In this document: in pieces, positions 1 through 64,000 of the stretch
Position numbering within the stretch: position 1 is the stretch's first letter
Layout: every line of letters starts with the position of its first letter
Origin: Escherichia coli
GTDB taxonomy: Bacteria; Pseudomonadota; Gammaproteobacteria; Enterobacterales; Enterobacteriaceae
Assembly (NCBI RefSeq): GCF_013315695.1
Contig: NZ_CP054353.1
Length of the DNA stretch: 64,000 bases
Reading direction: 5' to 3' (one strand)
Made by a program: the position numbers and the translations under genes
The notes under the pieces: model-generated
Databases searched by the model: none
What the model was told of the DNA's origin: nothing
What the model saw: the letters and a program-made list of their open reading frames with translations, nothing else

Positions 1-8724: not shown

Positions 8725-9736
8725 AAAGGTGAAAACCGGCAGTTCATCCAGTAAGTCTGTATTGACCTGGCTTGCTGATATGTGCGGTGCCGATTTGTGT
8801 GCATACCCGTCTGTATCTGCACTGGCAGAAGTAACGGAACTAAACAAAAAGACTGTGCAGGACAGCTTACGACACCTGATGGAGATTGGGTTAATTGTTG
8901 ATACCGGTGAGAGAAAAGGCAGAACAAAGCAAATTGTGGTGTACCGACTTATCGGTGTAGAAGAAAGTGTTGCCGAGCCTGAATACACCCAAAAACGGGA
9001 GTCTTTAAAGGTGGGTAAAATTGGTGCTGTTAATAAAAACAGTACCGAAAATGGTTATGTTTCAGCACAAAACAGACCCAAAAACGGAACTCTTAGCTGC
9101 ATGGAAAATAACCAAAGACACCCAAATTTTCCATCAAAGACACCCAAAAACGGATCACGGAACCCAAAGGAACCCAAAGATCTAAACCCCACACATAACG
9201 CACGCGAGAGTGCTCCGACCAGTGAGCAGGAAGTTTTGTCGTTACAGGCAGCACCCCTTGTATTCCTGGATGGCCTGAGCGAACCCATCGGAAAATTTCC
9301 GATGACCGATAGCTGGTATCCGTCACGGGATTTTCGACGACGGGCTGCGTTGTGGGGGATGGCTTTGCCGGAGACAGAATTTACACCTGCTGAACTTGCC
9401 GCCTTCCGGGACTACTGGGCAGCGGAGGGGAAAGTGTTTACGCAGATTCAGTGGGAGCAGAAATTCGCCCGTCACGTAAATCACGTCAGGGCGCAGGTTA
9501 AACCAGTCAGCAAGGGGGTAAACCATGCAGCAGCACCAGGTGGCACCGCATCACGGGCAGTTCAGGAAATTCGGGCAGCACGTGAGCAGTGGGAACGTGA
9601 AAACGGATTTATCAGCGACGGAAACGGTCTGGAAGCTGTGGGAACTCATGGGGGAGGTTTATTCGAACCGCTGGACCCAGAAGAACGGGGCCGCACCTTC
9701 GAAGCTCTGGATTGCACAGATTGGCGCGATGACTGA
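8696..9736 (+). CDS. Replication initiator, O-like, with winged-helix N-terminus and DnaT-like C-terminal domain
   Basis: MSIDALRWAKKVKTGSSSSKSVLTWLADMCGADLCAYPSVSALAEVTELNKKTVQDSLRHLMEIGLIV...; C-terminal ...ALWGMALPETEFTPAELAAFRDYWAAEGKVFTQIQWEQKFARH resembles DnaT C-terminus; RBS AGGGG. Confidence 0.7.
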   Translation: MSIDALRWAKKVKTGSSSSKSVLTWLADMCGADLCAYPSVSALAEVTELNKKTVQDSLRHLMEIGLIVDTGERKGRTKQIVVYRLIGVEESVAEPEYTQKRESLKVGKIGAVNKNSTENGYVSAQNRPKNGTLSCMENNQRHPNFPSKTPKNGSRNPKEPKDLNPTHNARESAPTSEQEVLSLQAAPLVFLDGLSEPIGKFPMTDSWYPSRDFRRRAALWGMALPETEFTPAELAAFRDYWAAEGKVFTQIQWEQKFARHVNHVRAQVKPVSKGVNHAAAPGGTASRAVQEIRAAREQWERENGFISDGNGLEAVGTHGGGLFEPLDPEERGRTFEALDCTDWRDD

Positions 9737-10190
9737 GCAGCAAATCCGACAGGTCTGCCGCCAGTGCATGGACCGCTGCCGGGCGGGTGAAACATGGCCT
9801 CCGGACCTGGCTGAGTTTGTGGCGCTGATTTCAGAAAGCGGGGCCAATCCATTTGGCCTGACGGTGGATGCTGTGATGGAGGAGTACCGCCGCTGGCGTG
9901 ATGAGTCCTGGCGATATGACGGAAGCGACAAATATCCGTGGCCTCAGCCTGTGCTGTACCACATCTGCCTCGAAATGCGTACCAGAGGGATTGAGCGCCA
10001 GATGACGCAGGGTGAGTTAAAACGACTTGCGGAACGGCAACTGACGAAATGGGCAAAGCATGTTGGTAACGGGATGAGTGTTCCGCCAGTGCGACGACAA
10101 CTGGAAGGGGCGAAACACCCGCAAGGGCCAACGCCAATTGAACGGCTGAAACAGGAATACGAACGCCGGAAGGCAGCTGGTTTTATTTGA
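9525..10190 (+). CDS. Replication protein P-like, 221 aa; start uncertain
   Basis: Strong RBS AAGGGGG before the 9525 ATG; region ...YPWPQPVLYHICLEMRTRGIERQMTQGELKRLAERQ... resembles the lambda P N-terminal domain; overlaps the O-like ORF by 211 nt in another frame. Confidence 0.6.
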   Translation: MQQHQVAPHHGQFRKFGQHVSSGNVKTDLSATETVWKLWELMGEVYSNRWTQKNGAAPSKLWIAQIGAMTEQQIRQVCRQCMDRCRAGETWPPDLAEFVALISESGANPFGLTVDAVMEEYRRWRDESWRYDGSDKYPWPQPVLYHICLEMRTRGIERQMTQGELKRLAERQLTKWAKHVGNGMSVPPVRRQLEGAKHPQGPTPIERLKQEYERRKAAGFI

Positions 10191-10223
10191 ATCTGAGAAA
10201 CGATTTTGTCGGAGGAAATTTTA

Positions 10224-10994
10224 ATGGAAACCGTATTTGACGCACTGAAAGCAATGGGAAAAGCCACATCGGTAGAACTGGCCGCGCGACTTGATATCAG
10301 TCGTGAAGAGGTTCTCAACGAGCTGTGGGAACTCAAAAGAAAAGGCGTCGTTGATAAAACTGGTCACACCTGGTTTCTGGCTGGCGAAGGTGAATCCCGG
10401 GTAACCGAAGAGCGGCCAGTAAAATCTGAAGCACAGGATATGCTGACCGGGGAGGTCGAACAAAAAGTTACCGCAGACATGATGATTGAGTTTATCGGTC
10501 AGGATGGGGCTAAAACGTGTGAGGAACTGGCGGGTAAGTTCGGTGTCAGTACTCGCAAGGTTGCTTCCACGCTGGCGGTGGTAACCGCAACGGGGCGGCT
10601 GGCACGCGTTAATCAGAACGGTAAATTTCGTTACTGCATGCCGGGCGATAATTTACCAGCAGAGCCGAAAGCCGCGCTGGTAACGGAAAGTGATGGTAAG
10701 GCCTTTCCTCAGCCAGCAGGTGCTGCGTTACCAGTCCGGGAAGCCGCAACACAGGAAGAAATTAAAACAGAAACTGTGGCGGACATTGTGCAGCCGTTGC
10801 CATCGTTTACCGAAACGCAAGCAGATGAGCTGATTTTTCCGTCCCTTCGCAGGGCAAACCTGGCGCTGCGCAGGGCGAAAAGTGATGTTCAGAAGTGGGA
10901 GCGAGTCTGCGCCGCGCTGCGGGAGCTGAACAAGCACCGGGATATTGTTCGACAGATTACTGATTCTTCCCGCCGTGTTGTATCGGAAAAGTGA
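10224..10994 (+). CDS. DUF1627-like protein with two winged-helix-like repeats
   Basis: RBS GGAGG 8 nt before [50 protein letters not shown]... Confidence 0.6.
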
Positions 10995-11009
10995 TTGCCG
11001 GAGGCGCTT

Positions 11010-11402
11010 ATGGCAAAAGTATTTACACCAGAAGAGCGGGAAGAAGTGAAGGCGCGCATTGTGGAATTCGTGCGCCTGAGCGGACGAGAAACTTTTCGAC
11101 AACTGGCAGATAAAACGGGTGTCAGTAAGACCGCTATTCGTCGTTTATCTGGTGCGCTTGCGGCCAGTGGTGATGTCTGGCTCTCTGGTTGCGGGGTATT
11201 TCCATCAGAGCAGGCGTATCGCGTATGGCGTAAGACACCGGAGAAGGCTGCTGACCCGACACTGATTCGAAAGTTACCTGACGGAGAAATACGTCGTTAC
11301 AACAGACGGCAGAACATAATTTGTCGTGAGTGCCGCCAGAGCGAAGTTATGCAGCGTGTGCTGGCGTTCTATCGGGGAAACTTTCAGGAGGTGATGGAGT
11401 GA
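11010..11402 (+). CDS. Hypothetical phage protein, 130 aa
   Basis: RBS GGAGG 6 nt before ATG; MAKVFTPEEREEVKARIVEFVRLSGRETFRQLADKTGVSKTAIRRL... Confidence 0.55.
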   Translation: MAKVFTPEEREEVKARIVEFVRLSGRETFRQLADKTGVSKTAIRRLSGALAASGDVWLSGCGVFPSEQAYRVWRKTPEKAADPTLIRKLPDGEIRRYNRRQNIICRECRQSEVMQRVLAFYRGNFQEVME

Positions 11403-11695
11403 GGGTCAGAGTTTATATTGCCGGTCCAATGACGGGATATGAAAATTTCAACCGTGAGGCGTTTCACAAGGCGGAAGAGGAACTGAAACGGGAAGGGCAT
11501 ACCGTCTTAAACCCGGCAGTACTTCCGGACGGGCTGACACAGCCGCACTACATGGATATTTGCATGGCAATGATTCGTTGTGTGGATGCGATTTACATGC
11601 TGAATGGCTGGCAGCGGTCAGCGGGCGCTAAGGCAGAGCTGGCACTGGCGGAGAAACTGGGGCATGCAGTGATTTATCAGGAGGTGGCTCAATGA
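11399..11695 (+). CDS. DUF4406-like protein (nucleoside 2-deoxyribosyltransferase-like fold), GTG start
   Basis: RBS AGGAGGT then GTG; VRVRVYIAGPMTGYENFNREAFHKAEEELKREGHTVLNPA... Confidence 0.6.
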   Translation: MRVRVYIAGPMTGYENFNREAFHKAEEELKREGHTVLNPAVLPDGLTQPHYMDICMAMIRCVDAIYMLNGWQRSAGAKAELALAEKLGHAVIYQEVAQ

Positions 11696-12153
11696 GAGAG
11701 GTTAACTATGAGGCGCTTCGTGAGGCAGCACAAAACTATCAGTCGACGCTGGCGTGGTATCAGGCTATTCCGGACAGCCCAAATGCTGAACGGGATTGTG
11801 ATGCGGCTCTTGCTGCGTTTAAGCGTCACATCCGTCATCGGGAAGCGGATATTATCGCTGATTTGCTGGATGGACTGGAAGAAGCAAAATCACAACTCAA
11901 CGAGCAGCGTGAGTATTACGAAGGCGTTATCTCTGATGGGAGCAAGCGTATTGCTGAACTGGAAGCGCGGGAAGTTCAATTACCGACTCGCTACGACCTT
12001 CGATATGGACACCCGATAAATGCAGATGAGCGACATGTCATGATACCTAAAGAAAATGGCAGTTGGCTTTACCTGATTGACTTAGAACACGCATTACGCG
12101 TCGCTGGCATTCGCATCAAAGGAGAGGAGCATGGAAATAAAACCAGAGGATGA
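11692..12153 (+). CDS. Ead/Ea22-like protein, 153 aa
   Basis: RBS AGGAGG; N-terminus MREVNYEALREAAQNYQ... typical of Ead/Ea22-family early proteins. Confidence 0.6.
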   Translation: MREVNYEALREAAQNYQSTLAWYQAIPDSPNAERDCDAALAAFKRHIRHREADIIADLLDGLEEAKSQLNEQREYYEGVISDGSKRIAELEAREVQLPTRYDLRYGHPINADERHVMIPKENGSWLYLIDLEHALRVAGIRIKGEEHGNKTRG

Positions 12154-12487
12154 GTTAAGCAATATCGTTTTATTTCCGGTAAAAGAGGATGACCCTCGTA
12201 ATCAGGTTAATTTTCTTTATGAGCCATCGGAAAGACCATATTGTCATCACGCCTCTGTTCGGGTTGACGAAAAAGAGCGTCAGGTCCGCTGTAAAATCTG
12301 CGGTGCAGTTGTGGAGCCATTTGACTGGATGCTCTCTGTGGCGAAAAGAGAAACCAGACTGGCAGATGATGTAAGGCTCTTGCGTCAGGAGGAGCGGGAA
12401 AGGCGAAAAAATATAGAAAAGCTAATTCAGATTGAGCGTAACGCGAAAGCGCGGATACGCAGGGCGACAAAATCCAGAACTGAATAA
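12131..12487 (+). CDS. Hypothetical protein with CHH...CxxC motif and basic C-terminus
   Basis: RBS GGAGAGGAG before ATG; 118 aa. Confidence 0.5.
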   Translation: MEIKPEDELSNIVLFPVKEDDPRNQVNFLYEPSERPYCHHASVRVDEKERQVRCKICGAVVEPFDWMLSVAKRETRLADDVRLLRQEERERRKNIEKLIQIERNAKARIRRATKSRTE

Positions 12488-12580
12488 TTAAATTTAGCTC
12501 TGTTAAAAATTTAATCCTTAACCGGAGGGATTTCTGCACCCTCAGAACATCAGGAGGCCGCCCGAAAGGGCGGTAGTTAA

Positions 12581-12763
12581 ATGCGAAAGTTTAAAATAAT
12601 TATTGAAACGGGAATAGCCGGTGGAGATTTCGAGGATGAATTCGAAGTGGATGATGATGCGACGCCTGATGAAATACATGACGAAGCAAAAGATATTTTC
12701 TTTAACTACTGCAATTACTCATATCACGAAATAAAAGACGAAGAGGAAGAGCAAAATGGCTGA
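12581..12763 (+). CDS. Small highly acidic protein, 60 aa
   Basis: MRKFKIIIETGIAGGDFEDEFEVDDDATPDEIHDEAKDIFFNYCNYSYHEIKDEEEEQNG; stop overlaps the next start. Confidence 0.5.
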   Translation: MRKFKIIIETGIAGGDFEDEFEVDDDATPDEIHDEAKDIFFNYCNYSYHEIKDEEEEQNG

Positions 12764-12932
12764 TTTTGGTTCAACTAAATACAACGTCAGTTTTGAAGCA
12801 TGGCATGAACTGTTAATGGACTATGCAGAGTTACGTGGTGGCAGTGCTGCTGATGCTGAAGCATGGCGTGATGATTATGAAGCAGGAAAAACTCCGGTCG
12901 AAGCATATTGTGATGAGTGGGGCGATGAATGA
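12756..12932 (+). CDS. Small acidic protein, 58 aa (below the ORF-track cutoff)
   Basis: MADFGSTKYNVSFEAWHELLMDYAELRGGSAADAEAWRDDYEAGKTPVEAYCDEWGDE; start overlaps upstream stop, stop overlaps downstream start. Confidence 0.45.
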   Translation: MADFGSTKYNVSFEAWHELLMDYAELRGGSAADAEAWRDDYEAGKTPVEAYCDEWGDE

Positions 12933-13444
12933 GCGAGATTAATTATCAGGAAGGGCATGAAACGGCAGGGCAGGCAAAACCAGTTGCATGGCGATATCGC
13001 TACGTGAAAAAAGACGTTACAGACTTTCAGGGGAAGCCGTGGGCTGGTGACTGGAAATATGTACCGACAAAAGAGGATTGTAACGACAGGCCGAACTATG
13101 AAATTCAGGCCTTATTCATCGGCCCGCCAGTCCCGGTGACATCAGAAGGACTGGTTAAAGCCGTGCGCTTTTATGAACAGGTAAAGCGTGAGAATCCGCC
13201 AGTCGAAACAGGAGCATGGAAGGATGCTGTTGACTGGGTGCTCAGAGAGGCCTGCTGCGCTGCCATTCTGGGTAAAGCCGACAATCCACCAGCATCCGGC
13301 AATCAGGTTAGCGAATTAACAATGTGGGTTAAACGACTGGTCAGTCAACTGAAAAAAGCTCAGCCGGACTGCAAATTACCGGAGAAGGCGATGGATTACC
13401 TGAAACGAAATGGACTGATAAGCGTGGAGGATGTTTTACGATGA
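12929..13444 (+). CDS. Hypothetical protein, 171 aa
   Basis: MSEINYQEGHETAGQAKPVAWRYRYVKK...; translationally coupled to the upstream small ORF. Confidence 0.55.
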   Translation: MSEINYQEGHETAGQAKPVAWRYRYVKKDVTDFQGKPWAGDWKYVPTKEDCNDRPNYEIQALFIGPPVPVTSEGLVKAVRFYEQVKRENPPVETGAWKDAVDWVLREACCAAILGKADNPPASGNQVSELTMWVKRLVSQLKKAQPDCKLPEKAMDYLKRNGLISVEDVLR

Positions 13445-13564
13445 ATATTTAGACTAAAGAGTTTGTAACGCTATGTAAGTGATTTTTTCTGGTTTAGATA
13501 TTTATATGTCCGGCCAAATTGAGGTGTGTTTAAATGTTATTGCACATTGATTGTAGGGGGAATA

Positions 13565-13744
13565 ATGAAAAACGCATTGCAGTTTTTGTTTGTTGCGTTC
13601 TGGTTGTTCGCATCATGTATGCCCATCATCTTCACAGCAAGGTATATGGAAAAAATTGATGTTTTGATATTAATGTTTGGACATATAAATGCCCTTTTTT
13701 TAGGGGTGTTCATGGCGGTCATGTGCATTGAATACTGGCGGTAA
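13565..13744 (+). CDS. Small hydrophobic membrane protein, 59 aa
   Basis: RBS GGGGG then ATG; MKNALQFLFVAFWLFASCMPIIFTARYMEKIDVLILMFGHINALFLGVFMAVMCIEYWR; AT-rich flanks. Confidence 0.45.
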   Translation: MKNALQFLFVAFWLFASCMPIIFTARYMEKIDVLILMFGHINALFLGVFMAVMCIEYWR

Positions 13745-13889
13745 ATACAGCGAACGCCATTGGTTTAGTTGGATATTTACTGTGCCGGACAAAAACGGTT
13801 TGCGGGGAAATCTTAGTTAAGTAGAATAACTGCGGGTGCTTGAGGCTATCTGTCTCAGGCATGAACACCAAAAGGCAGATAGAGAAAAG

Positions 13890-13953
13890 CCCCAGTTAAC
13901 ATTACGCGTCCTGCAAGACGCTTAACATTAATCTGAGGCCATATCTATGCGAC
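13890..13953 (-). ncRNA. Putative Sok-like antisense RNA of the hok locus (extent approximate)
   Basis: Reverse-strand promoter TTGACC, 18 nt, TAATCT (-35 at 13984-13989, -10 at 13960-13965) pointing across the mok-like start; 3' end not defined. Confidence 0.3.
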
Positions 13954-14006
13954 ACATAGAGATTAGCCTCTTACGGACCGAAAGGTCAAGGAGAAGCAGG
14001 CTATGA
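13947..14006 (+). CDS. mok-like leader ORF (19 codons) translationally coupled to hok
   Basis: ATG CGA CAC ... CTA TGA; its stop overlaps the hok ATG (cTATGAag). Confidence 0.35.
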   Translation: MRHIEISLLRTERSRRSRL

Positions 14007-14158
14007 AGCAGCAAAAGGCGATGTTAATCGCCCTGATCGTCATCTGTTTAACCGTCATAGTGACGGCACTGGTAACGAGGAAAGACCTCTGCGAGGTACG
14101 AATCCGAACCGGCCAGACGGAGGTCGCTGTCTTCACAGCTTACGAACCTGAGGAGTAA
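14003..14158 (+). CDS. hokD: Hok/Gef-family type I toxin, 51 aa (HokD/RelF-like)
   Basis: MKQQKAMLIALIVICLTVIVTALVTRKDLCEVRIRTGQTEVAVFTAYEPEE; RBS AAGGAG. Confidence 0.9.
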   Translation: MKQQKAMLIALIVICLTVIVTALVTRKDLCEVRIRTGQTEVAVFTAYEPEE

Positions 14159-14228
14159 GAGACCCGGCGAGGGAGAAATCCCTCGCCACCTCTGATGTGG
14201 CAGGCATTCTCAACGCACCCGCACTTAA

Positions 14229-14258
14229 CCCGCTTCGGCGGGTTTTTGTTTTTATTTT
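14229..14258 (+). terminator. Intrinsic terminator at the hok mRNA 3' end
   Basis: cccgcttcggcggg hairpin followed by tttttgtttttatttt. Confidence 0.7.
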
Positions 14259-14374
14259 CAACGCATTTGAAGTTCTGGACGGTGCCGGAATAGAATCAAA
14301 AATACTTAAGTAGCGCGCAGGGATAAGAGGGATGGTCCCTTAAAGGGGAGAGCTAATTATCCGGAAGGATTCTG

Positions 14375-14626
14375 ATGATGAACATCGAAGAACTGCGTAA
14401 AATTTTTTGTGAAGATGGCCTCTATGCTGTGTGCGTTGAAAATGGAAATATTGTTAGTCATTACCGCATTGTGTGTTTGCAAAAAAATGGGGCTGCGTTA
14501 ATTAATTTTGTGGATGCCCGAGTGACGGACGGATTTATCTTGCGCGACGGTGAGTTTGTCACTTCATTACAGGTATTGAAAGAGATCGGAATAAAAGCTG
14601 GCTTTTCTGCTTTTTCAGAAGAATAA
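14375..14626 (+). CDS. rem: Rem-like protein, 83 aa
   Basis: MMNIEELRKIFCEDGLYAVCVENGNIVSHYRIVCLQKNGAALINF...; same hok-rem-ydfU order as recalled for Qin. Confidence 0.65.
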   Translation: MMNIEELRKIFCEDGLYAVCVENGNIVSHYRIVCLQKNGAALINFVDARVTDGFILRDGEFVTSLQVLKEIGIKAGFSAFSEE

Positions 14627-14692
14627 ACTCATCTACAATCTTGCGCGGGGCTGAACTCCCGCTGAGTAACACCGTGCCACCGGAGAAAACCG

Positions 14693-14971
14693 ATGGCACG
14701 CAACGCAAAATATTACAAACATGATAATTCGACCGTTCTTGCCCACACGCACGAGCGGTATTCTCACGCATTTAAGTCAGACTGGTACCAGCATCCCCCA
14801 TGCACTGAAGAACAGGCCGAATGGCTCATTCAGTGTTACCGCAGGCGCGGATGCGAGGTTAAAAAAGCCCTTAGCCTCGACTACCGTCACTGGATAATCT
14901 CCGTCAGGCTTCCTTACTCCGAACGCCCACCGCGTCTGTCCCGCACATTCCAGCAACGCATCTGGAGGTAA
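14693..14971 (+). CDS. Hypothetical protein, 92 aa
   Basis: RBS GGAG; MARNAKYYKHDNSTVLAHTHERYSHAFKSDWYQHPPCTEEQAEW...; ends 1 nt before the ydfU-like GTG. Confidence 0.45.
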   Translation: MARNAKYYKHDNSTVLAHTHERYSHAFKSDWYQHPPCTEEQAEWLIQCYRRRGCEVKKALSLDYRHWIISVRLPYSERPPRLSRTFQQRIWR

Positions 14972-14972
14972 C

Positions 14973-16019
14973 GTGCGGGTATTACTTCGACCTGTTCTGG
15001 TACCGGAACTCGGGCTGGTGATCGTTAAGCCGGGCAGTGAATCCATGCCGGTATTCCACAATACCCGGGTACTGGTGGAGCCGGAACCGAAAAGCATGCG
15101 TAATCTGCCGTCCGGGGTCGTTCCTGCCGTTCGCCAGCCGCTGGCGGAGGATAAATCATTACTGCCATTTTTCAGCGACGAACGAGTGATTCGTGCTGCT
15201 GGTGGCGCTGGCGCATTGTCTGACTGGTTACTGCGCCATGTTAAATCCTGCCAGTGGCCACACGGCGATTATCACCACAGTGAAACCGTCATTCACCGTT
15301 ATGGTACCGGCGCAATGGTGTTGTGCTGGCACTGCGACAACCAGCTGCGCGACCAGACCTCCGAATCACTCGGGCAACTTGCTCACCAAAACCTGTCTGC
15401 ATGGATGATTGACGTCATACGCCATGCAATGAATGGCTCGCAGGAACGGGAATTATCGCTGGCTGAATTATCCTGGTGGGCGGTCCGCAATCAGGTGGCG
15501 GACGCGCTACCGGAAGCGGTATTACGTCGTTCGCTGGGGTTGCGTGCGGAAAAAATCCGCTCAATGTACCGTGAAAGCGACATCGTACCGGGAGAGCAGA
15601 CCGCCACCAGCATACTGAAGCAGCGCACAAAAAATCTTGCGCCGCTGCCTCACGCCCACCAGCAAAACCCGCCACAGGAAGAGACGGTGGTCAGCATTGC
15701 CGTTGATCCTGAGTCTCCGGAATCTTTCATGAAACGACCTAAACGTCGCCGCTGGGTTAACGAGAAATACACACGCTGGGTGAAGACACAGCCGTGTGCG
15801 TGTTGTGGTAAGCCAGCCGACGATCCCCATCACCTGATTGGTCATGGTCAGGGCGGAATGGGGACAAAATCTCACGATATTTTCACGCTACCGCTGTGTC
15901 GGGAGCATCACAACGAGCTTCATGCGGATCCTCTGGCGTTCGAAGAAAAGCATGGTTCTCAGGTTGATTTAATTTTTCGTTTTCTTGATCACGCCTTTGC
16001 AACTGGCGTGCTTGGGTAA
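14973..16019 (+). CDS. ydfU: YdfU-like DUF968 protein, 348 aa
   Basis: C-terminal KTQPCACCGKPADDPHHLIGHGQGG...LPLCREHHNELH motif cluster; GTG start. Confidence 0.7.
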   Translation: MRVLLRPVLVPELGLVIVKPGSESMPVFHNTRVLVEPEPKSMRNLPSGVVPAVRQPLAEDKSLLPFFSDERVIRAAGGAGALSDWLLRHVKSCQWPHGDYHHSETVIHRYGTGAMVLCWHCDNQLRDQTSESLGQLAHQNLSAWMIDVIRHAMNGSQERELSLAELSWWAVRNQVADALPEAVLRRSLGLRAEKIRSMYRESDIVPGEQTATSILKQRTKNLAPLPHAHQQNPPQEETVVSIAVDPESPESFMKRPKRRRWVNEKYTRWVKTQPCACCGKPADDPHHLIGHGQGGMGTKSHDIFTLPLCREHHNELHADPLAFEEKHGSQVDLIFRFLDHAFATGVLG

Positions 16020-16031
16020 AAGAGGTGACTG

Positions 16032-16406
16032 ATGCTCATAGATTTGGTTTTACCTTACCCGCCGACGGTGAACACTTACTGGCGACGCCGTGGCAGCACA
16101 TATTTTATCTCGGAGGAGGGAAAGCGTTATCGCCGGGCTGTGGCGCTTATTGTTCGCCAGCAGCGGCTGAAATTAAGCCTGTCCGGAAGGCTGGCGATAA
16201 AGGTGATTGCAGAGCCACCGGATAAGCGTCGTCGCGACCTGGACAATATCCTGAAAGCACCGCTGGATGCGCTGACGCATGCGGGAGTGTTAATGGACGA
16301 TGAGCAGTTTGATGAAATCAATATCGTTCGTGGTCAGCCAGTATCTGGTGGACGTCTGGGGGTGAAGATTTACCCCATAATGCATGAAGAGCAGGTCAAA
16401 AAATGA
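16032..16406 (+). CDS. rusA: Holliday-junction resolvase RusA
   Basis: MLIDLVLPYPPTVNTYWRRRG...DKRRRDLDNILKAPLDALTHAGVLMDDEQ. Confidence 0.85.
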   Translation: MLIDLVLPYPPTVNTYWRRRGSTYFISEEGKRYRRAVALIVRQQRLKLSLSGRLAIKVIAEPPDKRRRDLDNILKAPLDALTHAGVLMDDEQFDEINIVRGQPVSGGRLGVKIYPIMHEEQVKK

Positions 16407-17224
16407 AACTGGAAGATTTACCGAAATACTACTCCCCAAAATCCCCTGGCCTGACCGATGCATCGGCCTCAACGTCAAAAGATGCGCTGAGTATCACTGA
16501 TGTGATGGCCGCGCAGGGCATGACACAGAATCGGGCTGAGATGGGTTTTTCTGCGTTCCTGGGGAAAATGGGCATCAGTATGAATGACAGGGTGCGGGCA
16601 ACAGAATTACTGGCAGATTATGCACTCAGTCGGTGCGATCGTGTGGCGGCGTTGAGAAAACTTCCGGCAGAAATAAAACCGGTAGTGATGCGCATTATGG
16701 CTTCGTACGCTTTTGAGGATTATGCCCGCAGCGCAGCGAGTAAAAAGCAGTGCCCTTGTTGCTATGGGGAAAAATTTATTGAAAGCATAGTTTTTACAAA
16801 CAAGGTCCAGTATCCGGATGGTAAGCCGCCGGTATGGGCAAAGTGTACGAAAGGTGTGTATCCGTCTTACTGGGAAGAATGGAAAAAAGTCAGGGAGGTG
16901 GTAAAAGTTGCCTGTCCGGAGTGTGGCGGAAAGGGTGAGGTTTCCACCGCCTGTAAGGATTGCCGTGGGCGTGGTGTCGCCATTCACCGTGAAGAGTCGG
17001 TAAAACGTGGTATGCCTGTTATCAGAGACTGCCAGCGTTGTGGTGGTCGTGGCTATGAAAGACTACCATCAACGGAGGCATTTAATGCTATATGCGAGGT
17101 GACAAACCAGATAACACGCGCGTCATGGGAAAAAACAGTTAAGAAATTCTATGATGCGCTGGTGACCCGGTTTGATATTGAAGAAGCATGGGCTGAGCGG
17201 CAGTTAAAAAAGGTAACTAGGTAA
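16403..17224 (+). CDS. Late-gene antiterminator Q (QuuQ-like, zinc-finger type)
   Basis: MKLEDLPKYYSPKSPGLTD...; multiple CxxC pairs (CPCCYG, CPECGG, CKDCRG, CQRCGG); overlaps rusA stop. Confidence 0.75.
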   Translation: MKLEDLPKYYSPKSPGLTDASASTSKDALSITDVMAAQGMTQNRAEMGFSAFLGKMGISMNDRVRATELLADYALSRCDRVAALRKLPAEIKPVVMRIMASYAFEDYARSAASKKQCPCCYGEKFIESIVFTNKVQYPDGKPPVWAKCTKGVYPSYWEEWKKVREVVKVACPECGGKGEVSTACKDCRGRGVAIHREESVKRGMPVIRDCQRCGGRGYERLPSTEAFNAICEVTNQITRASWEKTVKKFYDALVTRFDIEEAWAERQLKKVTR

Positions 17225-17229
17225 CAAGG

Positions 17230-17257
17230 TTGATTTTTCCGGAATCTGTGGTAAATT
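17230..17257 (+). promoter_or_regulatory. Late promoter pR'-like
   Basis: TTGATT, 16 nt, TAAATT immediately downstream of Q, same -10 hexamer as lambda pR'. Confidence 0.6.
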
Positions 17258-17306
17258 CGTCATAACGATGGGCCTTTTATGCCTGACGTTAGAAGAGTTT
17301 CTACAA

Positions 17307-17331
17307 CCCGCCGCCGAGCGGGTTTTTTATT
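17307..17331 (+). terminator. tR'-like intrinsic terminator
   Basis: cccgccgccgagcggg hairpin followed by ttttttatt about 45 nt downstream of the putative late start. Confidence 0.65.
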
Positions 17332-17367
17332 GCGGAATTAATTACGGACCGTTATTATTCTGCTCCC

Positions 17368-17443
17368 GGCCCTTTAGCTCAGTGGTGAGAGCGAGCGACT
17401 CATAATCGCCAGGTCGCTGGTTCAAATCCAGCAAGGGCCACCA
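17368..17443 (+). tRNA. ileZ: Prophage tRNA with CAU anticodon, Ile2 (lysidine) type, ileZ-like
   Basis: GGCCCTTTAGCTCAGTGGTGAGAGCGAGCGACTCATAATCGCCAGGTCGCTGGTTCAAATCCAGCAAGGGCCACCA; close to host ileX in sequence. Confidence 0.85.
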
Positions 17444-17543
17444 TCACAAACCGCCATTAGCTTATCAGGAAGAGCAGACGACGCGATAACAGGGTTGTTG
17501 GTGCGGGGGCGGGTCCCCGATGGCGGTCCATTATCGGTATTCA

Positions 17544-17617
17544 GCGTTGTTAGCTCAGCCGGACAGAGCAATTGCCTTCTAAGCAATCGGTCACTGGTTC
17601 GAATCCAGTACAGCGCG
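17544..17617 (+). tRNA. Prophage tRNA-Arg (UCU), argO/argN-like
   Basis: Acceptor GCGTTGT/ACAGCGC, D-stem GCTC/GAGC, anticodon stem ATTGC/GCAAT with loop CTTCTAA, T-arm ACTGGTTCGAATCCAGT; no encoded CCA. Confidence 0.8.
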
Positions 17618-17730
17618 CTATATTCATTCTTCCAGATTCCTTCCGGCAGAGCCTTATACTGAAATATACCTGGCTCAGGATATTGTTGAAAATATTATAT
17701 GTTTGTCAAAAATAAAAGTTCTGTTAAGTA

Positions 17731-18084
17731 TTGATTGAGTGTTTGTTATACGGTCTAATGGTTTTTTCAGCATTAAATATTTATCATTCATATGGTGTGG
17801 GTAGAGTGAATATTGATGAGGCGTCGGGGTGTTTCATCCTTAGGCAGCGTATTGATATAGTCAATGCAGCACGAGCAAAGGCCTTCAGCCGTTTGACAGT
17901 TTTGTTCTGTACTCCTGATCGTCTTTCGGGAAGAGACGTTATTATTCTGAATAGTGATGCTATTCAGAGGGTTTGCGATGAGTTCATGGTTGCTAATTCA
18001 GAATTATTTGCTCTTGTTCAGGAGTACAACAGAATAGCCAGGACCTGTGGTATGGATGAACTTCGGATTACTCATCTGGGGTAG
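17731..18084 (+). CDS. Hypothetical ORF in an AT-rich moron region (start uncertain)
   Basis: Open frame with TTG/ATG starts and no clear RBS. Confidence 0.3.
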   Translation: MIECLLYGLMVFSALNIYHSYGVGRVNIDEASGCFILRQRIDIVNAARAKAFSRLTVLFCTPDRLSGRDVIILNSDAIQRVCDEFMVANSELFALVQEYNRIARTCGMDELRITHLG

Positions 18085-18531
18085 ATACATATCTGGATTA
18101 TCACTTGTTACGGTAAAAAGTGATTGCTTACTGTTTTTGTGAGTGGCATTGCAGCAGCCGGATAATGTCAGTGCTGGCTGACGGTGTGCTGGTGGCGGGT
18201 GTGGTGGTTGTTGCTTTCCCGTTGCTGAAAAAGAAAACGCCAGACTGTTAGCCGGGTATCAGTTAGCGGGAGAAATTTTTAAATACTTCACAATTCAGGC
18301 GGTTGACTGTTGTCTGGTTTGCGGGGAGTTTGTTAAAAGAAACTGGCATGGTGAATCCCCCTGTGCGGAGGGGCAATCAGCGAGTAGGTATATGGGATAA
18401 TCGCGGATTCAGGTGCTGGTACTGAATTCACCGGGAGGCACCCGGCACCATGCAATGGCACATAGCGCCACTCTCCAGCCCCTCTCCGGAGGGGCTGTTT
18501 ATATTGATTTTGTCAGATGTGAGTAAACTCC

Positions 18532-18867
18532 TTATGGACTTTGTTGTTTTAGTCCATAAGGACATATTTGCAGAGTGCAACGGTTATTAAAGCATTCATT
18601 CAATACGTTATCTGTATTTGTAGGACATTCCTGGCTGTTTTTGATTAAATTCCAGAATGTTTTATTGAATGGTGCTACGTTGTAAATGGTTACAGGTAGC
18701 ACTTTGTTATTGAGCATGATACCTGTGTGAGTCAGTGTAAATATACTTTCAGGAGGTAAGAAAGCATCCGATTGATACCAGATTATTAATTTTATTTTAC
18801 TCCATATGACTGAAAAAGATATTCCGCATGATGGCTGGATAACTGTATCAATCACAATCCACTTCAT
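18532..18867 (-). CDS. Hypothetical Cys-containing protein, 111 aa, reverse-strand moron
   Basis: Strong RBS AAGGAAA 5 nt before ATG; GC about 35 percent; opposite strand to the late operon. Confidence 0.5.
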
Positions 18868-19127
18868 TTAGTTTCCTTGTTTATGTCTTGCTGGTGATGT
18901 TCTGAAAAGTATAAATGATATTTTTGAATGTAAACCATAGAGCAGAATTATTTTTCTGATGTTGTTTATTGTTTATTTAAATGCAGGGTGGTTTATATCT
19001 CGTCTTGTAGTTTATCCATGCATATCTGCTTGATGATGAGGTTTTTATTTAAGGTATGGTTTTGTGTTTTTTCTGTATTACATGTCAGGTATTTTAAAGA
19101 ATTATTTTTCAGATGGTGGAAAGAACC

Positions 19128-21089
19128 ATGGCATTTAAACACTATGATGTTGTCAGGGCGGCATCGCCGTCAGACCTTGCGAAACGACTGACACAAAAAC
19201 TGAAGGAGGGGTGGCAGCCATTTGGCAGTCCGGTGGCCATCACGCCTTATACCCTGATGCAGGCCATTGCGGCGGAAGGTGATGTCACCACACCTGTGGT
19301 GGTGAAGCCGTCGGATGGAGAAGGCGCAGTTATCAGCAACACCAGCAACCCGGAGTATTACTTTGTTGTTGCCCTGGCCGGGCAGTCAAACGGTATGGCG
19401 TATGGTGAAGGGCTTCCGCTGCCGGAGACATATGACCGTCCGGACCCGCGTATTAAACAGCTGGCGCGTCGCAGCACTGTCACGCCGGGTGGTGCGTCCT
19501 GTAACTACAATGACATTATTCCTGCGGACCACTGCCTGCATGATGTTCAGGATTTGAGTAAGTTTTCACACCCGAAAGCCAGCGCAGCTCAGTATGGATG
19601 CGTGGGGCAGGGATTACATATCGCGAAGAAATTGTTGCCGTTTATTCCGGCGAATGCCGGTATTCTTCTGGTTCCGTGCTGCCGTGGTGGTTCTGCATTT
19701 TTGGCGGGCGATGAAGGTACCTTCAGCGAATCCACCGGCGCAAGCGAGACCTCGGCACGCTGGGGTGTAGATAAGCCACTGTACAAGGACCTGCTTACCC
19801 GTACTCAGGCCGCACTGAAGGCCAACCCTAAAAATATTCTGCTTGCAGTGGTCTGGATGCAGGGCGAGTTTGATTTGAAACAGGGTGCATACGCCACTCA
19901 GCCGGGGCTGTTTGATTCCATGGTGGAAAAATATCGTTCTGACCTGTCGGAATTCGGAGGTCAGTGTCTCGGGGGCTCTCCGTCATCAGTTCCCTGGATT
20001 TGTGGCGACACGACCTACTACTGGAAGCAGACTTATTCTTCGCAATACGATGCGGTGTATGGTGCATATAAGACGAAATCCGCAAAAAAAATCTTCTTTG
20101 TGCCGTTTATGACGGATGAAAACGGGCGAAATGTGGGTACCAACGAGCCGTCAGAAGATCCGGATGTTGCGGATATTGGGTATTACGGAGCCGGTGGTCG
20201 AACGGACGCCAAAACCTGGACGACGGCTGACCGTAAAACGCATTTTGGATCATGGGCACGTCGTGGGATTATTTCCGACCGTCTGGCAACGGCGATTCTT
20301 GTGCATGCCGGGAGAACCGCTGAATTCATTACCGGAAAACAGCCTGATACGGTGAAGCCCACCGGACCTTCCGGTGAAGGTACGGAGAGAGAGCCGGAAG
20401 GTCCGGTCAGTAACCGAACCCTGATGAGTCTGCTGGCGTCCGGCGAAGACCTGGCATCACAGGGCTGGCGCTATTATCACAAACCGGCGAGCGGAGACAA
20501 TGTTAACAAAAACATTGCTGAAGCGGTGGTCAGTGATGCGGGGGCTACGGGAGGTAAGGCCCTGCAACTGAATAAACCGGAAAACCACATCTGGTTTCTG
20601 GAGCATGATGCAGCCGGGCAGGGGGCAGAGTTGCTGAAGAAAGGAGGACGTGTGAGCGTACGGTTTAAGTTGCCGGGTTCACTGGTGCCGAATCAGTTTG
20701 CCCTGGGCATTTACTGGCAGTTGTCGTCCCTGCCGGAGGGAGTGACGCTGGCAGAGGAAGGCAACGACATGCTGATGTCCTTCTTTCTGCAGACGGATGC
20801 GACGAACCTGAACGCGATGCACCACAAGAAGCCGAATGCGAAGCTGGAAACGTTCGGGGTCTTTGATAACGGATGGCACACACTGGCTTTTGAGTTTGCC
20901 GGAAACAACAGCATTCAGGTGACGCCGGTACTGGATGAGAAACGGGGGACGCCGTTCACACTGGTGAAATCTCCGGCATCAGGGGCGGCGGACAAACTGC
21001 AACTGACAGGCATATCAAAGGCGGCGACATATACGCTGCTGATTGACAGTGTGAAGGTGGAAGTGAACAACGCGGATGCCGCGGCATGA
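19128..21089 (+). CDS. nanS: Prophage NanS-p-type sialate O-acetylesterase (N-terminal DUF1737-like plus SGNH-type esterase)
   Basis: MAFKHYDVVRAASPSDLAKRLTQKLKEGWQPFGSPVAITPYTLMQ... then ...FVVALAGQSNGMAYGEG...; 653 aa. Confidence 0.7.
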   Translation: MAFKHYDVVRAASPSDLAKRLTQKLKEGWQPFGSPVAITPYTLMQAIAAEGDVTTPVVVKPSDGEGAVISNTSNPEYYFVVALAGQSNGMAYGEGLPLPETYDRPDPRIKQLARRSTVTPGGASCNYNDIIPADHCLHDVQDLSKFSHPKASAAQYGCVGQGLHIAKKLLPFIPANAGILLVPCCRGGSAFLAGDEGTFSESTGASETSARWGVDKPLYKDLLTRTQAALKANPKNILLAVVWMQGEFDLKQGAYATQPGLFDSMVEKYRSDLSEFGGQCLGGSPSSVPWICGDTTYYWKQTYSSQYDAVYGAYKTKSAKKIFFVPFMTDENGRNVGTNEPSEDPDVADIGYYGAGGRTDAKTWTTADRKTHFGSWARRGIISDRLATAILVHAGRTAEFITGKQPDTVKPTGPSGEGTEREPEGPVSNRTLMSLLASGEDLASQGWRYYHKPASGDNVNKNIAEAVVSDAGATGGKALQLNKPENHIWFLEHDAAGQGAELLKKGGRVSVRFKLPGSLVPNQFALGIYWQLSSLPEGVTLAEEGNDMLMSFFLQTDATNLNAMHHKKPNAKLETFGVFDNGWHTLAFEFAGNNSIQVTPVLDEKRGTPFTLVKSPASGAADKLQLTGISKAATYTLLIDSVKVEVNNADAAA

Positions 21090-21240
21090 TAAAAAAAGGC
21101 CGCCAGCAATGAAGGAAAGGGATGAACTGTGTCCACTACATGAATGCTGGCGGCTGGTAAAACGACCACGATGACACCGAAGTTTGCGATATTTTTCTAC
21201 AAAAATAAGTAAATCATGTCAACTATCACGGTGAGAAACC

Positions 21241-21423
21241 ATGACATTTCTGAACCAGTTAATGCTGTACTTCTGTACGGCAGTCTGTGTTATGTATCTT
21301 CTTTCGGGTGGGTACAGGGCAGTGCGCGATTTCTGGCGCAGGCAGATTGATAAAAGGGCCGCTGAGAGAATCAGCGCCAGTCAGTCAGCCGGAAGCAAAC
21401 CCGAAGATCCGCTCATTCCGTAG
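21241..21423 (+). CDS. Small single-TM protein, 60 aa
   Basis: MTFLNQLMLYFCTAVCVMYLLSGGYRAVRDFWRR...; weak RBS. Confidence 0.3.
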   Translation: MTFLNQLMLYFCTAVCVMYLLSGGYRAVRDFWRRQIDKRAAERISASQSAGSKPEDPLIP

Positions 21424-21460
21424 TCACTTTCTTGACAACACCTTTCAACGAGAAAATCCC

Positions 21461-21706
21461 ATGTCAGAAATCACATCCCTGGTCACTGCTGAGGCAGTGA
21501 AGGAAGTCCTGCGCTCTGAAGAAGTCCTGAGCGCACTGAAACAGAAACTCCGCCAGAACCTTGAGTCGCGTCTTGATGCAGAAGTGGATGCCATTCTGGA
21601 TGAGCTGCTGGGCGTACCAGCGGTTCCGGAGCCGGAAGGTATCGCGGGTGACGGGAGTGCTTCAGATGGCGGTGAACCCACACCTGACAGCGACATGATG
21701 ATGTAA
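21461..21706 (+). CDS. Small acidic protein, 81 aa
   Basis: [50 protein letters not shown]...; inside a longer TTG-started ORF. Confidence 0.35.
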
Positions 21707-21782
21707 GCCTGCGCAAGGGACCATCGGTGTGTGCCGGTGGTCTTTATATTGTTGTGAGCTTCCGGATAACGGGAGACGGGGT

Positions 21783-21998
21783 ATGTACCAGATGGAAAAA
21801 ATCACAACAGGTGTGTCATACACCACGTCAGCGGTGGGAACGGGCTACTGGTTCCTGCAGTTGCTGGACAGGGTTTCCCCGTCTCAGTGGGCGGCAATAG
21901 GCGTGCTGGGGAGTCTGCTGTTTGGGCTGCTGACATATCTGACTAACCTGTATTTCAAAATCAGAGAGGACCGGCGTAAGGCGGCGCGGGGAGAGTAA
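21783..21998 (+). CDS. S: Class II holin, S21-like pinholin, dual-start motif
   Basis: [71 protein letters not shown]; Met1 and Met4 starts. Confidence 0.85.
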
Positions 21999-22002
21999 AG
22001 TG

Positions 22003-22893
22003 ATGAATAAAAAATATGAACTGGTTGTTAAGGGGATAAATAATTACGGGGATAAGGTTACTGTTACTGTGAAGCCGGAAGGTGACGGGCAAGCGTCGCT
22101 GTTGTTGCCAGATGTGGCGATTAGTCTTGACCGTACTGAAGGTGCCACGCTGGAGTTTTACGAAGCTGAGGCGAAAAAGCAGGCGAAGCAGTTTTTCATG
22201 GATGTTGCTGCCGGGTTATGTGAATGGAACGAACCGTTGCCGGAAAAGCGCCCCGTAATTTTAGAGGCGCAGGATGTGTTGATAACCTACAAAGGAAAGC
22301 TACCGGGAAGAATTACTTGTTCTCTGAAGATGCCGCCGTCAACACTGCGGTCAGAAAAAGATGATGTTGAATCACGTATTGAAAAACTGGAGAGCTACGT
22401 CGTTGAGCTGAATAAGAAATGGTCGATATTGGTGCCTTCTGGCGATGAAAAGCAGTTTGCTGCGTTTGACGATTATTGTCGGAAAGTGATGAGCAGAAAT
22501 CTCGCAGAGTGTTTCAGTATTCATAATGATAATTTCAGTGAGCTGGAATGGGAGTGTAACCGGCCATCCTTTGTTGTATCCGGTGATGCTGGGAAAATAA
22601 CCATCTCAGAAAATGGGAAAGTAACACCTCCATCGCACCAGCACAGTGAGGAGCTCATTGAATTTGCCATTGATTACCTGAAGAACAATAAAAAGCAGGG
22701 GCTGATGAAGCGCGTTGGCCGTTGCATGGGATATCTTCAGGTAGCCGCTGAGATTGAAGCGCTGGCCAGTGGTGCTGATAAGGATGCAATTGTGCGGGAG
22801 GCTCTTCTTCGTGATTTTAATACTCCACCCTTTAAAAAAGTGCCGGCTTACTGGCTTCATCCGGGGCTGACTTATCTTAAAGTGCGTATTTAG
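22003..22893 (+). CDS. Unknown cytoplasmic protein, 297 aa, embedded between holin and endolysin
   Basis: ATG 5 nt after the holin stop with GGGGAGAG RBS inside the holin 3' end; no TM segments; no family recognised. Confidence 0.7.
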   Translation: MNKKYELVVKGINNYGDKVTVTVKPEGDGQASLLLPDVAISLDRTEGATLEFYEAEAKKQAKQFFMDVAAGLCEWNEPLPEKRPVILEAQDVLITYKGKLPGRITCSLKMPPSTLRSEKDDVESRIEKLESYVVELNKKWSILVPSGDEKQFAAFDDYCRKVMSRNLAECFSIHNDNFSELEWECNRPSFVVSGDAGKITISENGKVTPPSHQHSEELIEFAIDYLKNNKKQGLMKRVGRCMGYLQVAAEIEALASGADKDAIVREALLRDFNTPPFKKVPAYWLHPGLTYLKVRI

Positions 22894-22929
22894 TGGGCCA
22901 GGGACAGCGGCTGAATATTTAATATATCC

Positions 22930-23463
22930 ATGAACACCAAAATCAAATACGGCCTGTCGGCTGCCGTTCTGGCGCTGATTGCCGCTGGTGCGCCTGCGCC
23001 TGACATTCTCGACCAGTTTCTGGATGAAAAGGAAGGCAACCACACCACAGCATACCGTGATGGTGCAGGTATCTGGACCATCTGCCGTGGTGCCATCATG
23101 GTGGATGGCAAACCTGTCGTTCCGGGCATGAAGTTGTCGAAGGAAAAATGCGACCAGGTTAACGCCATTGAGCGTGATAAAGCGCTGGCGTGGGTGGAGA
23201 AAAACATCAGAGTGCCGCTGACCGAACCCCAGAAAGCGGGGATCGCGTCATTCTGTCCGTACAACATTGGTCCCGGTAAGTGTTTCCCGTCGACGTTTTA
23301 TAAACGAATTAATGCAGGTGATCGCAGGGGAGCGTGTGAGGCGATTCGCTGGTGGATTAAGGACGGTGGCAGAGACTGCCGTATCCGCTCAAACAACTGT
23401 TATGGTCAGGTATCCCGTCGTGACCAGGAGAGCGCGCTGGCGTGCTGGGGAATCGACAGATAA
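22930..23463 (+). CDS. R: SAR (signal-anchor-release) endolysin, R21-like lysozyme
   Basis: MNTKIKYGLSAAVLALIAAGAPAPDILDQFLDEKEGNHTTAYRDGAGIWTICRG... Confidence 0.85.
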   Translation: MNTKIKYGLSAAVLALIAAGAPAPDILDQFLDEKEGNHTTAYRDGAGIWTICRGAIMVDGKPVVPGMKLSKEKCDQVNAIERDKALAWVEKNIRVPLTEPQKAGIASFCPYNIGPGKCFPSTFYKRINAGDRRGACEAIRWWIKDGGRDCRIRSNNCYGQVSRRDQESALACWGIDR

Positions 23464-23553
23464 GCAGAATATTTTGCTGAAAAATAAGGCATGGCCACGC
23501 GGGCGGATAACACGAAATCCTGCGAACTGGCGAAACGTAAGTGAATAAAAGTA

Positions 23554-23592
23554 AAAACCCCGTTTGTTGGCACCAAGCGGGGTTTTGTGTTT
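23554..23592 (+). terminator. Intrinsic terminator downstream of the endolysin
   Basis: aaaaccccg / cggggtttt stem around a 15-nt loop, followed by ttttgtgttt. Confidence 0.5.
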
Positions 23593-23619
23593 CTGACCTT
23601 GAGTAAGGCAAGGGAGAAC

Positions 23620-23802
23620 ATGGCGAAGTATAAACGAATTCTGTTGAGGTTGACTATGAAAAACGGCCTTGAACTGAAAGCGCCTGTAACTGATGACATC
23701 AGCAGAGCACTGGCTTTTGCCATTAAGTGGGTGGCGGTCGGTGTTGCTGTGTCCCCGATGCTGTATGGGCTGGCAAAACTGGTCATTGCGTTGAAATCAT
23801 GA
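23620..23802 (+). CDS. Small protein with C-terminal TM helix, 60 aa
   Basis: [72 protein letters not shown]. Confidence 0.4.
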
Positions 23803-23816
23803 AGGGAGGATTAAGC

Positions 23817-23948
23817 ATGCCAGACAAACTCATAACGCTGGCGAAGATCCTCTGTGTAATTGTCGGCATTTCATTTTCACTAATGCTGGTTGCTCTTTTT
23901 CTTTCCATGGCCTGGATGATGTTGTCTTCGTCGGGGTTGCTGGGGTGA
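23817..23948 (+). CDS. Small hydrophobic protein, 43 aa
   Basis: RBS GGGAGG 7 nt before [46 protein letters not shown]. Confidence 0.4.
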
Positions 23949-23959
23949 ACATAAACCGA

Positions 23960-24418
23960 ATGCTTTCCGCGTTTATCGTTATTCTGCTGGTGGCCTGTGG
24001 TGCGCTGTGGATGGCAACAGACCATTACCGTGATAACGCGATTACCTACAAAGCGCAGCGCGATAACAAAGCCAGTGAACTGAAGCTGGCGAACGCAACC
24101 ATTACTGATATGCAGGTGCGCCAGCGCGATGTTGCTGCGCTCGATGCAAAATACTCGAGGGAATTAGCCGATGCGAGAGCTGAAAATGAAACTCTTCGCG
24201 CTGACGTTGCCGCTGGTCGTAAGCGCCTGCGGATCAACGCCACCTGTCCAGGCTCCGTGCGTGAAGCCCCCACCACCTCCGGCGTGGATAATGCAACCGG
24301 CCCCCAACTGGCAGACACCGTTACACGGGATTATTTCACCCTCAGAGAGCGGCTGATGACGATGCACAAGCAACTGGAAGGGGCACAGGACTATATCCGC
24401 ACTCAGTGCCTGAAATAA
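23960..24418 (+). CDS. Rz: i-spanin Rz
   Basis: [65 protein letters not shown]..., closely lambda-Rz-like. Confidence 0.85.
24171..24356 (+). CDS. Rz1: o-spanin Rz1, lipoprotein embedded in Rz in the +1 frame
   Basis: [51 protein letters not shown]; lipobox VSAC, Pro-rich. Confidence 0.8.
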
Positions 24419-24728
24419 GTTTTGTTGATGCGCCGTATCGTCGCTATATTCCCTCATTAACAGAGACCGCAGCCCGACAGGGAGACTCCTCTGCGCGAGT
24501 GTGCGGGGATAATTAAAAACGATGCTCACCGGGTTTTTACCGCGTTAATGATTCGCGGGTTTATCCCGGTGCGATGGTGGAAGAAACAGGAAGCTGTATT
24601 ACAGAAAGTGCTACTACTGTATCCCGATGCGATGTATGTAATGTGAGTCAGATAATGGCACAGGATGTGGTGATGTGGCAGTCTGGAACACAGGATATAT
24701 TGTCAGAATAAGACCCGTAGGAATAAAA

Positions 24729-25055
24729 ATGAAAAGACGCCTTTTACTACTTTTTCTGTTATCTGTCCTGGCAGTGGGATGCTCGCAGCAAAAAGCTGAT
24801 GAGCCCCGGCAATTAGTGACGGTGTATCCACGATATCCGGAATATGCTGCAGCAAATTATATCAAGGGGCTGGTTGAGGTTAAGTTCGATATTGGTGCTG
24901 ATGGGACTGTGACACGGATCGTTTTTCTCCGCTCAGAGCCTCATAATTTGTTTCGTGATGAAGTGGTGAAGGCCATGGCGAAATGGCGATTTGAAAAGAA
25001 TCGCCCCTGTCAGGGAGTGAAGAGACAATTTATCTTTACGCCGTCACGTCCCTGA
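24729..25055 (+). CDS. Lipoprotein with TonB C-terminal-like domain, 108 aa
   Basis: MKRRLLLLFLLSVLAVGCSQ (lipobox) then VTVYPRYPEYAAANYIKGLVEVKFDIGADGTVTRIVFLRSEPHNLFRDEVVKAMAKWRFE; RBS AGGA. Confidence 0.65.
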   Translation: MKRRLLLLFLLSVLAVGCSQQKADEPRQLVTVYPRYPEYAAANYIKGLVEVKFDIGADGTVTRIVFLRSEPHNLFRDEVVKAMAKWRFEKNRPCQGVKRQFIFTPSRP

Positions 25056-25177
25056 TGCTTCCAGGTAGAGAGGGGCTGGACGCAGGAGAAAAATGAAAGA
25101 GCCAGCGGTTATATTTTTGTCATGGCTGACGAGGAATGATGGAAGAAGGCGTTGTATGCCACACAACGCCTCACTGT

Positions 25178-25670
25178 TCATTTCTTCTTTTTCTCTGGTG
25201 GAACCCGATGAATAAGAGTTGCACTGGTTTCCGATGAGATGGCGATATACTCGGGCAAAGTATGCTGGCAGTTTTCCAACTGGTCAAAAATACCTGCTCT
25301 CGTCTGTTGCAATGCCTGCAGCATGCGGCGGCAATGCGCCTTGCTTTTACTAACCATCTTTCCTTCCTCTATCAGTCGCTGCGTGAACTCATCATGTAAT
25401 ACCAGGTAAATGCGGATGTTATCGGTTTTGGCTACGCAGCATAGTACAAAACGGACAGGTGCATCCCGGGACGGGGGAGGCGTCACATGTCCCTGTGATG
25501 GTTGTTCCGGGTAATGCACTGTGTGGGGCATAAAAATGTCCGATAATTTTACTTTCTACCGCAGTTAGTTGATTCGTTGGTCCTGGTAGCACATTGGGCG
25601 AGGATTTAAATGCCAGGCAACTGAAGGATGATGTTGCAAGGGAGATAGCGAGAATATTTCTGATTTTCAT
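25178..25670 (-). other. Reverse-strand coding region in two overlapping frames (25419-25670 with signal-peptide-like start MKIRNILAISLATSSFSCLA; 25178-25531); possible frameshifted gene or two overlapping genes
   Basis: Two ORFs of 84 and 117 aa overlap by 113 nt; function unknown. Confidence 0.35.
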
Positions 25671-25817
25671 TTGATGATGCCTCTGTGTGAAATGACGGTA
25701 AACGACGCACTTGTGCCGGCACATAATAGCAAGCACCATAATAGATCAGATTCGATTCTTGCTGTAAGTGATAATCATTCTCGTTTTCGGGTCCTTTCCG
25801 TCGATCCAACAGGTTAC

Positions 25818-25829
25818 GGGGCGGCGACC
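25818..25829. other. cosN cohesive-end site, lambda-type
   Basis: GGGCGGCGACCT followed by CGCGGGTTTTCGCTATTTATGAAAATTTTCCGG, matching the lambda left end as I recall it for about 45 nt. Confidence 0.8.
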
Positions 25830-25867
25830 TCGCGGGTTTTCGCTATTTATGAAAATTTTCCGGGAAC

Positions 25868-25966
25868 CATGTCCGGTTTCTCTTCAAGTTAACTATATGA
25901 AAAATAAAAAAAGAGGTCTTCTGTGAACCGGACATGCACAAAAAATAGACATGTAAGCCGGACATG
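25868..25966. repeat. Three copies of CCGGACATG (one inverted) in the cosB position, putative small-terminase binding sites
   Basis: catgtccgg 25868-25876 (inverted), ccggacatg 25928-25936 and 25958-25966, between cosN and Nu1. Confidence 0.45.
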
Positions 25967-26013
25967 ACCGGTTTTGTTGTGATTGTGAAGTGAGAGTTTT
26001 TGCGAGGTGAGGA

Positions 26014-26523
26014 GTGGCTACGCAGACTGAAGTTGCCAGGCATTTAAGTCTGACCGATCGCCAGCTTCGCAGATTGCAGAAATTGCCGGGTGCCCCGATA
26101 TCGAATAAGCGAGGGCAACTGGATCTGGATGCCTGGCGCGATTTTTACATATCGTATCTGAGAAGAAGTAAAAACGATGTGCCTGATGGCGATAGCGAAG
26201 ACGACTATGAGGAGAAATTGCTTATTGCCAGATGGGAACTGACAGCAGAACAGGCTGTTACACAGCAGTTAAAAAATGAGGTGTCAAAAGGAAAACTTAT
26301 TGACACCGGGTTCTGTATTTTTGCCCTCAGCAAGCTGGCAATGGCGTTATCCAGTACGCTTGATTCCATCCCTTTATCCATGCAGCGACAGTTTCCTGAT
26401 TTAACACCGCGCCATCTTGACCATCTGAAAACCCTTATTGCGAAGGGGGCAAATCAGTGTGCGCGGGCGGGGGATAAATTACCGGATTTACTCGATGAAT
26501 ATATCAGAGCAACAACTGAATAA
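26014..26523 (+). CDS. nu1: Terminase small subunit, Nu1-like
   Basis: GTG start; C-terminal half TGFCIFALSKLAMALSSTLDSIPLSMQRQFPDLTPRHLDHL... resembles lambda Nu1. Confidence 0.8.
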   Translation: MATQTEVARHLSLTDRQLRRLQKLPGAPISNKRGQLDLDAWRDFYISYLRRSKNDVPDGDSEDDYEEKLLIARWELTAEQAVTQQLKNEVSKGKLIDTGFCIFALSKLAMALSSTLDSIPLSMQRQFPDLTPRHLDHLKTLIAKGANQCARAGDKLPDLLDEYIRATTE

Positions 26524-28412
26524 TATGATGAGTGCTGTCACAACAGCATTACAGCCCCTGATAAGGGCATTGCCGGTGACGCCAGTTGAATGGGCTGATC
26601 AAAATTATTATCTGCCTAAAGAATCTTCATATGGTGAGGGAGAATGGAAAACGCTGCCGTTCCAGATCGCCATCATGAACAGCATGGGGAATGATCAGAT
26701 CCGGACTGTTAATCTGATTAAATCTGCCCGTGTTGGCTATACAAAGATGTTGCTGGGGGTGGTCGGGTATTTTATTGAGCATAAATCCCGAAACAGTCTG
26801 CTTTTTCAGCCCACGGATTCTGCCGCTGAAGATTTTATGAAGTCTCACGTGGAGGCGACGATTCGGGATGTGCCATGTCTGAAAGACCTTTCTCCATGGC
26901 TGGGGCGTAAACATCGTGACAATACTCTCACGCTGAAACGCTTTTCATCGGGTGTGGGCTTCTGGTGCCTGGGCGGCGCTGCCGCCAAAAACTACCGTGA
27001 AAAATCCGTGGACGTGGTCTGCTATGACGAACTTTCCTCGTTCGAACCGGATGTCGAAAAAGAGGGTTCGCCAACCCTGCTTGGGGATAAACGTATTGAG
27101 GGCTCTGTATGGCCCAAATCCATTCGCGGCTCGACGCCTAAAATCAAAGGCACCTGCCAGATCGAAAAAGCGGCCAACGAGTCGGCGCATTTCATGCGTT
27201 TTTATGTGCCCTGCCCGCACTGTGGGGAGGCGCAGTATCTGAAATTTGGCGATGAGTCCACGCCTTTTGGCCTTAAATGGGAGAAGGACAGCCCCGAAAG
27301 CGTTTTCTACCTCTGTGAACATCATGGCTGCGTGATCCATCAGTCTGAGCTTGACCAGAGCAACGGGCGGTGGATCTGTGAAAACACGGGGATGTGGACC
27401 CGCGACGGTCTGACGTTTTTCAGCGCTGCGGATAATGAAATTCCGCCGCCGCGCTCCATCACATTCCATATCTGGACGGCGTACAGTCCGTTCACCACCT
27501 GGGTACAGATTGTCTATGACTGGCTGGATGCACTGAAAGATCCCAACGGCCTGAAAACCTTTGTGAACACCACGCTGGGCGAGACCTGGGAAGAGGCCGT
27601 GGGCGAAAAACTCGATCACCAGGTGCTGATGGATAAGGTTGTGCGTTACACGGCTGCGGTGCCTTCCCGGGTGGTTTATCTGACGGCGGGCATTGACTCG
27701 CAGCGAAACCGTTTTGAGATGTATGTCTGGGGATGGGCTCCGGGAGAGGAAGCCTTTCTGGTGGATAAAATCATCATTATGGGGCGTCCCGATGAGGAAG
27801 AGACGCTGTTACGTGTGGATGTGGCGATCAACAAAAAATACCGCCATGCAGACGGAACCGAAATGACCATTTCCCGTGTCTGCTGGGACACCGGGGGGAA
27901 TTGTCTATCAGAGGTCAAAAAAACACGGTGTTTTCCGGGTGCTGCCGGTAAAAGGTGCATCTGTTTATGGCAAGCCGGTGATCACCATGCCAAAAACCCG
28001 CAATCAGCGGGGCGTGTATCTGTGCGAAGTGGGGACGGACACCGCAAAAGAAATTCTCTATGCCCGTATGAAAGCCGATCCCACGCCTGCGGATGAAGCC
28101 ACGTCGTATGCCATCCGTTTTCCTGATGATCCGGAGATTTTTTCGCAGACAGAGGCGCAGCAACTGGTGGCGGAAGAGCTTGTGGAGAAGTGGGAAAAAG
28201 GAAAGATGCGTCTGCTGTGGGATAACAAAAAGCGGCGTAACGAAGCGCTGGACTGCCTGGTGTATGCCTACGCGGCATTACGTGTGTCCGTGCAACGCTG
28301 GCAGCTTGATCTGGCTGTACTGGCAAAATCCCGGGAAGAAGAGACGACCCGGCCAACCCTTAAAGAACTGGCAGCGAAGCTGTCCGGAGGAGTGAATGGT
28401 TACAGTCGCTGA
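26495..28412 (+). pseudogene. A: Terminase large subunit gpA, interrupted by a +1 frameshift near 27893-27900
   Basis: N-terminal 466 aa (MNISEQQLNN...ISRVCWDTGG) and C-terminal 170 aa (...IVYQRSKKHGVFRVLPVKGASVYGKP...) both lambda-gpA-like but in different frames; junction at ccggggggaattg. Confidence 0.6.
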
Positions 28413-28602
28413 ACTGCAGGCGCTGCGTCAGGCGCGCCTTGATTTATTAACCGGTAAACGGGTGGTGTCTGTCCAGAAAGATGGTCGCAGAATTGAATAT
28501 ACGGCAGCTTCTCTGGATGAGCTTAACCGGGCGATCAATGATGCGGAGTCGGTACTGGGGACAACCCGCCGTCGCCGTCGTCCGCTGGGAGTGAGGTTAT
28601 GA
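28396..28602 (+). CDS. W: Head-tail joining protein gpW
   Basis: MVTVAELQALRQARLDLLTGKRVVSVQKDGRRIEYTAASLDEL..., lambda-W-like. Confidence 0.85.
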   Translation: MVTVAELQALRQARLDLLTGKRVVSVQKDGRRIEYTAASLDELNRAINDAESVLGTTRRRRRPLGVRL

Positions 28603-30191
28603 AACGAACGCCTGTCCTGATTGATGTGAACGGCGTTCCGCTTCGGGAGAGCCTCAGCTACAACGGTGGCGGTGCAGGATTTGGCGGGCAAATGGCAGAG
28701 TGGTTGCCACCCTCGCAGAGTGCCGATGCGGCCCTGCTGCCCGCGTTGCGTCTGGGGAATGCCCGTGCAGATGATCTGGTGCGCAATAACGGAATAGCGG
28801 CCAATGCGGTGGCCCTGCATAAGGATCACATTGTCGGGCATATGTTTCTGATCAGTTACCGTCCGAACTGGCGCTGGCTGGGGATGCGGGAGACCGCGGC
28901 AAAAAGTTTTGTCGATGAGGTGGAGGCGGCCTGGTCAGAATACGCAGAAGGGATGTTTGGTGAGATCGACATGGAAGGGAAACGCACGTTCACGGAATTT
29001 ATCCGTGAAGGTGTGGGCGTTCATGCGTTTAACGGCGAAATCTTTGTGCAGCCGGTCTGGGATACGGAGAGCACGCAACTGTTTCGTACGCGTTTTAAAG
29101 CCGTGAGTCCGAAACGGGTGGACACGCCAGGACACGGTATGGGGAACCGTTTTCTGCGGGCCGGTGTGGAGGTCGATCGATATGGTCGTGCCGTTGCGTA
29201 CCATATCTGTGAGGATGATTTTCCTCGCTCCGGGAGTGGACGATGGGAACGGATCCCGCGTGAACTTCCCACCGGGCGTCCGGCCATGCTGCATATTTTC
29301 GAGCCGGTGGAGGACGGGCAGACCCGTGGGGCCAATCAGTTTTACAGCGTAATGGAACGGCTGAAGATGCTCGATTCCCTGCAGGCAACACAGCTTCAGT
29401 CGGCCATAGTGAAGGCGATGTATGCAGCGACGATTGAAAGTGAACTTGATACCGAAAAGGCCTTTGAATATATCGCCGGTGCGCCGCAGGGGCAGAAGGA
29501 TAATCCGCTTATTAATATTCTGGAGAAGTTCTCCACCTGGTATGACACGAATAGCGTGACGCTGGGCGGTGTCAAAATTCCGCACCTTTTCCCCGGTGAT
29601 GATCTGAAACTTCAGACCGCGCAGGATTCAGACAATGGATTTTCGGCGCTTGAACAGGCGCTGCTGCGGTATATCGCCGCCGGTCTTGGCGTTTCCTACG
29701 AACAGTTGTCCCGTGATTACTCGAAGGTCAGTTATTCAAGTGCCCGCGCATCCGCCAATGAGTCGTGGCGCTATTTTATGGGGCGGCGAAAATTTATTGC
29801 GTCCCGGCTGGCCACGCAGATGTTTTCCTGCTGGCTGGAAGAGGCACTTCTTCGGGGGATTATTCGTCCGCCACGGGCGCGTTTTGATTTTTATCAGGCG
29901 CGATCAGCCTGGTCACGGGCTGAGTGGATTGGAGCCGGAAGAATGGCCATTGACGGGCTCAAGGAGGTTCAGGAATCAGTGATGCGCATTGAGGCCGGAC
30001 TGAGCACGTATGAGAAAGAGCTGGCGCTGATGGGCGAGGATTATCAGGACATTTTCCGCCAGCAGGTCAGGGAATCTGCAGAGCGGGAAAAAGCCGGACT
30101 CTCACGTCCGGTGTGGATAGCGCAGGCGTATCAGCAGCAGATAGCGGAGAGTCGCAGGCCGGAAGAGGAGACAACACCACGTGAGACGTAA
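28599..30191 (+). CDS. B: Portal protein gpB
   Basis: 530 aa, lambda-B-like; start overlaps the W stop. Confidence 0.9.
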   Translation: MKRTPVLIDVNGVPLRESLSYNGGGAGFGGQMAEWLPPSQSADAALLPALRLGNARADDLVRNNGIAANAVALHKDHIVGHMFLISYRPNWRWLGMRETAAKSFVDEVEAAWSEYAEGMFGEIDMEGKRTFTEFIREGVGVHAFNGEIFVQPVWDTESTQLFRTRFKAVSPKRVDTPGHGMGNRFLRAGVEVDRYGRAVAYHICEDDFPRSGSGRWERIPRELPTGRPAMLHIFEPVEDGQTRGANQFYSVMERLKMLDSLQATQLQSAIVKAMYAATIESELDTEKAFEYIAGAPQGQKDNPLINILEKFSTWYDTNSVTLGGVKIPHLFPGDDLKLQTAQDSDNGFSALEQALLRYIAAGLGVSYEQLSRDYSKVSYSSARASANESWRYFMGRRKFIASRLATQMFSCWLEEALLRGIIRPPRARFDFYQARSAWSRAEWIGAGRMAIDGLKEVQESVMRIEAGLSTYEKELALMGEDYQDIFRQQVRESAEREKAGLSRPVWIAQAYQQQIAESRRPEEETTPRET

Positions 30192-31686
30192 TCTTTCACA
30201 CATTATTGCCGCAGCATTCAATGAACCGCTGCTTCTGGAGCCCGCCTATGCGCGGGTTTTCTTTTGCGCGCTCGGGCGCGAGATGGGGGCAGCAAGTCTT
30301 TCGGTACCGCAACAGCAGGTACAGCTTGATGCTCCCGGGATGCTGGCTGAAACGGACGAGTACATGGCCGGAGGTAAACGACCGGCCCGTGTTTACCGGG
30401 TGGTGAACGGTATTGCGGTACTGCCGGTGACCGGCACGCTGGTGCACCGGCTGGGGGGGATGCGGCCATTTTCCGGAATGACTGGCTATGACGGCATTGT
30501 CGCCTGTCTTCAGCAGGCAATGGCAGATAGCCAGGTGCGGGGCATACTGCTGGACATTGACAGTCCGGGCGGGCAGGCCGCCGGCGCGTTTGACTGCGCT
30601 GACATGATTTACCGCCTCCGGCAGCAGAAGCCGGTCTGGGCACTGTGTAATGACACGGCCTGTTCTGCAGCCATGCTGCTGGCGTCGGCCTGCTCCCGAC
30701 GGCTGGTTACCCAGACATCCCGTATCGGCTCCATTGGCGTGATGATGAGCCATGTCAGCTATGCCGGTCATCTGGCGCAGGCCGGTGTGGATATCACGCT
30801 GATTTACTCAGGAGCGCACAAGGTGGATGGCAATCAGTTTGAAGCGTTGCCGGCAGAGGTTCGCCAGGACATGCAGCAGCGGATTGATGCGGCGCGCCGG
30901 ATGTTTGCCGAAAAAGTGGCGATGTATACCGGTCTGTCTGTTGATGCGGTCACGGGAACAGAGGCTGCCGTTTTTGAAGGTCAGTCCGGCATTGAGGCCG
31001 GGCTGGCGGATGAATTAATCAATGCGTCGGATGCCATCAGTGTGATGGCCACGGCGCTGAACAGTAATGTCAGAGGAGGCACTATGCCGCAATTAACTGC
31101 AACGGAAGCCGCCGTGCAGGAGAACCAGCGAGTGATGGGGATCCTGACATGCCAGGAAGCGAAAGGACGTGAACAGCTTGCCACGATGCTGGCAGGGCAA
31201 CAGGGCATGAGCGTTGAACAGGCCCGGGCGATTCTGGCCGCGGCGGCACCGCAGCAGCCGGTGGCATCCGCACAGAGTGAAGCCGATCGCATTATGGCGT
31301 GTGAAGAAGCGAACGGTCGTGAACAACTGGCGGCAACGCTGGCGGCGATGCCGGAGATGACGGTGGAAAAAGCCCGCCCGATCCTGGCTGCTTCACCGCA
31401 GGCGAATGCCGGACCATCACTCCGTGATCAGATCATGGCACTGGATGAGGCAAAAGGGGCTGAGGCGCAGGCTGAACAGCTGGCTGCCTGCCCGGGAATG
31501 ACTGTGGAGAGCGCCCGGGCTGTGCTGGCTGCGGGATCAGGTAAGGCAGAACCGGTCTCTGCATCCACAACCGCCCTGTTTGAACATTTCATGGCGAACC
31601 ATTCACCGGCTGCGGTCCAGGGGGGCGTGTCACAGGCGTCAGAAGACGGTGATGCGGACGTGAAAATGCTCATGGCCATGCCATGA
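30181..31686 (+). CDS. C: Head protease/scaffold gpC-like (S49-type peptidase N-domain plus repeat-containing C-terminal region)
   Basis: GTG start overlapping the B stop; three tandem ~40-aa repeats in the C-terminal half. Confidence 0.8.
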   Translation: MRRNLSHIIAAAFNEPLLLEPAYARVFFCALGREMGAASLSVPQQQVQLDAPGMLAETDEYMAGGKRPARVYRVVNGIAVLPVTGTLVHRLGGMRPFSGMTGYDGIVACLQQAMADSQVRGILLDIDSPGGQAAGAFDCADMIYRLRQQKPVWALCNDTACSAAMLLASACSRRLVTQTSRIGSIGVMMSHVSYAGHLAQAGVDITLIYSGAHKVDGNQFEALPAEVRQDMQQRIDAARRMFAEKVAMYTGLSVDAVTGTEAAVFEGQSGIEAGLADELINASDAISVMATALNSNVRGGTMPQLTATEAAVQENQRVMGILTCQEAKGREQLATMLAGQQGMSVEQARAILAAAAPQQPVASAQSEADRIMACEEANGREQLAATLAAMPEMTVEKARPILAASPQANAGPSLRDQIMALDEAKGAEAQAEQLAACPGMTVESARAVLAAGSGKAEPVSASTTALFEHFMANHSPAAVQGGVSQASEDGDADVKMLMAMP

Positions 31687-31722
31687 AGTCAGTGCTGAAC
31701 ATCAATACGAGGTTTTTACAAT

Positions 31723-32070
31723 ATGGTGACGAAAACCATCACTGAACAGCGTGCGGAAGTACGTATTTTTGCCGGTAATGATCCGGCTCACACCGCCACA
31801 GGCAGCAGCGGGATTTCCTCGGCAACACCGGCACTGACACCCCTGATGCTGGATGGGGCCACCGGGAAACTGGTGGTCTGGGACGGACAGAAAGCCGGTA
31901 GTGCGGTTGGCATACTGGTACTGCCGCTTGAAGGCACAGAGGAGGTGCTGACCTATTACAAGTCGGGGACCTTTGCGACGGAGGCAATCCGCTGGCCTGA
32001 AAGTGTGGATGAACACAAAAAGGCCAACGCCTTTACCGGCAGTGCCCTGAGTCACGCGGCGCTGCCGTAA
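31723..32070 (+). CDS. D: Head decoration protein gpD
   Basis: ...NDPAHTATGSSGISSATPALTPLMLDGATGKLVVWDG...YYKSGTF..., lambda-D-like. Confidence 0.85.
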   Translation: MVTKTITEQRAEVRIFAGNDPAHTATGSSGISSATPALTPLMLDGATGKLVVWDGQKAGSAVGILVLPLEGTEEVLTYYKSGTFATEAIRWPESVDEHKKANAFTGSALSHAALP

Positions 32071-32127
32071 CACGTTATCAGGCCACCGCGTTGGCCTGAC
32101 TGATTTCTTAATGAAAGGAACTGATTT

Positions 32128-33156
32128 ATGGGATTGTTTACGACCCGCCAGTTACTCGGTTATACCGAACAAAAAGTTAAATTCCGTGCGCTGTTTCTGG
32201 AGCTGTTTTTCCGCCGTACGGTGAATTTCCACACCGAAGAGGTGATGCTGGACAAAATTACCGGAAAAACGCCGGTGGCGGCCTATGTCTCCCCGATCGT
32301 TGAAGGAAAAGTGCTTCGCCATCGCGGTGGTGAAACCCGCGTGTTACGTCCGGGCTACGTCAAGCCCAAACACGAATTTAATTACCAGCAGGCGGTTGAG
32401 CGCCTTCCTGGTGAAGATCCGGCTCAGCTGAACGACCCGGCCTACCGTCGTCTGCGTATCATTACCGATAACCTCAAACAGGAAGAGCACGCCATTGTCC
32501 AGGTGGAAGAAATGCAGGCGGTGAATGCCGTGCTGTATGGCAAATACACCATGGAAGGGGATCAGTTTGATACTGTCGAGGTGGATTTCGGGCGCTCTGA
32601 AGGAAATAACATTGAGCAGGCTGACGGTAAAAAATGGTCTGAGCAGGACCGTGATACGTTTGATCCGACGCATGATATTGACCTCTACTGCGATCAGGCC
32701 AGCGGCCTTGTGAATATCGCCATTATGGACGGTACGGTCTGGCGTCTGCTGAATGGCTTTAAGCTGTTCCGCGAAAAACTGGATACCCGTCGCGGCTCAA
32801 ATTCACAACTCGAAACGGCAGTGAAAGACCTGGGGGCGGTGGTGTCCTTCAAGGGGTATTACGGCGATCTGGCCATTGTGGTGGCGAAAACGTCTTATGT
32901 GGCAGAAGACGGTACCGAAAAACGTTATCTGCCGGAGGGCACACTGGTCCTGGGGAATACGGCAGCAGAGGGCATTCGTTGCTATGGTGCCATTCAGGAT
33001 GCGCAGGCGTTGTCCGAAGGTGTGGTGGCCTCTTCCCGTTATCCGAAACACTGGCTGACTGTGGGCGATCCGGCCCGTGAATTCACCATGACGCAGTCCG
33101 CACCGCTGATGGTGCTGCCGGATCCGGATGAGTTTGTGGTGGTACAGGTGAAATAA
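32128..33156 (+). CDS. E: Major capsid protein gpE
   Basis: 342 aa, closely lambda-E-like (...RIEGSVWPK-type motifs, C-terminal GDPAREFTMTQSAPLMVLPDPDEFVVVQV). Confidence 0.9.
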   Translation: MGLFTTRQLLGYTEQKVKFRALFLELFFRRTVNFHTEEVMLDKITGKTPVAAYVSPIVEGKVLRHRGGETRVLRPGYVKPKHEFNYQQAVERLPGEDPAQLNDPAYRRLRIITDNLKQEEHAIVQVEEMQAVNAVLYGKYTMEGDQFDTVEVDFGRSEGNNIEQADGKKWSEQDRDTFDPTHDIDLYCDQASGLVNIAIMDGTVWRLLNGFKLFREKLDTRRGSNSQLETAVKDLGAVVSFKGYYGDLAIVVAKTSYVAEDGTEKRYLPEGTLVLGNTAAEGIRCYGAIQDAQALSEGVVASSRYPKHWLTVGDPAREFTMTQSAPLMVLPDPDEFVVVQVK

Positions 33157-33207
33157 TCCGTGAGCGGGGGCGAAATGCCCCCGTGTCTTTTTTCACAGGA
33201 GGCTGAG

Positions 33208-33591
33208 ATGGCAACAAAAGAAGAAAATCTGAATCGTCTTCGTCAACTGGCTGGCCTGCTGGGGCGCGAGGCGGATATGTCGGGGAGTGCTGCGGATATT
33301 GCTCAACGTGTGTCTGAGTGGGAAGAGGAGCTTGCTGTTTCCCCGGAGGGCATTATGCACTCTGATGAGAGCGGGGCTGATCAAAATCACACAGACGATG
33401 GTGAGCAGTTGCACAACACTGATGCTCCGGATGATGTTAAAGCGGTCCGTGTGCGGAAATGCCTGCATGTGATGGGGTATTGCCCGGAGACAGGCCGTCC
33501 CGTTGAACTGACGTACCGGGGCATGCGTGTTATGGTGCCATCACCACTGGCGACAGCCATGATACAGCACGGAACGGCTGAGCATGCGTGA
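33208..33591 (+). CDS. FI: DNA-packaging protein FI-like
   Basis: RBS AGGAGG 6 nt before ATG (MATKEENLNRLRQLAG...); position between E and FII. Confidence 0.65.
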   Translation: MATKEENLNRLRQLAGLLGREADMSGSAADIAQRVSEWEEELAVSPEGIMHSDESGADQNHTDDGEQLHNTDAPDDVKAVRVRKCLHVMGYCPETGRPVELTYRGMRVMVPSPLATAMIQHGTAEHA

Positions 33592-33937
33592 TTTTCAGAA
33601 TGCCTTTGATGCTGCCCTCGCCGGGGTGGACAGTACGATCGTTGAAGTGATGGGGATCCGTGCGCAGTTCACCTCCGGAGCACAACGTGGCGGCGAAGTT
33701 CAGGGGGTTTTTGACGATCCGGAGTCGCTGGGTTTTGCCGGTGGCGGGGTCCGTATTGAAGGAAGCAGCCCGTCATTATTTGTGCGGACGGATACGGTGC
33801 GTGCCGTGCGGCGTGGTGACACGCTGACCATTAACGGCGAGATGTTCTGGGTGGATCGTGTTTCTCCGGATGACGGGGGAAGCTGTTATCTCTGGCTCAA
33901 CCGTGGGCAACCACCCGCTGTTAACCGGCGACGATAA
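33584..33937 (+). CDS. FII: Head-tail connector gpFII
   Basis: MRDFQNAFDAALAGVDS...WVDRVSPDDGGSCYLWLNRGQPPAVNRRR, lambda-FII-like. Confidence 0.85.
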   Translation: MRDFQNAFDAALAGVDSTIVEVMGIRAQFTSGAQRGGEVQGVFDDPESLGFAGGGVRIEGSSPSLFVRTDTVRAVRRGDTLTINGEMFWVDRVSPDDGGSCYLWLNRGQPPAVNRRR

Positions 33938-33952
33938 ACGCAGGGTGAAATT

Positions 33953-34528
33953 ATGGCGATAAAAGGGCTTGATCAGGCGATTGATAATCTGAGCCGGGTT
34001 CGTAAAAACGCCATTCCGGCGGCTTCAGCAATGACGATTAACCGCGTGGCCACAACGGCGATTAATCAGTCTTCATCACAGGTTGCCCGGGAGACAAAGG
34101 TACGCCGGAAACTGGTTAAGGAACGGTCCAGACTGAAACGGGCCACGGTCAGAAATCCGAATGCAAAAATTATCGTTAACCGCGGTGATCTCCCTGTGAT
34201 TAAGCTGGGGATCAGAATGCTGGGGCGTCGTCCGGACAGCATACTCAAAGCCGGTCAGCATCGTTATCAGCGGGCATTTATCCAGCGATTAAATAATGGG
34301 CGCTGGCATGTTATGCAACGTCTTCCCCAGGCCAGATATGAGGAGGGCAATGACGACAAGGGAAGGAAAAAGCGTAATCGCCTTCCCATTCAGGTGGTGA
34401 AAATCCCGATGGCGGCCCCACTGAAACAGGCATTTGATGAGAATGTTGACCGTATCCGGCGTGAACGCCTGCCTAAAGAACTGGCATACGCGCTGAAACA
34501 ACAACTGAGGATTGCGATAAAACGATGA
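33953..34528 (+). CDS. Z: Tail completion protein gpZ
   Basis: MAIKGLDQAIDNLSRVRKNAIPAASAMTINRVATTAINQSSSQVARETKVRRKLVKER..., lambda-Z-like. Confidence 0.85.
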   Translation: MAIKGLDQAIDNLSRVRKNAIPAASAMTINRVATTAINQSSSQVARETKVRRKLVKERSRLKRATVRNPNAKIIVNRGDLPVIKLGIRMLGRRPDSILKAGQHRYQRAFIQRLNNGRWHVMQRLPQARYEEGNDDKGRKKRNRLPIQVVKIPMAAPLKQAFDENVDRIRRERLPKELAYALKQQLRIAIKR

Positions 34529-34920
34529 AACACACTGACATTCGTGCCGCAGTGCTGGATGCACTCGAGCAGCATGAACACGGGGCGACGCTGTTTGATG
34601 GTCGCCCCGTTGTTTTTGACGAAGAGGATTTTCCTGCGATCGCGGTTTATCTGACGGATGCAGAGTATACCGGTGAAGAGCTGGATGCAGATACCTGGCG
34701 GGCCACGCTGCATATTGAGGTGTTTTTACCGGCACAGGTACCGGATTCAGAGCTTGATCAGTGGATGGAAAGCCGGATTTACCCGGCGATGACCGCGATC
34801 CCGGCACTGGCAGGACTGATTACCACGATGGTTACGCAGGGCTATGAGTATCGTCGTGATGACGATATGGCGTTATGGAGTTCTGCAGATCTGACTTATT
34901 CCATTACATACGAGATGTGA
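34525..34920 (+). CDS. U: Tail terminator gpU
   Basis: [54 protein letters not shown]..., lambda-U-like. Confidence 0.9.
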
Positions 34921-34927
34921 GGACGAT

Positions 34928-35674
34928 ATGGCAACACCAAATCCCCTTGAGCCGGTAAAAGGTGCCGGTACCACTCTGTGGGTTTACAACGGCAAGGCTG
35001 ATGCTTACGCAAACCCGTTGTCAGACGATGGCTGGCAGCGACTGGCTAAGGTGAAGGATCTGACGCCGGGCGAGATGACGGCTGAACCCTACGATGATAA
35101 CTACCTGGATGATGAAGACGCGGACTGGACCGCGACCGGGCAGGGACAGAAATCTGCAGGTGATACCAGTTTTACGCTGGCCTGGAAACCGGGAGAGGAA
35201 GGCCAGAAAGGGCTTATAGGCTGGTTTGAAAGCGGCGATGTCCGGGCCTATAAAATCCGTTTTCCGAATGGCACGGTGGATGTGTTTCGTGGCTGGGTCA
35301 GCAGTATCGGTAAGGCCGTGACGGCGAAAGAAGTGATCACCCGCACGGTGAAAGTCACTAACGTGGGTAAACCTTCTGTAGCGGAAGAACGCAGCAAAAT
35401 TACGCCGGTCACTGCGATTAAGGTAACGCCGACAGGTACGGTTGAAAAAGGGAAAACAACCACCCTGACCGTTACTGTGGAACCGGAAAATGCAACGGAT
35501 AAGACATTCAGGGCGATTTCCGCCGATCCATCAAAAGCCACCATTAGCGTGAAAGATATGACGATTACTGTGACGGGGGTTAAGGATGGAAAAGTCAGCA
35601 TCCCTGTGATTTCCGGTAATGGTCAGTTTGCTGCGGTGGCTGAAATTACCGTTAATAATGTGCCGGGTGGCTAA
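34928..35674 (+). CDS. V: Major tail protein gpV
   Basis: ...[76 protein letters not shown]..., lambda-V-like. Confidence 0.9.
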
Positions 35675-35692
35675 AGAGCTGAGAGATAAGCG

Positions 35693-36124
35693 ATGTTCCT
35701 GAAAACAGAACAATTTGAATATAACGGTGTATCCGTCACGCTTTCTGAGCTGTCTGCGCTGCAGCGTATTGAGCATCTTGCCCTCCTGAAACGGCGGGCA
35801 GAAGAGGCTGAAGCCAGCGGCAACCTGCAGGTGAGTGTGGAAGATCTTGTCAGAACCGGCGCGTTTCTGGTGGCGATGTCCCTGTGGCATAACCATCCAC
35901 AGAAAACGCAGTCACCGTCAATGAATGAGGCCGTGATGAAGATAGAGCAGGAAGTGCTCACCACCTGGCCTGCCGATGCCATTGCCCGGGCGGAAGACGT
36001 GGTGTTGTGCCTGTCCGGGATGATCGAAGCTGTTCGTCCGGATACTGATATTACTGAAGTGGCGAAAAATAACACGCTGACTGATGATGATTTTTCTGCG
36101 GGAAAGTCTTCGACGGCGAGCTGA
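35693..36124 (+). CDS. G: Tail assembly chaperone gpG
   Basis: MFLKTEQFEYNGVSVTLSELSALQRIEHLALLKRRAEEAEASG..., lambda-G-like. Confidence 0.9.
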   Translation: MFLKTEQFEYNGVSVTLSELSALQRIEHLALLKRRAEEAEASGNLQVSVEDLVRTGAFLVAMSLWHNHPQKTQSPSMNEAVMKIEQEVLTTWPADAIARAEDVVLCLSGMIEAVRPDTDITEVAKNNTLTDDDFSAGKSSTAS

Positions 36125-36564
36125 ACTTTGCCCTCAGACTGGCGCGTGAGATGGGGAGACCCGACTGGCGCGCCATGCTTGCCGGGATGACATCCACCGA
36201 ATATGCCGACTGGCACCGTTTTTACCGCACGCATTATTTTCAGGATACCCAGCTGGATATGCATTTTTCCGGGCTGACGTACGCTGTACTCAGCCTGTTT
36301 TTTTGCGATCCGGATATGCATCCCTCTGATTTCAGTCTGCTTGTCCCCCGGCATGAGGAAGAGCAGGTGGAGAGGCCGGATGAGGACAAAATGCTGATGC
36401 AGAAAGCGGCAGGACTTGCCGGAGGCGTCCGGTTCGGTGGGGACGGAGGGCGCGATATTTTATCGTCTGCGGATGTGGCGGATGTCATGGTGGATGATGC
36501 CGCATTAATGATGGCTTCAGCGGGGATTCCGGGAGGTGTGAGATATGTCCCAGCCGGTTGGTGA
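35693..36564 (+). CDS. GT: Tail assembly chaperone G-T fusion by programmed -1 frameshift at 36100-36106
   Basis: Slippery heptamer G GGA AAG at 36100-36106; the -1 frame is open from 36106 to 36564. Confidence 0.75.
36100..36106 (+). promoter_or_regulatory. Programmed -1 ribosomal frameshift slippery site (G GGA AAG)
   Basis: Same heptamer as the lambda G/GT site, 18 nt before the G stop. Confidence 0.75.
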
Positions 36565-39118
36565 TCTTGTTATTGACCTTAGTCTGGATGCTGTCCGTTT
36601 CGATGAGCAGATGAGCCGGGTAAGGCGTCATTTTTCAGGTCTGGATACCGACGCCAGAAAAACCGCCAGTGCTGTTGAACAGGGCCTGAGCCGCCAGGCG
36701 CTGGCTGCACAAAAAGCAGGGATTTCCGTCGGGCAGTATAAAGCGGCCATGCGAACCCTGCCCGCACAGTTTACGGATATCGCCACGCAGCTTGCCGGTG
36801 GTCAGAATCCCTGGCTGATCCTGCTGCAACAGGGCGGTCAGGTGAAGGACTCCTTCGGCGGGATGATCCCCATGTTCAGGGGGCTTGCCGGTGCGATCAC
36901 CCTGCCGATGGTCGGGGTCACCTCGCTGGCGGTGGCGACAGGTGCGCTGGTGTACGCCTGGTACCAGGGAGATTCCACGCTTTCAGCGTTTAATAAAACT
37001 CTGGTTCTTTCCGGTAATCAGTCCGGACTGACTGCCGATCGTATGCTGACTCTCTCAAGAGCCGGGCAGGCAGCAGGGCTGACGTTTAACCAGGCGAGAG
37101 AGTCACTGGCAGCCCTGGTGAATGCCGGTGTGCGTGGTGGTGAACAGTTTGATGCCATCAACCAGAGTGTCGCGCGTTTTGCGTCTGCATCCGGTGTGGA
37201 GGTGGATAAAGTCGCTGAAGCCTTCGGGAAGCTGACCACTGACCCGACGTCGGGACTGATGGCGATGGCGCGCCAGTTCCGTAACGTGACGGCAGAGCAG
37301 ATTGCGTATGTTGCACAGCTGCAGCGTTCCGGAGACGAGGCCGGGGCATTGCAGGCGGCGAACGATATCGCCACGAAAGGCTTTGATGAGCAGACCCGTC
37401 GCCTGAAAGAAAACATGGGAACACTGGAGACCTGGGCGGATAAAACAGGGAAGGCATTCAAATCGATGTGGGATGCCATTCTGGATATCGGTCGTCCGGA
37501 ATCCTCAGCGGATATGCTCGCCAGTGCGCAGAAGGCATTTGATGAGGCGGATAAAAAATGGCAGTGGTACCAGAGCCGGAGCCAGCGCCGGGGAAAGACC
37601 TCCTCTTTTCGTGCGAACCTTCAGGGGGCATGGGATGACCGGGAAAATGCCCGTCTGGGTCTGGCAGCGGCCACGCTGCAGTCGGATATGGAAAAAGCCG
37701 GTGAACTGGCGGCAAGGGACCGGGCTGAGCGTGAGGCGTCACAGCTGAAGTATACCGGAGAGGCGCAGAAGGCGTATGAGCGCCTGCAGACGCCGCTGGA
37801 TAAATATACCGCCCGTCAGAAAGAGCTGAATAAGGCCCTGAAAGACGGAAAAATCCTGCAGGCGGATTACAACACGCTGATGGCGTCGGCAAAAAAGGAT
37901 TATGAATCGACGCTGAAAAAGCCGTCAGGTGTGAAGGTGTCTGCCGGTGAGCGCCAGGAAGACCGGGCGCATGCAGCCATGCTGGCGCTTGAAACCGAGC
38001 TCAGGACGCTGGAAAAACACAGCGGTGTGAATGAGAAAATCAGCCAGCAGCGCCGGGATTTATGGGAAGCGGAAAATCAGTATGTGGTCCTGAAAGAGGC
38101 CGCCACGAAACGGCAGTTATCTGAGCAGGAAAAATCCCTGCTGGCCCATGAGAAAGAAACGCTGGAGTACAAACGCCAGCTGGCTGAGCTGGGCGACAAG
38201 ATAGAACACCAGAAGCGGCTGAATGAGCTGGCACAGCAGGCGGCGCGGTTTGAACAGCAGCAGAGCGCGAAGCAGGCGGCAATCAGCGCAAAAGCCCGCG
38301 GCCTCACTGACCGTCAGGCGCAGCGGGAGTCGGAAGAGCAGCGCCTTCGTGAGGTGTACGGTGATAATCCGGCTGCGCTGGCGAAGGCCACATCGGCACT
38401 GAAGAACACCTGGTCTGCGGAGGAGCAGCTTCGTGGAAGCTGGATGGCCGGGATGAAGTCCGGCTGGGGCGAGTGGGCGGAAAGTGCGACGGACAGTTTT
38501 TCGCAGGTTAAAAACGCGGCCACGCAGACCTTTGACGGTATTGCACAGAATATGGCGGCGATGCTGACCGGCAGTGAGCAGAACTGGCGTGGTTTCACCC
38601 GTTCCGTGCTCTCCATGCTGACAGAGATTTTTCTGAAGCAGGCAATGGTGGGGATTGTCGGAAGTATCGGCAGCGCCATTGGCGGGGCTGTTGGTGGTGG
38701 CGCATCCGCGTCAGGCGGTACAGCCATTCAGGCTGCGGCGGCGAACTTCCATTTTGCGACCGGAGGATTTACGGGAACCGGCGGCAAATATGAGCCAGCG
38801 GGGATTGTTCACCGTGGTGAATTTGTCTTCACGAAGGAGGCAACCAGCCGGATTGGTGTCGGCAACCTGTATCGTCTGATGCGCGGGTATGCGGAAGGTG
38901 GTTATGTCGGCGGTGCCGGAAGTCCGGCGCAGATGCGGCGGGCGGAAGGTATCCGGTTTGAGCAGAACAACAGCGTGGTGATTCAGAACGACGGTATCAA
39001 CGGACAGGCCGGGCCGCAGCTGATGAAAGCGGTGTATGAGATGGCCCGTAAAGGTGCGCAGGATGAGATTCAGGCGCAGATGCGTGATGGCGGCGTATTT
39101 TCCGGAGGCAGGCGATGA
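36545..39118 (+). CDS. H: Tail tape-measure protein gpH
   Basis: 857 aa, coiled-coil-rich, lambda-H-like in order and length. Confidence 0.9.
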   Translation: MSQPVGDLVIDLSLDAVRFDEQMSRVRRHFSGLDTDARKTASAVEQGLSRQALAAQKAGISVGQYKAAMRTLPAQFTDIATQLAGGQNPWLILLQQGGQVKDSFGGMIPMFRGLAGAITLPMVGVTSLAVATGALVYAWYQGDSTLSAFNKTLVLSGNQSGLTADRMLTLSRAGQAAGLTFNQARESLAALVNAGVRGGEQFDAINQSVARFASASGVEVDKVAEAFGKLTTDPTSGLMAMARQFRNVTAEQIAYVAQLQRSGDEAGALQAANDIATKGFDEQTRRLKENMGTLETWADKTGKAFKSMWDAILDIGRPESSADMLASAQKAFDEADKKWQWYQSRSQRRGKTSSFRANLQGAWDDRENARLGLAAATLQSDMEKAGELAARDRAEREASQLKYTGEAQKAYERLQTPLDKYTARQKELNKALKDGKILQADYNTLMASAKKDYESTLKKPSGVKVSAGERQEDRAHAAMLALETELRTLEKHSGVNEKISQQRRDLWEAENQYVVLKEAATKRQLSEQEKSLLAHEKETLEYKRQLAELGDKIEHQKRLNELAQQAARFEQQQSAKQAAISAKARGLTDRQAQRESEEQRLREVYGDNPAALAKATSALKNTWSAEEQLRGSWMAGMKSGWGEWAESATDSFSQVKNAATQTFDGIAQNMAAMLTGSEQNWRGFTRSVLSMLTEIFLKQAMVGIVGSIGSAIGGAVGGGASASGGTAIQAAAANFHFATGGFTGTGGKYEPAGIVHRGEFVFTKEATSRIGVGNLYRLMRGYAEGGYVGGAGSPAQMRRAEGIRFEQNNSVVIQNDGINGQAGPQLMKAVYEMARKGAQDEIQAQMRDGGVFSGGRR

Positions 39119-39444
39119 AAACCTTTCGCTGGAAAGTGAAACCGGATATGGAGGTGAACTCGCAGCCATCGGTGCGTGAAGTGCGTTTTGGTGACGGGTA
39201 CTCACAGCGTATGGCGGCAGGGCTGAATGCTGACCTGAAAACATACAGGGTGACGCTTTCCGTGACCCGGGAGGAGGCCCGGCATCTGGAAGCGTTCCTG
39301 GCAGAGCACGGTGGCTGGAAGGCATTTTTGTGGAAGCCACCCTATGCATACCGGCAGATAAAGGTGACCTGTGCCGGGTGGTCTGCGCGGGTCGGGATGT
39401 TGCGCGTTGAGTTCAGCGCGGAGTTTAAGCAGGTGGTGAACTGA
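39115..39444 (+). CDS. M: Minor tail protein gpM
   Basis: MKTFRWKVKPDMEVNSQPSVREVRFGDGYSQRMAAGLNADLKTYRVTLSV..., lambda-M-like. Confidence 0.9.
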   Translation: MKTFRWKVKPDMEVNSQPSVREVRFGDGYSQRMAAGLNADLKTYRVTLSVTREEARHLEAFLAEHGGWKAFLWKPPYAYRQIKVTCAGWSARVGMLRVEFSAEFKQVVN

Positions 39445-40142
39445 TGCAGGATATTCGCGAAGAAAGTCTGAACGAGTCGGTTAAGTCAGAGCAGTCACCG
39501 CGGGTGGTACTCTGGGAAATCGACCTGACGGTACAGGGTGGTGAGCGGTATTTTTTCTGTAATGAGCTGAATGAAAAAGGGGAGCCGGTCACCTGGCAGG
39601 GGCGTAAGTATGAGGCATACCCGATTGACGGCAGCGGCTTTGAGATGAACGGCCGGGGCAGCAGTGCCAGACCGTCGCTGACGGTGTCCAATCTGTTCGG
39701 TCTGGTCACCGGGATGGCGGAAGACCTGCAGAGTCTGGTGGGGGCCACGGTGGTCCGCCGCCGGGTGTATGCCCGTTTTCTGGATGCGGTGAATTTCGTT
39801 GCGGGCAATCCGGAGGCGGACCCGGAGCAGGAGCTGAGTGACCGCTGGGTGGTGGAGCAGATGTCGCAGCTGACAGCCATGACGGCCTCGTTTGTGCTGG
39901 CCACACCGACCGAGACGGACGGGGCGCTGTTTCCCGGTCGCATCATGCTGGCGAACACCTGTATGTGGGATTACCGGGGAGATGAATGCGGGTATAACGG
40001 TCCTGCGGTGGCGGATGAGTTCGACAACCCCACCACGGATATCCGTAAGGACAGATGCAGCAAGTGCATGCGCGGGTGTGAGATGCGCGGCATGGTGGCT
40101 AATTTTGGCGGTTTCCTTTCCATTAACAAACTTTCGCAGTAA
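39444..40142 (+). CDS. L: Minor tail protein gpL
   Basis: MQDIREESLNESVKSEQSPRVVLWEIDLTVQGGERYFFCNELNEKGEPVTWQGRKYEAYPIDGSGFEMNG..., lambda-L-like. Confidence 0.9.
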   Translation: MQDIREESLNESVKSEQSPRVVLWEIDLTVQGGERYFFCNELNEKGEPVTWQGRKYEAYPIDGSGFEMNGRGSSARPSLTVSNLFGLVTGMAEDLQSLVGATVVRRRVYARFLDAVNFVAGNPEADPEQELSDRWVVEQMSQLTAMTASFVLATPTETDGALFPGRIMLANTCMWDYRGDECGYNGPAVADEFDNPTTDIRKDRCSKCMRGCEMRGMVANFGGFLSINKLSQ

Positions 40143-40147
40143 ATCCA

Positions 40148-40891
40148 ATGACACAGACAGAATCAGCGATTCTGGCGCATGCCCGGCGGTGTGTGCCTGC
40201 GGAGTCGTGCGGCTTAGTGGTGAGAACGCCGGAGGGGGAGCGGTATATCCCTTGTGTGAATATCTCTGCAGAGCCGGAGGCGTATTTTCGTATTGCACCG
40301 GAAGACTGGCTGCGGGCAGAGATGCAGGGGGAGATTGTGGCACTGGTCCACAGTCATCCCGGTGGGCTGCCCTGGCTGAGCGAGGCTGACCGGCGGCTGC
40401 AGATAAAAAGCGCACTGCCCTGGTGGCTGGTCTGCCGGGGTGACATTCACAAATTCCGCTGCGTGCCGCACCTGACGGGACGGCGCTTTGAGCACGGGGT
40501 GACGGACTGTTACACCCTGTTCCGGGATGCATACCATCTGGCGGGGACTGAAATGCCGGATTTTCATCGCGAGGATGACTGGTGGCGCAACGGTCAGAAC
40601 CTTTACCTGGACAATATGGCGGTCACCGGCTTTTACCGGGTGCCCCTGTCCTCTGCACAGGCGGGCGATATTCTGCTGTGCTGCTTTGGTGCTTCGGTAC
40701 CGAACCATGCCGCCATTTACTGCGGCAACGGTGAGCTGCTTCACCATCTGCCTGAACAACTGAGTAAACGGGAGAGGTATTCCGAAAAATGGCAACGACG
40801 AACGCATTCTGTCTGGCGTCACCGCCACTGGCACGCATCTGCCTTCACGGGGATTTGCAACGATTTGGCCGCCGCCTCAGCCTGTATGTGA
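40148..40891 (+). CDS. K: Tail assembly protein gpK (NlpC/P60 plus JAB/MPN-like); 3' extent uncertain because the frame runs into gpI
   Basis: MTQTESAILAHARRCVPAESCGLVVRTPEGERYIPCVNIS...HSHPGG; overlaps I by 103 nt. Confidence 0.8.
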   Translation: MTQTESAILAHARRCVPAESCGLVVRTPEGERYIPCVNISAEPEAYFRIAPEDWLRAEMQGEIVALVHSHPGGLPWLSEADRRLQIKSALPWWLVCRGDIHKFRCVPHLTGRRFEHGVTDCYTLFRDAYHLAGTEMPDFHREDDWWRNGQNLYLDNMAVTGFYRVPLSSAQAGDILLCCFGASVPNHAAIYCGNGELLHHLPEQLSKRERYSEKWQRRTHSVWRHRHWHASAFTGICNDLAAASACM

Positions 40892-41469
40892 ACACGGCAG
40901 CGGAAGCCATTCGCGCCCTGTCGATGCAGATGCCGGGCTTTCGCCGTCAGATGAACGAAGGCTGGTACCAGATACGTATTGCCGGTGATGACACGGCACC
41001 GGAGGCGGTGTATGCCCGTCTTCACGAACAGCTGGGTGAGGGAACGGTCATCCACATTGTGCCGCGACTGGCCGGGGCCGGAAAGGGTGGACTGCAGATT
41101 GTGCTGGGGGCGGCAGCCATCGTGGGCTCTTTCTTCACGGCCGGAGGCTCGATGGCGTTATGGGGTACAGCCCTGAGTGCCGGTGGTTTTTCTGCCACCA
41201 CGATGCTGTTTTCACTGGGTGCCAGCATGATACTGGGCGGAGTGGCCCAGATGCTGGCCCCGAAGGCAAAAACACCGGATTACCGCGCAACGGATAACGG
41301 CAGACAGAACACGTACTTTTCCTCGCTGGATAACATGATTGCCCAGGGGAACCCGATGCCGGTGCCTTACGGGGAAATGCTGGTTGGCTCCCGCCGTATA
41401 TCCCAGGACATCAGCACCCGTGATGAAGGCGGGGGCGGAAAGGTCGTGGTTATCGGGCGGCAGGGGTAA
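40789..41469 (+). CDS. I: Tail assembly protein gpI
   Basis: MATTNAFCLASPPLARICLHGDLQRFGRRLSLYVNTAAEAIRALSMQMPGFRRQ..., lambda-I-like. Confidence 0.85.
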   Translation: MATTNAFCLASPPLARICLHGDLQRFGRRLSLYVNTAAEAIRALSMQMPGFRRQMNEGWYQIRIAGDDTAPEAVYARLHEQLGEGTVIHIVPRLAGAGKGGLQIVLGAAAIVGSFFTAGGSMALWGTALSAGGFSATTMLFSLGASMILGGVAQMLAPKAKTPDYRATDNGRQNTYFSSLDNMIAQGNPMPVPYGEMLVGSRRISQDISTRDEGGGGKVVVIGRQG

Positions 41470-41474
41470 AAAGA

Positions 41475-41573
41475 ATAAAAAAATCCCGCAGTGATCGCGG
41501 ACAGGAACTGCGGGAGAGTTACGAAGATTAAGTGTAAGGAATTATTCTTATATCACGACAAAAAAATTAACGC
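41475..41573 (-). ncRNA. Candidate small RNA between I and J (promoter to intrinsic terminator, about 100 nt, no ORF)
   Basis: Reverse-strand TTCACA, 16 nt, TATAAT (41580-41607) then AU-rich transcript ending in hairpin CCCGCAG...CTGCGGG plus U7 (41471-41514). Confidence 0.45.
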
Positions 41574-41579
41574 AGAGAA

Positions 41580-41607
41580 ATTATACGCGCCACAGTCAGT
41601 TTGTGAA
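41580..41607 (-). promoter_or_regulatory. Near-consensus sigma70 promoter on the reverse strand in the I-J spacer
   Basis: -35 TTCACA (41607-41602), 16-nt spacer, -10 TATAAT (41585-41580). Confidence 0.45.
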
Positions 41608-41680
41608 AATGTGAAGATATTCAGAATTTTTATGCCATTACCGGTTTTAACCAACAGGATTATCGGTGGGCATGAAAGAA

Positions 41681-41715
41681 AACCCCGGTATCTGCTGATA
41701 CCGGGGTTTCTCTTT
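41681..41715 (+). terminator. Intrinsic terminator-like hairpin upstream of J
   Basis: ccccggtatc / gataccgggg stem then tttctcttt. Confidence 0.5.
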
Positions 41716-41812
41716 AGCATGGCAGAAATGTGTTTCATGCTTTTCGGGCGAAGGATATCCGACTTCTGTACGGAATGGCAAGTGGCGGTTAATTTATTCA
41801 GGGGAAGGCTGT

Positions 41813-44800
41813 ATGGGAAAAGGTGGCGGTAAGGCACACACGCCTCGTGAGGCGAAGGATAATCTCAAATCCACGCAGATGATGAGTGTGATTGATGCGA
41901 TTGGTGAGGGACCGATAGAAGGTCCGGTGAAGGGACTGCAGAGTATTCTGGTGAACAAAACCCCGCTGACGGACACGGACGGTAATCCCGTGATACACGG
42001 TGTGACTGCGGTCTGGCGTGCCGGGGAGCAGGAGCAGACACCACCGGAAGGCTTTGAGTCCTCCGGAGCTGAAACCGGACTGGGCGTGGAAGTGACGAAG
42101 GCAAAACCGGTGACGCGCACCATTACGTCCGCGAACATTGACCGCCTGCGGGTTACCTTCGGGGTGCAGTCACTGGTGCAGACCACGTCAAAGGGCGACC
42201 GTAATCCTTCCTCTGTCCGGATTCTGATTCAGTTACAGCGTAATGGCCGCTGGGTGACGGAAAAGGATGTCACCATTAACGGCAAGACCACCTCGCAGTT
42301 CCTGGCCTCGGTGATTCTGGATAATCTGCCTCCCCGGCCCTTTAACATCCGGATGGTCAGGGAGACGGCGGACAGCACCACGGACCAGCTGCAGAATAAG
42401 ACGCTGTGGTCGTCATACACCGAAATCATCGATGTGAAACAGTGCTACCCGAACACGGCCATTGTGGGGCTGCAGGTGGATGCGGAGCAGTTCGGCGGCC
42501 AGCAGATGACGGTGAACTACCATATCCGCGGTCGCATCATCCAGGTGCCGTCAAACTATGACCCGGAAAAACGCACGTACAGTGGTATCTGGGACGGCAG
42601 CCTGAAACCGGCATACAGCAACAACCCGGCCTGGTGTCTGTGGGACATGCTGACTCACCCGCGCTACGGCATGGGAAAACGTCTGGGGGCGGCGGATGTG
42701 GACAAGTGGGCGCTGTATGCCATCGGGCAGTACTGCGACCAGACGGTCCCGGATGGTTTCGGGGGGACCGAGCCGCGGATGACCTTTAATGCGTACCTGG
42801 CACAACAGCGTAAGGCGTGGGACGTTCTCAGTGATTTCTGCTCTGCGATGCGCTGTATGCCGGTATGGAACGGCCAGACGCTGACGTTCGTTCAGGACCG
42901 TCCGTCGGATGTGGTGTGGCCGTACACCAACAGCGATGTGGTGGTGGATGATAACGGCGTGGGTTTCCGCTACAGCTCCAGTGCCCTGAAGGACCGGCAC
43001 ACGGCAGTGGAGGTGAATTACACCGACCCGCAGAACGGCTGGCAGACCTCCACGGAACTGGTGGAAGACCCGGAAGCCATACTGCGCTACGGACGCAACC
43101 TGCTGAAGATGGACGCGTTCGGCTGTACCAGCCGCGGTCAGGCCCACCGTGCCGGGCTGTGGGTGATAAAGACCGAACTGCTGGAAACGCAGACGGTGGA
43201 TTTCACGCTTGGGTCACAGGGGCTGCGTCACACACCCGGTGACATCATTGAAATCTGTGATAACGACTATGCCGGGACCATGACCGGCGGACGTGTCCTG
43301 TCCATCGATGCCGCCAGCCGTACCCTGACGCTGGACCGGGAGGTGACACTGCCGGAGACCGGCACGGCCACTGTTAATCTGATTAACGGCAGCGGTAAGC
43401 CGGCGAGCGTGGCCATCACCGCACACCCCGCGCCTGACCGGATACAGGTCAGCACCCTGCCGGATGGTGTGGAGACATACGGTGTGTGGGGACTCTCCCT
43501 GCCGTCACTGCGTCGTCGCCTGTTCCGCTGTGTCTCCATCCGGGAAAACACGGACGGCACCTTTGCCATCACGGCGGTGCAGCACGTACCTGAAAAAGAA
43601 GCCATCGTGGATAACGGGGCCCGCTTTGAGCCGCAGTCAGGCACCCTGAACAGCGTTATCCCACCGGCAGTGCAGCACCTGACGGTGGAGGTGAGCGCAG
43701 CTGACGGCCAGTATCTGGCGCAGGCTAAATGGGACACGCCGCGGGTGGTGAAGGGCGTGCGCTTCAGTCTGCGCCTGACCAGTGGTAAGGGAACGGATGC
43801 CAGACTGGTGACCACCGCCATCACCGCAGACACGGAGCACCGTTTCAGCGGCCTGCCACTGGGGGAATACACCCTGACGGTGCGGGCCATTAACAGCTAC
43901 GGCCAGCAGGGCGAACCTGCGACCACCACCTTCCGGATTAACGCGCCTGCAAAACCCGCCACCATTGAGCTGACGCCGGGGTATTTTCAGATAACGGCGG
44001 TACCGGTGCTGGCGGTGTATGACCCGACGGTGCAGTTTGAATTCTGGTTCTCAGAAAAACGCATCACGAACACGGCACAGGTGGAAAAATCTGCCCGTTA
44101 TCTGGGGACCGGCAGTCAGTGGACTGTCCAGGGGAGCCGGATTAAGCCGGGGACGGATTTCTGGTTTTACGTGCGAAGCGTCAACCTGGTGGGAAAATCT
44201 GCTTTTGTGGAAGCCAGCGGGCAGCCCAGCAATGATGGTGAAGGGTATCTGGAAATTTTCCGGGGGCTGATAGATGAGACGCTTCTGGGGCAGGCACTGA
44301 AAGAGCGCATTGATGCTTCAGCGCTGCGTACGGAGGTCACGCAACTGGAAGAAGATATCCGTCAGCGGATGGACACGGATATCGCAGAAGTGACCCGGAA
44401 AATCGGGAAGGCGGAAAACAGCCTCACGCAGCTGGTTGCGAAAAAGAATGAGGACCAGACACTGGCCATCGCGCAGGTGAGCCAGAAAGTGGACCGGGTG
44501 AGCAGTGAAATCTCACAGACTGTCAGCCAGGGGCAGTCAGAAAACGCCCGACAGATAGCACAGGTCCGCCAGTACGTGGATAAAAAAGGGAGTGAAATTA
44601 CCTCGACCACGGATAAAAAGCTGGGTGACCAGGCCGTGACCATACAGCAAATCCAGCGGGTTCAGTCAGACACGCGCAATGAGCTGAATGCCATGTATAT
44701 GCTGAAGGTGCAGAAAACAAAAAACGGTATTCCCTATGTGGCCGGGATTGGCGCGGGGATTGAGGATGTTGATGGTCAGACCCTGAGTAACATTCTGCTG

Positions 44801-45505
44801 CAGGCCGATCGCATTGCGATGATTACCCCGGAGAACGGCAACACCACGCCGCTGTTTGTGGCGCAGGGGAATCAGCTGTTCATGAACGACGTGTTCCTGA
44901 AGCGACTGTTTGCGGTGAGCATCACGTCATCCGGCAATCCTCCGACGTTTTCCCTGACGCCGGATGGCAGGCTGACAGCCCGCAATGCGGATATCAGTGG
45001 AGCCATCACGGCGAATACCGGCACGCTCAATAATGTCACCATTAACGAGAACTGTGTCATCAGAGGGAAACTGTCTGCAAACCAGATTGAAGGCGATCTC
45101 GTTAAAACAGTGGGTAAGGCTTTCCCCCGTGACTCCCGTGCACCGAAGCGTTGGCCATCAGGAACCATTACCGTCAGGGTTTATGACGATCAGCCGTTTA
45201 ACCGGCAGATTGTTATTCCGGCGGTGGCTTTCAGCGGTGCCAGACATGAGCGGGAGAACAGCGATACTTATTCGTCATGCCGCCTGATAGTGAAGAAAAA
45301 CGGTGCTGAAATTTATAACCGTACCGCGATGGATAATACGCTGGTTTACAGTGGTGTTATTGATATGCCTGCTGGTCGCGGCCACATGACGCTGGAGTTT
45401 TCTGTATCAGCATGGTGGGTAAATGGCTGGTATCCCACAGCAAGTATCAGCGATTTGCTGGTTGTTGTGATGAAGAAAGCCACTGCAGGCATCACGATTA
45501 GCTGA
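41813..45505 (+). CDS. J: Central tail fiber / host specificity protein gpJ
   Basis: 1230 aa; N-terminus [52 protein letters not shown]... lambda-J-like. Confidence 0.9.
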
Positions 45506-45572
45506 ATTTTATAACCCCAATACGGGCGCCAGAAATGGCGCCTTTTTTATTGCAGAAAAGCGAGAGGTAATT

Positions 45573-46172
45573 ATGCGTAAATTATGTGCAGCCATTTTGT
45601 CCGCAGCCATCTGTCTGTCCGTATCCGGTGCGCCTGCATGGGCGTCTGAACATCAGTCCACACTGAGCGCGGGGTATCTTCATGCCCGTACGAACGCTCC
45701 CGGCAGCGATAATCTGAACGGGATTAACGTGAAATACCGTTATGAGTTTACGGACACGCTGGGGCTGATTACGTCCTTCAGTTATGCCAATGCTGAGGAT
45801 GAGCAAAAAACGCACTACAACGATACCCGCTGGCATGAAGATTCCGTGCGTAACCGCTGGTTCAGCGTGATGGCGGGGCCGTCTGTACGCGTGAATGAAT
45901 GGTTCAGCGCGTATGCGATGGTGGGTGTGGCTTACAGCCGTGTGTCGACTTTCTCCGGGGATTATCTCCGCGTAACTGACAACAAGGGGAAAACGCACGA
46001 TGTGCTGACCGGAAGTGATGACGGTCGCCACAGCAACACGTCTCTGGCGTGGGGGGCTGGCGTGCAGTTTAACCCGACCGAATCCGTGGCCATTGATATT
46101 GCTTATGAAGGCTCCGGTAGTGGTGACTGGCGCACTGACGGTTTCATCGTGGGTGTCGGTTATAAGTTCTGA
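45573..46172 (+). CDS. lom: Lom-like outer membrane protein (Ail/Lom family)
   Basis: Signal peptide MRKLCAAILSAAICLSVSGAPAWA, beta-barrel-like pattern, C-terminal ...GVGYKF. Confidence 0.85.
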   Translation: MRKLCAAILSAAICLSVSGAPAWASEHQSTLSAGYLHARTNAPGSDNLNGINVKYRYEFTDTLGLITSFSYANAEDEQKTHYNDTRWHEDSVRNRWFSVMAGPSVRVNEWFSAYAMVGVAYSRVSTFSGDYLRVTDNKGKTHDVLTGSDDGRHSNTSLAWGAGVQFNPTESVAIDIAYEGSGSGDWRTDGFIVGVGYKF

Positions 46173-46198
46173 TTAGCCAGGTAACACAGTGTTATGAC

Positions 46199-46226
46199 AG
46201 CCCGCCGGTTCAGGCGGGCTTTTTTG
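46199..46226 (+). terminator. Intrinsic terminator after lom
   Basis: agcccgcc ggttcag gcgggct followed by tttttt. Confidence 0.75.
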
Positions 46227-46236
46227 TGGAGTGGAT

Positions 46237-48303
46237 ATGGCAGCAGTAAAAATCTCAGGTGTGCTGAAAGATGGTGCGGGAAAACCAATACAGAACTGCA
46301 CTATTCAACTGAAGGCAAAGCGTAACAGCACCACGGTACTGGTGAACACGGTGGCCTCTGAAAATCCGGATGAAGCCGGGCGTTACAGCATGGATGTTGA
46401 GTATGGCCAGTACAGCGTCACCCTGCTGGTTGAAGGTTTTCCACCTTCACATGCCGGGACCATTACCGTCTATGAAGGTTCCAGACCAGGTACGCTGAAT
46501 GATTTTCTCGGTGCCATGACGGAGGATGATGTTCGTCCGGAGGCACTGCGCCGTTTTGAGCTGATGGTGAATGAAGTGGCACGTCATGCCGGAGCGTCAT
46601 CACAGAGTGCAGCGGCGGCAAAGAAATCCGAAACGGCAGCAGCCTCATCGAAGAATGCGGCGAAAACCTCAGAAACGAATGCAGCTAACAGCGCACAGGC
46701 GGCAGCGGCCTCGCAGACTGCATCGGCAAACTCCGCGACAGCAGCCAAAAAATCAGAAACCAGCGCGAAAAATAGCGAGACAGCCACAAAGGCCAGCGAA
46801 AAAAACGCAAAATCCAGCCAGACGGCAGCGAAAACCAGTGAGACGAATGCCAAAGACAGTGAAGCCAACGCAAAGGTGAGCGAAACAGCGGCGGCGAACT
46901 CGGCGAAAGCATCGGCAGCAAGCCAGACGGCAGCAAAAGCAAGTGAAGATGCTGCCAGAGAATACGCAAACCAGACAGCAGAGCCGTACAGATATGTTTT
47001 ACAGCCGCTGCCGGATGTGTGGATACCCTTTAATGATTCGCTGGATATGATTACGGGCTATTCTCCGGGTTATAAAAAAGTGAAGATTGGTGATAATGTG
47101 GTTCAGGTTGCCAGTGATAAACAGGTTAATTTCAGTCGCGCATCAACGGCAACATATATCAACAAATCTGGCGAACTGAAAACGGCGGAAATTAATGAGC
47201 CACGATTTGAGTGTGATGGCCTGCTTATTGAGGGGCAAAGAACGAACTTCTTCCCGAACAGTACAGACCCTTCGAAGTGGAATAAGTCAACTTCACTGGA
47301 CGTTACAGAAACAGGCACAGATAGTTTCGGGTTTAATTATGGCCGGTTTGTCGTACAGGATTCGATTGTTGGTACAAGTAAAGCGCATACCATTATCGGA
47401 CTGTATTCGAGTACCGGAGGGGTTGATACTTCAGGGGACGAAAAGCATGTAACTATATCCTGTCGGGTAAAAAGTGAAGTTGATAATATCGCCGTTCGTA
47501 TTTTATTTGAACATTATGATGGGGAGGTAAGGACATCAATAGGAGCAGCAAACCTGAACCTTACCACCCGCATAATTAGCAAGACAGGTCAGACAAGCCG
47601 TGTTACAGCAAGGTCTGTTAAGGATGATGCAACTGGCTGGATATTTTTTGAGGCTACATTAAAAGCAGATACAACAGAAAATACGGTTGGTGGTTTTGTC
47701 CAGTATTCTCCGGATACAGGGCAGATGGTTGCATCAGGGGATTATCTCGATGTAACCACTCCACAGATTGAGGCTGGTACAGGCGCATCATCTTTTATTG
47801 TTACGGGGACGGCACCGGTAACGCGGGCAAGCGATATGGTTACAGTTCCGATTAAGAATAATCTTTATAATCTTCCTTTTACGGTTCTTTGTGAGGTACA
47901 TAAGAACTGGTATAAAACGCCAAATGCAGCACCGCGTGTTTTTGACACATACCGGCATCAGGCAGATGCGGGGATCGTAATGGGGTTTGGTTCATCAGGT
48001 GGGTACGACGGTTTTCCGTATTGCGATATAGGTGGTTCAGACCGACGAATAAATGAAAATGCCGGGCTGGAAAAAATGCTTATTGGTATGCGGGTAAAGT
48101 CCGAACGGTCCACATGTGTAGTCAGTAACGGTAAGTTAAGCAGCGAAACTAAAACCAAATGGGAATATATCCGGAGTACAGCAACCATTCGCATTGGTGG
48201 ACAAACTACAGCAGGATTACGCCATTTATTTGGGCATGTGAGGAATTTTCGTCTCTGGCATAAAGAGCTAACAGATGCGCAGCTTGGGGAGGTTGTGGAG
48301 TGA
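46237..48303 (+). CDS. stf: Side tail fiber Stf: lambda-Stf-like N-terminus, Ala/Ser/Thr-rich repeat stalk, divergent C-terminal receptor-binding region
   Basis: MAVKISGVLKDGAGKPIQNCTIQLKAKRNSTTVLVNTVASENPDEAGRYSMDVEYGQYSVTLLVEGFPPSHAGTITVYEG...; ATG chosen 6 nt after the ORF-track GTG. Confidence 0.85.
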   Translation: MAAVKISGVLKDGAGKPIQNCTIQLKAKRNSTTVLVNTVASENPDEAGRYSMDVEYGQYSVTLLVEGFPPSHAGTITVYEGSRPGTLNDFLGAMTEDDVRPEALRRFELMVNEVARHAGASSQSAAAAKKSETAAASSKNAAKTSETNAANSAQAAAASQTASANSATAAKKSETSAKNSETATKASEKNAKSSQTAAKTSETNAKDSEANAKVSETAAANSAKASAASQTAAKASEDAAREYANQTAEPYRYVLQPLPDVWIPFNDSLDMITGYSPGYKKVKIGDNVVQVASDKQVNFSRASTATYINKSGELKTAEINEPRFECDGLLIEGQRTNFFPNSTDPSKWNKSTSLDVTETGTDSFGFNYGRFVVQDSIVGTSKAHTIIGLYSSTGGVDTSGDEKHVTISCRVKSEVDNIAVRILFEHYDGEVRTSIGAANLNLTTRIISKTGQTSRVTARSVKDDATGWIFFEATLKADTTENTVGGFVQYSPDTGQMVASGDYLDVTTPQIEAGTGASSFIVTGTAPVTRASDMVTVPIKNNLYNLPFTVLCEVHKNWYKTPNAAPRVFDTYRHQADAGIVMGFGSSGGYDGFPYCDIGGSDRRINENAGLEKMLIGMRVKSERSTCVVSNGKLSSETKTKWEYIRSTATIRIGGQTTAGLRHLFGHVRNFRLWHKELTDAQLGEVVE

Positions 48304-48578
48304 GAGATTTCACGTTGCGTTTCAGTGATAAAGCAGATTTCAGGGCATTTCTCAGGAAACTTAACTGGGAAGAGGACGAAGAGCTGCAGAATGCCGTTCT
48401 GGTTGATGAGATTGGTTTTACGTTCAGGGAGACAGATGTTTCTGATGACGGAGAACCAGAATACACGCGAAACGAAGGGTACTTTGTTAATATCCGTCTT
48501 CTTGACGATGGATTTGATGATTCCGTGTTCCGTGAGTGGGTGGTTACACCAGAGCGCCCGCTCAGGGAGTGGTTTTAA
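48300..48578 (+). CDS. Hypothetical acidic protein downstream of stf (tail fiber assembly/chaperone position), GTG start
   Basis: GTG overlaps the stf stop (GTGA); 92 aa; not lambda-Tfa-like. Confidence 0.45.
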   Translation: MRDFTLRFSDKADFRAFLRKLNWEEDEELQNAVLVDEIGFTFRETDVSDDGEPEYTRNEGYFVNIRLLDDGFDDSVFREWVVTPERPLREWF

Positions 48579-48587
48579 GGATAGCAG

Positions 48588-48875
48588 ATGGATATCACGT
48601 CGATACTTCATGCGCTTTGTGCCGTAGCGGTGCAGGTACTGGCTGGTCTTTTTACCGGAAACTGGGCTTACGGTGCGATAGCCGGTTGTACGTTCTTCAT
48701 TGCGCGTGAACACACCCAGGCAGAATATCGCTGGATTGAAATGTTTGGGCATGGCAAGAGGATTAACATGCCGTGGTGGGGCGGTTTTGATCCGCGCGTG
48801 TGGGATGTGGCAAGCCTGATGGATTTTGCTGTGCCGGTGGTGGCGTGTCTGCTGATCTGGATGTTGATCCGTTAA
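48588..48875 (+). CDS. Hypothetical membrane protein, 95 aa, last prophage gene before attR
   Basis: MDITSILHALCAVAVQVLAGLFTGNWAYGAIAGCTFFIAREH...; two or three hydrophobic segments. Confidence 0.5.
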   Translation: MDITSILHALCAVAVQVLAGLFTGNWAYGAIAGCTFFIAREHTQAEYRWIEMFGHGKRINMPWWGGFDPRVWDVASLMDFAVPVVACLLIWMLIR

Positions 48876-49112
48876 ATATAAAAAGTAAAAAGCCGCAGTA
48901 ACTTGTCATGACAGGATACTGCGGCTGGCTGGTTAACTTTCGATAGTGCGAGTATTGAATGATTTCCAGCTGTTACTGATTTTATATAACTGCAGTGGAA
49001 TTATTCAACACACAGGCAAAACGGAATAAGCTGAGAAAAAAAGCGTGCTTTCCCAATCTGGGGTAAATCACATCTGAATGACACCTGAAAACAGGTGGTG
49101 GCCTCAAGAAGG

Positions 49113-49185
49113 CTTGGAATATTCTTCTTTAATGTTATGTAATTTATTGATTTTTCGTGTACGATTTTAAGACATTTATTCCAAG
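49113..49185. repeat. CTTGGAATAT arm-type motif copies flanking attR (one direct, one inverted)
   Basis: cttggaatat at 49113-49122 and attccaag at 49178-49185; same motif as 1882-1914. Confidence 0.45.
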
Positions 49186-49224
49186 AAAAATTTTTAACTC
49201 TTTGATTTTTCGACTCTGTATCAT

Positions 49225-49286
49225 CGGTCTCGAAAACCGGAGTAGGGGCAACTCTACCGGGGGTTCAAATCCCCCTCTCTCCGCCA
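49225..49286. other. attR core: displaced original 3' part of serU
   Basis: CGGTCTCGAAAACCGGAGTAGGGGCAACTCTACCGGGGGTTCAAATCCCCCTCTCTCCGCCA, no 5' half of the tRNA upstream. Confidence 0.85.
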
Positions 49287-49830
49287 CTTTATCAATGACT
49301 TATCTCCCGACTTCCCGCCTTGCTTTTCCTAAACAGAACAATCGTAGAATATTCTTGAAGGGTTAGATCGTCACTGTTTTCTGTTCGATACTGTGACATT
49401 CAGCACTTGATTCGCTATGGAGCTGACAGGAAGGTTTCGAGCGAAAATCTACAGTTATTCAGTCGTTTTCTTATCGATCACCATTATTCTTTTAGACATT
49501 GATCCTATGAAACTGCCGCAAAGTTGCTGGCGGGAACTGAAGTTGCGTAGAGAAGGGGTCAATAATTGAGCCAAAAAAGGAACGCGGCCGTCAGATTAAA
49601 GCCGCGGGACAAAGTCCATAATTTCCAAGAGTTGTTGAATTTCCCAGCTTTTTTGAAAGCCTTTGTATTATACTAACAAGTAAAAAAGGTTTAAACACCA
49701 AAATTAACCTATATTTCTGGTTAGCTTTACCATGACAGATGACTTGCTCCTGGAAACATTTGCGCTGCCAGTCTGTATGGCTGAGTTGTGTATTTATTGT
49801 TCGCCTTTTTCGCAGTTTTTTTCTACAGAC

Positions 49831-49867
49831 ATAATAAAAAAGACACGACTCAAGTATGAGCGTGTCT
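49831..49867 (-). terminator. Intrinsic terminator of zinT
   Basis: Reverse strand agacacgctcatacttgagtcgtgtct hairpin followed by tttttatt. Confidence 0.7.
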
Positions 49868-49955
49868 GAGTTTGTCTTACTTATTTGTCTTGGTAAATTA
49901 TTGTTGTTACTACCAGGCACTGTTCTGTTAAATAACTGAAGTCAGCGCAAAAAAA

Positions 49956-50606
49956 TCAATGAGACATCATCTCCTCGACCACTTCTTCGCTACTCAACTG
50001 ATAGGGATAATACGTTGGCCAGTTTTCCATTTCATTCAATAAAGATTGCTGGGAATCATTACCCATAAAAATGTGAAAATGAGATGATTTTCGTGGTGCA
50101 ATTATATGATCGCTAAATTGTATATATTTAGGGGCTTTGCTTTCAGGATCTTTACATTCGAATAAGTAACGAACGCCTTTCTTGCCTGATTTATAGGTGA
50201 GTATTTTGTATCCATCGTAATCATATTTACAGGATGTTGTTTCATTATTTCTATGGAATTCGACAATGCCGTCCTCAATGCCAATCATTTCGATATCTGT
50301 CGCATAACCTTTGCGATAATAATCTTTAATTTCAGCAAATGGTTTGGTTTTATCTGCATCCGCTTTCTTCTGAAAGACGGGATCAAGTTTGCCACTTTGC
50401 AGTAAAGGGTAAACGGATTGCCAGACTCCATCCCAGTCACTGAGCGTTCGGTTTTGTACATTGGTATCATCAAAAACACCATTAGCAGCTTTTTGTTCGA
50501 CCTCTGTTAAGGGTTTGCCGTGTGAGTGATGACCATGCGAAAAGGCAGGAGCGCTAACAATAAAGACACCTAAAGCAACAGCCAGTTTATGAAGACGAAT
50601 CGCCAA
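49956..50606 (-). CDS. zinT: Zinc/cadmium-binding periplasmic protein ZinT (YodA)
   Basis: 216 aa; signal peptide then HGHHSHG His-rich motif. Confidence 0.9.
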
Positions 50607-50863
50607 AACAATTTCCTCCAGAGTTAATGTACATGATGTGTAATGTTATATTGTAACATATGAAAAAATGCAACAACTCATTAGGAAATGAGAGCATGGT
50701 ATTCTCAGGTGTATTTAACTATCTTATTGAAATAAAATAAATTATTCTGGTGATGAAAGGTTGATGACAAACGAAACATAACTTGATGCGATCTGTGTGG
50801 GCCGGATAGGGCGCTCGCGCCGCATCCGGCCGGGATAACGCGAAGTTTGTCGGCAATATGAAG

Positions 50864-51499
50864 TTATAGAGATAATTTGTTGTGGGCCTGCTTGCGTAAC
50901 CGGTTGAAAAGGGAAAGCAACTTCTTATACCGTAAGGCTAAAAGCAGTACAGCCAGCCCAGCGTAGATGAGTGGCTGCGGTGAAATAATCTTCACTGACC
51001 ACAGATAATGTATTGGGGCCAGGATCGCGACAAGATAGACGAAGTTATGCAACTGTTGCCAGTGTTTGCCGAGTTTTCGCTGCATCGACTGGGTTGAAGT
51101 GAACGCTAAAGCAAGCAAAATAACCCAGCTGATAATTCCTAACGTTAAATAAGGCCGGGTAATTAACTCCTTACCTAATAACGCCAGATTATTCACGCCC
51201 AACTCCAGCAATGCGTAACTGGTTAAATGCAGTGTCGCCCAGGCAAAGCACCATAAGCCTAACAGGCGGCGAGTGCGTATCAATAACGGCTGTTTTGCGT
51301 AGCGTGCCAGAGGTGTGATTAACAAGGCCGCAAGCAAAAATTTCAGTGCAGTGCGACCGGTAAAATGCTGAATATCTTTCACCGGATCGGCACCTAGTCC
51401 ACCGTGATTGATCGCCCAGACCAGCCAGAGAAACGGCAACAATCCGGCAAGATGCAGGCAAACTTTCAGCCATATCACCTGCTTTGCTGTCAGACGCAT
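50864..51499 (-). CDS. msrQ: MsrQ (YedZ), heme-binding membrane subunit of the MsrPQ system
   Basis: 211 aa polytopic membrane protein, [28 protein letters not shown]... Confidence 0.9.
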
Positions 51500-52510
<1,011 letters not shown>

Positions 52511-52612
52511 TCACACTTTTTTGTCGTTAGCCAACAAGAGCCGTTTACTGTTAATCTGTCAGGGAGTCACCTCCCTAACAGTAGCAGAGATCAGCTTTTA
52601 CATATTTACGCA

Positions 52613-53026
52613 TTAACTGCCACGATAGGTTGAATACCCATATTGGCTGAGTAATAAAGGCACATGATAATGCTCGTTCACTTTATTAATATGAAATTCA
52701 ACGGGGATCTCAGGGAAGAAACTTTCAAGATTTTGTTTCTTGAAATAGTCTCCGGTTTTAAATACGACACGGTAATCGCCAGTAGTCGCAGTTTGCTCGG
52801 GCCACAGTGCCTTAATTCGTCCATCCTTATCTGTTTTGGCGGTATTAAGTTGTAACCAGCCGTTATCCGCTTTCTTTTCAAGAGTGACTGTCACGTCGGC
52901 AGCGGGTTTTCCTGTTTGCTGGTTCAAAATGTGCACGCTAAGAATGTTTTGTTGTGCGGCATAAACCAAAGAAGGTAATGAAAATGCTGCCGTTGCTACC
53001 GAGAGTACTAAATAACGCTTTAACAT
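52613..53026 (-). CDS. hiuH: 5-hydroxyisourate hydrolase (transthyretin-like) HiuH/YedX
   Basis: 137 aa, signal peptide, C-terminal YRGS. Confidence 0.85.
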
Positions 53027-53158
53027 GTTTATATCCTTGTCATGTGAATGAGTTTTGAGGATAGCGAAAAAACGTCCAGGGTAACCTTACAGCAGCATTA
53101 CAATTTTGTAATGAACCAGGTTGTTTCTATAACATATGATTTATGGCATATTATTTTC

Positions 53159-53830
53159 ATGAAGATTCTACTTATTGAAGATAATCAAAGGACCCAGGAA
53201 TGGGTAACGCAGGGGCTTTCCGAAGCGGGTTATGTCATTGATGCCGTTTCTGATGGCAGAGATGGGCTTTATCTTGCGCTGAAGGATGATTATGCATTGA
53301 TCATTCTGGATATTATGCTTCCGGGTATGGATGGCTGGCAGATCTTACAAACGTTAAGAACGGCAAAGCAAACTCCTGTTATTTGCCTTACAGCAAGGGA
53401 TTCTGTCGATGACAGAGTCAGAGGGCTGGACAGTGGAGCAAATGATTATCTGGTAAAACCTTTTTCATTTTCTGAGTTGCTGGCAAGGGTTCGGGCACAA
53501 TTAAGGCAACATCACGCTTTGAATTCAACATTAGAAATCAGTGGCTTAAAAATGGACTCTGTCAGTCAAAGTGTGAGCAGGGACAATATCAGTATTACAC
53601 TGACGCGCAAGGAGTTTCAGTTACTTTGGCTACTGGCCTCCAGAGCTGGCGAGATTATACCCAGAACGGTTATTGCGAGTGAAATTTGGGGAATCAACTT
53701 TGATAGTGAGACCAATACGGTGGATGTCGCCATTCGCAGGCTCCGCGCAAAAGTTGATGATCCTTTTCCTGAAAAGCTAATCGCCACAATCCGGGGGATG
53801 GGCTATTCATTCGTAGCGGTAAAAAAATAA
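53159..53830 (+). CDS. hprR: Two-component response regulator HprR (YedW)
   Basis: MKILLIEDNQRTQEWVTQGLSEAGY..., OmpR-family winged-helix C-terminus. Confidence 0.85.
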   Translation: MKILLIEDNQRTQEWVTQGLSEAGYVIDAVSDGRDGLYLALKDDYALIILDIMLPGMDGWQILQTLRTAKQTPVICLTARDSVDDRVRGLDSGANDYLVKPFSFSELLARVRAQLRQHHALNSTLEISGLKMDSVSQSVSRDNISITLTRKEFQLLWLLASRAGEIIPRTVIASEIWGINFDSETNTVDVAIRRLRAKVDDPFPEKLIATIRGMGYSFVAVKK

Positions 53831-55188
53831 TGAAAAGATTATCTATAACCGTCCGTTTAACCTTGCTTTTTATATTGCTGCTGTCTGTTGCTGGCGCTGG
53901 AATTGTATGGACTCTCTATAATGGCCTGGCAAGTGAGTTGAAATGGCGCGATGATACAACACTCATTAACCGGACAGCGCAGATCAAGCAGTTGTTAATT
54001 GATGGGGTAAATCCAGATACGTTACCTGTGTACTTTAACCGGATGATGGATGTTAGTCAGGATATTTTGATCATTCATGGTGATGGCATCAATAAAATTG
54101 TTAACCGGACAAATGTCAGTGATGACATGTTAAATAACATACCTGCTAGTGAGACAATCAGCGCAGCAGGCATTTACAGAAGCATTATTAATGATACAGA
54201 GATAGATGCTTTACGAATTAACATTGATGAAGTTTCGCCATCATTAACGGTTACTGTGGCTAAATTGGCTTCAGCCAGACATAATATGCTTGAACAGTAT
54301 AAAATTAATAGCATTATAATTTGCATTGTCGCCATTATATTGTGCTCAGTATTAAGTCCGTTGTTAATCAGGACGGGGTTGCGAGAGATCAAAAAGTTGA
54401 GTGGCGTAACGGAAGCGCTGAATTATAACGATAGCCGAGTGCCGGTTGAGGTTAGCGCATTACCGAGAGAACTAAAACCTCTTGGGCAGGCGTTGAATAA
54501 AATGCATCATGCTTTAGTCAAAGATTTTGAGCGCCTTAGTCAATTTGCTGACGATCTCGCTCATGAACTTAGAACGCCAATTAATGCATTACTGGGTCAG
54601 AATCAGGTTACGCTCAGTCAAATCAGAAGTATCGCTGAATATCAAAAAACAATTGCCGGAAACATTGAAGAGCTGGAAAATATTTCGCGGTTAACAGAGA
54701 ATATACTGTTTCTTGCCAGGGCAGACAAAAACAATGTTTTGGTGAAACTGGATGCGCTTTCTCTCAATAAGGAAGTTGAAAATCTTTTGGACTATCTTGA
54801 ATATCTTTCAGACGAGAAAGAGATTCGTTTTAAGGTCGAGTGCAATCAACAAATCTTTGCGGATAAAATTTTACTGCAACGAATGTTATCGAATCTTATT
54901 GTTAACGCCATTCGATATTCACCAGAAAAATCGCGTATTCATATAACCAGTTTTCTTGATGCCAACGGTTCTCTTAATATTGATATCGCCAGTCCTGGAA
55001 CGAAAATTAATGAGCCTGAAAAACTCTTCCGTAGATTTTGGCGGGGAGATAATTCGCGTCATTCCGTAGGTCAGGGACTTGGCCTTTCTTTAGTCAAAGC
55101 GATTGCCGAATTACATGGAGGAAGTGCTACGTATCACTATCTCAGTAAGCATAACGTGTTCCGAATTACGTTACCGCAAAGAAATTAA
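53830..55188 (+). CDS. hprS: Sensor histidine kinase HprS (YedV)
   Basis: 452 aa, two TM segments, H-box ...ELRTPINALLGQ..., ATPase domain; start overlaps hprR stop. Confidence 0.85.
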   Translation: MKRLSITVRLTLLFILLLSVAGAGIVWTLYNGLASELKWRDDTTLINRTAQIKQLLIDGVNPDTLPVYFNRMMDVSQDILIIHGDGINKIVNRTNVSDDMLNNIPASETISAAGIYRSIINDTEIDALRINIDEVSPSLTVTVAKLASARHNMLEQYKINSIIICIVAIILCSVLSPLLIRTGLREIKKLSGVTEALNYNDSRVPVEVSALPRELKPLGQALNKMHHALVKDFERLSQFADDLAHELRTPINALLGQNQVTLSQIRSIAEYQKTIAGNIEELENISRLTENILFLARADKNNVLVKLDALSLNKEVENLLDYLEYLSDEKEIRFKVECNQQIFADKILLQRMLSNLIVNAIRYSPEKSRIHITSFLDANGSLNIDIASPGTKINEPEKLFRRFWRGDNSRHSVGQGLGLSLVKAIAELHGGSATYHYLSKHNVFRITLPQRN

Positions 55189-55295
55189 CATCGGGCTTCA
55201 GTACGCCATAAGTTAACCGTGAAAAAACGCAGCCACGTCGTGAGTATTAACGTGGCTGCGATTGATTATGCGCTTACATCACAATGTAACAGGGA

Positions 55296-56147
55296 TTAAC
55301 TCGCGTAAGCTGCCAGCATTTCCTGCGCCGCCAGTTTACCCAACGCATTCGCTGCAAAAGGACTGTCGCCGGTGAGAAGTTTACGGTCCTTATGTACTCG
55401 CCCGGTGATGTCGTCATTAATGATGTTCATGCCCATTTTCTTCAACTCTTCGCCGAAGTACCAGGTGAGATGACCCGGCATATAGCCAATATCTGGCGTT
55501 TGTTTGTCTGCGGCGTCTGGGAATGCGCAAATAGAATAACCATTCAGTGGGTTATCGCTGTGGCGAAGTGCCAGAAAAGCCGCCGGACCGTGGCAAAGGG
55601 AGATAACAAAACGGTCATTTTTGATTGCCCACTGTAAAGCGGCAGCCACGTCCTGGCTTTCTGGTAAACCAATAAGTGCGCCATGCCCACCAGGAACAAA
55701 GATTGCTGCATATTCGCTATCAGCGTTGAGGCTGGCGACAACATCCGCGAGTTTCTTCGGATTACGGAATAACGATTTATGCTGTTCAAAGAATGGCATT
55801 ACTTTTTCATCTTTGTGCGGCATAGCCCAGTATTCAAACTTGGTCATCAGACCGGAAATGGTCGCCACTTCGAATTCGAAACCTGCAGCATGGAGATGAT
55901 ACAACGGCAGCAACGTTTCAATCGGATGGTTACCGGTCGAGAACAGTTTTCCGTTATCGGTCGGCAAATAACGTTCGTCCGCGGCGATCACCAGAATTTT
56001 ATGTTTACCGCGATACGGTTTTGGATAGTCCACGCCATCAAGATCAGAGACGGGACTCGTATATTGGCTAAGCGAATATTCTGAAGGGAAGAACGCATTA
56101 TCTTCAGCAATATCGACCTGCGGGTTTTTACTTGTTTGAACAGTCAT
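55296..56147 (-). CDS. hchA: Hsp31 / glyoxalase III HchA
   Basis: 283 aa, MTVQTSKNPQVDIAEDNAFFPSEYSLSQYTSPVSDLDG... Confidence 0.9.
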   Translation of the reverse strand: MTVQTSKNPQVDIAEDNAFFPSEYSLSQYTSPVSDLDGVDYPKPYRGKHKILVIAADERYLPTDNGKLFSTGNHPIETLLPLYHLHAAGFEFEVATISGLMTKFEYWAMPHKDEKVMPFFEQHKSLFRNPKKLADVVASLNADSEYAAIFVPGGHGALIGLPESQDVAAALQWAIKNDRFVISLCHGPAAFLALRHSDNPLNGYSICAFPDAADKQTPDIGYMPGHLTWYFGEELKKMGMNIINDDITGRVHKDRKLLTGDSPFAANALGKLAAQEMLAAYAS

Positions 56148-56742
56148 AGTGTATTCCTTATTGTTGCTTAGTTAGGGTAGTCACTATATTTGCGACTGAG
56201 CTGGTCGCTATTTTTAACCAGGCTGAAAAATTGAGTCAATATATCGAAAGCGGTAGTTGGCGGGCATAAGTATGTAATGATGATGCTGCACTGGTGTTGA
56301 ATATTATTCACGCCAAACTTTCCTTATTGAGTAACGTCGTCGCAAGTGGCCTCAATGATTTTAGACCATTATCAGAGGTTTGGGGGCGATGGGGAGAGAT
56401 TTAGTGCTGTGGAATGTTGTGGTACTGATGAATATTTATATCCCGGATTGGTAGGGAAAAAGCTTTTTTCATGCACTATTTTTGCAAATATTTCTATATG
56501 GGAAGCGGTTTTGTTACAGATTAAATTTATAAAGAAATGCATTTGGGGTGTTGGCTGGAAGAGTTGCTGGTAGAGGATATTGTGCCAGGAGGGGCAGGGT
56601 AAGTGGCTGTATCGAGATGCTTTGGCAATTGCGTGTGCCGCAGATGGAGATGAAATGCCAATAAAAAAAGCCTGAGTTCGATGAGGGACGAACTCAGGCT
56701 GGTGTTATGTTTTACAGTAACACGCCTCGGCGCGTTGGCTGA

Positions 56743-57801
56743 TTAGAACTGGTAGACGATACCAACTGCCAGTTGGTCGTCGGTGTTCAGTCCATGAGCG
56801 AGAACATAATCACTCTTATCAAGCAGGTTGATCTGATAAGCGGTATATACGTTCATATTCTTATTGAAGTAATACCAGGTACCGATTTCAATATAGTTCA
56901 GACGATCAGAATCTTTGTAACCTGCTACGTCCAGTGCTTTAGAATAGGAGTAACCGATGGATGGACGCAGACCAAAGTCGAACTGATATTGCAGAACAGC
57001 TTCGAAGTTTTGTGTTTTGTTCACAACATCACCGTCGTCGGAATTCATGTTGTGAGATTCACCGTACATCACAGCAGCATAGACATTGTTAGCGTCATAT
57101 TTTGTTGACAACGCCCAAACTTCGGCTCTTTCGCCTTTACCATCACCAGACTGCCAATCAGTACGGTCAGAGTTTGCATAAGCACCAGCAAATGAGAAAC
57201 CGTCAATAGTGTAAGTTGCAGATAAACCATGGCCATCGCCATTTGCTTTGTAGTTGCCTGTACCTTCATTTTTACCCTGATATTGCAGAGCAAAATTTAG
57301 ACCTTCAACCATGCCAAAGAAATCTGTGTTACGATAGGTTGCAACACCGTTGGTACGGTTGGTCATGAACAGGTCAGTACCAGCCCATGAGTCACCGCCC
57401 CACTCAACAAACATATCAGTAAATGCTTCTGCATCATACGCGACACCGACATTACGACCGTAGTCGAATGAACCAAAATCTTTGTAACTCAAACCAGCAT
57501 ATGCCAAACGAGTTTGGTCAGGGTTGTGTCTGTTTGATGCTTCCAGGTCTAGTTCAAACTGACCGTAACCAGTCAGTTCAGGGTTGATCTGAGTTTCACC
57601 TTTCACGCCTACACGGGCATAAGAGGTATCTTGAGAATTATCGCCTTTTTCACCATTTTCACGGTCGGTCAGAATGCGCTCACCAACCATCTTGCCGTAT
57701 AGCTCAACTTTATTGCCATTTTTATTATAAATTTCAGCCGCATTTGCTGCGCCAGCAACTAATAACGCCGGGACCAGCATTGCCAGAACTTTTCTTTTCA
57801 T
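56743..57801 (-). CDS. yedS: OmpC/OmpF-family outer membrane porin, apparently intact (YedS-like)
   Basis: Signal peptide MKRKVLAMLVPALLVAGAANA, porin-type repeats, C-terminal ...GIVYQF. Confidence 0.8.
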   Translation of the reverse strand: MKRKVLAMLVPALLVAGAANAAEIYNKNGNKVELYGKMVGERILTDRENGEKGDNSQDTSYARVGVKGETQINPELTGYGQFELDLEASNRHNPDQTRLAYAGLSYKDFGSFDYGRNVGVAYDAEAFTDMFVEWGGDSWAGTDLFMTNRTNGVATYRNTDFFGMVEGLNFALQYQGKNEGTGNYKANGDGHGLSATYTIDGFSFAGAYANSDRTDWQSGDGKGERAEVWALSTKYDANNVYAAVMYGESHNMNSDDGDVVNKTQNFEAVLQYQFDFGLRPSIGYSYSKALDVAGYKDSDRLNYIEIGTWYYFNKNMNVYTAYQINLLDKSDYVLAHGLNTDDQLAVGIVYQF

Positions 57802-58430
57802 TATGTATTCCCTTGTGATTATAATCTTCATGAATATATCAATAAGTGCTGTTATCCAAAAAAAGCACATTTGGATACTATTCTATGAAGTTCATTTTAT
57901 TTTAAAGATTACATGTAACAAATGTATTTAAAAGATTTCAAAATGTTTCTAATCTATTTAATATAATTCATAGTTATGAATTCTGAATATAAATATTCAC
58001 GAATATTATGGATATATATCAATATGTTATGAGTTGATCGAAAAGATAGGGAGTATCAATGATTGTTGCGCTAAACGGCTGGTGTGATCTCGCGCACATT
58101 AATGAAGGCATAAAAAAAAGCCGGCATCATGCCGGCCCAAAAAAATATAAACAAGACGATAAAAGGCTAATAACGGAGGCATGATGACACAGAAAAATAA
58201 AAAGGTATAATTGTAATCAGTACCAATATATTGATTGAATGAATTAATAAAGCCGAAATCAAAGATAAATAACATCGTTCAAATCGATTTTTCCTGTATT
58301 CACCGCCGTTGCGCAAAATTTATCTATTTGTTCAAAAAATGATTGAGTCTTGACTGGCTCATCCAATGTGGAAAAATGTGACTTTTATCACATAATAGTT
58401 CTAAGTCTGAATTTTCCGGGTTATCTCAAA

Positions 58431-58733
58431 ATGGAATACGGTTCGACAAAGATGGAAGAGAGACTCTCTCGCAGCCCTGGCGGCAAATTGGCTTTGTGGG
58501 CTTTCTATACATGGTGTGGCTATTTCGTCTGGGCAATGGCGCGATACATCTGGGTGATGAGCCGGATCCCCGATGCCCCCGTGTCGGGATTTGAAAGTGA
58601 TTTAGGATCTACCGCGGGGAAGTGGTTAGGAGCATTGGTCGGATTTCTGTTTATGGCCCTGGTTGGTGCCTTGTTAGGCGGCATTGCATGGTACACCCGA
58701 CCTCGTCCCGCACGTTGCAGACGCTATGAATAA
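58431..58733 (+). CDS. yedR: Inner membrane protein YedR-like (start uncertain)
   Basis: Two hydrophobic helices; position between yedS and yedJ. Confidence 0.6.
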   Translation: MEYGSTKMEERLSRSPGGKLALWAFYTWCGYFVWAMARYIWVMSRIPDAPVSGFESDLGSTAGKWLGALVGFLFMALVGALLGGIAWYTRPRPARCRRYE

Positions 58734-58772
58734 AAACTGCTAAGGTTGCGACTCTTTGGCAACGGAGCGCGT

Positions 58773-59468
58773 ATGGAGTTACAACACTGGCAGGCACAGT
58801 TCGATAACTGGTTGAAAAACCATCATCAACATCAGGACGCGGCGCATGACTTGTGTCATTTTCGCCGTGTCTGGGCTACGGCACAGAAACTGGCGGCAGA
58901 TGACGATGTCGATATGCTGGTGATTTTAACCGCCTGTTATTTTCACGATATCGTGACCCTGGCGAAAAATCATCCGCAACGGCAGCGTTCTTCAATCCTG
59001 GCGGCAGAAGAGACGCGTCGCCTGCTCCGTGAAGAGTTCGCGCAATTTCCGGCGGAGAAAATTGAGGCCGTTTGTCATGCCATTGCCGCTCACAGTTTCA
59101 GCGCGCAAATCGCCCCCTTAACAACGGAAGCTAAAATCGTCCAGGATGCGGATCGGCTGGAAGCCCTGGGGGCGATTGGCCTGGCGCGCGTATTTGCCGT
59201 TTCAGGGGCATTGGGCTTGGCGCTGTTTGATGGCGAAGATCCGTTCGCACAGCATCGCCCGCTTGATGATAAACGCTACGCGCTGGATCATTTCCAGACA
59301 AAGTTACTGAAATTACCGCAAACCATGCAAACCGCAAGAGGCAAGCAGCTGGCACAGCACAACGCGCAATTTTTAGTCGAGTTTATGGCGAAGCTCGGTG
59401 CCGAACTGGCGGGGGAGAATGAAGGTATCGATCACAAGGTGATAGATGCGTTTTCACCCGCTGGCTGA
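58773..59468 (+). CDS. yedJ: HD-domain phosphohydrolase YedJ
   Basis: ...[17 protein letters not shown]...YFHDIV... HD motifs. Confidence 0.8.
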
Positions 59469-59534
59469 GCGCGTGGCCCTAAACGGCAGTAATTATGTTA
59501 ACCTGTCGGCCATCTCAGATGGCCGGTTAAATCT

Positions 59535-60953
59535 ATGCAGGAAAATATATCAGTAACCGATTCATACAGCACCGGGAATGCCGCACAGGCAATGCTGGAG
59601 AAACTGCTGCAAATTTATGATGTTAAAACGCTGGTGGCGCAGCTTAATGGTGTGGGTGAGAATCACTGGAGCGCGGCAATTTTAAAACGTGCGCTGGCGA
59701 ATGACTCGGCATGGCACCGTTTAAGTGAGAAAGAGTTTGCCCATCTGCAAACGTTGTTACCCAAACCACCGGAACATCATCCGCATTATGCGTTTCGCTT
59801 TATCGATCTATTTGCCGGAATTGGCGGCATCCGTCGCGGTTTTGAATCGATTGGCGGACAGTGCGTGTTTACCAGCGAATGGAACAAACATGCTGTACGC
59901 ACTTATAAAGCCAACCATTATTGCGACCCGGCGACGCATCATTTTAATGAAGATATCCGCGACATCACCCTCAGTCATCAAGAAGGCGTGAGTGATGAGG
60001 CGGCGGCGGAACATATTCGTCAACACATTCCTGAACACGATGTTTTACTGGCCGGTTTCCCTTGTCAGCCATTTTCGCTGGCTGGCGTATCGAAAAAGAA
60101 CTCGCTCGGGCGGGCGCACGGTTTTGCCTGCGATACCCAGGGTACGCTGTTCTTTGATGTGGTGCGCATTATCGACGCGCGTCGTCCGGCGATGTTTGTG
60201 CTCGAAAATGTCAAAAACCTGAAGAGTCACGATAAGGGAAAAACGTTCCGCATCATCATGCAGACGCTGGACGAACTGGGCTATGACGTTGCCGACGCAG
60301 CAGATAACGGGCCGGACGATCCGAAAATCATCGACGGTAAACATTTCCTGCCGCAGCACCGTGAACGCATCGTGCTGGTGGGTTTTCGTCGCGATCTGAA
60401 TCTGAAAGCCGATTTTACTCTGCGTGATATCAGCGAATGTTTCCCTGCACAGCGAGTGACGCTGGCGCAGCTGCTGGACCCGATGGTTGAGGCGAAATAT
60501 ATCCTGACGCCGGTGCTGTGGAAGTACCTCTATCGATATGCGAAAAAACATCAGGCGCGCGGTAACGGCTTCGGTTATGGAATGGTTTATCCGAACAATC
60601 CGCAAAGCGTCACCCGTACGCTGTCTGCTCGTTATTACAAGGATGGCGCGGAAATTTTAATCGACCGCGGCTGGGATATGGCCACGGGTGAGAAAGACTT
60701 TGACGATCCGCTGAATCAGCAACATCGTCCACGTCGGTTAACACCTCGTGAATGCGCGCGCTTAATGGGTTTTGAAGCGCCGGGAGAAGCGAAATTCCGC
60801 ATTCCGGTTTCGGACACTCAGGCCTATCGCCAGTTCGGTAACTCGGTGGTCGTGCCGGTCTTTGCCGCGGTGGCAAAACTGCTTGAGCCAAAAATCAAAC
60901 AGGCGGTGGCGTTGCGTCAGCAAGAGGCACAACATGGTCGACGTTCACGATAA
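59535..60953 (+). CDS. dcm: DNA-cytosine methyltransferase Dcm
   Basis: 472 aa; FAGIGG motif I, PCQ catalytic motif, ENV motif. Confidence 0.9.
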
Positions 60954-61404
60954 GGCCACCCGCAGCAAAAATATGCGCGCGATTGCCACGCGTGATACGG
61001 CGATTGAGAAGCGCCTCGCCAGTTTGTTAACCGGGCAGGGCCTTGCGTTTCGCGTTCAGGACGCCAGTCTGCCCGGACGCCCGGATTTTGTCGTTGATGA
61101 ATATCGCTGCGTGATATTTACCCACGGCTGCTTCTGGCATCATCATCACTGCTATCTGTTTAAAGTGCCTGCGACTCGAACCGAGTTCTGGCTGGAGAAG
61201 ATAGGTAAAAATGTTGAACGCGATCGCCGCGATATCAGTCGCTTGCAGGAGCTCGGCTGGCGCGTACTGATTGTCTGGGAGTGTGCGTTACGTGGGCGCG
61301 AGAAGCTGACGGATGCGGCGCTTACCGAGCGTCTGGAAGAGTGGATCTGCGGCGAAGGTGCCAGCGCGCAGATCGACACGCAGGGGATTCATTTACTCGC
61401 TTGA
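60934..61404 (+). CDS. vsr: Very-short-patch repair endonuclease Vsr (overlaps the dcm 3' end)
   Basis: [57 protein letters not shown]... Confidence 0.9.
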
Positions 61405-62313
61405 TGCATCCTGAATAACTGGCGCGACAACGGGTTTGGCCGGGAAGAGATATTTTCCCAACGTGACCAGTACCACCGCGAAAACAATTACGCCGAGCGC
61501 CAGCCATTCAATTTTCGACAGCGTTTCGCCACCCAGTCCCGTACCCAGCAAGACCGCGACCACCGGGTTAACGTAGGCGTAGCTGGTGGCGAGAGCCGGA
61601 CTGACATTACGGATTAAATACATATAAGCGTTAATGGCGATAATCGAACCAAACAGCGCCAGATAGCCGACCGCAAGGAAGCCTGACAGGGAAGGGAGCG
61701 CCGTCAGTTTTTCACCCGCAATCATCGATGCGATCATTAACACCACGCCTGCCGCCAGCATCTCAATCGCACCCGCCATCATCCCTACAGGTAAGGTAAT
61801 GCGCGAGCCATAAACTGAGCCAAACGCCCAGCTAATCGAGCCGATTAAAATCAGAATCGCGCCCCACGGATTGCCGCTTAAATTTCCACCGCTATTGAGC
61901 ATGATGATTCCGGCAAGCCCAATGGCGATACCCACCCATTCCAGTTTGCGCGTTTTAATGCCAAACAGGCGGCTGAAGCACAGGGTAAAGAGGGGCACGG
62001 TTGCAACCACTACGGCGGCGATGCCGGAAGGAACATTTTGATGTTCGGCAACCGTCACCATGCCATTACCGACAGCCAGCAATAACAGGCCAATCAGCGC
62101 GGCATTGAGCAGCGGACGTAGCGGGGGAAGTTTGTGTCCGCGCAGTAGCAAAAATGCCAGCAATAAAATACCGGCTGCCAGGAATCGAACGCCCGCCATC
62201 ATTAACGGAGGCCAGCTTTCCACGCCAATCCGAATGACAAAATAGGTTGAGCCCCAAATGATATACAACGCAAACAGCGCGCCAAAAAGCGGTAACAACT
62301 GGCGGAAACGCAT
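61393..62313 (-). CDS. yedA: EamA-family transporter YedA
   Basis: 306 aa, 10-TM-like. Confidence 0.85.
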   Translation of the reverse strand: MRFRQLLPLFGALFALYIIWGSTYFVIRIGVESWPPLMMAGVRFLAAGILLLAFLLLRGHKLPPLRPLLNAALIGLLLLAVGNGMVTVAEHQNVPSGIAAVVVATVPLFTLCFSRLFGIKTRKLEWVGIAIGLAGIIMLNSGGNLSGNPWGAILILIGSISWAFGSVYGSRITLPVGMMAGAIEMLAAGVVLMIASMIAGEKLTALPSLSGFLAVGYLALFGSIIAINAYMYLIRNVSPALATSYAYVNPVVAVLLGTGLGGETLSKIEWLALGVIVFAVVLVTLGKYLFPAKPVVAPVIQDASSE

Positions 62314-62485
62314 AATCCCTCACGGCGGAAATAAAAAGGTGGTTCATAGTAAACGTGAAAATCATTCTGCTGGCGAGAGATATAATTGCACTTGATTGTT
62401 AAATAAATGTTGACCTGTGAAGCAAGTATCAGAGCTGCCGTTTTTGCTTCATACTTACACCCTTCAACAATAAAAATGAGAGGGA

Positions 62486-63403
62486 ATGCTTTTGGCCGGG
62501 AGTAGTTTACTGACGTTGCTCGATGATATCGCCACACTGCTGGACGATATCTCCGTGATGGGCAAACTGGCGGCGAAGAAAACCGCCGGTGTATTAGGGG
62601 ATGATTTATCGCTCAATGCGCAACAAGTTTCAGGCGTGCGGGCCAACCGGGAACTTCCCGTGGTCTGGGGCGTGGCGAAAGGATCGCTGATCAATAAAGT
62701 GATTCTGGTGCCGCTGGCGTTGATCATCAGTGCGTTTATCCCGTGGGCGATTACGCCACTGTTGATGATTGGTGGCGCGTTTCTCTGCTTTGAAGGGGTA
62801 GAGAAAGTGCTGCATATGCTGGAGGCGCGTAAACATAAAGAAGATCCAGCGCAGAGCCAGCAGCGTCTGGAGAAGCTGGCGGCGCAGGATCCGCTGAAGT
62901 TTGAAAAGGACAAAATTAAAGGGGCGATTCGTACCGATTTTATTTTGTCTGCGGAAATCGTCGCCATCACGCTGGGGATTGTGGCAGAGGCGCCGTTGCT
63001 TAATCAGGTGCTGGTGCTTTCAGGCATCGCGCTGGTAGTGACCGTGGGCGTCTACGGTCTGGTAGGGGTTATCGTTAAGATTGATGACCTGGGGTATTGG
63101 CTGGCGGAAAAATCCAGCGCGCTGATGCAGGCATTAGGTAAAGGGTTATTGATTATCGCGCCCTGGCTGATGAAAGCATTATCGATTGTCGGCACGCTGG
63201 CGATGTTCCTCGTCGGCGGCGGGATTGTGGTACATGGTATTGCGCCGCTGCATCACGCCATTGAACATTTCGCCGGGCAGCAAAGTGCAGTGGTGGCGAT
63301 GATATTACCGACTGTTTTAAATCTGATTCTTGGATTTATCATCGGCGGCATCGTGGTGCTGGGAGTGAAAGCAGTAGCGAAAATGCGCGGTCAGGCACAT
63401 TAA
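62486..63403 (+). CDS. yedI: DUF808 inner membrane protein YedI
   Basis: 305 aa polytopic membrane protein. Confidence 0.8.
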
Positions 63404-63481
63404 TACTCGCACTGGCTATTATGCAAAATTTGCCATCTTCAACTAAGGTGAACAAGTTTCACTCGAAAAAAGGAGGCGAGT

Positions 63482-63664
63482 ATGAGCTTTATGGTTAGTG
63501 AGGAAGTTACGGTTAAAGAGGGCGGCCCGCGGATGATTGTCACTGGATACTCCAGCGGTATGGTTGAGTGTCGTTGGTATGACGGTTACGGGGTCAAGCG
63601 GGAAGCTTTTCATGAAACCGATCTTGTTCCGGGGGAGGGGAGTCGTTCTGCGGAAGAAGTTTGA
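63482..63664 (+). CDS. yodC: YodC (DUF2158) small protein
   Basis: 60 aa, RBS AAGGAGG; MSFMVSEEVTVKEGGPRMIVTGYSSGMVECRWYDGYGVKREAFHETDLV. Confidence 0.8.
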   Translation: MSFMVSEEVTVKEGGPRMIVTGYSSGMVECRWYDGYGVKREAFHETDLVPGEGSRSAEEV

Positions 63665-63834
63665 AAGGGTATCATTAACACCAGGCCGGATCACATCCGG
63701 CCTGGTGTCCCAATGCCTGCAATGAATGATAGTCGCGTCTTATCATGCCACCATTATAAAATTATCGCTGTTTTGCGGTACGCTATCGCCGGGTTATGCC
63801 AGAATCATAAAAAAGCAGGTTGGGAGTCGTCAGG

Positions 63835-64000
63835 GTGCAGCACGAGACAAAAATGGAAAACCAGAGCTGGTTGAAAAAACTCGCACGCCGCCTGGGGCCT
63901 GGTCATATCGTTAATCTCTGCTTTATCGTGGTATTGCTTTTTTCCACCTTGCTCACCTGGCGTGAAGTGGTGGTGCTGGAAGATGCCTATATCTCCAGCC
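63835..64000 (+). CDS. dgcQ: Diguanylate cyclase DgcQ (YedQ), 5' end only (runs off the window)
   Basis: ...[49 protein letters not shown]; start GTG 63835 or ATG 63853. Confidence 0.7.

Follow-up and report, generated by a model that had tools for sequence, protein, structure and literature searches.

The closest described counterparts of the large terminase gene (terL) examined here are lambda A and phage 21 gene 2, which are the same gene and stand, as in the DNA analysed here, in the order cos, terS, terL, W, portal. Loss of the last five residues of lambda gpA, in the Aam42 mutant, abolishes prohead docking and leaves the phage packaging-defective, a defect that is rescued in trans by A+ (PMC4856287). 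Prophage Sp4 of O157 Sakai, which has no intact terminase, is nevertheless still packaged, and the authors of that study credit the terminase of Sp14, which would act at a near-identical cos (Asadulghani et al. 2009, PMC2669165).

Here we describe a gpA-type terL gene whose reading frame is broken, in a prophage lying within a stretch of 64,000 nucleotides of Escherichia coli DNA (contig NZ_CP054353.1, assembly GCF_013315695.1), the whole of which is referred to below as the window. Comparison with intact relatives traces the break to an 11-bp deletion, rather than to the single additional base proposed in an initial annotation of the same DNA, and this deletion is probably real.

Boundaries and gene content of the prophage

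The element is a lambdoid prophage of ~47.5 kb, inserted at tRNA-Ser(CGA) between mtfA and zinT on the E. coli chromosome. Its landmarks outside terL are listed here.

1747..1836, + strand: tRNA-Ser(CGA), the integration target (ARAGORN); positions 1812-1836 are the att core on the attL side
1889..2914, - strand: tyrosine integrase, whose 341 aa match the integrase in phage record ON470580 along their whole length with 100% identity
25819..25830, + strand: cosN, GGGCGGCGACCT, aligning to bases 1-12 of phage 21 (annotated as a cohesive end) and followed by a cosB-like region up to terS
26014..26523, + strand: terS (Nu1 homologue), small terminase subunit, 169 aa, intact, 100% identical to WP_000235436.1
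28396-28602, + strand: W (tblastn with MSB1_4I proteins)
28599-30191, + strand: portal (tblastn with MSB1_4I proteins)
28396..48872, + strand: head and tail genes, all intact; MSB1_4I proteins match each at full length and in one frame, with 94-100% identity
49262..49286, + strand: att core repeat on the attR side, at the right prophage end; an exact second copy of the 3' end of tRNA-Ser

The 25-nt att core (GGTTCAAATCCCCCTCTCTCCGCCA) occurs exactly twice in the window, with 0 copies expected by chance. To the right of attR lie zinT and then chromosomal sequence, 100% identical to that of strain MSB1_4I, and the interval 50000-64000 (the dcm, hprS, msrP, yedA region) is 100% identical to MSB1_4I and to two other complete genomes. 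In MSB1_4I this site is occupied by the same prophage, with 99.3-99.6% identity and an intact 642-aa terL, and the region from cosN to terS is identical to that of the MSB1_4I serU prophage.

The gene context of terL in the window is cos, terS, terL, W, portal, and the genes within 28396..48872 comprise W, portal, protease/scaffold, D, E, FI, FII, Z, U, V, G, T, H, M, L, K, I, J, Lom, a tail fibre gene and two small ORFs. All 62 other annotated coding sequences (CDS) of the MSB1_4I sister prophage have full-length, single-frame counterparts in the window; compared base by base, the two prophages show the 11-bp deletion as the sole frame-breaking difference in a gene, the remaining indels being intergenic or mutually compensating inside gene L. 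The initial annotation had described every other head and tail gene as intact, and these full-length, single-frame matches to the sister prophage agree with it. No second inactivating lesion was found in the prophage when all CDS were compared with the sister prophage, and apart from terL the prophage is intact, as far as sequence can show.

The integrase was considered as a possible second lesion, its MSB1_4I equivalent (window 1865-2914, - strand) being marked 'frameshifted' at its extreme 3' end in RefSeq. There is no indel between that gene and the window, the translations are 99.4% identical, and the flag probably reflects the variable 3' end next to attL. The candidate was dropped, as the window integrase is identical to a deposited phage integrase and retains at its C-terminus the sequence 'LIYDR', the presumed catalytic-tyrosine motif.

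Several further features of the prophage were recorded. A 297-aa ORF at 22000-22893, flanked by the genes for holin and lysozyme, aligns over its entire length with phrog_1085 (function unknown; E=1.5e-189); the RefSeq label 'incomplete YdfR', applied in the sister strain on the basis of the first 112 residues, was set aside because the whole ORF corresponds to phrog_1085. Two prophage-borne tRNAs lie at 17368-17618, downstream of the Q antiterminator gene: tRNA-Arg(TCT) and a tRNA with a CAT anticodon, which ARAGORN calls Met and RefSeq, for the sister copy, calls Ile. Cargo or accessory genes at 5714-6087, 14003-14155, 18535-18867, 19113-21089 and 24729-25055 are intact and, named after the annotation of the sister prophage, include ydfD, dicB, hokD and genes for the anti-adapter iraM, a SASA-family carbohydrate esterase and a TonB-family protein. 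The immunity region (7377-8039) differs from that of the near-identical MSB1_4I prophage, the CI-like repressor (7474-7881, - strand) being 51.5% and Cro 80% identical, a module swap that would confer a different immunity.

Reading frames of terL

The features of the terL locus are as follows.

26495..28096, + strand: terL 5' fragment, in which 26495-27898 encode 468 native residues and the remainder an out-of-frame stretch of 65 residues ending at a stop (translation)
27893..27898, + strand: G6 run, of wild-type length and not the lesion (G6 is also found in four intact relatives)
27898..27900, + strand: deletion junction, where the 11 bp ATCGATGGCGA are absent relative to all intact alleles (DNA alignment, pairwise differences, protein alignment)
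27900..28412, + strand: terL 3' fragment, in the +1 frame, corresponding to residues 473-642 of the intact protein, with the second nuclease half and the C-terminal tail (tblastn, Pfam)

Translation from the ATG at 26495 proceeds in one frame to ...ISRVCWDTGG, which ends at 27898, and beyond this point the same frame encodes 65 unrelated residues before a stop at 28094-28096, yielding a product of 533 aa. The +1 frame reads ...GGIVYQRSKKHGVFRV... and extends to 28412. When the intact 642-aa MSB1_4I orthologue was aligned to the window by tblastn, residues 1-468 fell in one frame (99.1%) and residues 466-642 in the next (96.6%); the terL homology detected across both frames is far beyond chance. 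This two-frame split agrees with the initial annotation, which had recognized a gpA-type terL that switches to the +1 frame after ISRVCWDTGG. The same annotation had placed a run of Gs at 27893-27898, a position confirmed in the window, where positions 27880-27905 read ctgctgggacaccggggggaattgtctatc and the G6 run stands in the context ...gacaccggggggaattgtc....

Nature of the lesion

In a DNA alignment of the site, PhiR12_1, DA33133 and phage 21 read ...ACCGGGGGG ATCGATGGCGA AATTGTC..., and the window reads ...ACCGGGGGG AATTGTC.... The window thus lacks 11 bases directly 3' of the G run, equal to the codons I-D-G-E plus two bases; one A is ambiguous in this placement, so that the missing bases can equally be written as TCGATGGCGAA. 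Intact alleles (the 612-base type described below) have GGGGGGATCGATGGCGAAATTG at the site. The protein alignment gives the same picture: lambda reads CWDTGG-IDPT-IVYERSKKHG, phage 21 and the intact prophages read CWD(T/I)GG-IDGE-IVYQRSKKHG, and the window reads CWDTGG, a frame change and IVYQRSKKHG, with IDGE (IDPT in lambda) absent from both frames. One 11-bp gap was found against five comparators, with no second indel in terL, and the reading frame is uncompensated. The deletion removes codons 469-472 (IDGE) and two further bases and thereby produces the +1 shift; as the alignments are read here, the net shift of +1 is due to an 11-base deletion and not to a 1-base insertion.

The initial annotation had proposed instead that one extra G or A explains the break, and removal of a single base does arithmetically rejoin the two frames. 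That a single extra base in the G6 run, whether a sequencing miscount or a true +1 insertion, is the lesion is nonetheless scarcely conceivable: G6 is present in the intact relatives PhiR12_1, DA33133, phage 21, MSB1_4I and lambda (DNA and protein alignments), the window is 11 bases shorter than intact relatives rather than one base longer, and neither of its frames encodes IDGE (IDPT in lambda). A homopolymer miscount, which had also been suggested, is a poor explanation because the lesion is an 11-bp, non-homopolymer deletion beside G6. Nor can a run of five Gs serve as the intact state, as had been assumed: G5 would give an in-frame protein minus four residues (IDGE), and no intact functional relative with G5 and without IDGE was seen among the aligned relatives.

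As for the origin of the deletion, nothing convincing emerged from the aligned junction sequence, which was searched for a mechanism. Microhomology is limited to 1 bp (A), there is no long flanking repeat, and an imperfect GGGGA...GGCGA repeat at the deletion recurs after 10 bases instead of 11. At the start of the deleted piece stands the palindrome ATCGAT, with a ClaI/GATC site. An engineered ClaI deletion was judged unlikely, the deletion being asymmetric about the site, and the site, which overlaps GATC, being one that Dam methylation would block.

Since the G6 run lies exactly at the junction, slippage by +1 on GGG GGG A, whether ribosomal or transcriptional, would yield ...WDTGG-IVYQR... 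in frame, and hence a 638-aa TerL that lacks only IDGE and might support low-level packaging; the last two of the deleted residues do vary, being PT in lambda and GE in phage 21. We regard such recoding as highly improbable. The relatives encode a single 642-aa ORF and none uses a frameshift here, so that a two-frame arrangement is not conserved among them; the junction is unique to the window, as expected of a one-off deletion and not of a conserved recoding site; and, of the deleted residues, I-D is conserved between lambda and phage 21, right after the conserved CWDTGG in the nuclease domain. Nor is G6 known to act as an efficient +1 site.

Domain content of the predicted product

With the frame broken by the deletion, the two halves of the gene can be set against an intact homologue, in which Pfam places GpA_ATPase at residues 46-293 and GpA_nuclease at 323-601 (model positions 3-286) on one chain. 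In the 5' product of the window, the ATPase domain is whole (GpA_ATPase, PF05876, residues 48-293, E=2e-55), and the Walker-A-like motif KSARVGYTK is present in the protein alignment; GpA_nuclease (PF20454) is matched at residues 323-475, covering only model positions 3-159 of 294. The +1-frame fragment covers model positions 158-287 of the same domain, and no single polypeptide encoded by the window terL contains a complete GpA_nuclease. According to the Pfam model, the break falls at nuclease position ~159 of 294, in the middle of the GpA nuclease domain.

The C-terminal 170 residues (the prohead/portal-binding end) are encoded only in the shifted frame, and the window product is 174 native residues short, the C-terminal end included. 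Endonuclease-null mutations of lambda gpA are located also near E586, in the RRNEALDC motif, which presumably lies downstream of the break in the window. The predicted 533-aa product would retain an intact TerS-binding N-terminus and ATPase and the first half of the RNase-H-like nuclease, followed by 65 nonsense residues, and would be without the second nuclease half and without the C-terminal end that docks on the prohead (portal). No PDB sequence match to a close terL homologue was found. The locus is best described as a predicted pseudogene of the gpA-type TerL family, not as a functional member of it.

Distribution and age of the allele

With 601 bases spanning the site as query, hits were obtained in ~1,860 E. 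coli and 19 phage records; among the matches listed, intact homologues align over a span of 612 bases to the 601-base query, and their identity is lowered to 98.2% solely by 11 gap columns. Because identity was at most 98.4% in any record, none of the 5,426 complete E. coli genomes shares the deletion. The 34-nt junction was not found in genome_contigs (GTDB species representatives), viral_contigs (IMG/VR) or metagenome_contigs (JGI), no record of the exact truncated protein was found, and a search of 5.8 billion clusters with the junction and out-of-frame tail as query returned no protein with the WDTGGNCLSEV junction. The matches to that query (P0001-P0008) were short terL fragments from other assemblies, with several frameshifts each; their frame changes occur at G6 and A7 runs and are typical of noisy assemblies.

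Over the 2.6-kb terS-terL-W block, the deletion and one silent substitution, at a third codon position (27427), are all that distinguish the window from the intact allele of UPEC129 (terL WP_001530580.1), and it is because nothing else separates the two that the lesion is taken to be recent. A shared or inherited allele was rejected, given that the junction is absent from every collection searched; to judge from these comparisons, the lesion is both private and recent.

A mosaic patch around the deletion

Besides the serU prophage, MSB1_4I has another lambdoid prophage, whose terS, W, FI, FII, Z and U proteins are the same and whose packaging and head modules are nearly identical. A map of mismatches per 500 bp shows the window to be the same as the MSB1_4I serU prophage over 25.0-39.5 kb, with the exception of a patch at ~27.2-28.95 kb. 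This patch (~27217-28950, ~1.7 kb), which contains the 11-bp deletion, extends from within terL, of which it includes the 3' two thirds, through W into the 5' end of the portal gene; it has 0-1 mismatches per 500 bp with the second MSB1_4I prophage, against ~44 mismatches with the serU prophage. It reflects either gene conversion between co-resident prophages or a consensus that is chimeric.

A separate mosaic patch was noted at 39500-40500, where tail gene L ends and K begins, with 30-37 mismatches per 500 bp relative to both MSB1_4I prophages; it includes compensating 1-base indels and a 5-bp intergenic indel, and both genes are full length.

Where a module is repeated in sibling prophages, the 11-bp gap might have arisen in assembly or polishing, the cells themselves carrying an intact terL. 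We consider this unlikely, although several observations would fit it: the allele is a singleton, with no second occurrence in the collections searched; MSB1_4I, the closest complete strain, has two prophages with near-identical packaging and head modules; over ~1.7 kb the terL region carries the allele of the other prophage, and as such is prone to read mis-mapping; and public assemblies do hold error-generated fragments of this terL region. Those fragments, however, are multiply frameshifted, unlike the single clean lesion of the window, and the gap comprises 11 bp of non-repetitive sequence, with 1 bp of microhomology and no long flanking repeat that could be skipped. There is no other frame-breaking indel in the 64-kb window, and the 14-kb chromosomal flank is 100% identical to the finished genome of MSB1_4I; with so few indels elsewhere and an identical flank, the consensus therefore looks clean rather than indel-ridden. 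The reading that we prefer is that terL probably carries a real, recent inactivating deletion of 11 bp, a case of ordinary prophage decay.

Discussion

If the deletion is real, the prophage could, after induction, still excise, replicate, lyse the cell and build proheads and tails. Its own terminase, by the predicted domain content, would fail both to complete the cutting of cos and to dock on the portal, so that its own DNA would stay unpackaged and no infectious particles would be formed. Because the nuclease domain is halved, and in the light of lambda genetics, we infer that terL function is lost and packaging blocked, in a manner that would be complementable in trans. An intact terminase of the same specificity, provided for example by a sibling prophage, would lift the packaging block; a sibling could package this DNA in trans because the two types of sibling prophage share an identical cosN and terS and have conserved cosB-like repeats.

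A tentative extension, possible in our opinion but rather doubtful, is that the terminase-dead prophage persists as a cos-compatible passenger of a sibling lambdoid prophage with identical terS and near-identical terL, of the kind present in the closest complete strain, its DNA being packaged in trans, and that the ~1.7-kb patch is a footprint of ongoing gene conversion. Were this so, the distinct immunity region and the cargo would still be packaged, and exchange between siblings could also repair the lesion.

The case matters chiefly for annotation and for the prediction of phage activity. Most 'intact prophage' predictors would accept this element, yet alone it probably cannot package its DNA, and a check of the site that took five Gs for the intact state would be misleading.

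Inactivation of a prophage gene, here in a well-known gene family, is an ordinary phenomenon, and the same gene is broken elsewhere. The terL pseudogene of ExPEC XM (NZ_CP025328, CXG97_RS07840), annotated as 'frameshifted', has its break within a few bases of that in the window; ExPEC XM, the one complete genome with five Gs at the site, retains the 11 bases, whereas the window has G6 and has lost them, and the two lesions are independent events. The ExPEC XM frameshift (~3290-3300 of that locus), with G5 in place of G6, is a 1-base homopolymer change of the kind that the initial annotation had envisaged for the window, and the G run may be a minor hotspot of mutation or sequencing error.

Compared with the functional genes of the family, the window is ~96% identical to phage 21 at the DNA level around the junction and ~66-68% identical to lambda gpA at the protein level, and shares with gpA proteins the motifs KSARVGYTK (Walker-A-like), AGIDSQ and CWDTGG, as well as the C-terminal tail. 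Unlike those of phage 21 and lambda, its frame is broken at residue 468 and no full-length enzyme is encoded. In lambda Aam42, studied by the Feiss laboratory, TerL is C-terminally truncated, as in the window, and the mutant is packaging-dead and recessive to A+ (PMC4856287). Aam42 loses 5 residues and remains nicking-competent; the window product loses 174 residues and half of the nuclease, and cos cutting should therefore fail as well. Aam42 is, moreover, a laboratory mutant, whereas the window terL is a natural prophage allele.

A natural parallel is Sp4, likewise an otherwise largely complete lambdoid prophage that has beside it a sibling with a near-identical cos and packaging module, as the prophage of the window has at least in related strains. 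In Sp4 an IS element interrupts the small-subunit gene nu1, whereas in the window a small deletion affects the large subunit. If the source strain has a sibling of the MSB1_4I type, the window would provide one more natural example of a lambdoid prophage that is defective yet open to rescue in trans, as in O157 Sakai.

Follow-up and report, generated by a model that had tools for sequence, protein, structure and literature searches.

In bacteriophage lambda, the scaffold is Nu3, which is needed for the incorporation of the portal and is degraded by gpC (PMC3224144), and this protein has been reported to contact B, C and E as well as itself (PMC3224144). In other phages, helical modules at the C-terminus of the scaffold dock on the coat protein (PMC11565965). 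Both gpC and gpNu3 of lambda carry, followed by a tail, a single copy of the unit that is the subject of this study (RIMGILNCEEAHGREEQARVLAETPGMTVKTARRILAAAP), and the start of lambda nu3 according to RefSeq, at 5132, lies upstream of the start that is equivalent to that of gene 6 in phage 21. In phage 21, record M81255 has three repeat_region entries, named 'Tri1 box', 'Tri box' and 'Tri3 box', and gives 'function unknown; putative' as the remark on all of them. The source paper for these boxes of gp5/gp6 is reportedly Smith & Feiss 1993 (Gene 126:1). In the literature searched on the phage 21 repeat, on the structure of Nu3 and on lambda procapsid scaffolds, I found nothing on the unit.

Here I describe a locus in a stretch of 64,000 nucleotides from Escherichia coli, referred to as the window, which has the same make-up as phage 21 gp5/gp6: a 501-aa gene, a nested 200-aa gene and three boxes, with only a few substitutions between the two. 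Mapped onto the window protein, the Tri boxes cover aa 324-358, 371-407 and 418-455 and coincide with the three repeats discussed below. The open reading frame is 98.2% identical in nucleotide sequence to gene 5 of phage 21 (M81255, OL657228), and because the Tri boxes are recorded for this gene 5/6 in M81255, the repeats are not new; they are already known as the Tri boxes. Having been on record since the early 1990s, they carry little weight as a discovery.

The protease gene and its predicted nested scaffold gene

The preliminary description, made from the letters of the DNA, had called the host protein a lambda gpC-like head protease and scaffold that is longer than lambda C. Both points hold: the protein has 501 aa vs. 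439 aa in lambda, it is the product of the phage 21 gene 5 homologue, and it contains an S49 protease domain (Table 1). The full-length protein matches the PHROGs profile phrog_53, 'head maturation protease', with E = 8e-229, and the S49 domain aligns to the structures 3rst and 4kwb of Bacillus subtilis SppA with E about 3e-16. An alignment of 8 diverse phage S49 proteases shows no variation at residues S162 and K214, which lie in the motifs ACSAA and GAHKVD, aligned to SppA, and are presumed to form the catalytic dyad. The S49 protease part of lambda gpC is 54% identical to the window protein over aa 3-344, and lambda also shares the gene order of the window, i.e. a lambda-family portal, protease/scaffold, decoration protein and a capsid protein of the E family, as well as a nested scaffold gene. 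The S49 domain, the conserved Ser/Lys dyad and the gene order are features of the lambda gpC / phage 21 gp5 family, and all of them are found here. Many isolated lambdoid E. coli phages are 94-98% identical to the 501-aa gene, and about 1,865 of 5,426 complete E. coli genomes contain it (at a coverage of at least 80%) with the same three-unit layout. Few prophage genes are commoner in E. coli, and within its family the gene is an ordinary member.

Following the annotation of phage 21, the last 200 codons of the protease gene are predicted to be translated separately as the scaffold gp6, a homologue of Nu3. A strong Shine-Dalgarno sequence, GAGGAGG, ends 4 nt ahead of the ATG at 31084, the start methionine of the nested gene is conserved in a 16-sequence alignment, and proteins of 199-200 aa have been called independently in public assemblies (P0002, P0003). 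The nested product would have 200 aa, a mass of 20.5 kDa, a pI of 4.6 and an alanine content of 23%; it is labelled 'head-tail preconnector gp6' in M81255 and 'scaffolding protein' in OL657228. As M81255 places both the Tri boxes and the nested gene 6 at just these codons, the repeats would be part of a Nu3-type scaffold and, at the same time, of the identical C-terminus of the protease, in line with their earlier assignment to the scaffold part of the protein.

Table 1. Positions in the window of the protease gene, its nested scaffold gene, the three units and the neighbouring head genes
Feature	Position	Strand	Basis
Portal protein, lambda family; candidate partner	28599..30191	+	Pfam PF05136, E = 2.3e-100
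Homologue of gene 5: lambda gpC-like prohead protease (S49) with a scaffold region at the C-terminus	30181..31686	+	ORF list; 501 aa, GTG start
Peptidase_S49 (SppA-type) catalytic domain, aa 146-293	30616..31059	+	Pfam PF01343, E = 3.8e-35
Presumed catalytic dyad, Ser162 and Lys214	30664-30666, 30820-30822	+	Conservation, SppA alignment
Shine-Dalgarno sequence for the predicted nested scaffold gene	31073..31079	+	Sequence; M81255 and OL657228 annotate an RBS at the corresponding site
Predicted nested in-frame scaffold gene, homologue of phage 21 gene 6 / lambda Nu3	31084..31686	+	Annotated CDS in M81255, OL657228
Unit 1, aa 314-357, ENQRVMGILTCQEAKGREQLATMLAGQQGMSVEQARAILAAAAP	31120..31251	+	Profile envelope, pairwise alignment; contains 'Tri1 box' 31151-31254
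Linker 1, QQPVASA, uncharged, low predicted order	31252..31272	+	Sequence, model
Unit 2, aa 365-406, QSEADRIMACEEANGREQLAATLAAMPEMTVEKARPILAASP	31273..31398	+	Profile envelope, pairwise alignment; contains 'Tri box' 31291-31401
Linker 2, QANAG, uncharged	31399..31413	+	Sequence, model
Unit 3, aa 412-453, PSLRDQIMALDEAKGAEAQAEQLAACPGMTVESARAVLAAGS	31414..31539	+	Profile envelope, pairwise alignment; contains 'Tri3 box' 31432-31545
Acidic C-terminal tail of 48 aa; one helix predicted at TTALFEHFMANHSP, a short one at the end	31540..31683	+	Models, sequence
Head decoration protein, homologue of phage 21 shp / lambda D	31723..32070	+	ORF list, phage 21 annotation
Major capsid protein, lambda E family; candidate partner	32128..33156	+	Pfam PF03864, E = 1.2e-66

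The three units, their age and their number

Three tandem repeats had been placed at 31130-31550, and they are real. Pairs of units reach local BLOSUM62 scores of 85-101 vs. about 26 on average after shuffling (sd about 5), which corresponds to z = 11-16, and none of 2000 composition-preserving shuffles attained the observed score of a pair. Moreover, the single-copy scaffold profiles phrog_8399, 8940, 17040 and 16406 each give three separate matches in the C-terminal 200 aa, and the three stretches found with each of 8399, 8940 and 17040 place the window units among the Nu3-type scaffold units. Two details of the preliminary description had to be corrected. The period is not about 40 aa but 47-51 aa, made up of a unit of 42-44 aa and a linker of 5-7 aa, and the register of unit 1 is two residues longer than the proposed consensus (VMGILTCQEA vs. 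IMACEEA). This first copy is a lambda-type unit with a longer first helix, and its helices are modelled with a pLDDT of 79-83 when the whole of gp6 is predicted. Throughout the wider family, a tail about as long as that of the window protein, mostly of 40-70 aa, comes after the last unit and bears a conserved AM...PxVG signature.

The self-alignment that had been suggested as a check gave a different result for DNA. Tandem Repeats Finder detects no repeat in the gene at 30181-31686, and seed extension yields only 12-25 nt, which is chance-like. Between units, the protein is 51-57% and the DNA 58-65% identical, with the same codon used at only about 40% of the residues that are identical between units. 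The repeat is a feature of the protein level only.

The units of the window are closest to the units at the same position in other phages (U1 77-95%, U2 78-85% and U3 62-74% identical). For the Salmonella Gifsy-1 prophage, whose gpC homologue STM2605 has 498 aa and three units in the same order as the window, units at the same position are 62-80% identical, vs. 51-57% among the units within the window protein. Synonymous sites between the two are saturated (pS 0.62-0.75), and pN is 0.14, 0.19 and 0.27 for the three units, 0.17 for the S49 domain and 0.50 for the tail. Because units at the same position are the closest, pS is saturated and the pN of the units is comparable with that of the protease domain, the triplication is, judged by these substitution patterns, older than the split between the head modules of phage 21 and Gifsy-1, and all three copies have been maintained under purifying selection. 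The expansion proposed in the preliminary description therefore stands in so far as three units are found here vs. one in lambda; it is neither recent nor ongoing, but an ancient triplication.

The phage 21 lineage has Ala (GAE) in its unit 3 instead of the Arg of the GRE motif, which is at least 90% conserved family-wide and is kept in unit 3 of the other lineages. STM2605 differs from the window protein in this respect, as its unit 3 retains GRE, and also in its tail, which is only 31% identical to that of the window.

The comparison of repeat numbers among relatives, likewise suggested beforehand, revealed proteins with one, two, three and four units. One unit is present in lambda, phi80, the Vibrio phage HY01 and the chi-like BP12C, and three are present in phage 21, Gifsy-1 and many prophage proteins of Salmonella and E. 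coli that are 45-65% identical to gp6. Forms with two and four units came from a word-indexed homologue search with gp6, which returns mostly near-identical fragments from E. coli and Salmonella. Four units characterise a separate lineage of E. coli prophages (P0040, L009), which about 105 of the 5,426 complete genomes carry; I found this form in none of the isolated phages. Units 2-4 of this lineage are mutually 82-92% identical, and TRF reports a period of 138-bp; unlike that of the window's lineage, this is a genuinely younger expansion. In rare natural variants (P0009, P0010, P0015, P0018, P0022), unit 2 is partly or wholly deleted: P0022 is an in-register recombinant of U1 and U2, and P0009 and P0010, together with a 57-bp-shorter match, H123, have a deletion of 19 aa within U2. 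Such two-unit or shortened forms suggest that three intact copies may be non-essential.

Spread and predicted fold of the unit

A profile of the unit matches at least 1,943 cluster representatives out of 1.84 billion (E <= 1e-3). In the best 150 of these 1,943, one copy per protein is the rule (139 proteins), with two copies in 8 and three in 3, and the distant proteins P0099 and P0185 have internal duplications of the unit of their own. A scan of 50,697 phage genomes yields 222 records with the unit; they come from lambdoid phages, Casjensviridae and phages of Vibrio, Aeromonas, Proteus, Klebsiella, Xylella and Burkholderia. In the proteins that were scanned, the unit is either joined to an S49 head protease or nested inside one; the short proteins P0099 and P0145 have no Pfam match. 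Besides alanines, the conserved positions are R6, I10, E15, G18, R19 and L41, and the units of the window match the signature R-I-x-x-I-x-x-C-E-E-A-K-G-R-E-x-L-A...M-S/T-V-E/D-x-A...L-A-A-A-P.

No Pfam or NCBIfam model covers the unit, a search of PDB sequences with the unit profile gave no real match, only a spurious one to a designed repeat protein, and Foldseek with the model of the whole gp6 gave none. In the AlphaFold model of the whole gp6, made with 16 homologues, the units have a pLDDT of 73-83 and the linkers of about 62-64, and the pTM is 0.28; this low pTM and the low values in the linkers point to helical beads without a fixed mutual arrangement. When unit 3 and the tail were modelled from a 72-sequence alignment, the unit came out as a compact three-helix module (pLDDT 87-93), the tail as one further helix at about pLDDT 70 with a disordered remainder. 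Each unit is thus predicted by these models to fold independently as a small three-helix bundle, the units being strung like beads on flexible linkers. The unit is a conserved module of lambda-type scaffolds that has neither a curated family nor a solved structure, and the residual value of its description lies there.

Possible roles and known systems

Taken together, the best explanation of the repeats, which I regard as probable on the whole, is that they are the Tri boxes of a phage 21-type scaffold, derived by an old triplication of a module that lambda carries once, and providing multivalent docking. The unit is most likely a multivalent protein-binding module of the scaffold. Each unit would act as an independent docking module. 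With three of them, the scaffold and also the protease, whose C-terminus is the same, would become multivalent for a partner in the procapsid. The likeliest partner is the capsid protein shell, at its inner face; the alternatives are the lambda-family portal and other scaffold molecules. Such valency could help to nucleate and fill the procapsid and pull the protease inside. The S49 protease would then cut the scaffold, plausibly in the exposed linkers, and the fragments would exit before DNA packaging. A more specific version must be seen as tentative and rather doubtful. Under it, the Nu3 unit would be a widespread, unclassified docking domain of three helices that links protease-scaffolds of the S49 type specifically to portals of the lambda family or to the capsid shell, and its copy number (1, 3 or 4, depending on the lineage) would tune the valency of the scaffold and therefore the nucleation or fidelity of the procapsid.

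Some observations do not sit easily with docking. The unit is not located at the extreme C-terminus, which is the site of coat-binding elements of the P22 type, and unit 3 of the phage 21 lineage lacks a near-invariant Arg. In addition, the absence of the unit from phages that combine an E-type capsid with a Mu-type portal speaks weakly against a generic role in binding capsid E.

Alternatively, the unit may be a module for portal recruitment, which binds gp4/gpB, not the capsid shell, and takes the scaffold and the protease to the vertex where assembly nucleates. I compared portal family and presence of the unit by hand on 10 phages. All six unit-bearing phages whose portal was typed with Pfam have PF05136 (the phage of the window, BcepNazgul, RcGingersnap, AchV4, Ppu-503 and Ruegeria V18), while Sf19, Barba5A and D22, which have an S49 protease, an E-type capsid and a portal of the Mu family, have coiled-coil-like C-termini instead of the unit. 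According to lambda genetics, moreover, Nu3 is required for the incorporation of B into procapsids (cited in PMC3224144). As a lead, the comparison of six vs. three phages favours a link of the unit to the portal or to the lambda-type head module as a whole. However, the sample represents only two or three clades, so that the co-occurrence may just reflect inheritance of the entire head module; with one portal per capsid, there is no obvious gain from three or four modules per scaffold chain; and interactions of Nu3 with E and with itself have been reported too (PMC3224144). I therefore consider recruitment of the portal unlikely as the main role. The Nu3-Nu3 dimers reported for lambda (PMC3224144) raise yet another possibility, namely that the units are modules of self-association, whose extra copies let the scaffold build a cross-linked internal network or set its length without touching capsid or portal directly, with the tail binding the capsid. 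This would agree with other phages, in which the coat is bound by the extreme C-terminus of the scaffold (PMC11565965), as here the extreme C-terminus is the tail, which has its own conserved signature and a predicted helix. However, the AlphaFold model of gp6 (pTM 0.28) contains no packing of unit against unit within the chain, and the conserved exposed polar residues (EA-GRE) are equally compatible with a heterologous partner; self-association thus seems even less likely than portal recruitment.

Two further readings were considered. The repeat could be a recent expansion by slippage or unequal crossover, neutral or transient and restricted to this prophage, and indeed the number of units varies from 1 to 2, 3 and 4 among relatives, an in-register recombinant deletion exists (P0022), and the four-unit lineage has undergone a younger expansion. 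However, the units here are only 58-65% identical in DNA, with no repeat in the gene according to TRF, they show position-specific orthology with Gifsy-1 and other prophages despite saturated synonymous divergence, and the same layout recurs in isolated phages, phage 21 among them, as well as in about 1,865 of the 5,426 complete E. coli genomes. Such an origin is highly improbable, and for the window locus a recent expansion is refuted by the position-specific orthology, the divergence of the units in DNA and the pS and pN values. Scarcely credible, finally, is the idea that the similarity is a low-complexity artefact of Ala, Glu and Gln or reflects a repeated signal in the DNA. It could appeal to the 23% alanine of gp6 and to two matches to a 'CII binding site' pattern that OL657228 records inside the gene on the minus strand. 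However, composition-preserving shuffles never came near the scores of the units, 1,943 proteins come up with the unit profile and share conserved positions other than Ala, no DNA repeat was found, and the CII pattern has 12 matches in the window, where 15.3 are expected by chance. The shuffles, the profile matches and the chance-level count of the CII pattern refute this reading.

The natural lineages with 1, 2, 3 and 4 copies represent a ready series in which scaffold valency could be compared with procapsid assembly. Compared with the window protein, lambda has a longer spacer, rich in Thr, Ser and Ala, before its one unit. The helix-turn-helix domain at the C-terminus of P22 gp8, with which it binds the coat, resembles the unit in that both are small and helical and lie towards the C-terminus of scaffolds that are transient, and helical elements analogous to it are known from phi29, 80alpha and SPP1. 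However, the unit matches no solved scaffold domain, including the P22 type, in sequence or fold. Unlike the P22 domain, it has three helices, is repeated and is followed by a tail of 48 aa, so that it does not occupy the extreme C-terminus; also, P22's domain for binding the coat is basic, whereas pI values of 4.4-6.4 make the units acidic to neutral. In P22 the scaffold is recycled, whereas in the window system the fused protease would degrade the scaffold. The role expected of the unit, protein-protein docking inside the procapsid, would be shared with the P22 gp8 domain (PMC11565965), and the generic three-helix-bundle interaction domains, such as UBA/CUE, protein A/GA and domain III of RuvA, may count among the closest known systems.

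Variation in the scaffold repeat

The scaffold with four of the roughly 40-residue Nu3-type units (see table) belongs to a separate prophage lineage found in about 105 complete E. coli genomes, and is absent from isolated phages in the phage collection that I searched. Its units 2-4 are mutually 82-92% identical, and a 138-bp tandem repeat is visible in the DNA of the gene. In this lineage the unit has expanded independently, and more recently than in the phage 21-type scaffold.

The phage 21-type scaffold also has naturally occurring deletion variants, namely the homologous proteins P0009, P0010, P0015, P0018 and P0022 and one genome match, H123 (NZ_LR130564.1). One variant, with a cluster of 53 member sequences, has lost 19 aa (57 bp) within unit 2. 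Other variants retain two units, and among these is an in-register recombinant of the first and second units (U1/U2). Five further homologues (P0115, P0117, P0118, P0114 and P0043) are chimeric proteins with an S49 protease/scaffold fusion, the partners being tail protein U, tail protein L, a tape-measure fragment, a terminase nuclease fragment and a DPPY methyltransferase-like N-terminus; these chimeras look like deletion scars in decaying prophages.

Locations of the annotated or compared features
Feature	Location	Strand	Source or annotation
Terminase large-subunit gene	window 26438-28412		two overlapping ORFs, 26438..28096 and 27876..28412
'CII binding sites' (TTGYN6TTGY)	window 31089-31102 and 31323-31336	-	annotated in phage 21 record OL657228
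Four-unit scaffold	L009:410-918		E. coli GCA_032727965.1
Rhizobium phage PPF1 ORF06	L019:5429-5974		'putative lytic murein transglycosylase'
Lambda nu3	L011:947-1552 = NC_001416 5132..5737		RefSeq annotation

The packaging region of the window

The terminase large subunit, intact (643 aa) in the near-identical prophage of E. coli NMBU_W05E18, is split in the window, where 11 bp (ATCGATGGCGA) are missing at about position 27899. Judged from this comparison of sequences, the prophage in the window is probably packaging-defective, or else the loss is an assembly error. The close relative NZ_CP042878.1 carries a frameshifted transposase pseudogene (L010:1085-1494) in the interval that separates its lysis genes from the gene for the small terminase subunit. 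The BLAST alignment with the window is interrupted around this pseudogene, leaving L010 328-1575 unaligned, and the window therefore differs from NZ_CP042878.1 at this location.

Annotations in and around scaffold genes

The window holds 12 copies of the pattern on which the annotated CII sites inside the scaffold gene are based, where chance alone would give 15.3, and these sites are therefore most likely meaningless pattern matches. ORF06 of Rhizobium phage PPF1, which immediately follows a short S49 protease gene, is probably a separate, mis-annotated scaffold gene, because a diverged Nu3-like unit (ERMSAVLGATGIKGDGKRMAAALDLAVGSPAMAADAVTAFV) can be recognised in it by eye; neither a Pfam search nor the unit HMM gave a match to this ORF.

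The start of the nested scaffold gene is annotated inconsistently, as the records disagree. While the RefSeq nu3 of lambda begins at codon 239 of the protease gene C and encodes 201 aa, the nested start is placed far later in the records of phage 21, phi80 and BcepNazgul, right after a conserved GG-x-M. The window has a strong Shine-Dalgarno sequence (GAGGAGG) at this later position, before the ATG at 31084, and lambda nu3 as given in RefSeq differs in starting upstream of the equivalent position.

Follow-up and report, generated by a model that had tools for sequence, protein, structure and literature searches.

In the tail region of a lambdoid prophage lying within the stretch of Escherichia coli DNA analyzed here (64,000 nt of contig NZ_CP054353.1, assembly GCF_013315695.1; hereafter, the window), the coding sequence for the tail assembly protein T presents a puzzle: How is it translated, when it overlaps the end of the preceding gene G and is read in the -1 frame with respect to it? 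The answer that we favor, with a probability of roughly 0.93 on the grounds of sequence comparison, is that the overlap carries a site for programmed -1 ribosomal frameshifting that belongs to the lambda G/GT family and from which a fusion of G with T would be made besides G itself. The lambda G/GT programmed -1 frameshift has reportedly been dealt with by Levin, Hendrix and Casjens in 1993 and by Xu, Hendrix and Duda in 2004, 2013 and 2014. What can be established directly for the present locus (table 1) comprises the geometry of the site, the family identity of both coding parts, their synteny, the fact that the slip column and the peptide encoded in the -1 frame are conserved, and the lack of any conserved start for T.

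Table 1. Features of the G-T region, in coordinates of the window
Feature	Position	Strand	Basis
Major tail tube protein, lambda V-like, with C-terminal Big_2 domain	34928..35674	+	PF16461 Phage_TTP_12 (E = 1.2e-67), PF02368
gpG gene, 143 codons, 15.7-kDa tail assembly chaperone G	35693..36124	+	PF06894, TIGR01674, PGAP name gpG
Overlap of 31 nt between the open -1 frame and the still unterminated zero frame	36091..36121	+	Stops at 36088-36090 (-1 frame) and 36122-36124 (G)
Slippery heptamer G GGA AAG	36100..36106	+	Phase checked; identity with lambda; same column in 80 distinct relatives
T segment of 152 codons and a stop, in the -1 frame	36106..36564	+	PF06223, TIGR01715, phrog_32165
Predicted stem-loop of 71 nt, 7 nt past the heptamer	36114..36184	+	Outer stem 36114-36121/36177-36184; inner hairpin 36140-36155/36160-36175
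TGA stop of gpG, which shifted ribosomes would bypass	36122..36124	+	Sequence and frame arithmetic
First ATG of the -1 frame, PGAP start of "tail assembly protein T"	36151..36153	+	Met replaced by Phe in relatives; weak anti-SD duplex
Tape measure protein, lambda H-like, 857 aa	36545..39118	+	PF06791 TMP_2, PF09718 Tape_meas_lam_C

Identity of the Genes and of the Prophage

Both parts of the locus are recognized by profile models for the corresponding lambda proteins. The gpG ORF matches the Pfam family Phage_TAC_2 (PF06894) with E = 3.5e-51 and the equivalog phage_lambda_G (TIGR01674) with 166 bits, the cutoff being 74, and the peptide read in the -1 frame matches Phage_tail_T (PF06223) as well as the equivalog phage_lam_T (TIGR01715), the latter with 212 bits over a cutoff of 77. 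The two overlapping genes are placed between the V-like gene for the tail tube and the H-like gene for the tape measure protein, in a gene order, Z-U-V-G-T-H-M-L-K-I-J, that is the same as in lambda; the start of the H-like gene, preceded by a strong SD sequence (-11.6 kcal/mol), in turn shares 20 nt with the end of T. A search of PDB sequences with the predicted fusion gave no match.

Cryptic prophages are common in E. coli, and the heptamer might accordingly be an inherited relic within a defective prophage, unexpressed or functionless in this strain. We regard this as very improbable, since the surrounding prophage looks complete, with cro/cI, replication, Q, lysis, terminase, portal, protease and capsid genes, all tail genes, J, Lom and fibre, and since G, T, H and their neighbors are intact ORFs with full-length family matches. 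The 872-bp segment spanning G and T, moreover, shows 100% identity among many E. coli chromosomes and 98.6% identity to that of the PhiR phages, which have been isolated and form plaques. Related copies occur in 3,647 of 5,426 complete E. coli genomes, about two-thirds of the total, and hundreds of sequenced E. coli prophages possess an identical or near-identical copy of the slip site.

Position and Phase of the Slip Site

The heptamer GGGAAAG lies on the plus strand of the window, and its first base, 36100, is the third position of a codon. The zero-frame codons are GCG (36098), GGA (36101) and AAG (36104), giving the phase G GGA AAG, which is that needed for tandem -1 slippage. Five sense codons follow (TCT TCG ACG GCG AGC) before the TGA of gpG, so that 15 nt separate the heptamer from this stop, or 18 nt if one counts to the last base of the stop. 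Upstream, the -1 frame is closed by the TGA at 36088-36090; from 36091 it is open as far as the TGA at 36562-36564. These two stops, that of the -1 frame on the 5' side and that of G on the 3' side, confine any shift capable of yielding a fusion to the interval of 31 nt between them, and it is within this interval that the heptamer falls. The sequence-only reading of this DNA had proposed the same heptamer at the same coordinates, and both its location and its phase are confirmed on the sequence; the distance of 18 nt before the gpG stop that it had given also holds, apparently having been counted to the last base of the stop. Equally sound was its statement that the -1 frame remains open through a T-like segment to 36564, a segment that the matches to TIGR01715 and PF06223 identify.

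A ribosome slipping at this heptamer would produce a gpGT protein of 290 aa and 32.2 kDa, composed of residues 1-138 of G followed by the T segment of 152 codons, with the predicted junction ...DDDFSAGK/VFDGELNF...

Another run of slippery appearance, T TTT TCT at 36091-36097, was rejected as an alternative slip site: the tRNA-Ser in the A site cannot re-pair after a -1 movement, and the run is absent in lambda, which has CCT GTT TCT instead. Upstream of the heptamer, the region in which an SD-like stimulator would be located (6-17 nt on the 5' side, 36083-36094, GATGATGATTTT) is without GGAG, GAGG and AGGA. Sharma et al. likewise list "SD: N" for the E. coli prophage gpG cluster (Table S4, PMC4066793).

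Is T a Gene of Its Own?

PGAP and many phage records annotate G and T separately, and this annotation embodies a different answer to our initial question: G and T would be two independent genes, T starting at the ATG in position 36151 without any fusion being made. This ATG does exist and opens an ORF of 137 aa, yet several lines of evidence speak against its being a start. The corresponding Met is replaced by Phe in 7 of 13 relatives (mEp237, phi80, mEp213, LLS, mEp460, phi458 and Gifsy-2), the replacement being found in the lineages of phi80, N15 and Gifsy, and the position of the first ATG in the -1 frame varies among relatives from +15 to +69 nt past the slip site. Conserved coding sequence reaches 15 codons 5' of the ATG, up to the slip column, and the alignment to TIGR01715 begins at residue 5 of the -1 peptide, 11 residues upstream of the Met. 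The PHROG family 32165, which consists of annotated GT fusions and spans 290 positions, covers both halves of the locus, with the G half mapping to positions 1-142 and the T half to positions 140-290, in agreement with the predicted junction. In lambda, furthermore, the functional product is the fusion (PMC5009743).

Signals for independent initiation point in the same direction. The anti-SD duplex before 36151 amounts to -2.3 kcal/mol, compared with -11.6 for H and -9.5 for M; this evidence is only supportive, because the start of gpG itself is also weak (-3.0 kcal/mol). Between 36091 and 36151, the -1 frame contains no ATG, GTG or TTG. In the lambda record, the CDS of T begins with the heptamer's final base (10115), which happens to open a GTG codon; the first codon of the -1 frame is GTC in the window, which makes a lambda-style start of T at the slip point impossible here. 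The ATG at 36151 probably encodes an internal Met and is not where translation starts, and the sequence evidence taken together argues against T being able to stand as a gene by itself. We thus hold the two-gene interpretation to be highly unlikely and retain programmed frameshifting as the preferred reading.

The Slip Column and the -1 Peptide among Relatives

The evolutionary evidence was drawn from a tblastn search of the fusion across phages combined with a scan of viral contigs with a degenerate DNA pattern; a search with the gpG locus returned only loci that were 98-100% identical and were not used. Among 50,697 phage records, 185 were matched by the predicted fusion. Of the tblastn matches listed, which reach down to identities of about 38%, all but that of Gifsy-2 are broken into two pieces with neighboring frames; Gifsy-2 is represented by a single piece for the T domain. 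The slip site occupies the same alignment column in 13 annotated relatives and in 80 distinct junctions. The annotated relatives have three versions of the motif, namely GGGAAAG (lambda type), AAAAAAG (Stx type) and GGAAAAG (phi80, N15, mEp and Gifsy types), and the 80 distinct junctions are distributed among GGAAAAG (52), GGGAAAG (16), GGCAAAA (6), AAAAAAG (4) and two singletons. In the GGCAAAA class, TAG comes immediately after the AAA codon for Lys, which makes a "shifty stop," and the relation of the frames is again -1. An A-rich codon for Lys is found at the slip site in every junction compared. As judged from these alignments, what is conserved is the position together with the slippery Lys codon, not any particular heptamer.

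From the slip column onward, the peptide of the -1 frame is maintained with the pattern xFxxELxFxxxLARE[M/F]GRPDWRAML. In the 15 nt that this frame shares with the tail of G, pairwise codon differences are 0 synonymous and 111 non-synonymous when counted in the zero frame, and 27 are synonymous in the -1 frame.

The longer A runs of some relatives, for instance AAAAAAG, bring to mind another way of obtaining the same fusion, namely slippage of RNA polymerase during transcription in place of ribosomal slippage, a phenomenon known in bacteria for runs of A or T (PMC5009743). For the locus in the window this is the most remote of the readings that we have weighed. The runs here are just three G and three A, against the approximately seven or more needed for polymerase slippage, and the site is a canonical ribosomal heptamer for tandem slippage, in the appropriate phase. 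In lambda, the frequency of the event follows the modification state of tRNA-Lys, which is a property of translation (PMC3296357).

Could the Heptamer Be There by Chance?

The heptamer as such is not over-represented in the window, where GGGAAAG occurs 13 times on the two strands, the expectation being 9.6 +/- 3.4. Within the 10 positions that are eligible at this locus, about 0.001 in-phase copies of GGGAAAG would be expected by chance, and about 0.04 for any in-phase XXXYYYZ with Y equal to A or T. This evidence needs to be seen together with a control scan of the window's ORFs of 100 aa or more, in which an in-phase XXXYYYZ within 150 nt of the stop was combined with 50 or more codons of -1 extension: 8 of the 124 mechanical ORFs display such a signature. 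Where inspected, the other matches turned out to be non-genes or ordinary pairs of overlapping genes, the downstream member having its own SD sequence. Because the bare signature is so unspecific, the case rests on family identity, synteny and conservation among relatives, and it is on these same grounds that we reject a heptamer produced by chance.

Comparison with Lambda and Other Frameshift Sites

The closest parallel is provided by phage lambda, the genome of which (NC_001416) has the identical heptamer in the identical phase at 10109-10115, with the stop of G likewise 15 nt further on. Nucleotide identity around the slip site is 87%, the entry into T is likewise by -1, and the order V-G-T-H is the same; aligned over 285 residues, the predicted fusion and lambda gpGT show 70.6% identity (E = 3e-143). 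The parallel "as in lambda" drawn from the sequence alone is hence upheld, considering that both ORFs belong to curated equivalogs of lambda G and T, that the flanking V and H genes are syntenic, and that the heptamer and its spacing are unchanged. The differences concern size, G having 143 aa here and 140 in lambda, GT 290 aa here and 279 in lambda, as well as sequence, divergence being found in the acidic linker that precedes the site and in the C-terminal third of T.

More distant members of the same family depart from this arrangement in various ways. Phages of the phi80, N15, mEp237, LLS and Gifsy-2 type have homologous G and T proteins (38-52% identity), share the slip column and conserve the -1 peptide, but their P-site codon is GAA where the window has GGA, and their heptamer is non-canonical; G GAA AAG has been termed "less slippery" (PMC6924986). 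The stop of G follows the slip site at only 3 nt in phages of the mEp460, phi458 and Gifsy-2 type, in contrast to 15 nt here. The type found in Stx phages and Sakai prophages, corresponding to cluster A_AAA_AAG_25 of Sharma et al. (2014) with ECs1801, shares the family, the column and the stop distance of 15 nt and shows approximately 63-66% protein identity to the fusion of the window, but has the heptamer A AAA AAG, with tRNA-Lys in both ribosomal sites.

Outside tail genes, IS911, the IS3 family and dnaX also possess a tandem-slip heptamer ending in A AAG and produce a longer fusion protein, and the possible 3' hairpin at a 7-nt spacer would add to this likeness. In those systems, however, 3' hairpins or pseudoknots have been proven by experiment, often with an upstream SD-like stimulator, and 10-50% of ribosomes shift; the 3' structure is a candidate in the window, which has no SD-like element.

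Every criterion that can be tested on sequence places the feature in the lambda G/GT family. Its mechanism is textbook knowledge, and the gene cluster is already catalogued as a true case: Sharma et al. (2014) list the E. coli prophage gpG cluster as G_GGA_AAG_4, with 74 genes, and mark it as [true] (Table S4, PMC4066793). The site is therefore already known and ordinary, and its biological interest is small; it adds a further example of a recoding event by which the proportion of two tail-assembly chaperones is fixed.

Proposed Mechanism

By analogy with lambda, we infer that the shift occurs in this prophage, that its frequency is of a few per cent and that its products have the functions described for the lambda proteins. 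Most ribosomes would make gpG of 143 aa and terminate at its TGA. In a minority of cases, the tRNA-Gly on GGA in the P site and the tRNA-Lys (anticodon mnm5s2UUU) on AAG in the A site would slip by one base in the 5' direction and re-pair with GGG and AAA, respectively, after which decoding would resume at GTC 36106 in the -1 frame and proceed through T to 36564, yielding gpGT. Homology to a case demonstrated by experiment backs the prediction of a low-frequency G-T fusion, which the sequence-only reading had also made, and the sequence offers nothing that speaks against it. In lambda, a low-level -1 frameshift at G_GGA_AAG leads to a G:GT ratio of about 30:1 (PMC5009743), with some 96% of ribosomes remaining in frame and 4% shifting (PMC3296357); few heptamers of E. 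coli are more prone to shifting than G GGA AAG (PMC5009743; PMC6924986), and loss of the s2 modification of U34 in tRNA-Lys increases frameshifting and lowers phage yield (PMC3296357; PMC7618472).

As to the role of the products, the G parts of the lambda proteins bind the tape measure protein H, the T domain binds the tail tube protein V, and neither protein is in the virion (PMC5009743). For the lambda fusion, it is established that the protein is made in a low, fixed proportion and that tail assembly depends on it (PMC5009743; PMC3296357). If the prophage follows the same scheme, many copies of gpG and few of gpGT would coat the tape measure protein by means of their G parts, and the T domain would recruit the tail tube protein, leading to the tube's polymerization about the tape measure. 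Neither gpG nor gpGT would stay in the virion, and the ratio of G to GT would be set by the frequency of frameshifting.

A Candidate Stimulator on the 3' Side

There is a further question that concerns the rate of the shift: reporter constructs with G_GGA_AAG show 0.277% frameshifting without stimulator, 3.8% with the stimulators of IS911 and 43% with the IS3 pseudoknot (PMC4066793). Given that the bare heptamer shifts at about 0.28% in such a reporter, a frequency of a few per cent depends on context, and the interval between 0.277% for the bare motif and 3.8% with IS911 stimulators leaves room for a modest natural stimulator. The stem-loop predicted downstream of the heptamer (table 1), with a minimum free energy of -36.6 kcal/mol, might fill this role by raising the shift from the bare value of about 0.3% to a few per cent, in the manner of IS911-type sites. 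This would be a refinement of the frameshift reading, not an exclusive rival to it. The equivalent structure of lambda is slightly weaker (-34.8 kcal/mol), having U-G in place of C-G at one pair. We consider it possible, though doubtful, that this modeled structure is a genuine moderate 3' stimulator of frameshifting in the lambda G/GT family.

Several features speak in its favor. The 7-nt spacer is within the canonical range of 5-9 nt (PMC5009743), and the step between the 0.28% of the bare motif and the 3.8% obtained with a moderate stimulator (PMC4066793), or the approximately 4% of lambda (PMC3296357), is of the kind that such an element could provide. The fold of 100 nt in the window has z = -3.65, none of 200 shuffled sequences being as good; for its lambda counterpart, z reaches just -1.55, and 13 of 200 shuffles fold equally well. 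Native folds also beat synonymous recodings that follow late-gene codon usage, a null in which local composition is not preserved, with a median z of -1.95 (window -2.70, lambda -2.29, phi80 -2.65, Gifsy-2 -2.96). The predicted pairs are maintained in 86% of the cells in an alignment of 13 sequences, against 24-45% for slid registers and with five pairs changed on both sides, and in 85.6% of the cells in that of 80 sequences, against 23-55% for slid partners, percentages to be read in the knowledge that one of the tested sequences had itself supplied the structure and that the columns involved encode a very conserved peptide. One pair, 16-84, appears as A-T in 33 sequences, G-C in 25 and C-G in 5, corresponding to about three independent compensatory switches.

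Counting events along the tree gives a different picture, with about 70 events that break pairs and 34 that restore them, against about 6 that are compensatory and 35 that keep the pair. Sharma et al. flag "structure: Y" for the gpG cluster, but the hairpin, 54 nt long and with a 7-nt spacer, is found in 51% of the members of the cluster, with a ddG per nt of 0.020 +/- 0.095 against a threshold of 0.09, and the cluster is among those in which the structure was judged possibly fortuitous, no better than local background (Table S8, PMC4066793). The review by Atkins states that the shifts of tailed phages seem to be without stimulatory signals (PMC5009743). A role for the stem-loop would, if true, explain why the natural site operates at about 3-4% and the bare motif at about 0.3%, and it would contradict the view, held at review level, that the G-T shifts of tailed phages need no stimulatory signal. 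Whether it contributes to the rate of frameshifting is the point of the present case that could interest specialists.

Status of the Annotation

The practical value of the case lies in annotation, for the same error persists in RefSeq PGAP entries and in most phage submissions. It had been anticipated that standard gene callers would split the feature in two, and this is what they do: PGAP has gpG (WP_001299690.1) and a T of 137 aa (WP_000533402.1) as separate CDSs, and in about 15 billion deposited proteins the exact fusion of 290 aa is absent. In the same collection, the G half and the T half are each present on at least 1,000 contigs. Since the annotation is split and its T starts at what is probably an internal Met, the 290-aa product predicted for this allele is missing from protein databases. 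In the same genome, PGAP does join a transposase of the IS3 family as "programmed frameshift."

The pair is split in most phage records, too. A few curators have marked the homologous frameshift, with a joined CDS and a misc_feature in LLS, a note reading "G+G' frameshift hybrid" in Gifsy-2 and a note on the "frameshift product GT" in lambda h434 imm21. In the predicted fusion of the window, the tryptic peptide VFDGELNFALR of the -1 frame is encoded 5' of the annotated start of T; trypsin would cleave exactly at the Lys of the junction, so that a tryptic peptide spanning it would require a missed cleavage, and the junction peptide released by Glu-C would be VAKNNTLTDDDFSAGKVFDGE.

Variation at the slip site and its annotation

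The heptamer G GGA AAG of the window is not the only form found at the slip column, the alignment position common to 80 distinct G-T junctions. In place of the window's GGGAAAG, six G-T relatives, all viral contigs, carry GGCAAAA followed at once by TAG (..CTG GCA AAA TAG), and a further relative, L177, has GGTAAAG. At the GGCAAAA-TAG sites tandem slippage of two tRNAs is not possible; judged from their sequence, they look like sites of P-site slippage on A_AAA beside a stop codon, a 'shifty stop', at which the T segment would still be entered in the -1 frame.

How such genes are annotated can be seen within a single related genome, NZ_CP124436.1, which is nearly identical to that of the window. 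There PGAP joins the transposase of IS1397, an element of the IS3 family, into one CDS labelled 'programmed frameshift' (43368-44716 of the compared locus), while it keeps gpG and T as two CDSs (28105-28976) and starts T from an internal Met, a gap in annotation that is systematic.

Other in-phase heptamers

Two further heptamers lie in phase near gene ends (see table). Past the first, in a DUF977 prophage gene, the -1 frame runs on for about 97 codons into the adjoining DUF4406 gene, which possesses a strong Shine-Dalgarno sequence of its own. The heptamer itself, G GGA AAC, allows little slippage in E. coli (0.16-0.9%; PMC4066793), and its place before the DUF977 stop is probably due to chance. 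The second lies at the 3' end of hprR, which reads GTA AAA AAA TAA, the stop overlapping the ATG of hprS as TAATG. A -1 shift at this A run, if it happened, would fuse the response regulator with the sensor kinase of 452 aa; most likely, hprR and hprS are simply a translationally coupled gene pair, with the A run arising by chance.

tRNA genes and small RNAs

Of the two prophage tRNA genes, which lie downstream of the Q-like antiterminator, one encodes tRNA-Arg(TCT), which reads the rare codon AGA. Two AGA codons occur in the T segment shortly 3' of the slip site, at positions where lambda has AAA and CGA. The other prophage tRNA, with anticodon CAT, is classified as Met by ARAGORN and as Ile by PGAP in the near-identical genome. 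Two more tRNA genes, for tRNA-Asn and tRNA-Ser, lie at the window's left end; that for tRNA-Ser is a plausible candidate for the prophage integration site. Rfam matches in the window, counted when above the gathering score, comprise four small RNAs; sok adjoins hokD in a related genome.

Coordinates of the features discussed (window positions unless stated otherwise)
Feature	Position	Strand	Location
GGCAAAA-TAG	slip column		viral contigs L193, L207, L102, L107, L128, L142
G GGA AAC	11375-11381		18 nt 5' of DUF977 gene stop
AGGAGG	11386-11391		Shine-Dalgarno sequence of DUF4406 gene
GTA AAA AAA TAA	53821-53832		hprR/hprS junction, with A AAA AAA directly 5' of hprR stop
AGA codons	36136-36138, 36157-36159		T segment
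Prophage tRNAs	17368-17443, 17544-17618		prophage
tRNA-Asn(GTT)	680-755	-	just ahead of prophage early region
tRNA-Ser(CGA)	1747-1836	+	just ahead of prophage early region
DicF	6262-6313	-	prophage
sok antitoxin RNA	13834-14005	+	prophage
STnc100	18317-18506	+	prophage
rseX	58113-58203	-	flanking chromosome

Follow-up and report, generated by a model that had tools for sequence, protein, structure and literature searches.

Between tail genes I and J of the prophage carried by the window (i.e. the whole 64-kb stretch of DNA that was analysed), the minus strand harbors a short promoter-terminator unit which, judged by its sequence, is a strongly diverged and so far uncatalogued allele of PasB/EcOnc22. 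We place at roughly 80% the probability that this unit is an autonomous, moron-like sRNA gene (a pasB allele), whose product would be made in the lysogen and would act in trans as an Hfq-dependent regulator; the expression, size and Hfq dependence ascribed to it are those of other alleles, whose RNA body differs at ~40% of the positions. The proposal of an earlier note on this DNA, namely an independently transcribed antisense prophage sRNA of the kind described in EHEC, is supported by these analyses, the unit being a homologue of PasB and related to EcOnc22/23/24. What is new here is the naming of the unit, the link among three alleles, and a locus that is much more polymorphic than published.

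Anatomy of the I-J spacer

The spacer (window 41470-41812) is AT-rich and lies inside GC-rich tail genes, being flanked upstream by the gene for tail assembly protein I (40888..41469, plus strand) and downstream by that for the tail tip/host specificity protein J (41813..45505, plus strand), both taken from the ORF list and from the RefSeq annotation of identical DNA in ATCC 25922. Such an AT-rich spacer within GC-rich tail genes is as expected of an acquired moron. Its enlargement with respect to lambda, as noted previously, is confirmed by the lengths (343 bp here vs 60 bp between lambda I and J), and the RefSeq annotation of identical DNA in many genomes places no feature within it. The predicted transcript has a GC content of 39% overall and of 29% outside the terminator (vs 58-61% in I and J), contains no ATG, and its GTG/TTG frames stay open for a few codons only, in agreement with the AU-rich, ORF-less RNA that had been described.

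The near-consensus reverse-strand promoter on which the earlier note relied is present (sigma-70-type, TTCACA-16 nt-TATAAT, minus strand 41607..41580) and matches 11/12 consensus positions in the promoter scan, with the same promoter lying upstream of PasB in E2348/69. By itself this match is not beyond chance, as the two strands of the 64-kb window together hold two 11/12 sites, where shuffles average 0.9. The exact TTCACA-N16-TATAAT is intact in 114/117 related copies, and it is this conservation, together with the experimental detection of homologous alleles as RNAs, that lifts the promoter-terminator unit above chance. The AT-rich segment located 5' of the -35 box (41608..41636, minus strand) is 100% identical to that of phage ASU11 and nearly so in E2348/69, even though the spacers are entirely divergent past 41636, and its sequence may represent a UP element or a regulator site.

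The intrinsic terminator (minus strand 41477..41514), which is also the probable (predicted) Hfq-binding module, proved as clean as had been claimed: a 7-bp stem formed by CCCGCAG (+41508-41514) and CUGCGGG (+41485-41491) is followed by an A and then by U7 (+41477-41483). It lies ~70 nt downstream of the promoter, folds at -15.7 kcal/mol (z = -4.1, a value equalled by 0/200 shuffles), occurs once in the 64-kb window, and its stem is invariant among 13 aligned variants. The whole predicted RNA folds modestly better than shuffles (z = -2.1), and the fold of the 13-variant alignment displays no covariation, its consensus structure consisting of the invariant terminator stem only.

With the start set 7 nt past the -10 box, the predicted primary transcript of this gene (hereafter the 'W' allele) is 97 nt long (41573->41477, minus strand), close to the ~100 nt previously proposed. 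The annotated 5' end of PasB (1466343) sits 15 nt downstream of the -10-predicted start in E2348/69, just past a U7 run (L002 1844-1859). As this end aligns to ~41558 of the window (in the alignment, the 83-nt PasB as annotated covers 41477-41558, minus strand), the mature window RNA may be ~82 nt instead of ~97-100 nt. The 83-nt PasB species may itself be a processed form, or its RNA-seq-based 5' end may be approximate.

The J-proximal part of the spacer contains a 12-bp hairpin (41681..41715, plus strand) with U-rich tails on both strands, which is present as a single copy in the 64-kb window and folds at -27.1 (plus) and -26.0 (minus) kcal/mol (z ~ -7; -7.0 on the plus strand). The forward hairpin with T-tract reported in front of J is real and very stable and looks like a terminator, but it has functional analogues in every other spacer type examined: at the corresponding place, another forward hairpin precedes a T-run in the E2348/69-type and third-type spacers, and the 60-bp I-J gap of lambda (L123 846-905) has one as well (AAACCGCC-TGCG-GGCGGTTTTGTCATTT). 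Such hairpins are a normal part of late operons, and Q-modified polymerase presumably transcribes through them; a terminator-like structure just before J seems ancestral to lambdoid late operons, and the hairpin of the window could in addition insulate the pasB promoter from antisense transcription. Among the IMG/VR loci, a clean 47-nt deletion removes the forward hairpin in L111, and L035 and L056 have 1-nt deletions in or beside it, so that the hairpin is dispensable in at least some prophages. A weak minus-strand site (TTGCCA-18-TATCCT, 41752-41781, 9/12 positions, within chance expectation) is followed ~35 nt downstream by the bidirectional hairpin, and, in spacers of the long type, could be the source of another minus-strand RNA of very small size.

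Small RNA genes are numerous in the window. DicF (6262-6313, minus strand), the sok antitoxin RNA (13834-14005, plus strand) and RseX (58113-58203, minus strand) reach the Rfam gathering score, and tRNA genes are found at 683-755, 1747-1833, 17368-17440 and 17544-17617. The only other 11/12 promoter-like site in the window (ATGACA-16-TATAAT, 58184, plus strand) overlaps the 5' end of rseX on the opposite strand and is directed away from the rseX body. Furthermore, STnc100 (18317-18506, plus strand, Rfam 132 bits) is encoded by the same prophage as the pasB-like unit; since STnc100 and PasD have been argued to share an ancestor (Zhu, Shabalina & Storz, bioRxiv 10.64898/2026.05.13.724894; hereafter Zhu 2026), two Pas-type sRNAs have relatives in this prophage.

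Relation to PasB of EPEC and EcOnc22/23/24 of EHEC

PasB (E2348CN_0006) is listed as an 83-nt RNA of prophage PP6 in EPEC E2348/69, encoded on the minus strand (NC_011601 1466343->1466261; Table S6 of Pearl Mizrahi 2021, PMC8550237), at a locus that we found to be the I-J spacer of PP6, in antisense orientation (I ends at 1466255 and J starts at 1466496). The PasB northern probe, AATCCCGCAGTGATCGCGGAGCT (Table S6, PMC8550237), matches window 41475-41494; the last 25 nt (U7 included) are identical between PasB and the window RNA, the longest U tract of PasB being 7 (Table S5, PMC8550237), and E2348/69 carries identical promoter hexamers and spacing. The two units are thus alike in their I-J slot, antisense orientation, promoter, terminator stem, YUCCWU and RAUCUUY motifs and similar length. 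They differ in the pre-terminator body, which is ~60% identical (39/65 aligned positions) and interrupted by indels, whereas the promoter region agrees at 58/63 positions; moreover, the terminator loop of the window RNA is 5 nt longer, the J-proximal halves of the two spacers are unrelated, and the spacer of the window exceeds that of E2348/69 by 103 bp.

The characters by which we would recognize a member of the PasB family, i.e. an antisense location between I and J, an own sigma-70 promoter, a GC-rich stem followed by U7 and conserved motifs that are mostly unpaired (as predicted), are all found in the window unit. The criterion of the published survey (blastn, word size 28, query coverage >75%), on the other hand, does not recover it: an 83-nt PasB query yields no match in the window at word size 28, and at word sizes 11 and 7 it retrieves the terminal 25 nt only. 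Homology to PasB consequently rests on the full-length alignment (60% in the body), the identical promoter and terminator, and synteny, and not on BLAST under the survey criterion. Since that survey searched bacterial genomes with word size 28 and required coverage >75% (for phages, the settings were word size 11 and coverage >50%; Zhu 2026), the W allele was almost certainly missed by it.

In EPEC, the size of PasB was confirmed by northern blot, its stability was Hfq-dependent, and it was more abundant under the non-activating condition (PMC8550237). Table S2 of the same source gives log2 fold changes of -6.8 and -2.4 for PasB (PMC8550237), which we take to be those of the delta-hfq comparison. 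The 'constitutive' expression suggested in the earlier note is not established, given that PasB levels in EPEC vary with condition.

Earlier evidence concerns EcOnc22, EcOnc23 and EcOnc24, which were reported as Hfq-CRAC sRNA candidates on the plus strand of Sp15, Sp14 and Sp11 of EHEC O157:H7 Sakai, with an RNA of ~85 nt by northern blot that is destabilised in delta-hfq (Tree et al. 2014, PMC4104026). The coordinates of Table S2 in Tree et al. fit the current Sakai record after a shift of ~+128 nt, upon which the CRAC peak falls on the RNA. In that record the three sites are I-J spacers (I and J being on the minus strand) that are identical to each other, each with a PasB-like unit (Sp15: L124 2192-2431; the others: L125 and L126). 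The +128-nt shift between record versions relies on the length of the older Sakai record, which we presume to be correct. The EcOnc northern probe has its complement in the PasB-like body (Sakai 2902862-2902896 and two paralogous sites), and since it maps EcOnc22/23/24 onto this body, two spacer-RNA alleles are experimentally validated.

Against the Sakai alleles the EcOnc probe aligns at 31/33 positions (local score 27), whereas against the window RNA only the AAUCUUC and CUCUCCC segments align (local score 13 vs 27); as probe complementarity fails, the window RNA is a related allele and not EcOnc22 itself. EcOnc22/23/24 resemble the window unit in their antisense I-J position, in the CCCGCAG...CUGCGGG-U7 terminator and in the AAUCUUC motif, and differ from it by another body and terminator loop and by a rearranged promoter region, in which no -35 and -10 hexamers close to consensus were found 16-18 nt apart. 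Table S6 of PMC8550237 lists no EHEC homologue for PasB, and EcOnc is not mentioned in the available portions of the 2026 Pas survey (Zhu 2026). Taken together, EcOnc22/23/24 (EHEC, 2014), PasB (EPEC, 2021) and the window allele seem to be members of a single locus family. No Rfam family was matched at E<=1 across 39000-44000, and none reached the gathering score in the spacer during the whole-window scan, which indicates that PasB is not modelled in Rfam.

Allele divergence and distribution

The divergence of the W allele is sharply delimited. In comparison to phage ASU11, whose spacer is of the same long type, the window is 96-100% identical across I, the promoter, the remaining spacer and J, and identity drops to 64-80% exactly over 41487-41579; relative to PasB, the flanks of the RNA body are 92-100% identical vs ~60% for the body itself. 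Among 120 IMG/VR loci we recognized 22 distinct variants, the commonest of which is the variant of the window (51 loci), together with recombinant bodies (L045 and L068); the allele classes combine with all three J-proximal spacer types.

Of 5426 complete E. coli genomes, 1668 contain the spacer; many Stx phages share its I-proximal half. The W-allele body occurs in 799/5426 complete E. coli genomes (vs 918/5426 for the PasB type), i.e. in ~15% of them, many being from human clinical isolates, and it is devoid of annotated features in RefSeq among the matches listed; ATCC 25922 carries an identical spacer, located around 3960.5-3960.9 kb of NZ_CP009072. A scan of species-representative genome contigs with the 19-mer terminator core returned 9 matches, 7/9 being chance matches in GC-rich genomes and the true ones lying on an E. 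albertii contig and on a contig of a 'Collinsella sp.' MAG (JAIJJM010000066.1, L137, 8.7 kb). The latter contains the pasB allele of the window (identical over the 200 nt compared) and is most likely a mis-binned Escherichia prophage contig. Full-text literature searches for sequence strings of the W and E alleles gave no matches. In the 2026 survey, PasB is characterized by 'only a few nucleotide differences' (Zhu 2026); the divergence pattern suggests that its published distribution is an undercount.

A broader reading of these patterns, to which we grant slightly less than even odds, is that the I-J junction serves as a conserved sRNA slot, in which a fixed promoter and a terminator/Hfq module frame an exchangeable body, and that W would be an undescribed regulator with a regulon of its own. 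If so, there would be at least four allele classes (the window 'W', PasB 'E', a shortened 'E3' and the EcOnc22 of Sakai) that recombine freely with neighbouring spacer types, and the published view that, of the Pas sRNAs, PasB has the lowest diversity would be an artificial result of the search at word size 28. The W allele would then stand as a predicted widespread regulator, unannotated among the RefSeq matches listed and absent from Rfam, and the I-J locus (with its conserved ends, ~60% identical body and mosaic spacers) could help in the study of sRNA seed exchange and evolution.

Proposed function, competing explanations and known systems

In the lysogen, host RNA polymerase would start at TTCACA-16-TATAAT, run against the silent late operon and stop at CCCGCAG/CUGCGGG-U7, yielding an RNA of ~97 nt (possibly trimmed to ~82 nt) that would be bound by Hfq through its hairpin and U-tail. 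Its AU-rich body, which is unpaired (above all UUCCUU and AAUCUUC), would pair with mRNAs of the host as well as accessory ones, probably in or close to their ribosome-binding sites, and would thereby alter their translation or stability. Across 13 variants, little or no variation affects the first 3-6 nt, YUCCWU, RAUCUUY or the terminator with its U7, and both motifs are predicted to be mostly unpaired (mean unpaired probability 0.56-0.96 across alleles); furthermore, UUCCUU/CUCCUU is complementary to the Shine-Dalgarno sequence. From this pattern we infer that UUCCUU and AAUCUUC constitute a candidate seed region of the window allele (minus strand 41523..41541), the motifs being kept across all allele classes. 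As for published seeds, a common target motif was found for 3/5 Pas sRNAs (Pearl Mizrahi 2021, PMC8550237), and the 2026 survey places the seed of PasB just upstream of the terminator and predicts such seeds only for PasA and PasD, hence not for PasB (Zhu 2026). Because its body is only ~60% identical to that of PasB, the W allele probably has a partly different set of targets.

We consider it unlikely that the RNA acts mainly in cis, i.e. as an antisense RNA that would control the phage's late operon and tune J/tail-tip expression through RNase III cleavage between I and J, through convergent-transcription interference, or by having the late mRNA sponge the sRNA upon induction. Its position invites such an explanation, as in all copies examined the gene sits antisense within the late operon at 7 nt from the stop codon of I, with its RNA being perfectly complementary to the late mRNA just past that codon, and a position-dependent cis role allows for a fixed position combined with a variable body. 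However, the window RNA ends at least ~240 nt from the J start, so that the ribosome-binding site of J is not covered, and a purely cis-antisense RNA does not require two unpaired motifs conserved across alleles. In induced cells, moreover, late transcripts would be expected to vastly exceed the sRNA. Action in trans is indicated by RIL-seq of the EPEC allele, in which PasB, as the second RNA in 99-100% of its chimeras, had 37 unique partners (30 of them CDS or 5'UTR, and 0/37 of the sRNA/non-coding class) that lie nearly all outside the accessory genome, accessory partners making up only 0.5-2% of the fragments, as tabulated in PMC8550237.

Two further explanations appear very improbable. One regards the spacer as a non-functional remnant, either a decayed coding gene or an orphan promoter and terminator that have been kept through hitch-hiking with the tail genes; the record of phage ASU11 does annotate a 66-aa hypothetical CDS in the J-proximal half (window 41633-41832), and one 11/12 promoter match is about what chance provides in 64 kb. 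A degraded coding remnant, which the earlier note had named as an outcome to check for, is not what we found: the RNA region is without an ORF, and the 66-aa ORF is broken in related copies by the 1-nt deletions of L035 and L056 and the 47-nt deletion of L111, which implies that it is not under coding constraint; it was accordingly rejected as a gene. Hitch-hiking is likewise hard to reconcile with a promoter kept exact in 114/117 copies and an invariant terminator, between which the body varies freely, and with the fact that two other alleles are abundant Hfq-bound RNAs. The other explanation, held to be about as improbable, sees in the unit an anti-sRNA (sponge) of the AgvB/AsxR type, whose variable body, by imitating mRNA targets, would titrate a core sRNA instead of regulating mRNAs directly. 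The architecture is indeed AgvB/AsxR-like, with a 5' body that varies and a 3' terminator module that is conserved, both carried by a lambdoid prophage, but Rfam release 15 (families RF02702 and RF02703 included) gave no match at E<=1, and the sRNA/non-coding class is absent among the 37 PasB partners. AgvB and AsxR measure 51-60 nt and are found downstream of PR', whereas the window unit lies elsewhere and is predicted to span 82-97 nt; on these three grounds (no Rfam match, other location, other size) membership in AgvB (RF02702) or AsxR (RF02703) was rejected.

The preferred interpretation, a trans-acting pasB-type sRNA gene expressed from the prophage, relates to known systems as follows. 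With AgvB and AsxR the window unit shares the modular character of a short prophage RNA whose promoter and terminator are its own, whose body varies and whose 3' end is conserved (AgvB and AsxR being Hfq-binding); it differs in that these RNAs map close to stx and the lysis genes, at the moron site downstream of PR'/Q, and possess a conserved ~42-nt 3' region. AgvB and AsxR also sponge core sRNAs, whereas the listed partners of PasB include none of the sRNA/non-coding class. With the lambdoid morons it has in common that it is an AT-rich insert among late genes, furnished with a promoter and a terminator of its own, whose expression is to be expected while the prophage is repressed; its cargo, unlike theirs, is a non-coding RNA, and transcription would run counter to the late operon. 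Elements of this kind are in themselves already known, in the form of prophage-borne, Hfq-dependent sRNAs that tie a prophage to the regulation of its host.

Follow-up and report, generated by a model that had tools for sequence, protein, structure and literature searches.

A mosaic side tail fibre and two small uncharacterised genes at the distal end of an Escherichia coli lambdoid prophage

Introduction

In a serU-integrated lambdoid prophage of Escherichia coli, the final three genes form an ordinary, poorly understood host-recognition cassette, made up of (i) a mosaic side tail fibre, Stf, (ii) a helper gene for a protein of 92 residues, p92, and (iii) a gene for a membrane protein of 95 residues, p95. 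Together they span the part of the side-tail-fibre locus that can be exchanged, its distal end. Taken as a whole, the picture that we think rather probable is that of a chimeric Stf with a mobile lectin module, followed by a fibre accessory protein and by a membrane protein that may serve the temperate lifestyle.

By way of the O-antigen and the capsule, side and lateral tail fibres set the range of strains open to a phage. To retarget therapeutic phages and lambda-based delivery particles, engineers exchange the distal modules of such fibres.

The prophage end and its genes

All three genes lie on the plus strand of the window, the whole stretch of 64,000 nucleotides that was analysed. The stf gene (46237-48303, 688 aa) matches phrog_1419 (tail protein) and phrog_3279 (tail fiber); it is followed by the acidic p92 (48300-48578, phrog_1361) and by p95 (48588-48875, phrog_1443), the final gene of the prophage. 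An earlier reading of the DNA without database searches, the sequence-only reading, had called the same genes as the distal prophage end before attR, and both the calls and the placement are confirmed. PGAP makes identical calls in a 100%-identical chromosome in RefSeq (NZ_LR898874), where the Stf product is named 'prophage tail fiber N-terminal domain-containing protein', and the ORF list of the window holds no credible ORF from 48876 to attR. The attR site is a displaced 62-nt 3' fragment of tRNA-Ser(cga) (49225-49286, plus strand), and its exact core of 31 nt (49256-49286) repeats positions 1806-1836, inside the intact serU gene (1747-1836). A candidate int gene adjoins attL on the minus strand (1889-2914), and the host genes zinT, msrQ and msrP lie beyond attR. 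An Rfam search of 48500-49500 returned tRNA-like fragments as its sole matches.

Directly behind p95 there is a hairpin on the minus strand (48876-48925), with arms at 48892-48900 and 48917-48925, a U-run at 48876-48891 and a predicted RNA fold of -27 kcal/mol (z = -4.4). It is probably the terminator of leftward transcripts that run from int across attP, in the manner of tI/sib, and it may be an additional limit on the late operon. The cassette as a whole is present in 260 of 5,426 complete genomes and is 97% identical to that of phage ev243.

A lambda-type anchor and stalk with a different end

The cassette sits in the slot of stf-tfa in lambda (Ur-lambda), with the same order of J, lom (a terminator-flanked moron), stf and a small downstream gene; in the window the lom terminator is at 46199-46220, ahead of stf. 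The fibre also begins in the same way. Its anchor domain (residues 1-134; 46237-46638, plus strand) matches PF08400 over residues 5-134 (E = 3.8e-67; 224.8 bits against a cut-off of 26.6), residues 3-95 are near-identical to the solved N-terminus of lambda Stf (PDB 9e7m; E = 4.8e-49), and residues 3-159 are 74% identical to lambda orf-401 over 157 aa, in full agreement with the lambda-like N-terminus that had been proposed from the letters. The stalk (residues about 116-250; 46582-46986, plus strand) is of the same kind as that of lambda, rich in Ala, Ser and Thr, and is composed of 33% Ala, 17% Ser, 11% Lys and 10% Thr. The heptad pattern described in the sequence-only reading is borne out: residue self-identity reaches 0.41-0.45 at lags of 7, 14, 21 and 28, while other lags give about 0.14, and the stalk contains six K-x-S-E-x-x-A heptads and eight SExxA motifs. 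The repeat is visible at the protein level only, and TRF finds no tandem repeat in the DNA of the stalk. The stalk is predicted to form a trimeric coiled coil.

Past about residue 210, BLASTP matches Stf to none of the lambda proteins orf-401, orf-314 and Tfa. Its distal 430 aa bear no relation to those of lambda, as had been claimed for the C-terminus, and the lambda-like distal region (the orf-314 part) and the downstream Tfa are both missing; a tblastn search for Tfa and the ORF list give neither a Tfa-like ORF nor a second-fibre ORF anywhere in the window. Where the anchor-stalk part meets the distal part, the G+C content drops from about 0.55 to about 0.44-0.46, and the segments of Stf recombine independently among related prophages. 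Judged by its sequence, Stf is a chimera in which a lambda-type anchor and heptad stalk are joined to a putative, horizontally mobile receptor-binding module. Many related prophages keep a 3' piece of tfa just after p95, which suggests that a cassette has replaced the stf-tfa end.

The distal module and its possible receptor

Domain searches of the Stf C-terminus, the check proposed with the earlier reading, returned two domains, one in each of its segments. C1 (residues 256-540; 47002-47856, plus strand) is the variable distal part, with 60-100% identity among prophages that have the same 92-aa gene. It holds a GTA-head-spike-fibre-like domain (residues 330-531; 47224-47829, plus strand) that matches NCBIfam NF048003 with 72.1 bits against a curated cut-off of 36. 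C2 (residues 541-688; 47857-48300, plus strand) has the beta-sandwich jelly-roll fold of ConA-like lectins, LamG and CBM40, and its end motif, RHLFGH(I/V)RNFR(I/L)WHKxLTDxQ, is conserved.

The C1 domain has a structurally solved relative in Rcc01080 of the Rhodobacter capsulatus GTA (PDB 6tb9), the globular domain of which aligns with Stf residues about 299-546, including the start N(E/T)PR(F/Y) ... TN(F/L)(F/L)PNS, at low identity (E = 4.2e-5). In contrast with Stf, Rcc01080 is a head-mounted spike and not a tail fibre, and it is without the lambda anchor, the heptad stalk and the terminal lectin.

Virulent coliphages of several families tip their lateral fibres with a C1 and C2 module of the Stf type. 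Over residues of about 124-688, Stf shares 54% identity with the fibre of the T5-like Bas32, 45% with that of the T1-like Bas06 (Drexlerviridae) and 41% with that of the rV5-like Bas48; the module also occurs in Nonagvirus at an identity below this range, and rV5 itself is without the C2 and p92 module. The closest of these comparisons is Bas32 (Tequintavirus IrisVonRoten), where the fibre Gp22 aligns with Stf residues 128-688 at the 54% given above, has the same terminal galectin/LamG-like domain and is followed by Gp23, 46% identical to p92 and with the same overlap with the fibre stop. Bas32 differs in being virulent, in anchoring its fibre by a T5-type N-terminus and a collar protein, and in having a distal fibre of 574 aa, Gp24, after Gp23, whereas the window has no distal fibre and carries p95 instead. 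In the BASEL paper, the Bas32 homologue is a fibre that ends in a galectin-like domain and has a T-shaped distal fibre mounted on it (PMC11990801).

Fibres related to the Stf distal module are reported to depend on the O-antigen (PMC11990801); this dependence and the fold neighbours of C2 suggest that C2 binds carbohydrate. Since the distal domains are of the glycan-binding type, it is reasonable to infer a receptor other than that of lambda. In that case the first contact by Stf would be reversible and would be made with a glycan of the cell surface (O-antigen, capsule or LPS), not with the targets of lambda Stf. C1 is likely to be the part that determines specificity.

A probable fibre accessory gene in the position of tfa

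The sequence-only reading had p92 start at a GTG that overlaps the stf stop, and it does: the start lies within a GTGA, a 4-nt overlap, with GGAGG 7 nt upstream. The product is acidic (pI 4.26; 24 D+E against 12 K+R). It matches phrog_1361, a family annotated 'unknown function', over its whole length (1-92 of 92; E = 1.1e-40), and has no match in Pfam, NCBIfam, PADLOC and PDB sequence searches. The AlphaFold2 (AF2) model is confident (pLDDT 87.5), yet the fold matches no known chaperone, and neither sequence nor fold similarity was found to chaperones of the Tfa, gp38 and gp57A types. Compared directly with Tfa, p92 has half the size and an unrelated sequence and predicted fold.

The p92 gene follows the C2-type fibre end almost everywhere the C2 module occurs, virulent phages included. 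It is found in 191 phage records and C2 in 202, with adjacent coordinates in every record compared, and it adjoins a fibre gene in each phage among the matches listed. It lies directly 3' of a C1 and C2 fibre in 80 IMG/VR loci and 13 phage records, and its start overlaps the fibre stop in 74 of the 75 scorable loci (by 4 nt in 52 and by 1 nt in 22). A C2 that is 78% identical to that of the window can be paired with a p92 that is only 43% identical, so the p92 type is not strictly tied to C2. Within clades that have no second fibre gene, the dN/dS of p92 is 0.27-0.41, and a comparison between clades gives a pN of 0.24 and a saturated pS of 0.87. Because of this purifying selection, the idea that p92 is a functionless relic is rejected. 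The gene is also intact in virulent phages, and therefore serves the lytic cycle or the virion and not lysogeny.

Expression data are available for homologues in lysogens of E. coli LF82 (PMC9928086, S1/S4). In the prophage Tritos, the log2 fold changes in macrophages at 6 h relative to LB are 5.4 for stf, 7.9 for p92 and 6.2 for the second fibre gene, against 1.7 for J; in Perceval they are 4.9 for stf, 3.7 for p92 and 3.0 for p95. In a related lysogen, p92 is co-transcribed with the fibre genes, and its place immediately 3' of the fibre gene, together with this co-induction with stf, is the gene placement of a Tfa-like protein.

The proposal that p92 takes the place of the expected Tfa chaperone therefore stands in part: its position 3' of stf and its tie to the C2 fibre type agree with it, whereas its sequence and fold do not resemble Tfa. 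Such genomic evidence makes a fibre accessory protein in the position of Tfa the most likely role. The protein would be translationally coupled to stf, co-inherited with the C2 end and made in the cytoplasm alongside Stf. It could help there in assembly, by bringing the C-terminal end of the Stf trimer into register or by stabilising that end, and so do the job of Tfa with an unrelated fold. Alternatively, it could remain attached to the finished fibre, as a small cap or an adaptor, and might link the distal fibre where a second fibre gene exists. An AF2 model of a fused C2-linker-p92 chain (monomer, 30 paired rows) folds both domains confidently, with a disordered linker, a pTM of 0.56 and no confident interface between them.

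The adaptor role can be taken further: p92 might join the lectin end of the proximal fibre to a second, distal one (N-terminus MATxTVIPxDIxxLK) and so give a branched fibre, and would then be a leftover in the window, where the distal gene was lost. This version seems doubtful to us. Its strength is that all virulent phages examined have the order fibre, p92 and second fibre of 225-586 aa, among them the T5-like Bas32, AKFV33, Stokescottia and ev219, the Nonagvirus phages BRET and JenP1, and the Drexlerviridae Bas06 and swan01. Since p92 lies between two fibre genes in each of them, it may be a structural adaptor instead of a chaperone. A second fibre also follows p92 at 24 prophage loci of the Tritos type, and in Tritos itself p92 is the most strongly co-induced of the three genes. 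The BASEL paper models the T-shaped distal fibre of Bas32 as attached to the proximal fibre (PMC11990801). However, the second fibre gene is missing at 38 loci from two p92 clades, of which 31 belong to the window type and 7 to the 2E9 type. There p92 is intact, conserved in length and under selection, and so has a role without a distal fibre. In the Gordonclarkvirinae, according to the BASEL paper, an equivalent distal fibre is mounted on a proximal fibre from the neighbouring gene (Gp9/Gp10; PMC11990801), and the gene numbering suggests that no p92-like gene fits between them. The virion study of AKFV33 identified four gel bands, with the Stf-like ORF137 among them and the small ORF136 not.

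A proximal fibre that bears a second, O-antigen-specific fibre is also the concept behind LtfA and LtfB of the T5-like phage DT57C (PMC4728585, PMC10713586). Both of these proteins end in autocleaving intramolecular chaperone domains of the S74 type. Term searches of the two papers turned up no small intervening ORF and no separate chaperone gene, and no LamG end was seen. Given the S74-type chaperones and the other type of fibre, DT57C offers an analogy to Stf and p92 and not the same module. A literature search by accession and PHROG number returned no papers, and the Eligo preprint on engineering of lambda STF contains nothing on the Stf distal module.

A small membrane protein at the end of the prophage

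The p95 gene starts 9 nt past the p92 stop, with AAGGA ahead of the start. The hydrophobic product (GRAVY of +0.64) contains hydrophobic stretches around residues 4-39 and 78-95 and matches phrog_1443, again annotated 'unknown function', over positions 1-95 of 97 (E = 4.6e-57). A profile search of 1.84 billion representatives gave 534 cluster representatives of about 70-146 aa, all of which stand alone without informative domain fusions; one remote plasmid homologue is annotated DUF5658. The residues H8, R40, E41, Q44, E46, Y47, R48, G66, F67, W72, D79 and P83 are invariant, identity is 55-60% across Escherichia, Aeromonas and Comamonas, and a dN/dS of 0.16-0.26 indicates purifying selection.

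The family, made up of small and strongly conserved inner-membrane proteins, follows the receptor-binding genes of temperate sipho-, podo- and myoviruses. Homologues are found after the tailspike in the P22-like Gally, after Tfa in phiHAP-1, and after J-like or LamG-type fibres in Comamonas and metagenomic phages. They also occur on non-mobilizable plasmids of about 90-110 kb, which are taken to be phage-plasmids. In the virulent phage HC6, p95 is reduced to a broken remnant of 51 codons. A part in fibre assembly is unlikely, because p95 is missing from virulent phages with the same fibre module and is present behind unrelated tailspikes.

The sequence-only reading had seen p95 as possible exclusion or conversion cargo. 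A membrane protein in the last position before attR is indeed what is found, and a moron of this kind, expressed from the prophage for lysogenic conversion or superinfection exclusion, is a possibility to which we lean less than even. Intact copies are mainly found in temperate phages, prophages and the presumed phage-plasmids, p95 is under selection, its homologue in Gally is encoded between tailspike and int and has a spacer of 240 nt upstream, and the homologues in Gally and Perceval are induced in macrophages. Expression argues the other way: p95 follows closely on p92, no sigma-70-like promoter was found on the plus strand from 45400 to 49400, and the homologues in three prophages of LB-grown LF82 lysogens are at background, with 11.5, 10.4 and 18.3 normalised counts against cut-offs 5-fold above the median of each prophage (PMC9928086). 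The Tritos homologue is not co-induced with the fibre genes in macrophages either (log2 fold change 0.2; PMC9928086). Compared with a moron, which has its own promoter and terminator and is expressed in the repressed lysogen, p95 thus falls short, although its expression may be conditional, two of the three homologues being induced in macrophages. Searches of PADLOC, Pfam, NCBIfam and PDB sequences matched p95 to no exclusion, defence or holin family, and the identity across the three genera is unusually high for exclusion proteins. With no promoter, background levels in LB and no family match, exclusion or conversion cargo remains a positional guess.

Llp (T5 llp) and Cor (phi80/N15 cor), encoded by exclusion genes that lie by receptor-binding genes, are outer-membrane lipoproteins specific to FhuA. 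Like them, p95 is a small envelope protein at the end of a host-recognition cluster. Unlike them, it is kept whatever type of receptor-binding protein precedes it, it matches no such family, and no lipoprotein signal sequence is recognisable on inspection of its sequence.

That p95 is a lysis-associated membrane protein, a holin or a regulator of one that became separated from the S-R-Rz cassette in lambdoid phages, appears very unlikely. The idea comes from distant phages, where small transmembrane ORFs and an endolysin come immediately after the p95 homologue: one Logan contig has p95, a 98-aa ORF with one TM segment and then a VanY/M15 peptidase, another has p95, two small TM ORFs and then a CHAP domain protein, and a Comamonas prophage has p95, two ORFs with three TM segments each and then a soluble protein of 183 aa. 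But these same loci carry separate holin-like ORFs, and the adjacency may be coincidental, as lysis genes follow tail genes in such phages. No lysis gene adjoins p95 in the window, and in lambdoid, P22-like and phiHAP-1 genomes it is far from the lysis genes. The E. coli forms, which end in ...IWMLIR, are also without the charged C-terminal tail typical of holins.

For p95 we favour, with low confidence, an accessory function directed at the host membrane that would serve the temperate lifestyle, for example by blocking the entry of superinfecting phage DNA.

Implications

A bolder reading, which we put forward tentatively and think improbable in its full extent, joins these elements. Here p92 would be a new, structurally distinct class of fibre accessory, obligatory for LamG/CBM40-ended fibres across at least six coliphage lineages and doubling as the joint of branched fibres; p95 would block the entry of phage DNA, as an inner-membrane protein that temperate phages have in general and that works whatever the receptor; and stf-p92 would be a transcription unit that lysogens can switch on, for example in macrophages, independently of the rest of the late operon.

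Nothing in the cassette is unique to the window, and its value lies in the family-level picture and not in the locus. Across temperate and virulent coliphages the fibre end and p92 appear, from their joint occurrence in genomes, to behave as one transferable unit. If this holds experimentally, chimeric fibres built from the Stf module should carry p92, just as Tfa goes with lambda or P2 tips. Both p92 (PHROG 1361) and p95 (PHROG 1443) are widespread and unannotated, and a function for either would help to annotate hundreds of coliphages as well as the prophages of at least 260 complete E. coli genomes.

A mosaic side tail fibre in a common prophage

The window holds a lambdoid prophage of ∼47.5 kb integrated at serU. 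The intact tRNA-Ser(cga) gene lies at 1747-1836, and attR, the right end of the prophage (49225-49286), is a 62-nt copy of the 3′ part of this tRNA, with an exact 31-nt repeat of the tRNA end at 49256-49286. A 341-aa minus-strand ORF adjoining attL is the candidate integrase, and zinT, msrQ and msrP follow beyond attR. The prophage carries genes for tRNA-Met(cat) (17368-17443) and tRNA-Arg(tct) (17544-17618), a feature shared by many lambdoid and Stx-type phages. The same region occurs with 100% identity in E. coli MSB1_4I and with 97% identity in the temperate infant-gut phage ev243; of the 5,426 complete genomes of E. coli covered, 260 contain at least 80% of it.

The side tail fibre gene stf (46237-48303, 688 aa) follows gpJ (41813-45505) and lom (45573-46172). 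On either side of lom stand G+C-rich, terminator-like hairpins (45524-45543 and 46199-46220), the classic layout of a moron. The second hairpin ends 16 nt ahead of the stf start codon, so that stf would need either antitermination or its own start site to be expressed.

All elements described in the sequence-only reading are found in place, and PGAP gives the same three genes. The lambda-like N-terminus of Stf is confirmed by matches of residues 5-134 to PF08400 (E=3.8e-67) and to the solved lambda Stf N-terminus. The Ala/Ser/Thr-rich stalk (residues ∼116-250) has strong heptad periodicity and K-x-SE-x-x-A units, with a self-identity of 0.41-0.45 at lags 7-28 versus ∼0.14 at others; no tandem repeat is detected in it at the DNA level. 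The C-terminus is indeed unlike lambda Stf: nothing past residue ∼210 resembles lambda Stf or its assembly chaperone Tfa, and the whole window contains no Tfa-like ORF.

At the start of the distal module, G+C content falls from ∼0.55 to ∼0.44-0.46. The module comprises C1 (residues 256-540) and a lectin-like C2 (residues 541-688); within C1, matches to the NCBIfam ‘GTA spike fiber’ model (72 bits, cut-off 36) and to the head spike fibre of RcGTA (PDB 6tb9) cover residues 330-531. It is not limited to lambdoid phages, sharing 54% identity with the lateral fibre of T5-like Bas32, 45% with Drexlerviridae Bas06 and 41% with rV5-like Bas48, and being carried by Nonagvirus and Dhillonvirus too. In the BASEL paper the Bas32 homologue, Gp22, is described as a proximal fibre whose C-terminal domain is galectin-like, protrudes and may serve as an additional receptor-binding domain, and fibres of this kind, like Ur-lambda Stf, are shown to deal with O-antigen (PMC11990801). 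We infer, with good support from the module matches and these fibre data, that the mosaic fibre has a different receptor, as had been proposed, and probably a glycan. Across 80 related prophage loci, anchor, stalk, C1 and C2 recombine independently; C1 identity ranges from 60 to 100% while C2 and the following gene are nearly constant, which suggests that specificity is determined by C1.

A small acidic protein in the place of Tfa

The 92-aa acidic ORF after stf (p92, 48300-48578, pI 4.26) uses a GTG start codon inside GTGA, preceded by GGAGG. Its family, PHROG 1361, is annotated ‘unknown function’; a collection of 5.8 billion proteins holds 351 relatives, and among the 120 listed none has a functional name or a Pfam domain. 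By tblastn, p92 occurs in 191 phage records and C2 in 202, at adjacent coordinates wherever both were compared. In 74 of 75 scorable IMG/VR loci the p92 start and the fibre stop share 4 or 1 nt, indicating translational coupling. Co-transcription is supported by prophages of E. coli LF82 in macrophages, where stf and p92 rise together: log2FC is 5.4, 7.9 and 6.2 for stf, p92 and a second fibre gene in Tritos (J, 1.7), and 4.9, 3.7 and 3.0 for stf, p92 and p95, the next small gene, in Perceval (PMC9928086 supplements). Virulent phages carry p92 intact, implying service in the lytic cycle.

Gene order suggests that p92 could be an adaptor for a branched fibre, since in all virulent phages examined, and likewise in Tritos-type prophages, the gene before it encodes the fibre with the lectin end and the gene after it a second fibre with a conserved N-terminus. 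However, all 31 loci of the window type and the 7 of the 2E9 type have no second fibre, and p92 stays intact there with a dN/dS of 0.27-0.41 within these clades; judged by this constraint, p92 must act for Stf itself. A model of C2, a 25-residue linker and p92 fused, built on a 30-row alignment of same-genome pairs, folds both domains well with the linker disordered (pTM 0.56); it lends no support to a simple one-to-one complex, and binding to the Stf trimer may still occur. On balance p92 is probably a fibre accessory protein occupying Tfa's position, with a chaperone somewhat favoured over a retained adaptor or cap.

A conserved membrane protein behind receptor-binding genes

The 95-aa hydrophobic ORF (p95, 48588-48875) starts 9 nt past p92 and is the last gene of the prophage. 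It belongs to PHROG 1443 and has no match in Pfam, NCBIfam, PADLOC or PDB, profile searches included. The family has 534 cluster representatives, the best-scoring 150 of which are all stand-alone proteins of ∼70-146 aa. A central motif, AREHTQAEYRWI...GKRxNMPWWGGFDPRxW, is strikingly conserved; H8, R40, E41, Q44, E46, Y47, R48, D79 and P83 are invariant, identity between Escherichia, Aeromonas and Comamonas is 55-60%, and dN/dS is 0.16-0.26.

The place of p95 is constant, behind the last receptor-binding gene of whatever type: p92 or a second fibre in lambdoids, the tailspike in P22-like Gally, Tfa in the myovirus phiHAP-1, and J-like or LamG-type fibres in Comamonas and metagenomic phages. 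It also occurs on plasmids of ∼90-110 kb, taken to be phage-plasmids. Distant homologues directly follow short fibres in two metagenomic phage contigs (L183 475-1614 and L182 2096-3800). These fibres share with the distal module of Stf the NEPRF...TNLLLNS start and the LamG-type ‘...R(A/P)LTAxE(I/V)L’ end, and p92 is absent from both loci, so p95 may have a deeper link to this type of fibre than is apparent from E. coli.

Virulent phages with the same fibre-p92 module lack p95. In virulent Escherichia phage HC6 (L010 3465-3620), an unannotated, truncated p95-like gene of 51 codons (...RRRANIPWWGGFDWRAWDLPSLLD, then stop) sits just past a tail fibre of 859 aa whose C-terminus is of S74 type, pointing to an earlier exchange with temperate phages and subsequent decay of the gene. 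From this distribution, the role of p95 seems to be accessory, in temperate phages, rather than morphogenetic. An exclusion or host-membrane function can be put forward tentatively. A link to lysis is improbable: a few distant phages have p95 right beside holin-like ORFs and an endolysin, but this adjacency may only reflect the placing of lysis genes after tail genes in those genomes. In LB-grown lysogens the homologues in three LF82 prophages are at background; in macrophages two of the three are co-induced with the upstream gene and one is not. No promoter-like site was found upstream of p95 in the window.

Origin and transcription of the cassette

Most of the related prophages retain, after p95, the 3′ end of a tfa gene (...EAWKKYRVLLNRVDTSTA). 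This lambda-type fragment comes directly after the p95 homologue in some loci and ∼0.9-3.7 kb downstream in others (for example L013 5946-6140, L015 7500-7805 and L045 9324-9629), and implies that a C1-C2/p92/p95 cassette replaced the distal part of an stf-tfa locus by recombination. The window has no such remnant; right behind p95 its lineage (16 of 98 loci) carries a strong hairpin instead (48876-48925, arms 48892-48900 and 48917-48925; −27 kcal/mol, z=−4.4), with its U-run on the minus strand. Given the orientation of int, the hairpin is best read as a terminator of leftward transcripts, probably a tI/sib-like terminator or retroregulation element for int transcripts crossing attP in the circular phage genome. 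Alternatively, with a weak minus-strand promoter-like site (49008-48979), it could delimit a ∼90-nt antisense RNA.

In macrophage-internalised LF82, stf or the tailspike gene and the following small genes of Perceval, Tritos and Gally are up 8- to 230-fold, while J, lom and other tail genes stay near background (PMC9928086 S1/S4), which suggests that the distal fibre genes can be transcribed without the rest of the late operon. For Gally, the paper describes induction of the five rightmost genes, including the tailspike gene (PMC9928086).

The locus is real and was correctly described, but it is ordinary, being one example of a mobile fibre cassette that is common. Two widespread small genes without annotation, p92 and p95, both with putative roles, now have a clearer context.

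Follow-up and report, generated by a model that had tools for sequence, protein, structure and literature searches.

The zinT–serU interval of the Escherichia coli genome analyzed here lacks yodB, the cytochrome b561-like gene found at this place in K-12. We read it, with a probability of roughly 0.8, as an ordinary, probably ancestral spacer, yodB having been brought in by a later replacement in the lineage of phylogroups A, B1, and E, and the neighboring prophage being unrelated to its absence. All positions refer to the window, that is, the whole stretch of 64,000 nucleotides under analysis (contig NZ_CP054353.1). The original prediction, made from the letters alone, described a short, AT-rich interval of about 670 bp without yodB. 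Alignment and tblastn searches confirm this description: the interval spans 669 bp (49287–49955), from the attR fragment of serU to the zinT stop codon (49956), at 38–40% G+C (0.396 for 49287–49733 and 0.378 for 49734–49955).

The orientation of the window is the reverse of the K-12 map. The gene asnT (680–755, minus strand) is followed by mtfA and by an intact tRNA-Ser(CGA) gene, serU (1747–1836, plus strand), which constitutes attL and is the sole copy called as a tRNA. A lambdoid prophage of ~47 kb (about 1837–49224) splits serU; its right end is marked by attR, a 62-nt copy of the serU 3′ part (49225–49286, plus strand) that is 100% identical to K-12 serU. The direct repeat formed by 1775–1836 and 49225–49286 contains two mismatches and 31 nt of exact identity. 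Beyond the interval, its left anchor zinT (49956–50606, minus strand), a 216-aa ORF for the metal-binding protein ZinT, is followed by msrQ and msrP. Where serU at attL and the attR fragment differ, at two positions, the changes compensate each other within the variable arm (GTGGGG...CTCCAC versus GTAGGG...CTCTAC); as the attR fragment has the K-12 serU sequence, the working tRNA gene at attL carries a phage-supplied 3′ part. The prophage also encodes a tRNA-Met and a tRNA-Arg(TCT) of its own (17368–17443 and 17544–17618). At the opposite end of this region, the 5′ part of the integrase gene of the HPI (yersiniabactin island) adjoins asnT (1–518, 99.6% identical to the SE15 region), indicating that the strain carries the HPI at asnT, like SE15, IAI39, and 042.

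In the MG1655 record the gene order is msrP-msrQ-zinT-yodB-serU-mtfA-asnT, so that the K-12 order zinT, yodB, serU given in the original prediction was correct. There, zinT and the 531-bp yodB are separated by 342 bp, and yodB and serU by 569 bp, adding up to a zinT–serU distance of 1442 bp. Alignment of the interval with its K-12 counterpart, the check that had been proposed, yielded two collinear flanks. Window positions 49225–49733 match K-12 2043529–2043021 at 96.3% identity, a match that reaches 122 bp past the yodB stop codon, and the sequence from 49956 onward matches K-12 zinT, msrQ, and msrP at 97%. Homology ends exactly at the zinT stop codon and at 49733/49734, and between these two points lie 222 bp in the window versus 995 bp in K-12 (2042026–2043020), the latter including yodB. 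The interval is thus composed of a serU-proximal spacer of 447 bp (49287–49733), common to both alleles, equivalent to the K-12 yodB-serU intergenic region and without a supported gene, and an allele-specific 222-bp zinT 3′ flank (49734–49955, minus strand) that sits where K-12-type strains have the yodB-containing block. The difference between 222 and 995 bp is a replacement and no clean deletion. Compared with the K-12 zinT-yodB-serU segment (b1973–b1975), the window therefore has the same flanking genes in the same order, with flanks 96–97% identical, and differs in having 222 unrelated base pairs in place of the 995.

The window carries an empty site free of remnants. When the 222-bp segment was locally aligned with the yodB block of K-12, no remnant of yodB emerged, and tblastn with K-12 YodB produced only noise over the whole 64-kb window (best E = 0.36, outside the interval); an ORF or remnant of the cytochrome b561/YodB family (Pfam PF01292) is absent from the interval and from the window by the same search. 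The only significant similarity between the 222-bp segment and the K-12 block is a stretch of 39 nt, 82% identical and matched by 0/300 shuffles, which corresponds to a terminator hairpin. Outside the interval, divergence from K-12 is highest at the msrQ 3′ end and in the msrQ-zinT intergenic region (50607–50900), with 27 differences per 300 bp versus 1–4 per 100 bp elsewhere; a weak REP/naRNA4-like match is located at 50800–50841.

The hairpin at 49831–49867 (minus strand) is the predicted intrinsic terminator of zinT. Situated 89–125 nt past the zinT stop codon, it comprises a stable, G+C-rich hairpin (49867–49841) directly followed by the U-run UUUUUUAUUAU, and folds at -17.9 kcal/mol (z = -4.2), a stability reached by 0/200 shuffles. 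K-12 and E. albertii each have an equivalent hairpin equally far from the zinT stop codon, with fold energies of -19.7 and -18.6 kcal/mol, respectively; the E. albertii hairpin shows one A-U to G-C double change relative to the window. A simple terminator scan missed this structure because its stem contains a bulge. A second hairpin (49583–49606, minus strand) was dismissed, being no more stable than shuffled sequences, and the sequence downstream of K-12 yodB likewise folds no more stably than shuffles. In the interval as well as in the K-12 block, matches to promoter and terminator consensus sequences occurred about as often as in shuffled sequences, and an Rfam scan of 48800–50900 revealed no family at gathering score, its sub-threshold matches stemming from the tRNA fragment and the REP-like element. 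The original prediction had further stated that the interval is free of hydrophobic ORFs. This holds for any yodB-like ORF, but a 50-aa ORF at 49417–49569 (plus strand), intact in K-12, does include a hydrophobic stretch. We do not regard it as a gene: all nine nucleotide differences from K-12 (9/9) are nonsynonymous, which argues against a protein under selection.

Across E. coli, the zinT–serU site displays a clean two-allele polymorphism. The K-12 yodB block is present in 3114 of 5426 complete genomes and the 222-bp allele in 2271 (~42%), and nearly all of the complete genomes have the shared spacer. Many independent genomes share the empty allele, and it was not seen alongside the occupied one: the two were mutually exclusive in every one of the 59 genomes sampled. 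This was determined with a chimeric query consisting of the interval and the yodB coding sequence in opposite relative orientation, with rows sampled evenly down the ranking; the query found one matching place in 25/25 short-allele genomes and two or three in 34/34 yodB genomes, a comparison in which megablast would miss a yodB copy below about 85% identity, for instance a prophage-borne homolog. An earlier chimeric query (phage end, attR, interval, and yodB) was uninformative, as phage and tRNA repeats add matching places, and was replaced by the one without them. The short allele is found in SE15 and Nissle 1917 (both B2), IAI39 (F), and 042 (D), and the yodB allele in phylogroups A (K-12, HS), B1 (O111:H8), and E (O157:H7); the phylogroup assignments of these strains are taken as given. 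The short allele is also present, at 99.1% identity, in the O111:H11 strain 8D (NZ_CP077469.1). Should this strain belong to phylogroup B1, the short allele has crossed phylogroups by recombination, and its distribution may accordingly not follow phylogroups strictly.

One of the two options in the original prediction has yodB lost, which is probably the wrong direction, since the sister species E. albertii shares the short layout. Outgroups were scanned with ZinT, using one genome per species, which yielded one E. albertii genome, one genome of a cryptic Escherichia clade, and genomes of many other genera; the Escherichia outgroups are these two genomes, and E. fergusonii, E. marmotae, and E. 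ruysiae are not among them. In E. albertii (NBRC 107761, a single genome) zinT and serU are 567 bp apart and the layout is empty. Its sequence has diverged and about 110 bp of the mid-spacer are missing, yet 127 nt align with the 222-bp segment at 68% identity, a score that 0/300 shuffles reach, and the alignment crosses the K-12 breakpoint into the shared spacer. E. coli and E. albertii have about 38 bp in common in their short alleles, with homology continuing across the breakpoint, and K-12 lacks this sequence. Identity between the window and E. albertii amounts to about 68% in the zinT-proximal flank versus 88–92% in the flanks. The strong divergence of this zinT-proximal flank among all three alleles suggests that it may have been replaced repeatedly by recombination, a pattern that counts against a firm polarity. 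The cryptic-clade genome (Escherichia sp. MOD1-EC7003; L005, 6649–12096) is uninformative on polarity: its zinT stop is followed by 5 bp and then by the equivalent of window position 49432, with about 521 bp of the spacer missing. After its serU remnant this genome contains a different island, which encodes a tyrosine integrase and a 565-aa pentapeptide-repeat-like protein and also includes pilin-like genes. In about 75 zinT loci from other genera, no yodB homolog was detected within 6 kb of zinT. YodB matches at 84–92% identity (P0047, P0059, P0011) were considered as copies from other species and rejected, since each is an E. coli copy that carries a frameshift and lies at the usual locus.

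On the E. albertii layout, the short form is most likely ancestral and yodB a gain rather than a loss; we infer this direction and hold it to be likely, not placing it higher because of the thin outgroup sampling. Given the accepted branching order of the E. coli phylogroups, a single gain on the A/B1/E stem is the most economical reading. The converse, in which yodB was ancestral at the locus and one or more losses removed it from E. albertii and from B2, D, and F, the short allele then spreading by homologous recombination, is unlikely. It gains from the same thin sampling, from the fact that homologous recombination is common between E. coli lineages, and from the copy of the zinT terminator that the K-12 block retains at equal distance from the stop, by which the zinT-proximal parts would share an ancestor. 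A simple deletion of yodB would, however, not generate sequence shared with E. albertii, and the homology of the two short alleles runs continuously across the breakpoint, through a stretch that K-12 is missing. The closest relatives of YodB are, moreover, mobile prophage cargo and not syntenic chromosomal genes, and none of the other genera scanned has yodB beside zinT.

A copy of yodB present in the genome but relocated outside the window is very improbable. The 64 kb of the window are the only part of this genome that could be read directly, which leaves such a copy some room, but the window holds no YodB-like sequence. NZ_OZ547117.1, which equals the window at 100% identity over both the interval and the prophage junction, has one matching place for the interval and yodB query at the reach of megablast (about 85% identity), as do the 24 other sampled short-allele genomes, and the sum of both alleles, 3114 + 2271 = 5385 of 5426 genomes, leaves no room for frequent co-occurrence.

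Of the two explanations offered in the original prediction, a lineage lacking yodB is borne out by the 2271 genomes, whereas a loss associated with the prophage or an island is contradicted by SE15, IAI39, and the SerU-LTIIb record. The absence of yodB is independent of the serU prophage and of the HPI at asnT. SE15 and IAI39 contain an intact serU, a 669-bp interval, and then zinT, without a prophage at this site. Their layout equals that of the window, except that serU of the window is split by ~47 kb of prophage and only the attR fragment adjoins the interval. The SE15 interval is 99.9% identical to that of the window over the full 669 bp, and the IAI39 interval about 97% identical (~95% in the 222-bp part). 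Conversely, the GenBank record of the SerU-LTIIb prophage, from a yodB-positive host, comprises the 62-nt attR fragment seen in the window, then the spacer, and then yodB; absence and element are therefore not coupled. Neither does the putative deletion endpoint abut the attachment site or an element end: the breakpoint with K-12 (49733/49734) lies 447 bp from the att site, and these 447 bp are intact and collinear with K-12. In strain 042 (D), which has the short allele, a related prophage occupies serU. This 042 prophage shares its last gene and its attR junction with that of the window, with 97% identity over window positions 48588–50700, and has a frameshifted integrase gene adjoining serU. 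Deletion of yodB by imprecise integration or excision of a prophage at serU, or upon acquisition of a neighboring island, is thus refuted as an explanation. In its favor stand the prophage that sits at serU in the window and the nearby HPI; against it, prophage-free strains share the interval, the sequence bordering the att site shows no loss, yodB is retained in a strain that has both the gene and a serU prophage, and the 222-bp segment is no deletion scar but replacement sequence with homology to E. albertii.

From these comparisons we propose the following history of the interval. The yodB-less spacer carried by phylogroups B2, D, and F and by E. albertii consists of the 447-bp portion common to all E. 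coli and the 222-bp zinT 3′ flank, whose recognizable element is the zinT terminator. On the branch that gave rise to A, B1, and E (K-12, O157:H7, and relatives), the 222-bp flank would have been replaced by the 995-bp segment that brought yodB, this incoming segment retaining only a recognizable copy of the terminator hairpin. The lambdoid prophage would have entered the serU 3′ end later, 447 bp from the allele boundary, and is unrelated to the absence of yodB.

The relatives of YodB hint at where the incoming segment may come from. The closest homologs outside E. coli share 61–77% amino-acid identity. In Citrobacter portucalensis, Salmonella enterica, Hafnia paralvei, and one metagenome group, the homologous genes are flanked on one side by a prophage lysis cassette (holin, lysozyme, Rz) and on the other by terminase genes or, in some prophages, by HNH genes. 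An E. coli copy at 61% identity is also located beside phage lysis genes. Phage morons, of which bor and lom of lambda are examples, are cargo genes that stand as independent units amid conserved phage genes, and the slot between lysis cassette and terminase is a classical moron position. The yodB homologs conform to this, being inserted between otherwise adjacent conserved phage genes, and the prophage-borne cytochrome b561 genes of the YodB family are transcribed opposite to the phage late genes (L085–L092, L096, L101; gene mostly at 5001–5540). Two Citrobacter-type copies lie in chromosomal islets beside bor or dinI, and the Salmonella copy at 65% identity is part of a pagC/mliC islet. K-12 YodB nests within the phage-associated clade in a neighbor-joining tree, calculated without support values, and at the nucleotide level K-12 is similar to some of the phage copies from 88 bp upstream of the yodB start codon onward.

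The K-12 block thus resembles phage morons in that its homologs are phage cargo and YodB falls inside their clade, but differs in that no remnants of phage genes flank yodB. Its composition is unremarkable (G+C 0.42 versus 0.38–0.40 in the flanks), and a scan of the block revealed no clear promoter or terminator consensus. DNA and protein searches of isolated-phage genomes found no close copy of the block, the only matches being the chromosomal flank of SerU-LTIIb and Acinetobacter phage genes at 27%. We consider it possible, at somewhat less than even odds, that K-12 yodB is a domesticated prophage cargo gene (moron) whose insertion on the A/B1/E branch took place 447 bp away from serU, an attachment hot spot of phages, with the window keeping the empty ancestral site, as do B2, D, and F strains and E. 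albertii. The moron likeness concerns this proposed origin of the K-12 block and not the interval of the window. A literature search retrieved no statement of a yodB polymorphism between zinT and serU or of a phage origin for yodB.

If such an origin is true, YodB-type cytochrome b561 proteins would be a recurrent lysogenic-conversion function in Enterobacterales, and if yodB travels as prophage cargo, this b561-type cytochrome may serve an accessory role, possibly one related to stress or to the host, and would not belong to the E. coli core. The yodB-less interval itself is an ordinary and widespread difference in gene content, visible in thousands of annotated public genomes. The K-12 gene order is consequently an unsafe reference for strains of B2, D, or F, and a gene missing beside a prophage need not have been removed by that prophage.

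Follow-up and report, generated by a model that had tools for sequence, protein, structure and literature searches.

Sequence analysis of an intact porin gene at the yedS locus of Escherichia coli and its assignment to a lineage distinct from that of K-12 yedS

We consider it probable that the stretch from 56743 to 57801 of the Escherichia coli DNA analysed here (64,000 nucleotides in all, called the window) is a complete gene for a general-diffusion porin of the OmpF/OmpC/PhoE superfamily, that it represents one of at least three lineages found at the yedS locus, and that it is kept by purifying selection; its expression is probably conditional and low. In the following, the lineage of the window gene (352 aa) is called W, the lineage of 357 or 371 aa is called S, and the lineage of 387-397 aa, to which the K-12 yedS type belongs, is called L. 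By analogy with the porin family, the precursor would be exported through Sec and cleaved after Ala21, and BAM would then insert the W porin into the outer membrane via its C-terminal YQF signal. There it should form a 16-strand barrel, expected to be a trimer, where L3 would fold inward and narrow a water-filled channel for small hydrophilic solutes, beta-lactams included.

Results

The porin CDS occupies 56743..57801 on the minus strand as an uninterrupted ORF of 1059 nt, from the ATG at 57801 to the TAA at 56743-56745 (352 codons plus TAA; RefSeq WP_000824389.1, 'porin'). The longest mechanical ORF begins further upstream, at an ATG at 57870, and has 375 aa. The start at 57801 was chosen because it is the one annotated by RefSeq in strain A37, which is identical to the window over 56600-58100, because it begins a porin signal peptide and because AAGGGAA stands 6 bases before it; this Shine-Dalgarno sequence, as read from the sequence, lies at 57808..57814 on the minus strand. 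The signal-peptide codons 1-21 (57739..57801, minus strand) specify MKRKVLAMLVPALLVAGAANA, with cleavage placed after ANA at an Ala-X-Ala site and AEIYNK following it, and in alignment this peptide matches the signal peptides of OmpC and OmpF. At the other end, about 43 bases past the stop codon, begins an intrinsic terminator that was found by a terminator scan (56662..56700, minus strand; 12-bp stem with 7 G-C pairs, 8-nt loop, TTTTTTT).

The product ends in VGIVYQF, with F352 invariant in all 24 of the aligned porins. The Pfam family PF00267 (Porin_1) is matched over the whole profile (1-337 of 337) with 368.9 bits against a cut-off of 23.7 (E = 4e-110), and residues 1-352 align in one piece to solved OmpK35 and OmpF, which means that the W porin contains no hidden frameshift or stop. 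An earlier note on this DNA had claimed a complete 352-aa protein with a signal peptide and a C-terminal Phe, of the OmpC/OmpF family and located between hchA and yedR. The full-length Porin_1 match, the C-terminal sequence, the one-piece alignment and the annotation all bear this out, and the internal frameshift that would have refuted the note was looked for with the Pfam profile and with the alignment to the solved structures, neither of which gave any.

An AlphaFold2 model calculated from a 24-sequence alignment has 16 strands, with a moderate mean pLDDT of 75 and a pTM of 0.74, and in the model L3 is a segment of 38 residues with short helices. The best solved match found by Foldseek is OmpK35 (5o77), with TM values of 0.87 and 0.91 and 60% identity. 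The residues that form the constriction of OmpF are all conserved, namely the basic residues K16, R42, R82 and R132 and the acidic L3 residues D113, E117 and D121. By contrast, the W lineage alone departs from the 23 other porins at two sites where these vary little or not at all: it has His where OmpF has E71, within the L2 latching loop, and Val where OmpF has Y102. The L2 of the W porin is moreover shorter by two residues. Because of these two replacements and the shorter L2, the trimer stability of the W porin may differ from that of its relatives. From the residues and the model together, the window gene probably encodes a usable general porin.

The gene order in the window is hprS, hchA, porin, rseX, drpB (= yedR), yedJ, dcm, which is the position of yedS. 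The downstream neighbour hchA (55296..56147, minus strand) and the divergent upstream neighbour drpB (58452..58733, plus strand, as mapped from 5853-6134 of the annotated locus) are conserved flanks. The sRNA gene rseX, with its own terminator, lies at 58113..58203 on the minus strand (Rfam RF01401; 90.8 bits against a gathering score of 50, E = 4.9e-12) and adjoins the porin regulatory region on its upstream side. This AT-rich leader and regulatory region fills the interval from the ATG to rseX, which is 311 bases long (57802..58112, minus strand).

At the same chromosomal locus (hchA / rseX-drpB), yedS of K-12 MG1655 is annotated as pseudogene b4496 (formerly b1964-b1966), and the copy in RP437 is annotated 'frameshifted; internal stop'. 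When the 1193 nt of K-12 yedS are translated, a TAG interrupts the frame at codon 162 and the frame is lost near codon 215 through a frameshift, in agreement with the disruption that the earlier note had given for K-12. In tblastn, the window protein is 57% identical to the K-12 yedS product over the first 227 residues and 48% identical over the remainder, with many gaps, while the 21-residue signal peptide is identical in the two. With an intact long allele of the K-12 type, taken from strain ECCWS199 and 387 aa in length, the window protein shares 59% identity. The mature protein, at 48-59% identity to the K-12-type product and in a different clade of the tree, is thus not its sequence orthologue. 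As judged by sequence, the window gene is a deeply different porin lineage in the same slot and not a repaired K-12 yedS, and what the two genes have in common is limited to flanks, 5' leader and signal peptide. The designation 'intact yedS' therefore holds for an intact gene at the yedS locus but not for the mature protein. It is noted that the K-12 gene has been labelled 'yedS (ompS1)' (PMC2731931). No named Salmonella OmpS1 occurs among the best 120 matches of a homologue search with the long allele, so the equation of yedS with ompS1 goes back to that label only.

Sliding identity profiles over the complete locus in six strains delimit the divergent part. The flanks are 85-100% identical in every comparison, and the signal-peptide codons are 100% identical at the nucleotide level across the allele classes (bin 57746-57806). 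Over exactly the codons of the mature protein, between positions near 57740 and 56756, the identity drops sharply to 20-85%, with a drop to 20-78% against the K-12-type gene, and it is back to 88-95% at the stop codon. The mature coding region is 25-40% diverged across the classes despite the conserved leader. Four intact length classes fill this slot in E. coli: 352 aa as in the window (for example strain A37), 357 aa (strain Ec-U14-2), 371 aa (the type strain ATCC 11775) and 387 aa (strain ECCWS199, named 'porin OmpC' by PGAP). The long class is disrupted in K-12 and O157:H7. The window protein is 67-69% identical to the 357 and 371 classes. On these sequence comparisons, the hchA-porin-rseX-drpB position of E. 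coli holds at least three deeply diverged lineages, W, S and L, which have promoter region, leader and signal peptide in common.

Compared with the named porins, the window protein has 55-57% identity to OmpF, OmpC, PhoE and OmpN and scores below the NCBIfam cut-offs for OmpF (NF007446, 410.7 vs 583), PhoE (NF007544, 407.9 vs 599) and OmpC (NF007841, 387.6 vs 484). Neighbour joining places the 352, 357 and 371 classes in one clade with porins of K. oxytoca, E. hormaechei, Citrobacter, E. fergusonii and Leclercia. This short clade is separate from OmpF, OmpC, PhoE and OmpN, and of its branches that of the window allele is the longest. The long class falls with OmpN/OmpC and is 70% identical to OmpN. 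The gene order yedA-vsr-dcm-yedJ-(drpB)-porin is kept in K. oxytoca, E. hormaechei and Citrobacter, and in E. fergusonii it occurs without dcm. The closest relative outside E. coli, with 79% amino acid identity, stands in a vsr-yedJ-porin locus on a metagenome contig of another enterobacterial genus.

With the mature-coding core (56790-57730) as megablast query, 1167 of 5426 complete E. coli genomes were matched, 511 at 99% identity or more and 654 at 95-99%; the W allele type, taken at 95% identity or more, is accordingly present in 1165 of the 5426 genomes (21%). In 1139 of these carriers, a single unbroken alignment spans 80% or more of the core query. Identical 1059-nt copies are found in Nissle 1917, Seattle 1946 (ATCC 25922), FDAARGOS_536 and A37, and copies of 99.9% identity in ST131. 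The exact protein is present on at least 1000 public contigs, where it is named 'porin' or 'predicted porin', and its 90% cluster has 2356 members. For about one E. coli strain in five, among them Nissle 1917, ATCC 25922 and ST131, which are B2 strains, the W allele is the normal state. Since the allele is present in about a fifth of the species, an intact gene is ordinary rather than unusual. An intact porin at the yedS locus is the usual condition of wild E. coli and is already known, the gene being already annotated.

Some W copies are dead: that of ATCC 8739 has an internal stop, and in another strain an IS3-family element together with a group II intron has cut the gene short. The loss of the allele in some strains means that the gene is dispensable. 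Between the window allele and a sub-variant of 97% identity in strain c1-17 there are 20 synonymous and 9 non-synonymous changes by the Nei-Gojobori method, which for this one pair corresponds to a dS of 0.091, a dN of 0.011 and a dN/dS of 0.12, indicating that the W protein is under purifying selection. The claim of the earlier note that a third general porin may be functional in this strain fares well in one respect, because the gene looks functional by its pore residues, the dN/dS value, the 16-strand model and the conserved leader. The word 'third', however, undercounts, because PhoE and OmpN are also encoded.

The control DNA is AT-rich, with a G+C content of 26.7% over 57750-58049, and very AT-rich control DNA is of the kind silenced by H-NS. 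The leader segment 57806-57925 is 97-100% identical between the allele classes, which exceeds the identity of the surrounding intergenic DNA. Candidate promoter hexamers are present on the minus strand, with TTGTTA from 57921 and TAAAAT ending at 57894 across a 16-nt spacer; a sigma-70 scan of the control region gave 5 sites where 5.4 are expected from shuffles, i.e., no excess. A CRP-like site, GGTGTGATCTCGCGCACATTA, at 58079..58099 matches in sequence the K-12 site ggTGTGAtcaggcGCACAtta, which has been assigned to yedS and was bound by CRP in vitro in a footprint-seq preprint (PMC12871828), and by this match the window site is the putative counterpart of the CRP-bound site of K-12. Of the adjoining DNA, it has been reported that rseX is repressed by H-NS/StpA (PMC8313858) and that the yedS-yedR intergenic region is used as a host-source marker (PMC11267920). 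The codon adaptation index of the W gene, computed with a hand-entered weight table, is 0.47, compared with 0.47 for OmpN, a quiescent porin, 0.66 for OmpF and 0.82 for OmpC. From the AT-rich control region of the H-NS type together with the CRP-like site, the W porin is probably expressed only under certain conditions and at low levels in laboratory culture.

A direct pairing of MicF with the W leader was tried as a candidate means of control and finds no support in a simple duplex model. With nt 1-40 of MicF against -120..+45 of the leader, RNAduplex gave -12.6 kcal/mol, where shuffles averaged -13.6 kcal/mol and 188 of 300 of them were as good or better. The ompF control in the same test gave -27.4 kcal/mol, with none of 300 shuffles as good (z = -5).

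Published measurements touch on the expression of genes at this locus. The mRNA of K-12 yedS is detectable and falls 2.5-fold on sigma-E induction, as do the mRNAs of ompF, ompC, phoE and ompN (PMC2731931). In addition, proteomics of the STEC O26:H11 strain 21765 detected a 'putative porin with 50% homology to K-12 YedS' (PMC9731836; UniProt K4Y655), and a homology of about 50% is the level that, by sequence, would be expected of a short-lineage allele.

The differences between the lineages are distributed unevenly over the protein. The strands are 73-76% identical within the short clade and 56-61% identical to the long class and to OmpF, OmpC, PhoE and OmpN, and L3 is 68-82% identical within the short clade. 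The extracellular loops, where the differences are strongest, are only 31-40% identical between lineages, and all indels lie in L1, L2 and L4-L8. Intragenic mosaics occur, with junctions in the conserved segment after L3: in these, W is joined with S, with a half like that of K. oxytoca, or with an N-terminal half of the NmpC/OmpD type.

The long lineage also has relatives at the same locus outside E. coli. Among the best 120 matches, the E. coli long allele comes closest to Enterobacter porins named 'OmpC/OmpN', which are 80-82% identical to it and lie at the same locus. Between a short-allele and a long-allele strain of E. hormaechei, the flanks are 90-100% identical (most bins at 95% or more) and the mature coding region only 37-74%, so that the short/long dimorphism of E. 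hormaechei mirrors the picture in E. coli. Alleles of the same type have 80-81% protein identity across Escherichia and Enterobacter, compared with 61-65% for different types within one species. Across genera, the pS of same-type alleles is 0.68-0.78, i.e., saturated, and that of the flanking genes yedJ and dcm is 0.66-0.72; within a species the pS of yedJ is 0.11-0.13. Since the pS of the same-type alleles is about that of the flanking genes, the lineages are old, and recent horizontal transfer between genera is rejected as an explanation for the pairs examined.

Discussion

Taken together, the results argue for a functional W gene, and the reading that competes best with this one is that the gene is a silent relic, i.e., an intact ORF that is never usefully expressed and that drifts to a pseudogene as has occurred in K-12, O157:H7 and ATCC 8739. 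Pseudogenes have arisen repeatedly, in the L lineage (K-12, O157) as well as in the W lineage, and the AT-rich control region, the modest codon adaptation index and the promoter scan without excess over shuffles would all be in keeping with a silent gene. We nevertheless regard a silent relic as unlikely, because a dN/dS of 0.12 at a dS of 0.09 shows constraint on the protein, because the alignment over the mature-coding core is uninterrupted in 1139 of 1165 carriers, because the leader is better conserved than the intergenic DNA around it, and because the YedS-like porin detected by proteomics was found in a wild STEC strain.

As to why the lineages differ so strongly, the comparisons suggest, as the reading that we prefer, long-term balancing selection with cassette-like recombination, while old imports from diverged donors may be an alternative source of the lineages. 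In its full form, which we put forward tentatively and as possible rather than probable, the preferred reading is that the yedS locus carries a balanced polymorphism of great age with several alleles, where W, S and L, with 30-40% protein difference and saturated synonymous divergence, are swapped as a cassette whose exact limits are the signal-peptide codons and the stop codon, with a common, highly conserved control region. The lineages would then predate the split between Escherichia and Enterobacter and make up a trans-genus polymorphism, presumably kept because phages, colicins or the immune system act on the surface loops. A different origin, in which the alleles are the survivors of a tandem paralogue pair, was considered and finds no support. 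E. fergusonii does have two tandem porin genes at this locus, but the second (369 aa) is 54-62% identical to W, S and L, and with this identity and a signal peptide of the NmpC/OmpD type it is not the long lineage.

A further reading is that the main role of the protein is that of a variable surface structure, i.e., a receptor for phage, colicin or contact-dependent inhibition, an antigen or an adhesin, with selection on the surface driving the diversity of the lineages. The contrast between loops and strands, with L3 (68-82% in the short clade) on the side of the strands, would fit this, as would the restriction of the indels to L1, L2 and L4-L8, the coexistence of ancient lineages within a species and the intragenic mosaics. 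Against it, the pore constriction is fully conserved, as is expected if diffusion matters, and we consider it very unlikely that a surface function is the main one. Note also that a surface role is compatible with a diffusion porin and does not exclude it.

Finally, the supposition that the intactness of the gene is only apparent, arising from a sequencing or assembly error or from a misassembled chimera of paralogues, draws on the existence of chimeric porin sequences in public data, some of which come from metagenome assemblies, and is effectively refuted by the identical 1059 nt in the independently finished FDAARGOS_536, Seattle 1946, Nissle 1917 and A37 and by the unbroken alignment to solved structures.

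With the W gene taken as a functional porin gene, three consequences may be pointed out. First, the probiotic Nissle 1917, ATCC 25922, which is a reference strain of antibiotic testing, and ST131 carry a spare general porin, and such a porin could restore or alter the entry of beta-lactams once OmpF and OmpC are lost. An intact porin of the yedS locus has reportedly been linked to carbapenem susceptibility already, in a 2013 study by Warner et al. Second, because the name 'yedS' covers at least three different proteins, calls of presence or absence, or of intact or disrupted, that are made against the K-12 sequence mislead. Third, the deep allelic structure, if confirmed, would be a clean bacterial case of long-term balancing selection on an outer-membrane protein. 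No description of a multi-lineage polymorphism at the yedS locus was found in the searchable literature, and the deep allelic architecture may be the only part of the present results that is new.

Comparison with known systems

A related clinical case is that of Warner et al., who reportedly found in 2013 a functional YedS in carbapenem-resistant clinical E. coli that is expressed, affects carbapenem susceptibility and is under MarA/MicF control. That gene is reported to resemble the window gene in that it encodes a porin, is intact and lies at the yedS locus of a non-K-12 strain; for the reported control by MicF, by contrast, the simple duplex prediction gives no support in the W leader.

The K-12 yedS gene resembles the window gene in its position between hchA and rseX/drpB, in signal peptide and leader and in its superfamily, and the DNA of the two is 97-100% identical over 57806-57925 and 87-100% identical in the other flanks. 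The long allele of the K-12 type differs in having loops L4, L5 and L7 longer by 10-14 residues and in grouping with OmpN/OmpC and not with the window protein.

With OmpF, OmpC, PhoE and OmpN, the window protein has in common the fold, the type of signal peptide, the constriction residues and the C-terminal signal. The residue of anion selectivity in PhoE is Lys125, and at this position the window protein has Asn.

The closest solved relatives are OmpK35 of K. pneumoniae and Omp35/OmpE35 of Enterobacter (5o77, 9hn1, 5o78, 6ene). To OmpK35 the window protein has 60% identity (445 bits), and Omp35 and OmpF are the other best solved relatives. The L3 motif VEWGGD is common to the window protein and the OmpK35 group, whereas OmpF, OmpC and PhoE of E. 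coli have PEFGGD. OmpK35 differs in its locus, being the OmpF-position porin of Klebsiella.

The short porins at the same locus in K. oxytoca (351 aa), E. hormaechei (358 aa), Citrobacter (358 aa) and E. fergusonii (361 aa) belong to the same clade and have a signal peptide that is the same as, or nearly identical to, that of the window protein, whose L6 and L7 are shorter than in most of its short-clade relatives. They are 66-71% identical to the window protein and 72-90% identical among themselves, and it is by this difference that the window lineage stands as a long branch of the short clade.

Substitutions and mosaic porins

It is noted that the window porin has two substitutions which, among the 24 aligned porins, occur only in the window lineage: the Glu of the L2 latching loop, equivalent to OmpF E71, is replaced by His at residue 92 of the window protein (mature residue 71), and the Tyr equivalent to OmpF Y102 is replaced by Val at residue 118 (mature residue 97). 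The lineages are also found joined in single proteins, with mosaic porins having halves from different lineages (the compared proteins P0006, P0007, P0009, P0011, P0012, P0014, P0015, P0016 and P0019), although, as some of these come from metagenome assemblies, there could be assembly chimeras among them. P0015, which is from E. coli assemblies, has a window-type C-terminal half joined to an N-terminal half that is NmpC/OmpD-like.

The porin locus in other species

The short/long dimorphism of E. coli is also present in Enterobacter hormaechei (porins at 5001-6077 of region L014 and 5001-6167 of region L021), where the flanks of the two regions are 90-100% identical, with at least 95% in most bins, whereas the identity in the mature-coding region is 37-74%. 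In E. fergusonii (region L022) the yedS-type locus has a tandem pair, a short-type porin of 361 aa (5001-6086) being followed by one of 369 aa (6663-7772), with an NmpC/OmpD-type signal peptide, and then by a trkH-like gene and hchA.

Inactivated copies

Two window-type alleles are inactivated, and these are independent events: that of E. coli ATCC 8739 (L026 630-1682) has an internal stop and a 6-nt deletion, and in another strain (L018 3001-3921) an element of the IS3 family, together with a group II intron, truncates the gene at its 3' end. Note also that some strains have pseudogenes among the porin neighbours, with yedJ having an internal stop in strain Ec-U14-2 (L003 1-529) and drpB being frameshifted in the O157:H7 TB21-1 genome (L005 1566-1846).

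A probable integrated element at serU

Elsewhere in the window, an element of ~47.5 kb (1747-49286), probably a prophage or genomic island at serU, is apparently integrated in tRNA-Ser(cga) (1747-1836), the 3' part of which is repeated directly at 49225-49286 (62 bp, 96.8%). The element has a tyrosine-integrase-like ORF (1889-2914, minus strand) and tRNA-Met and tRNA-Arg(tct) genes (17368-17618).

The upstream region

The porin control region is directly adjoined on its upstream side by the small RNA gene rseX (58113-58203, minus strand; Rfam, 90.8 bits), which has its own terminator, is described as repressed by H-NS/StpA (PMC8313858) and has been ascribed regulation of ompA and ompC. At 58079-58099 lies a CRP-like palindrome, GGTGTGATCTCGCGCACATTA, which by sequence corresponds to a K-12 site that is CRP-bound in vitro according to a 2026 Footprint-seq preprint (PMC12871828); the two sites differ in the 6-nt spacer only.
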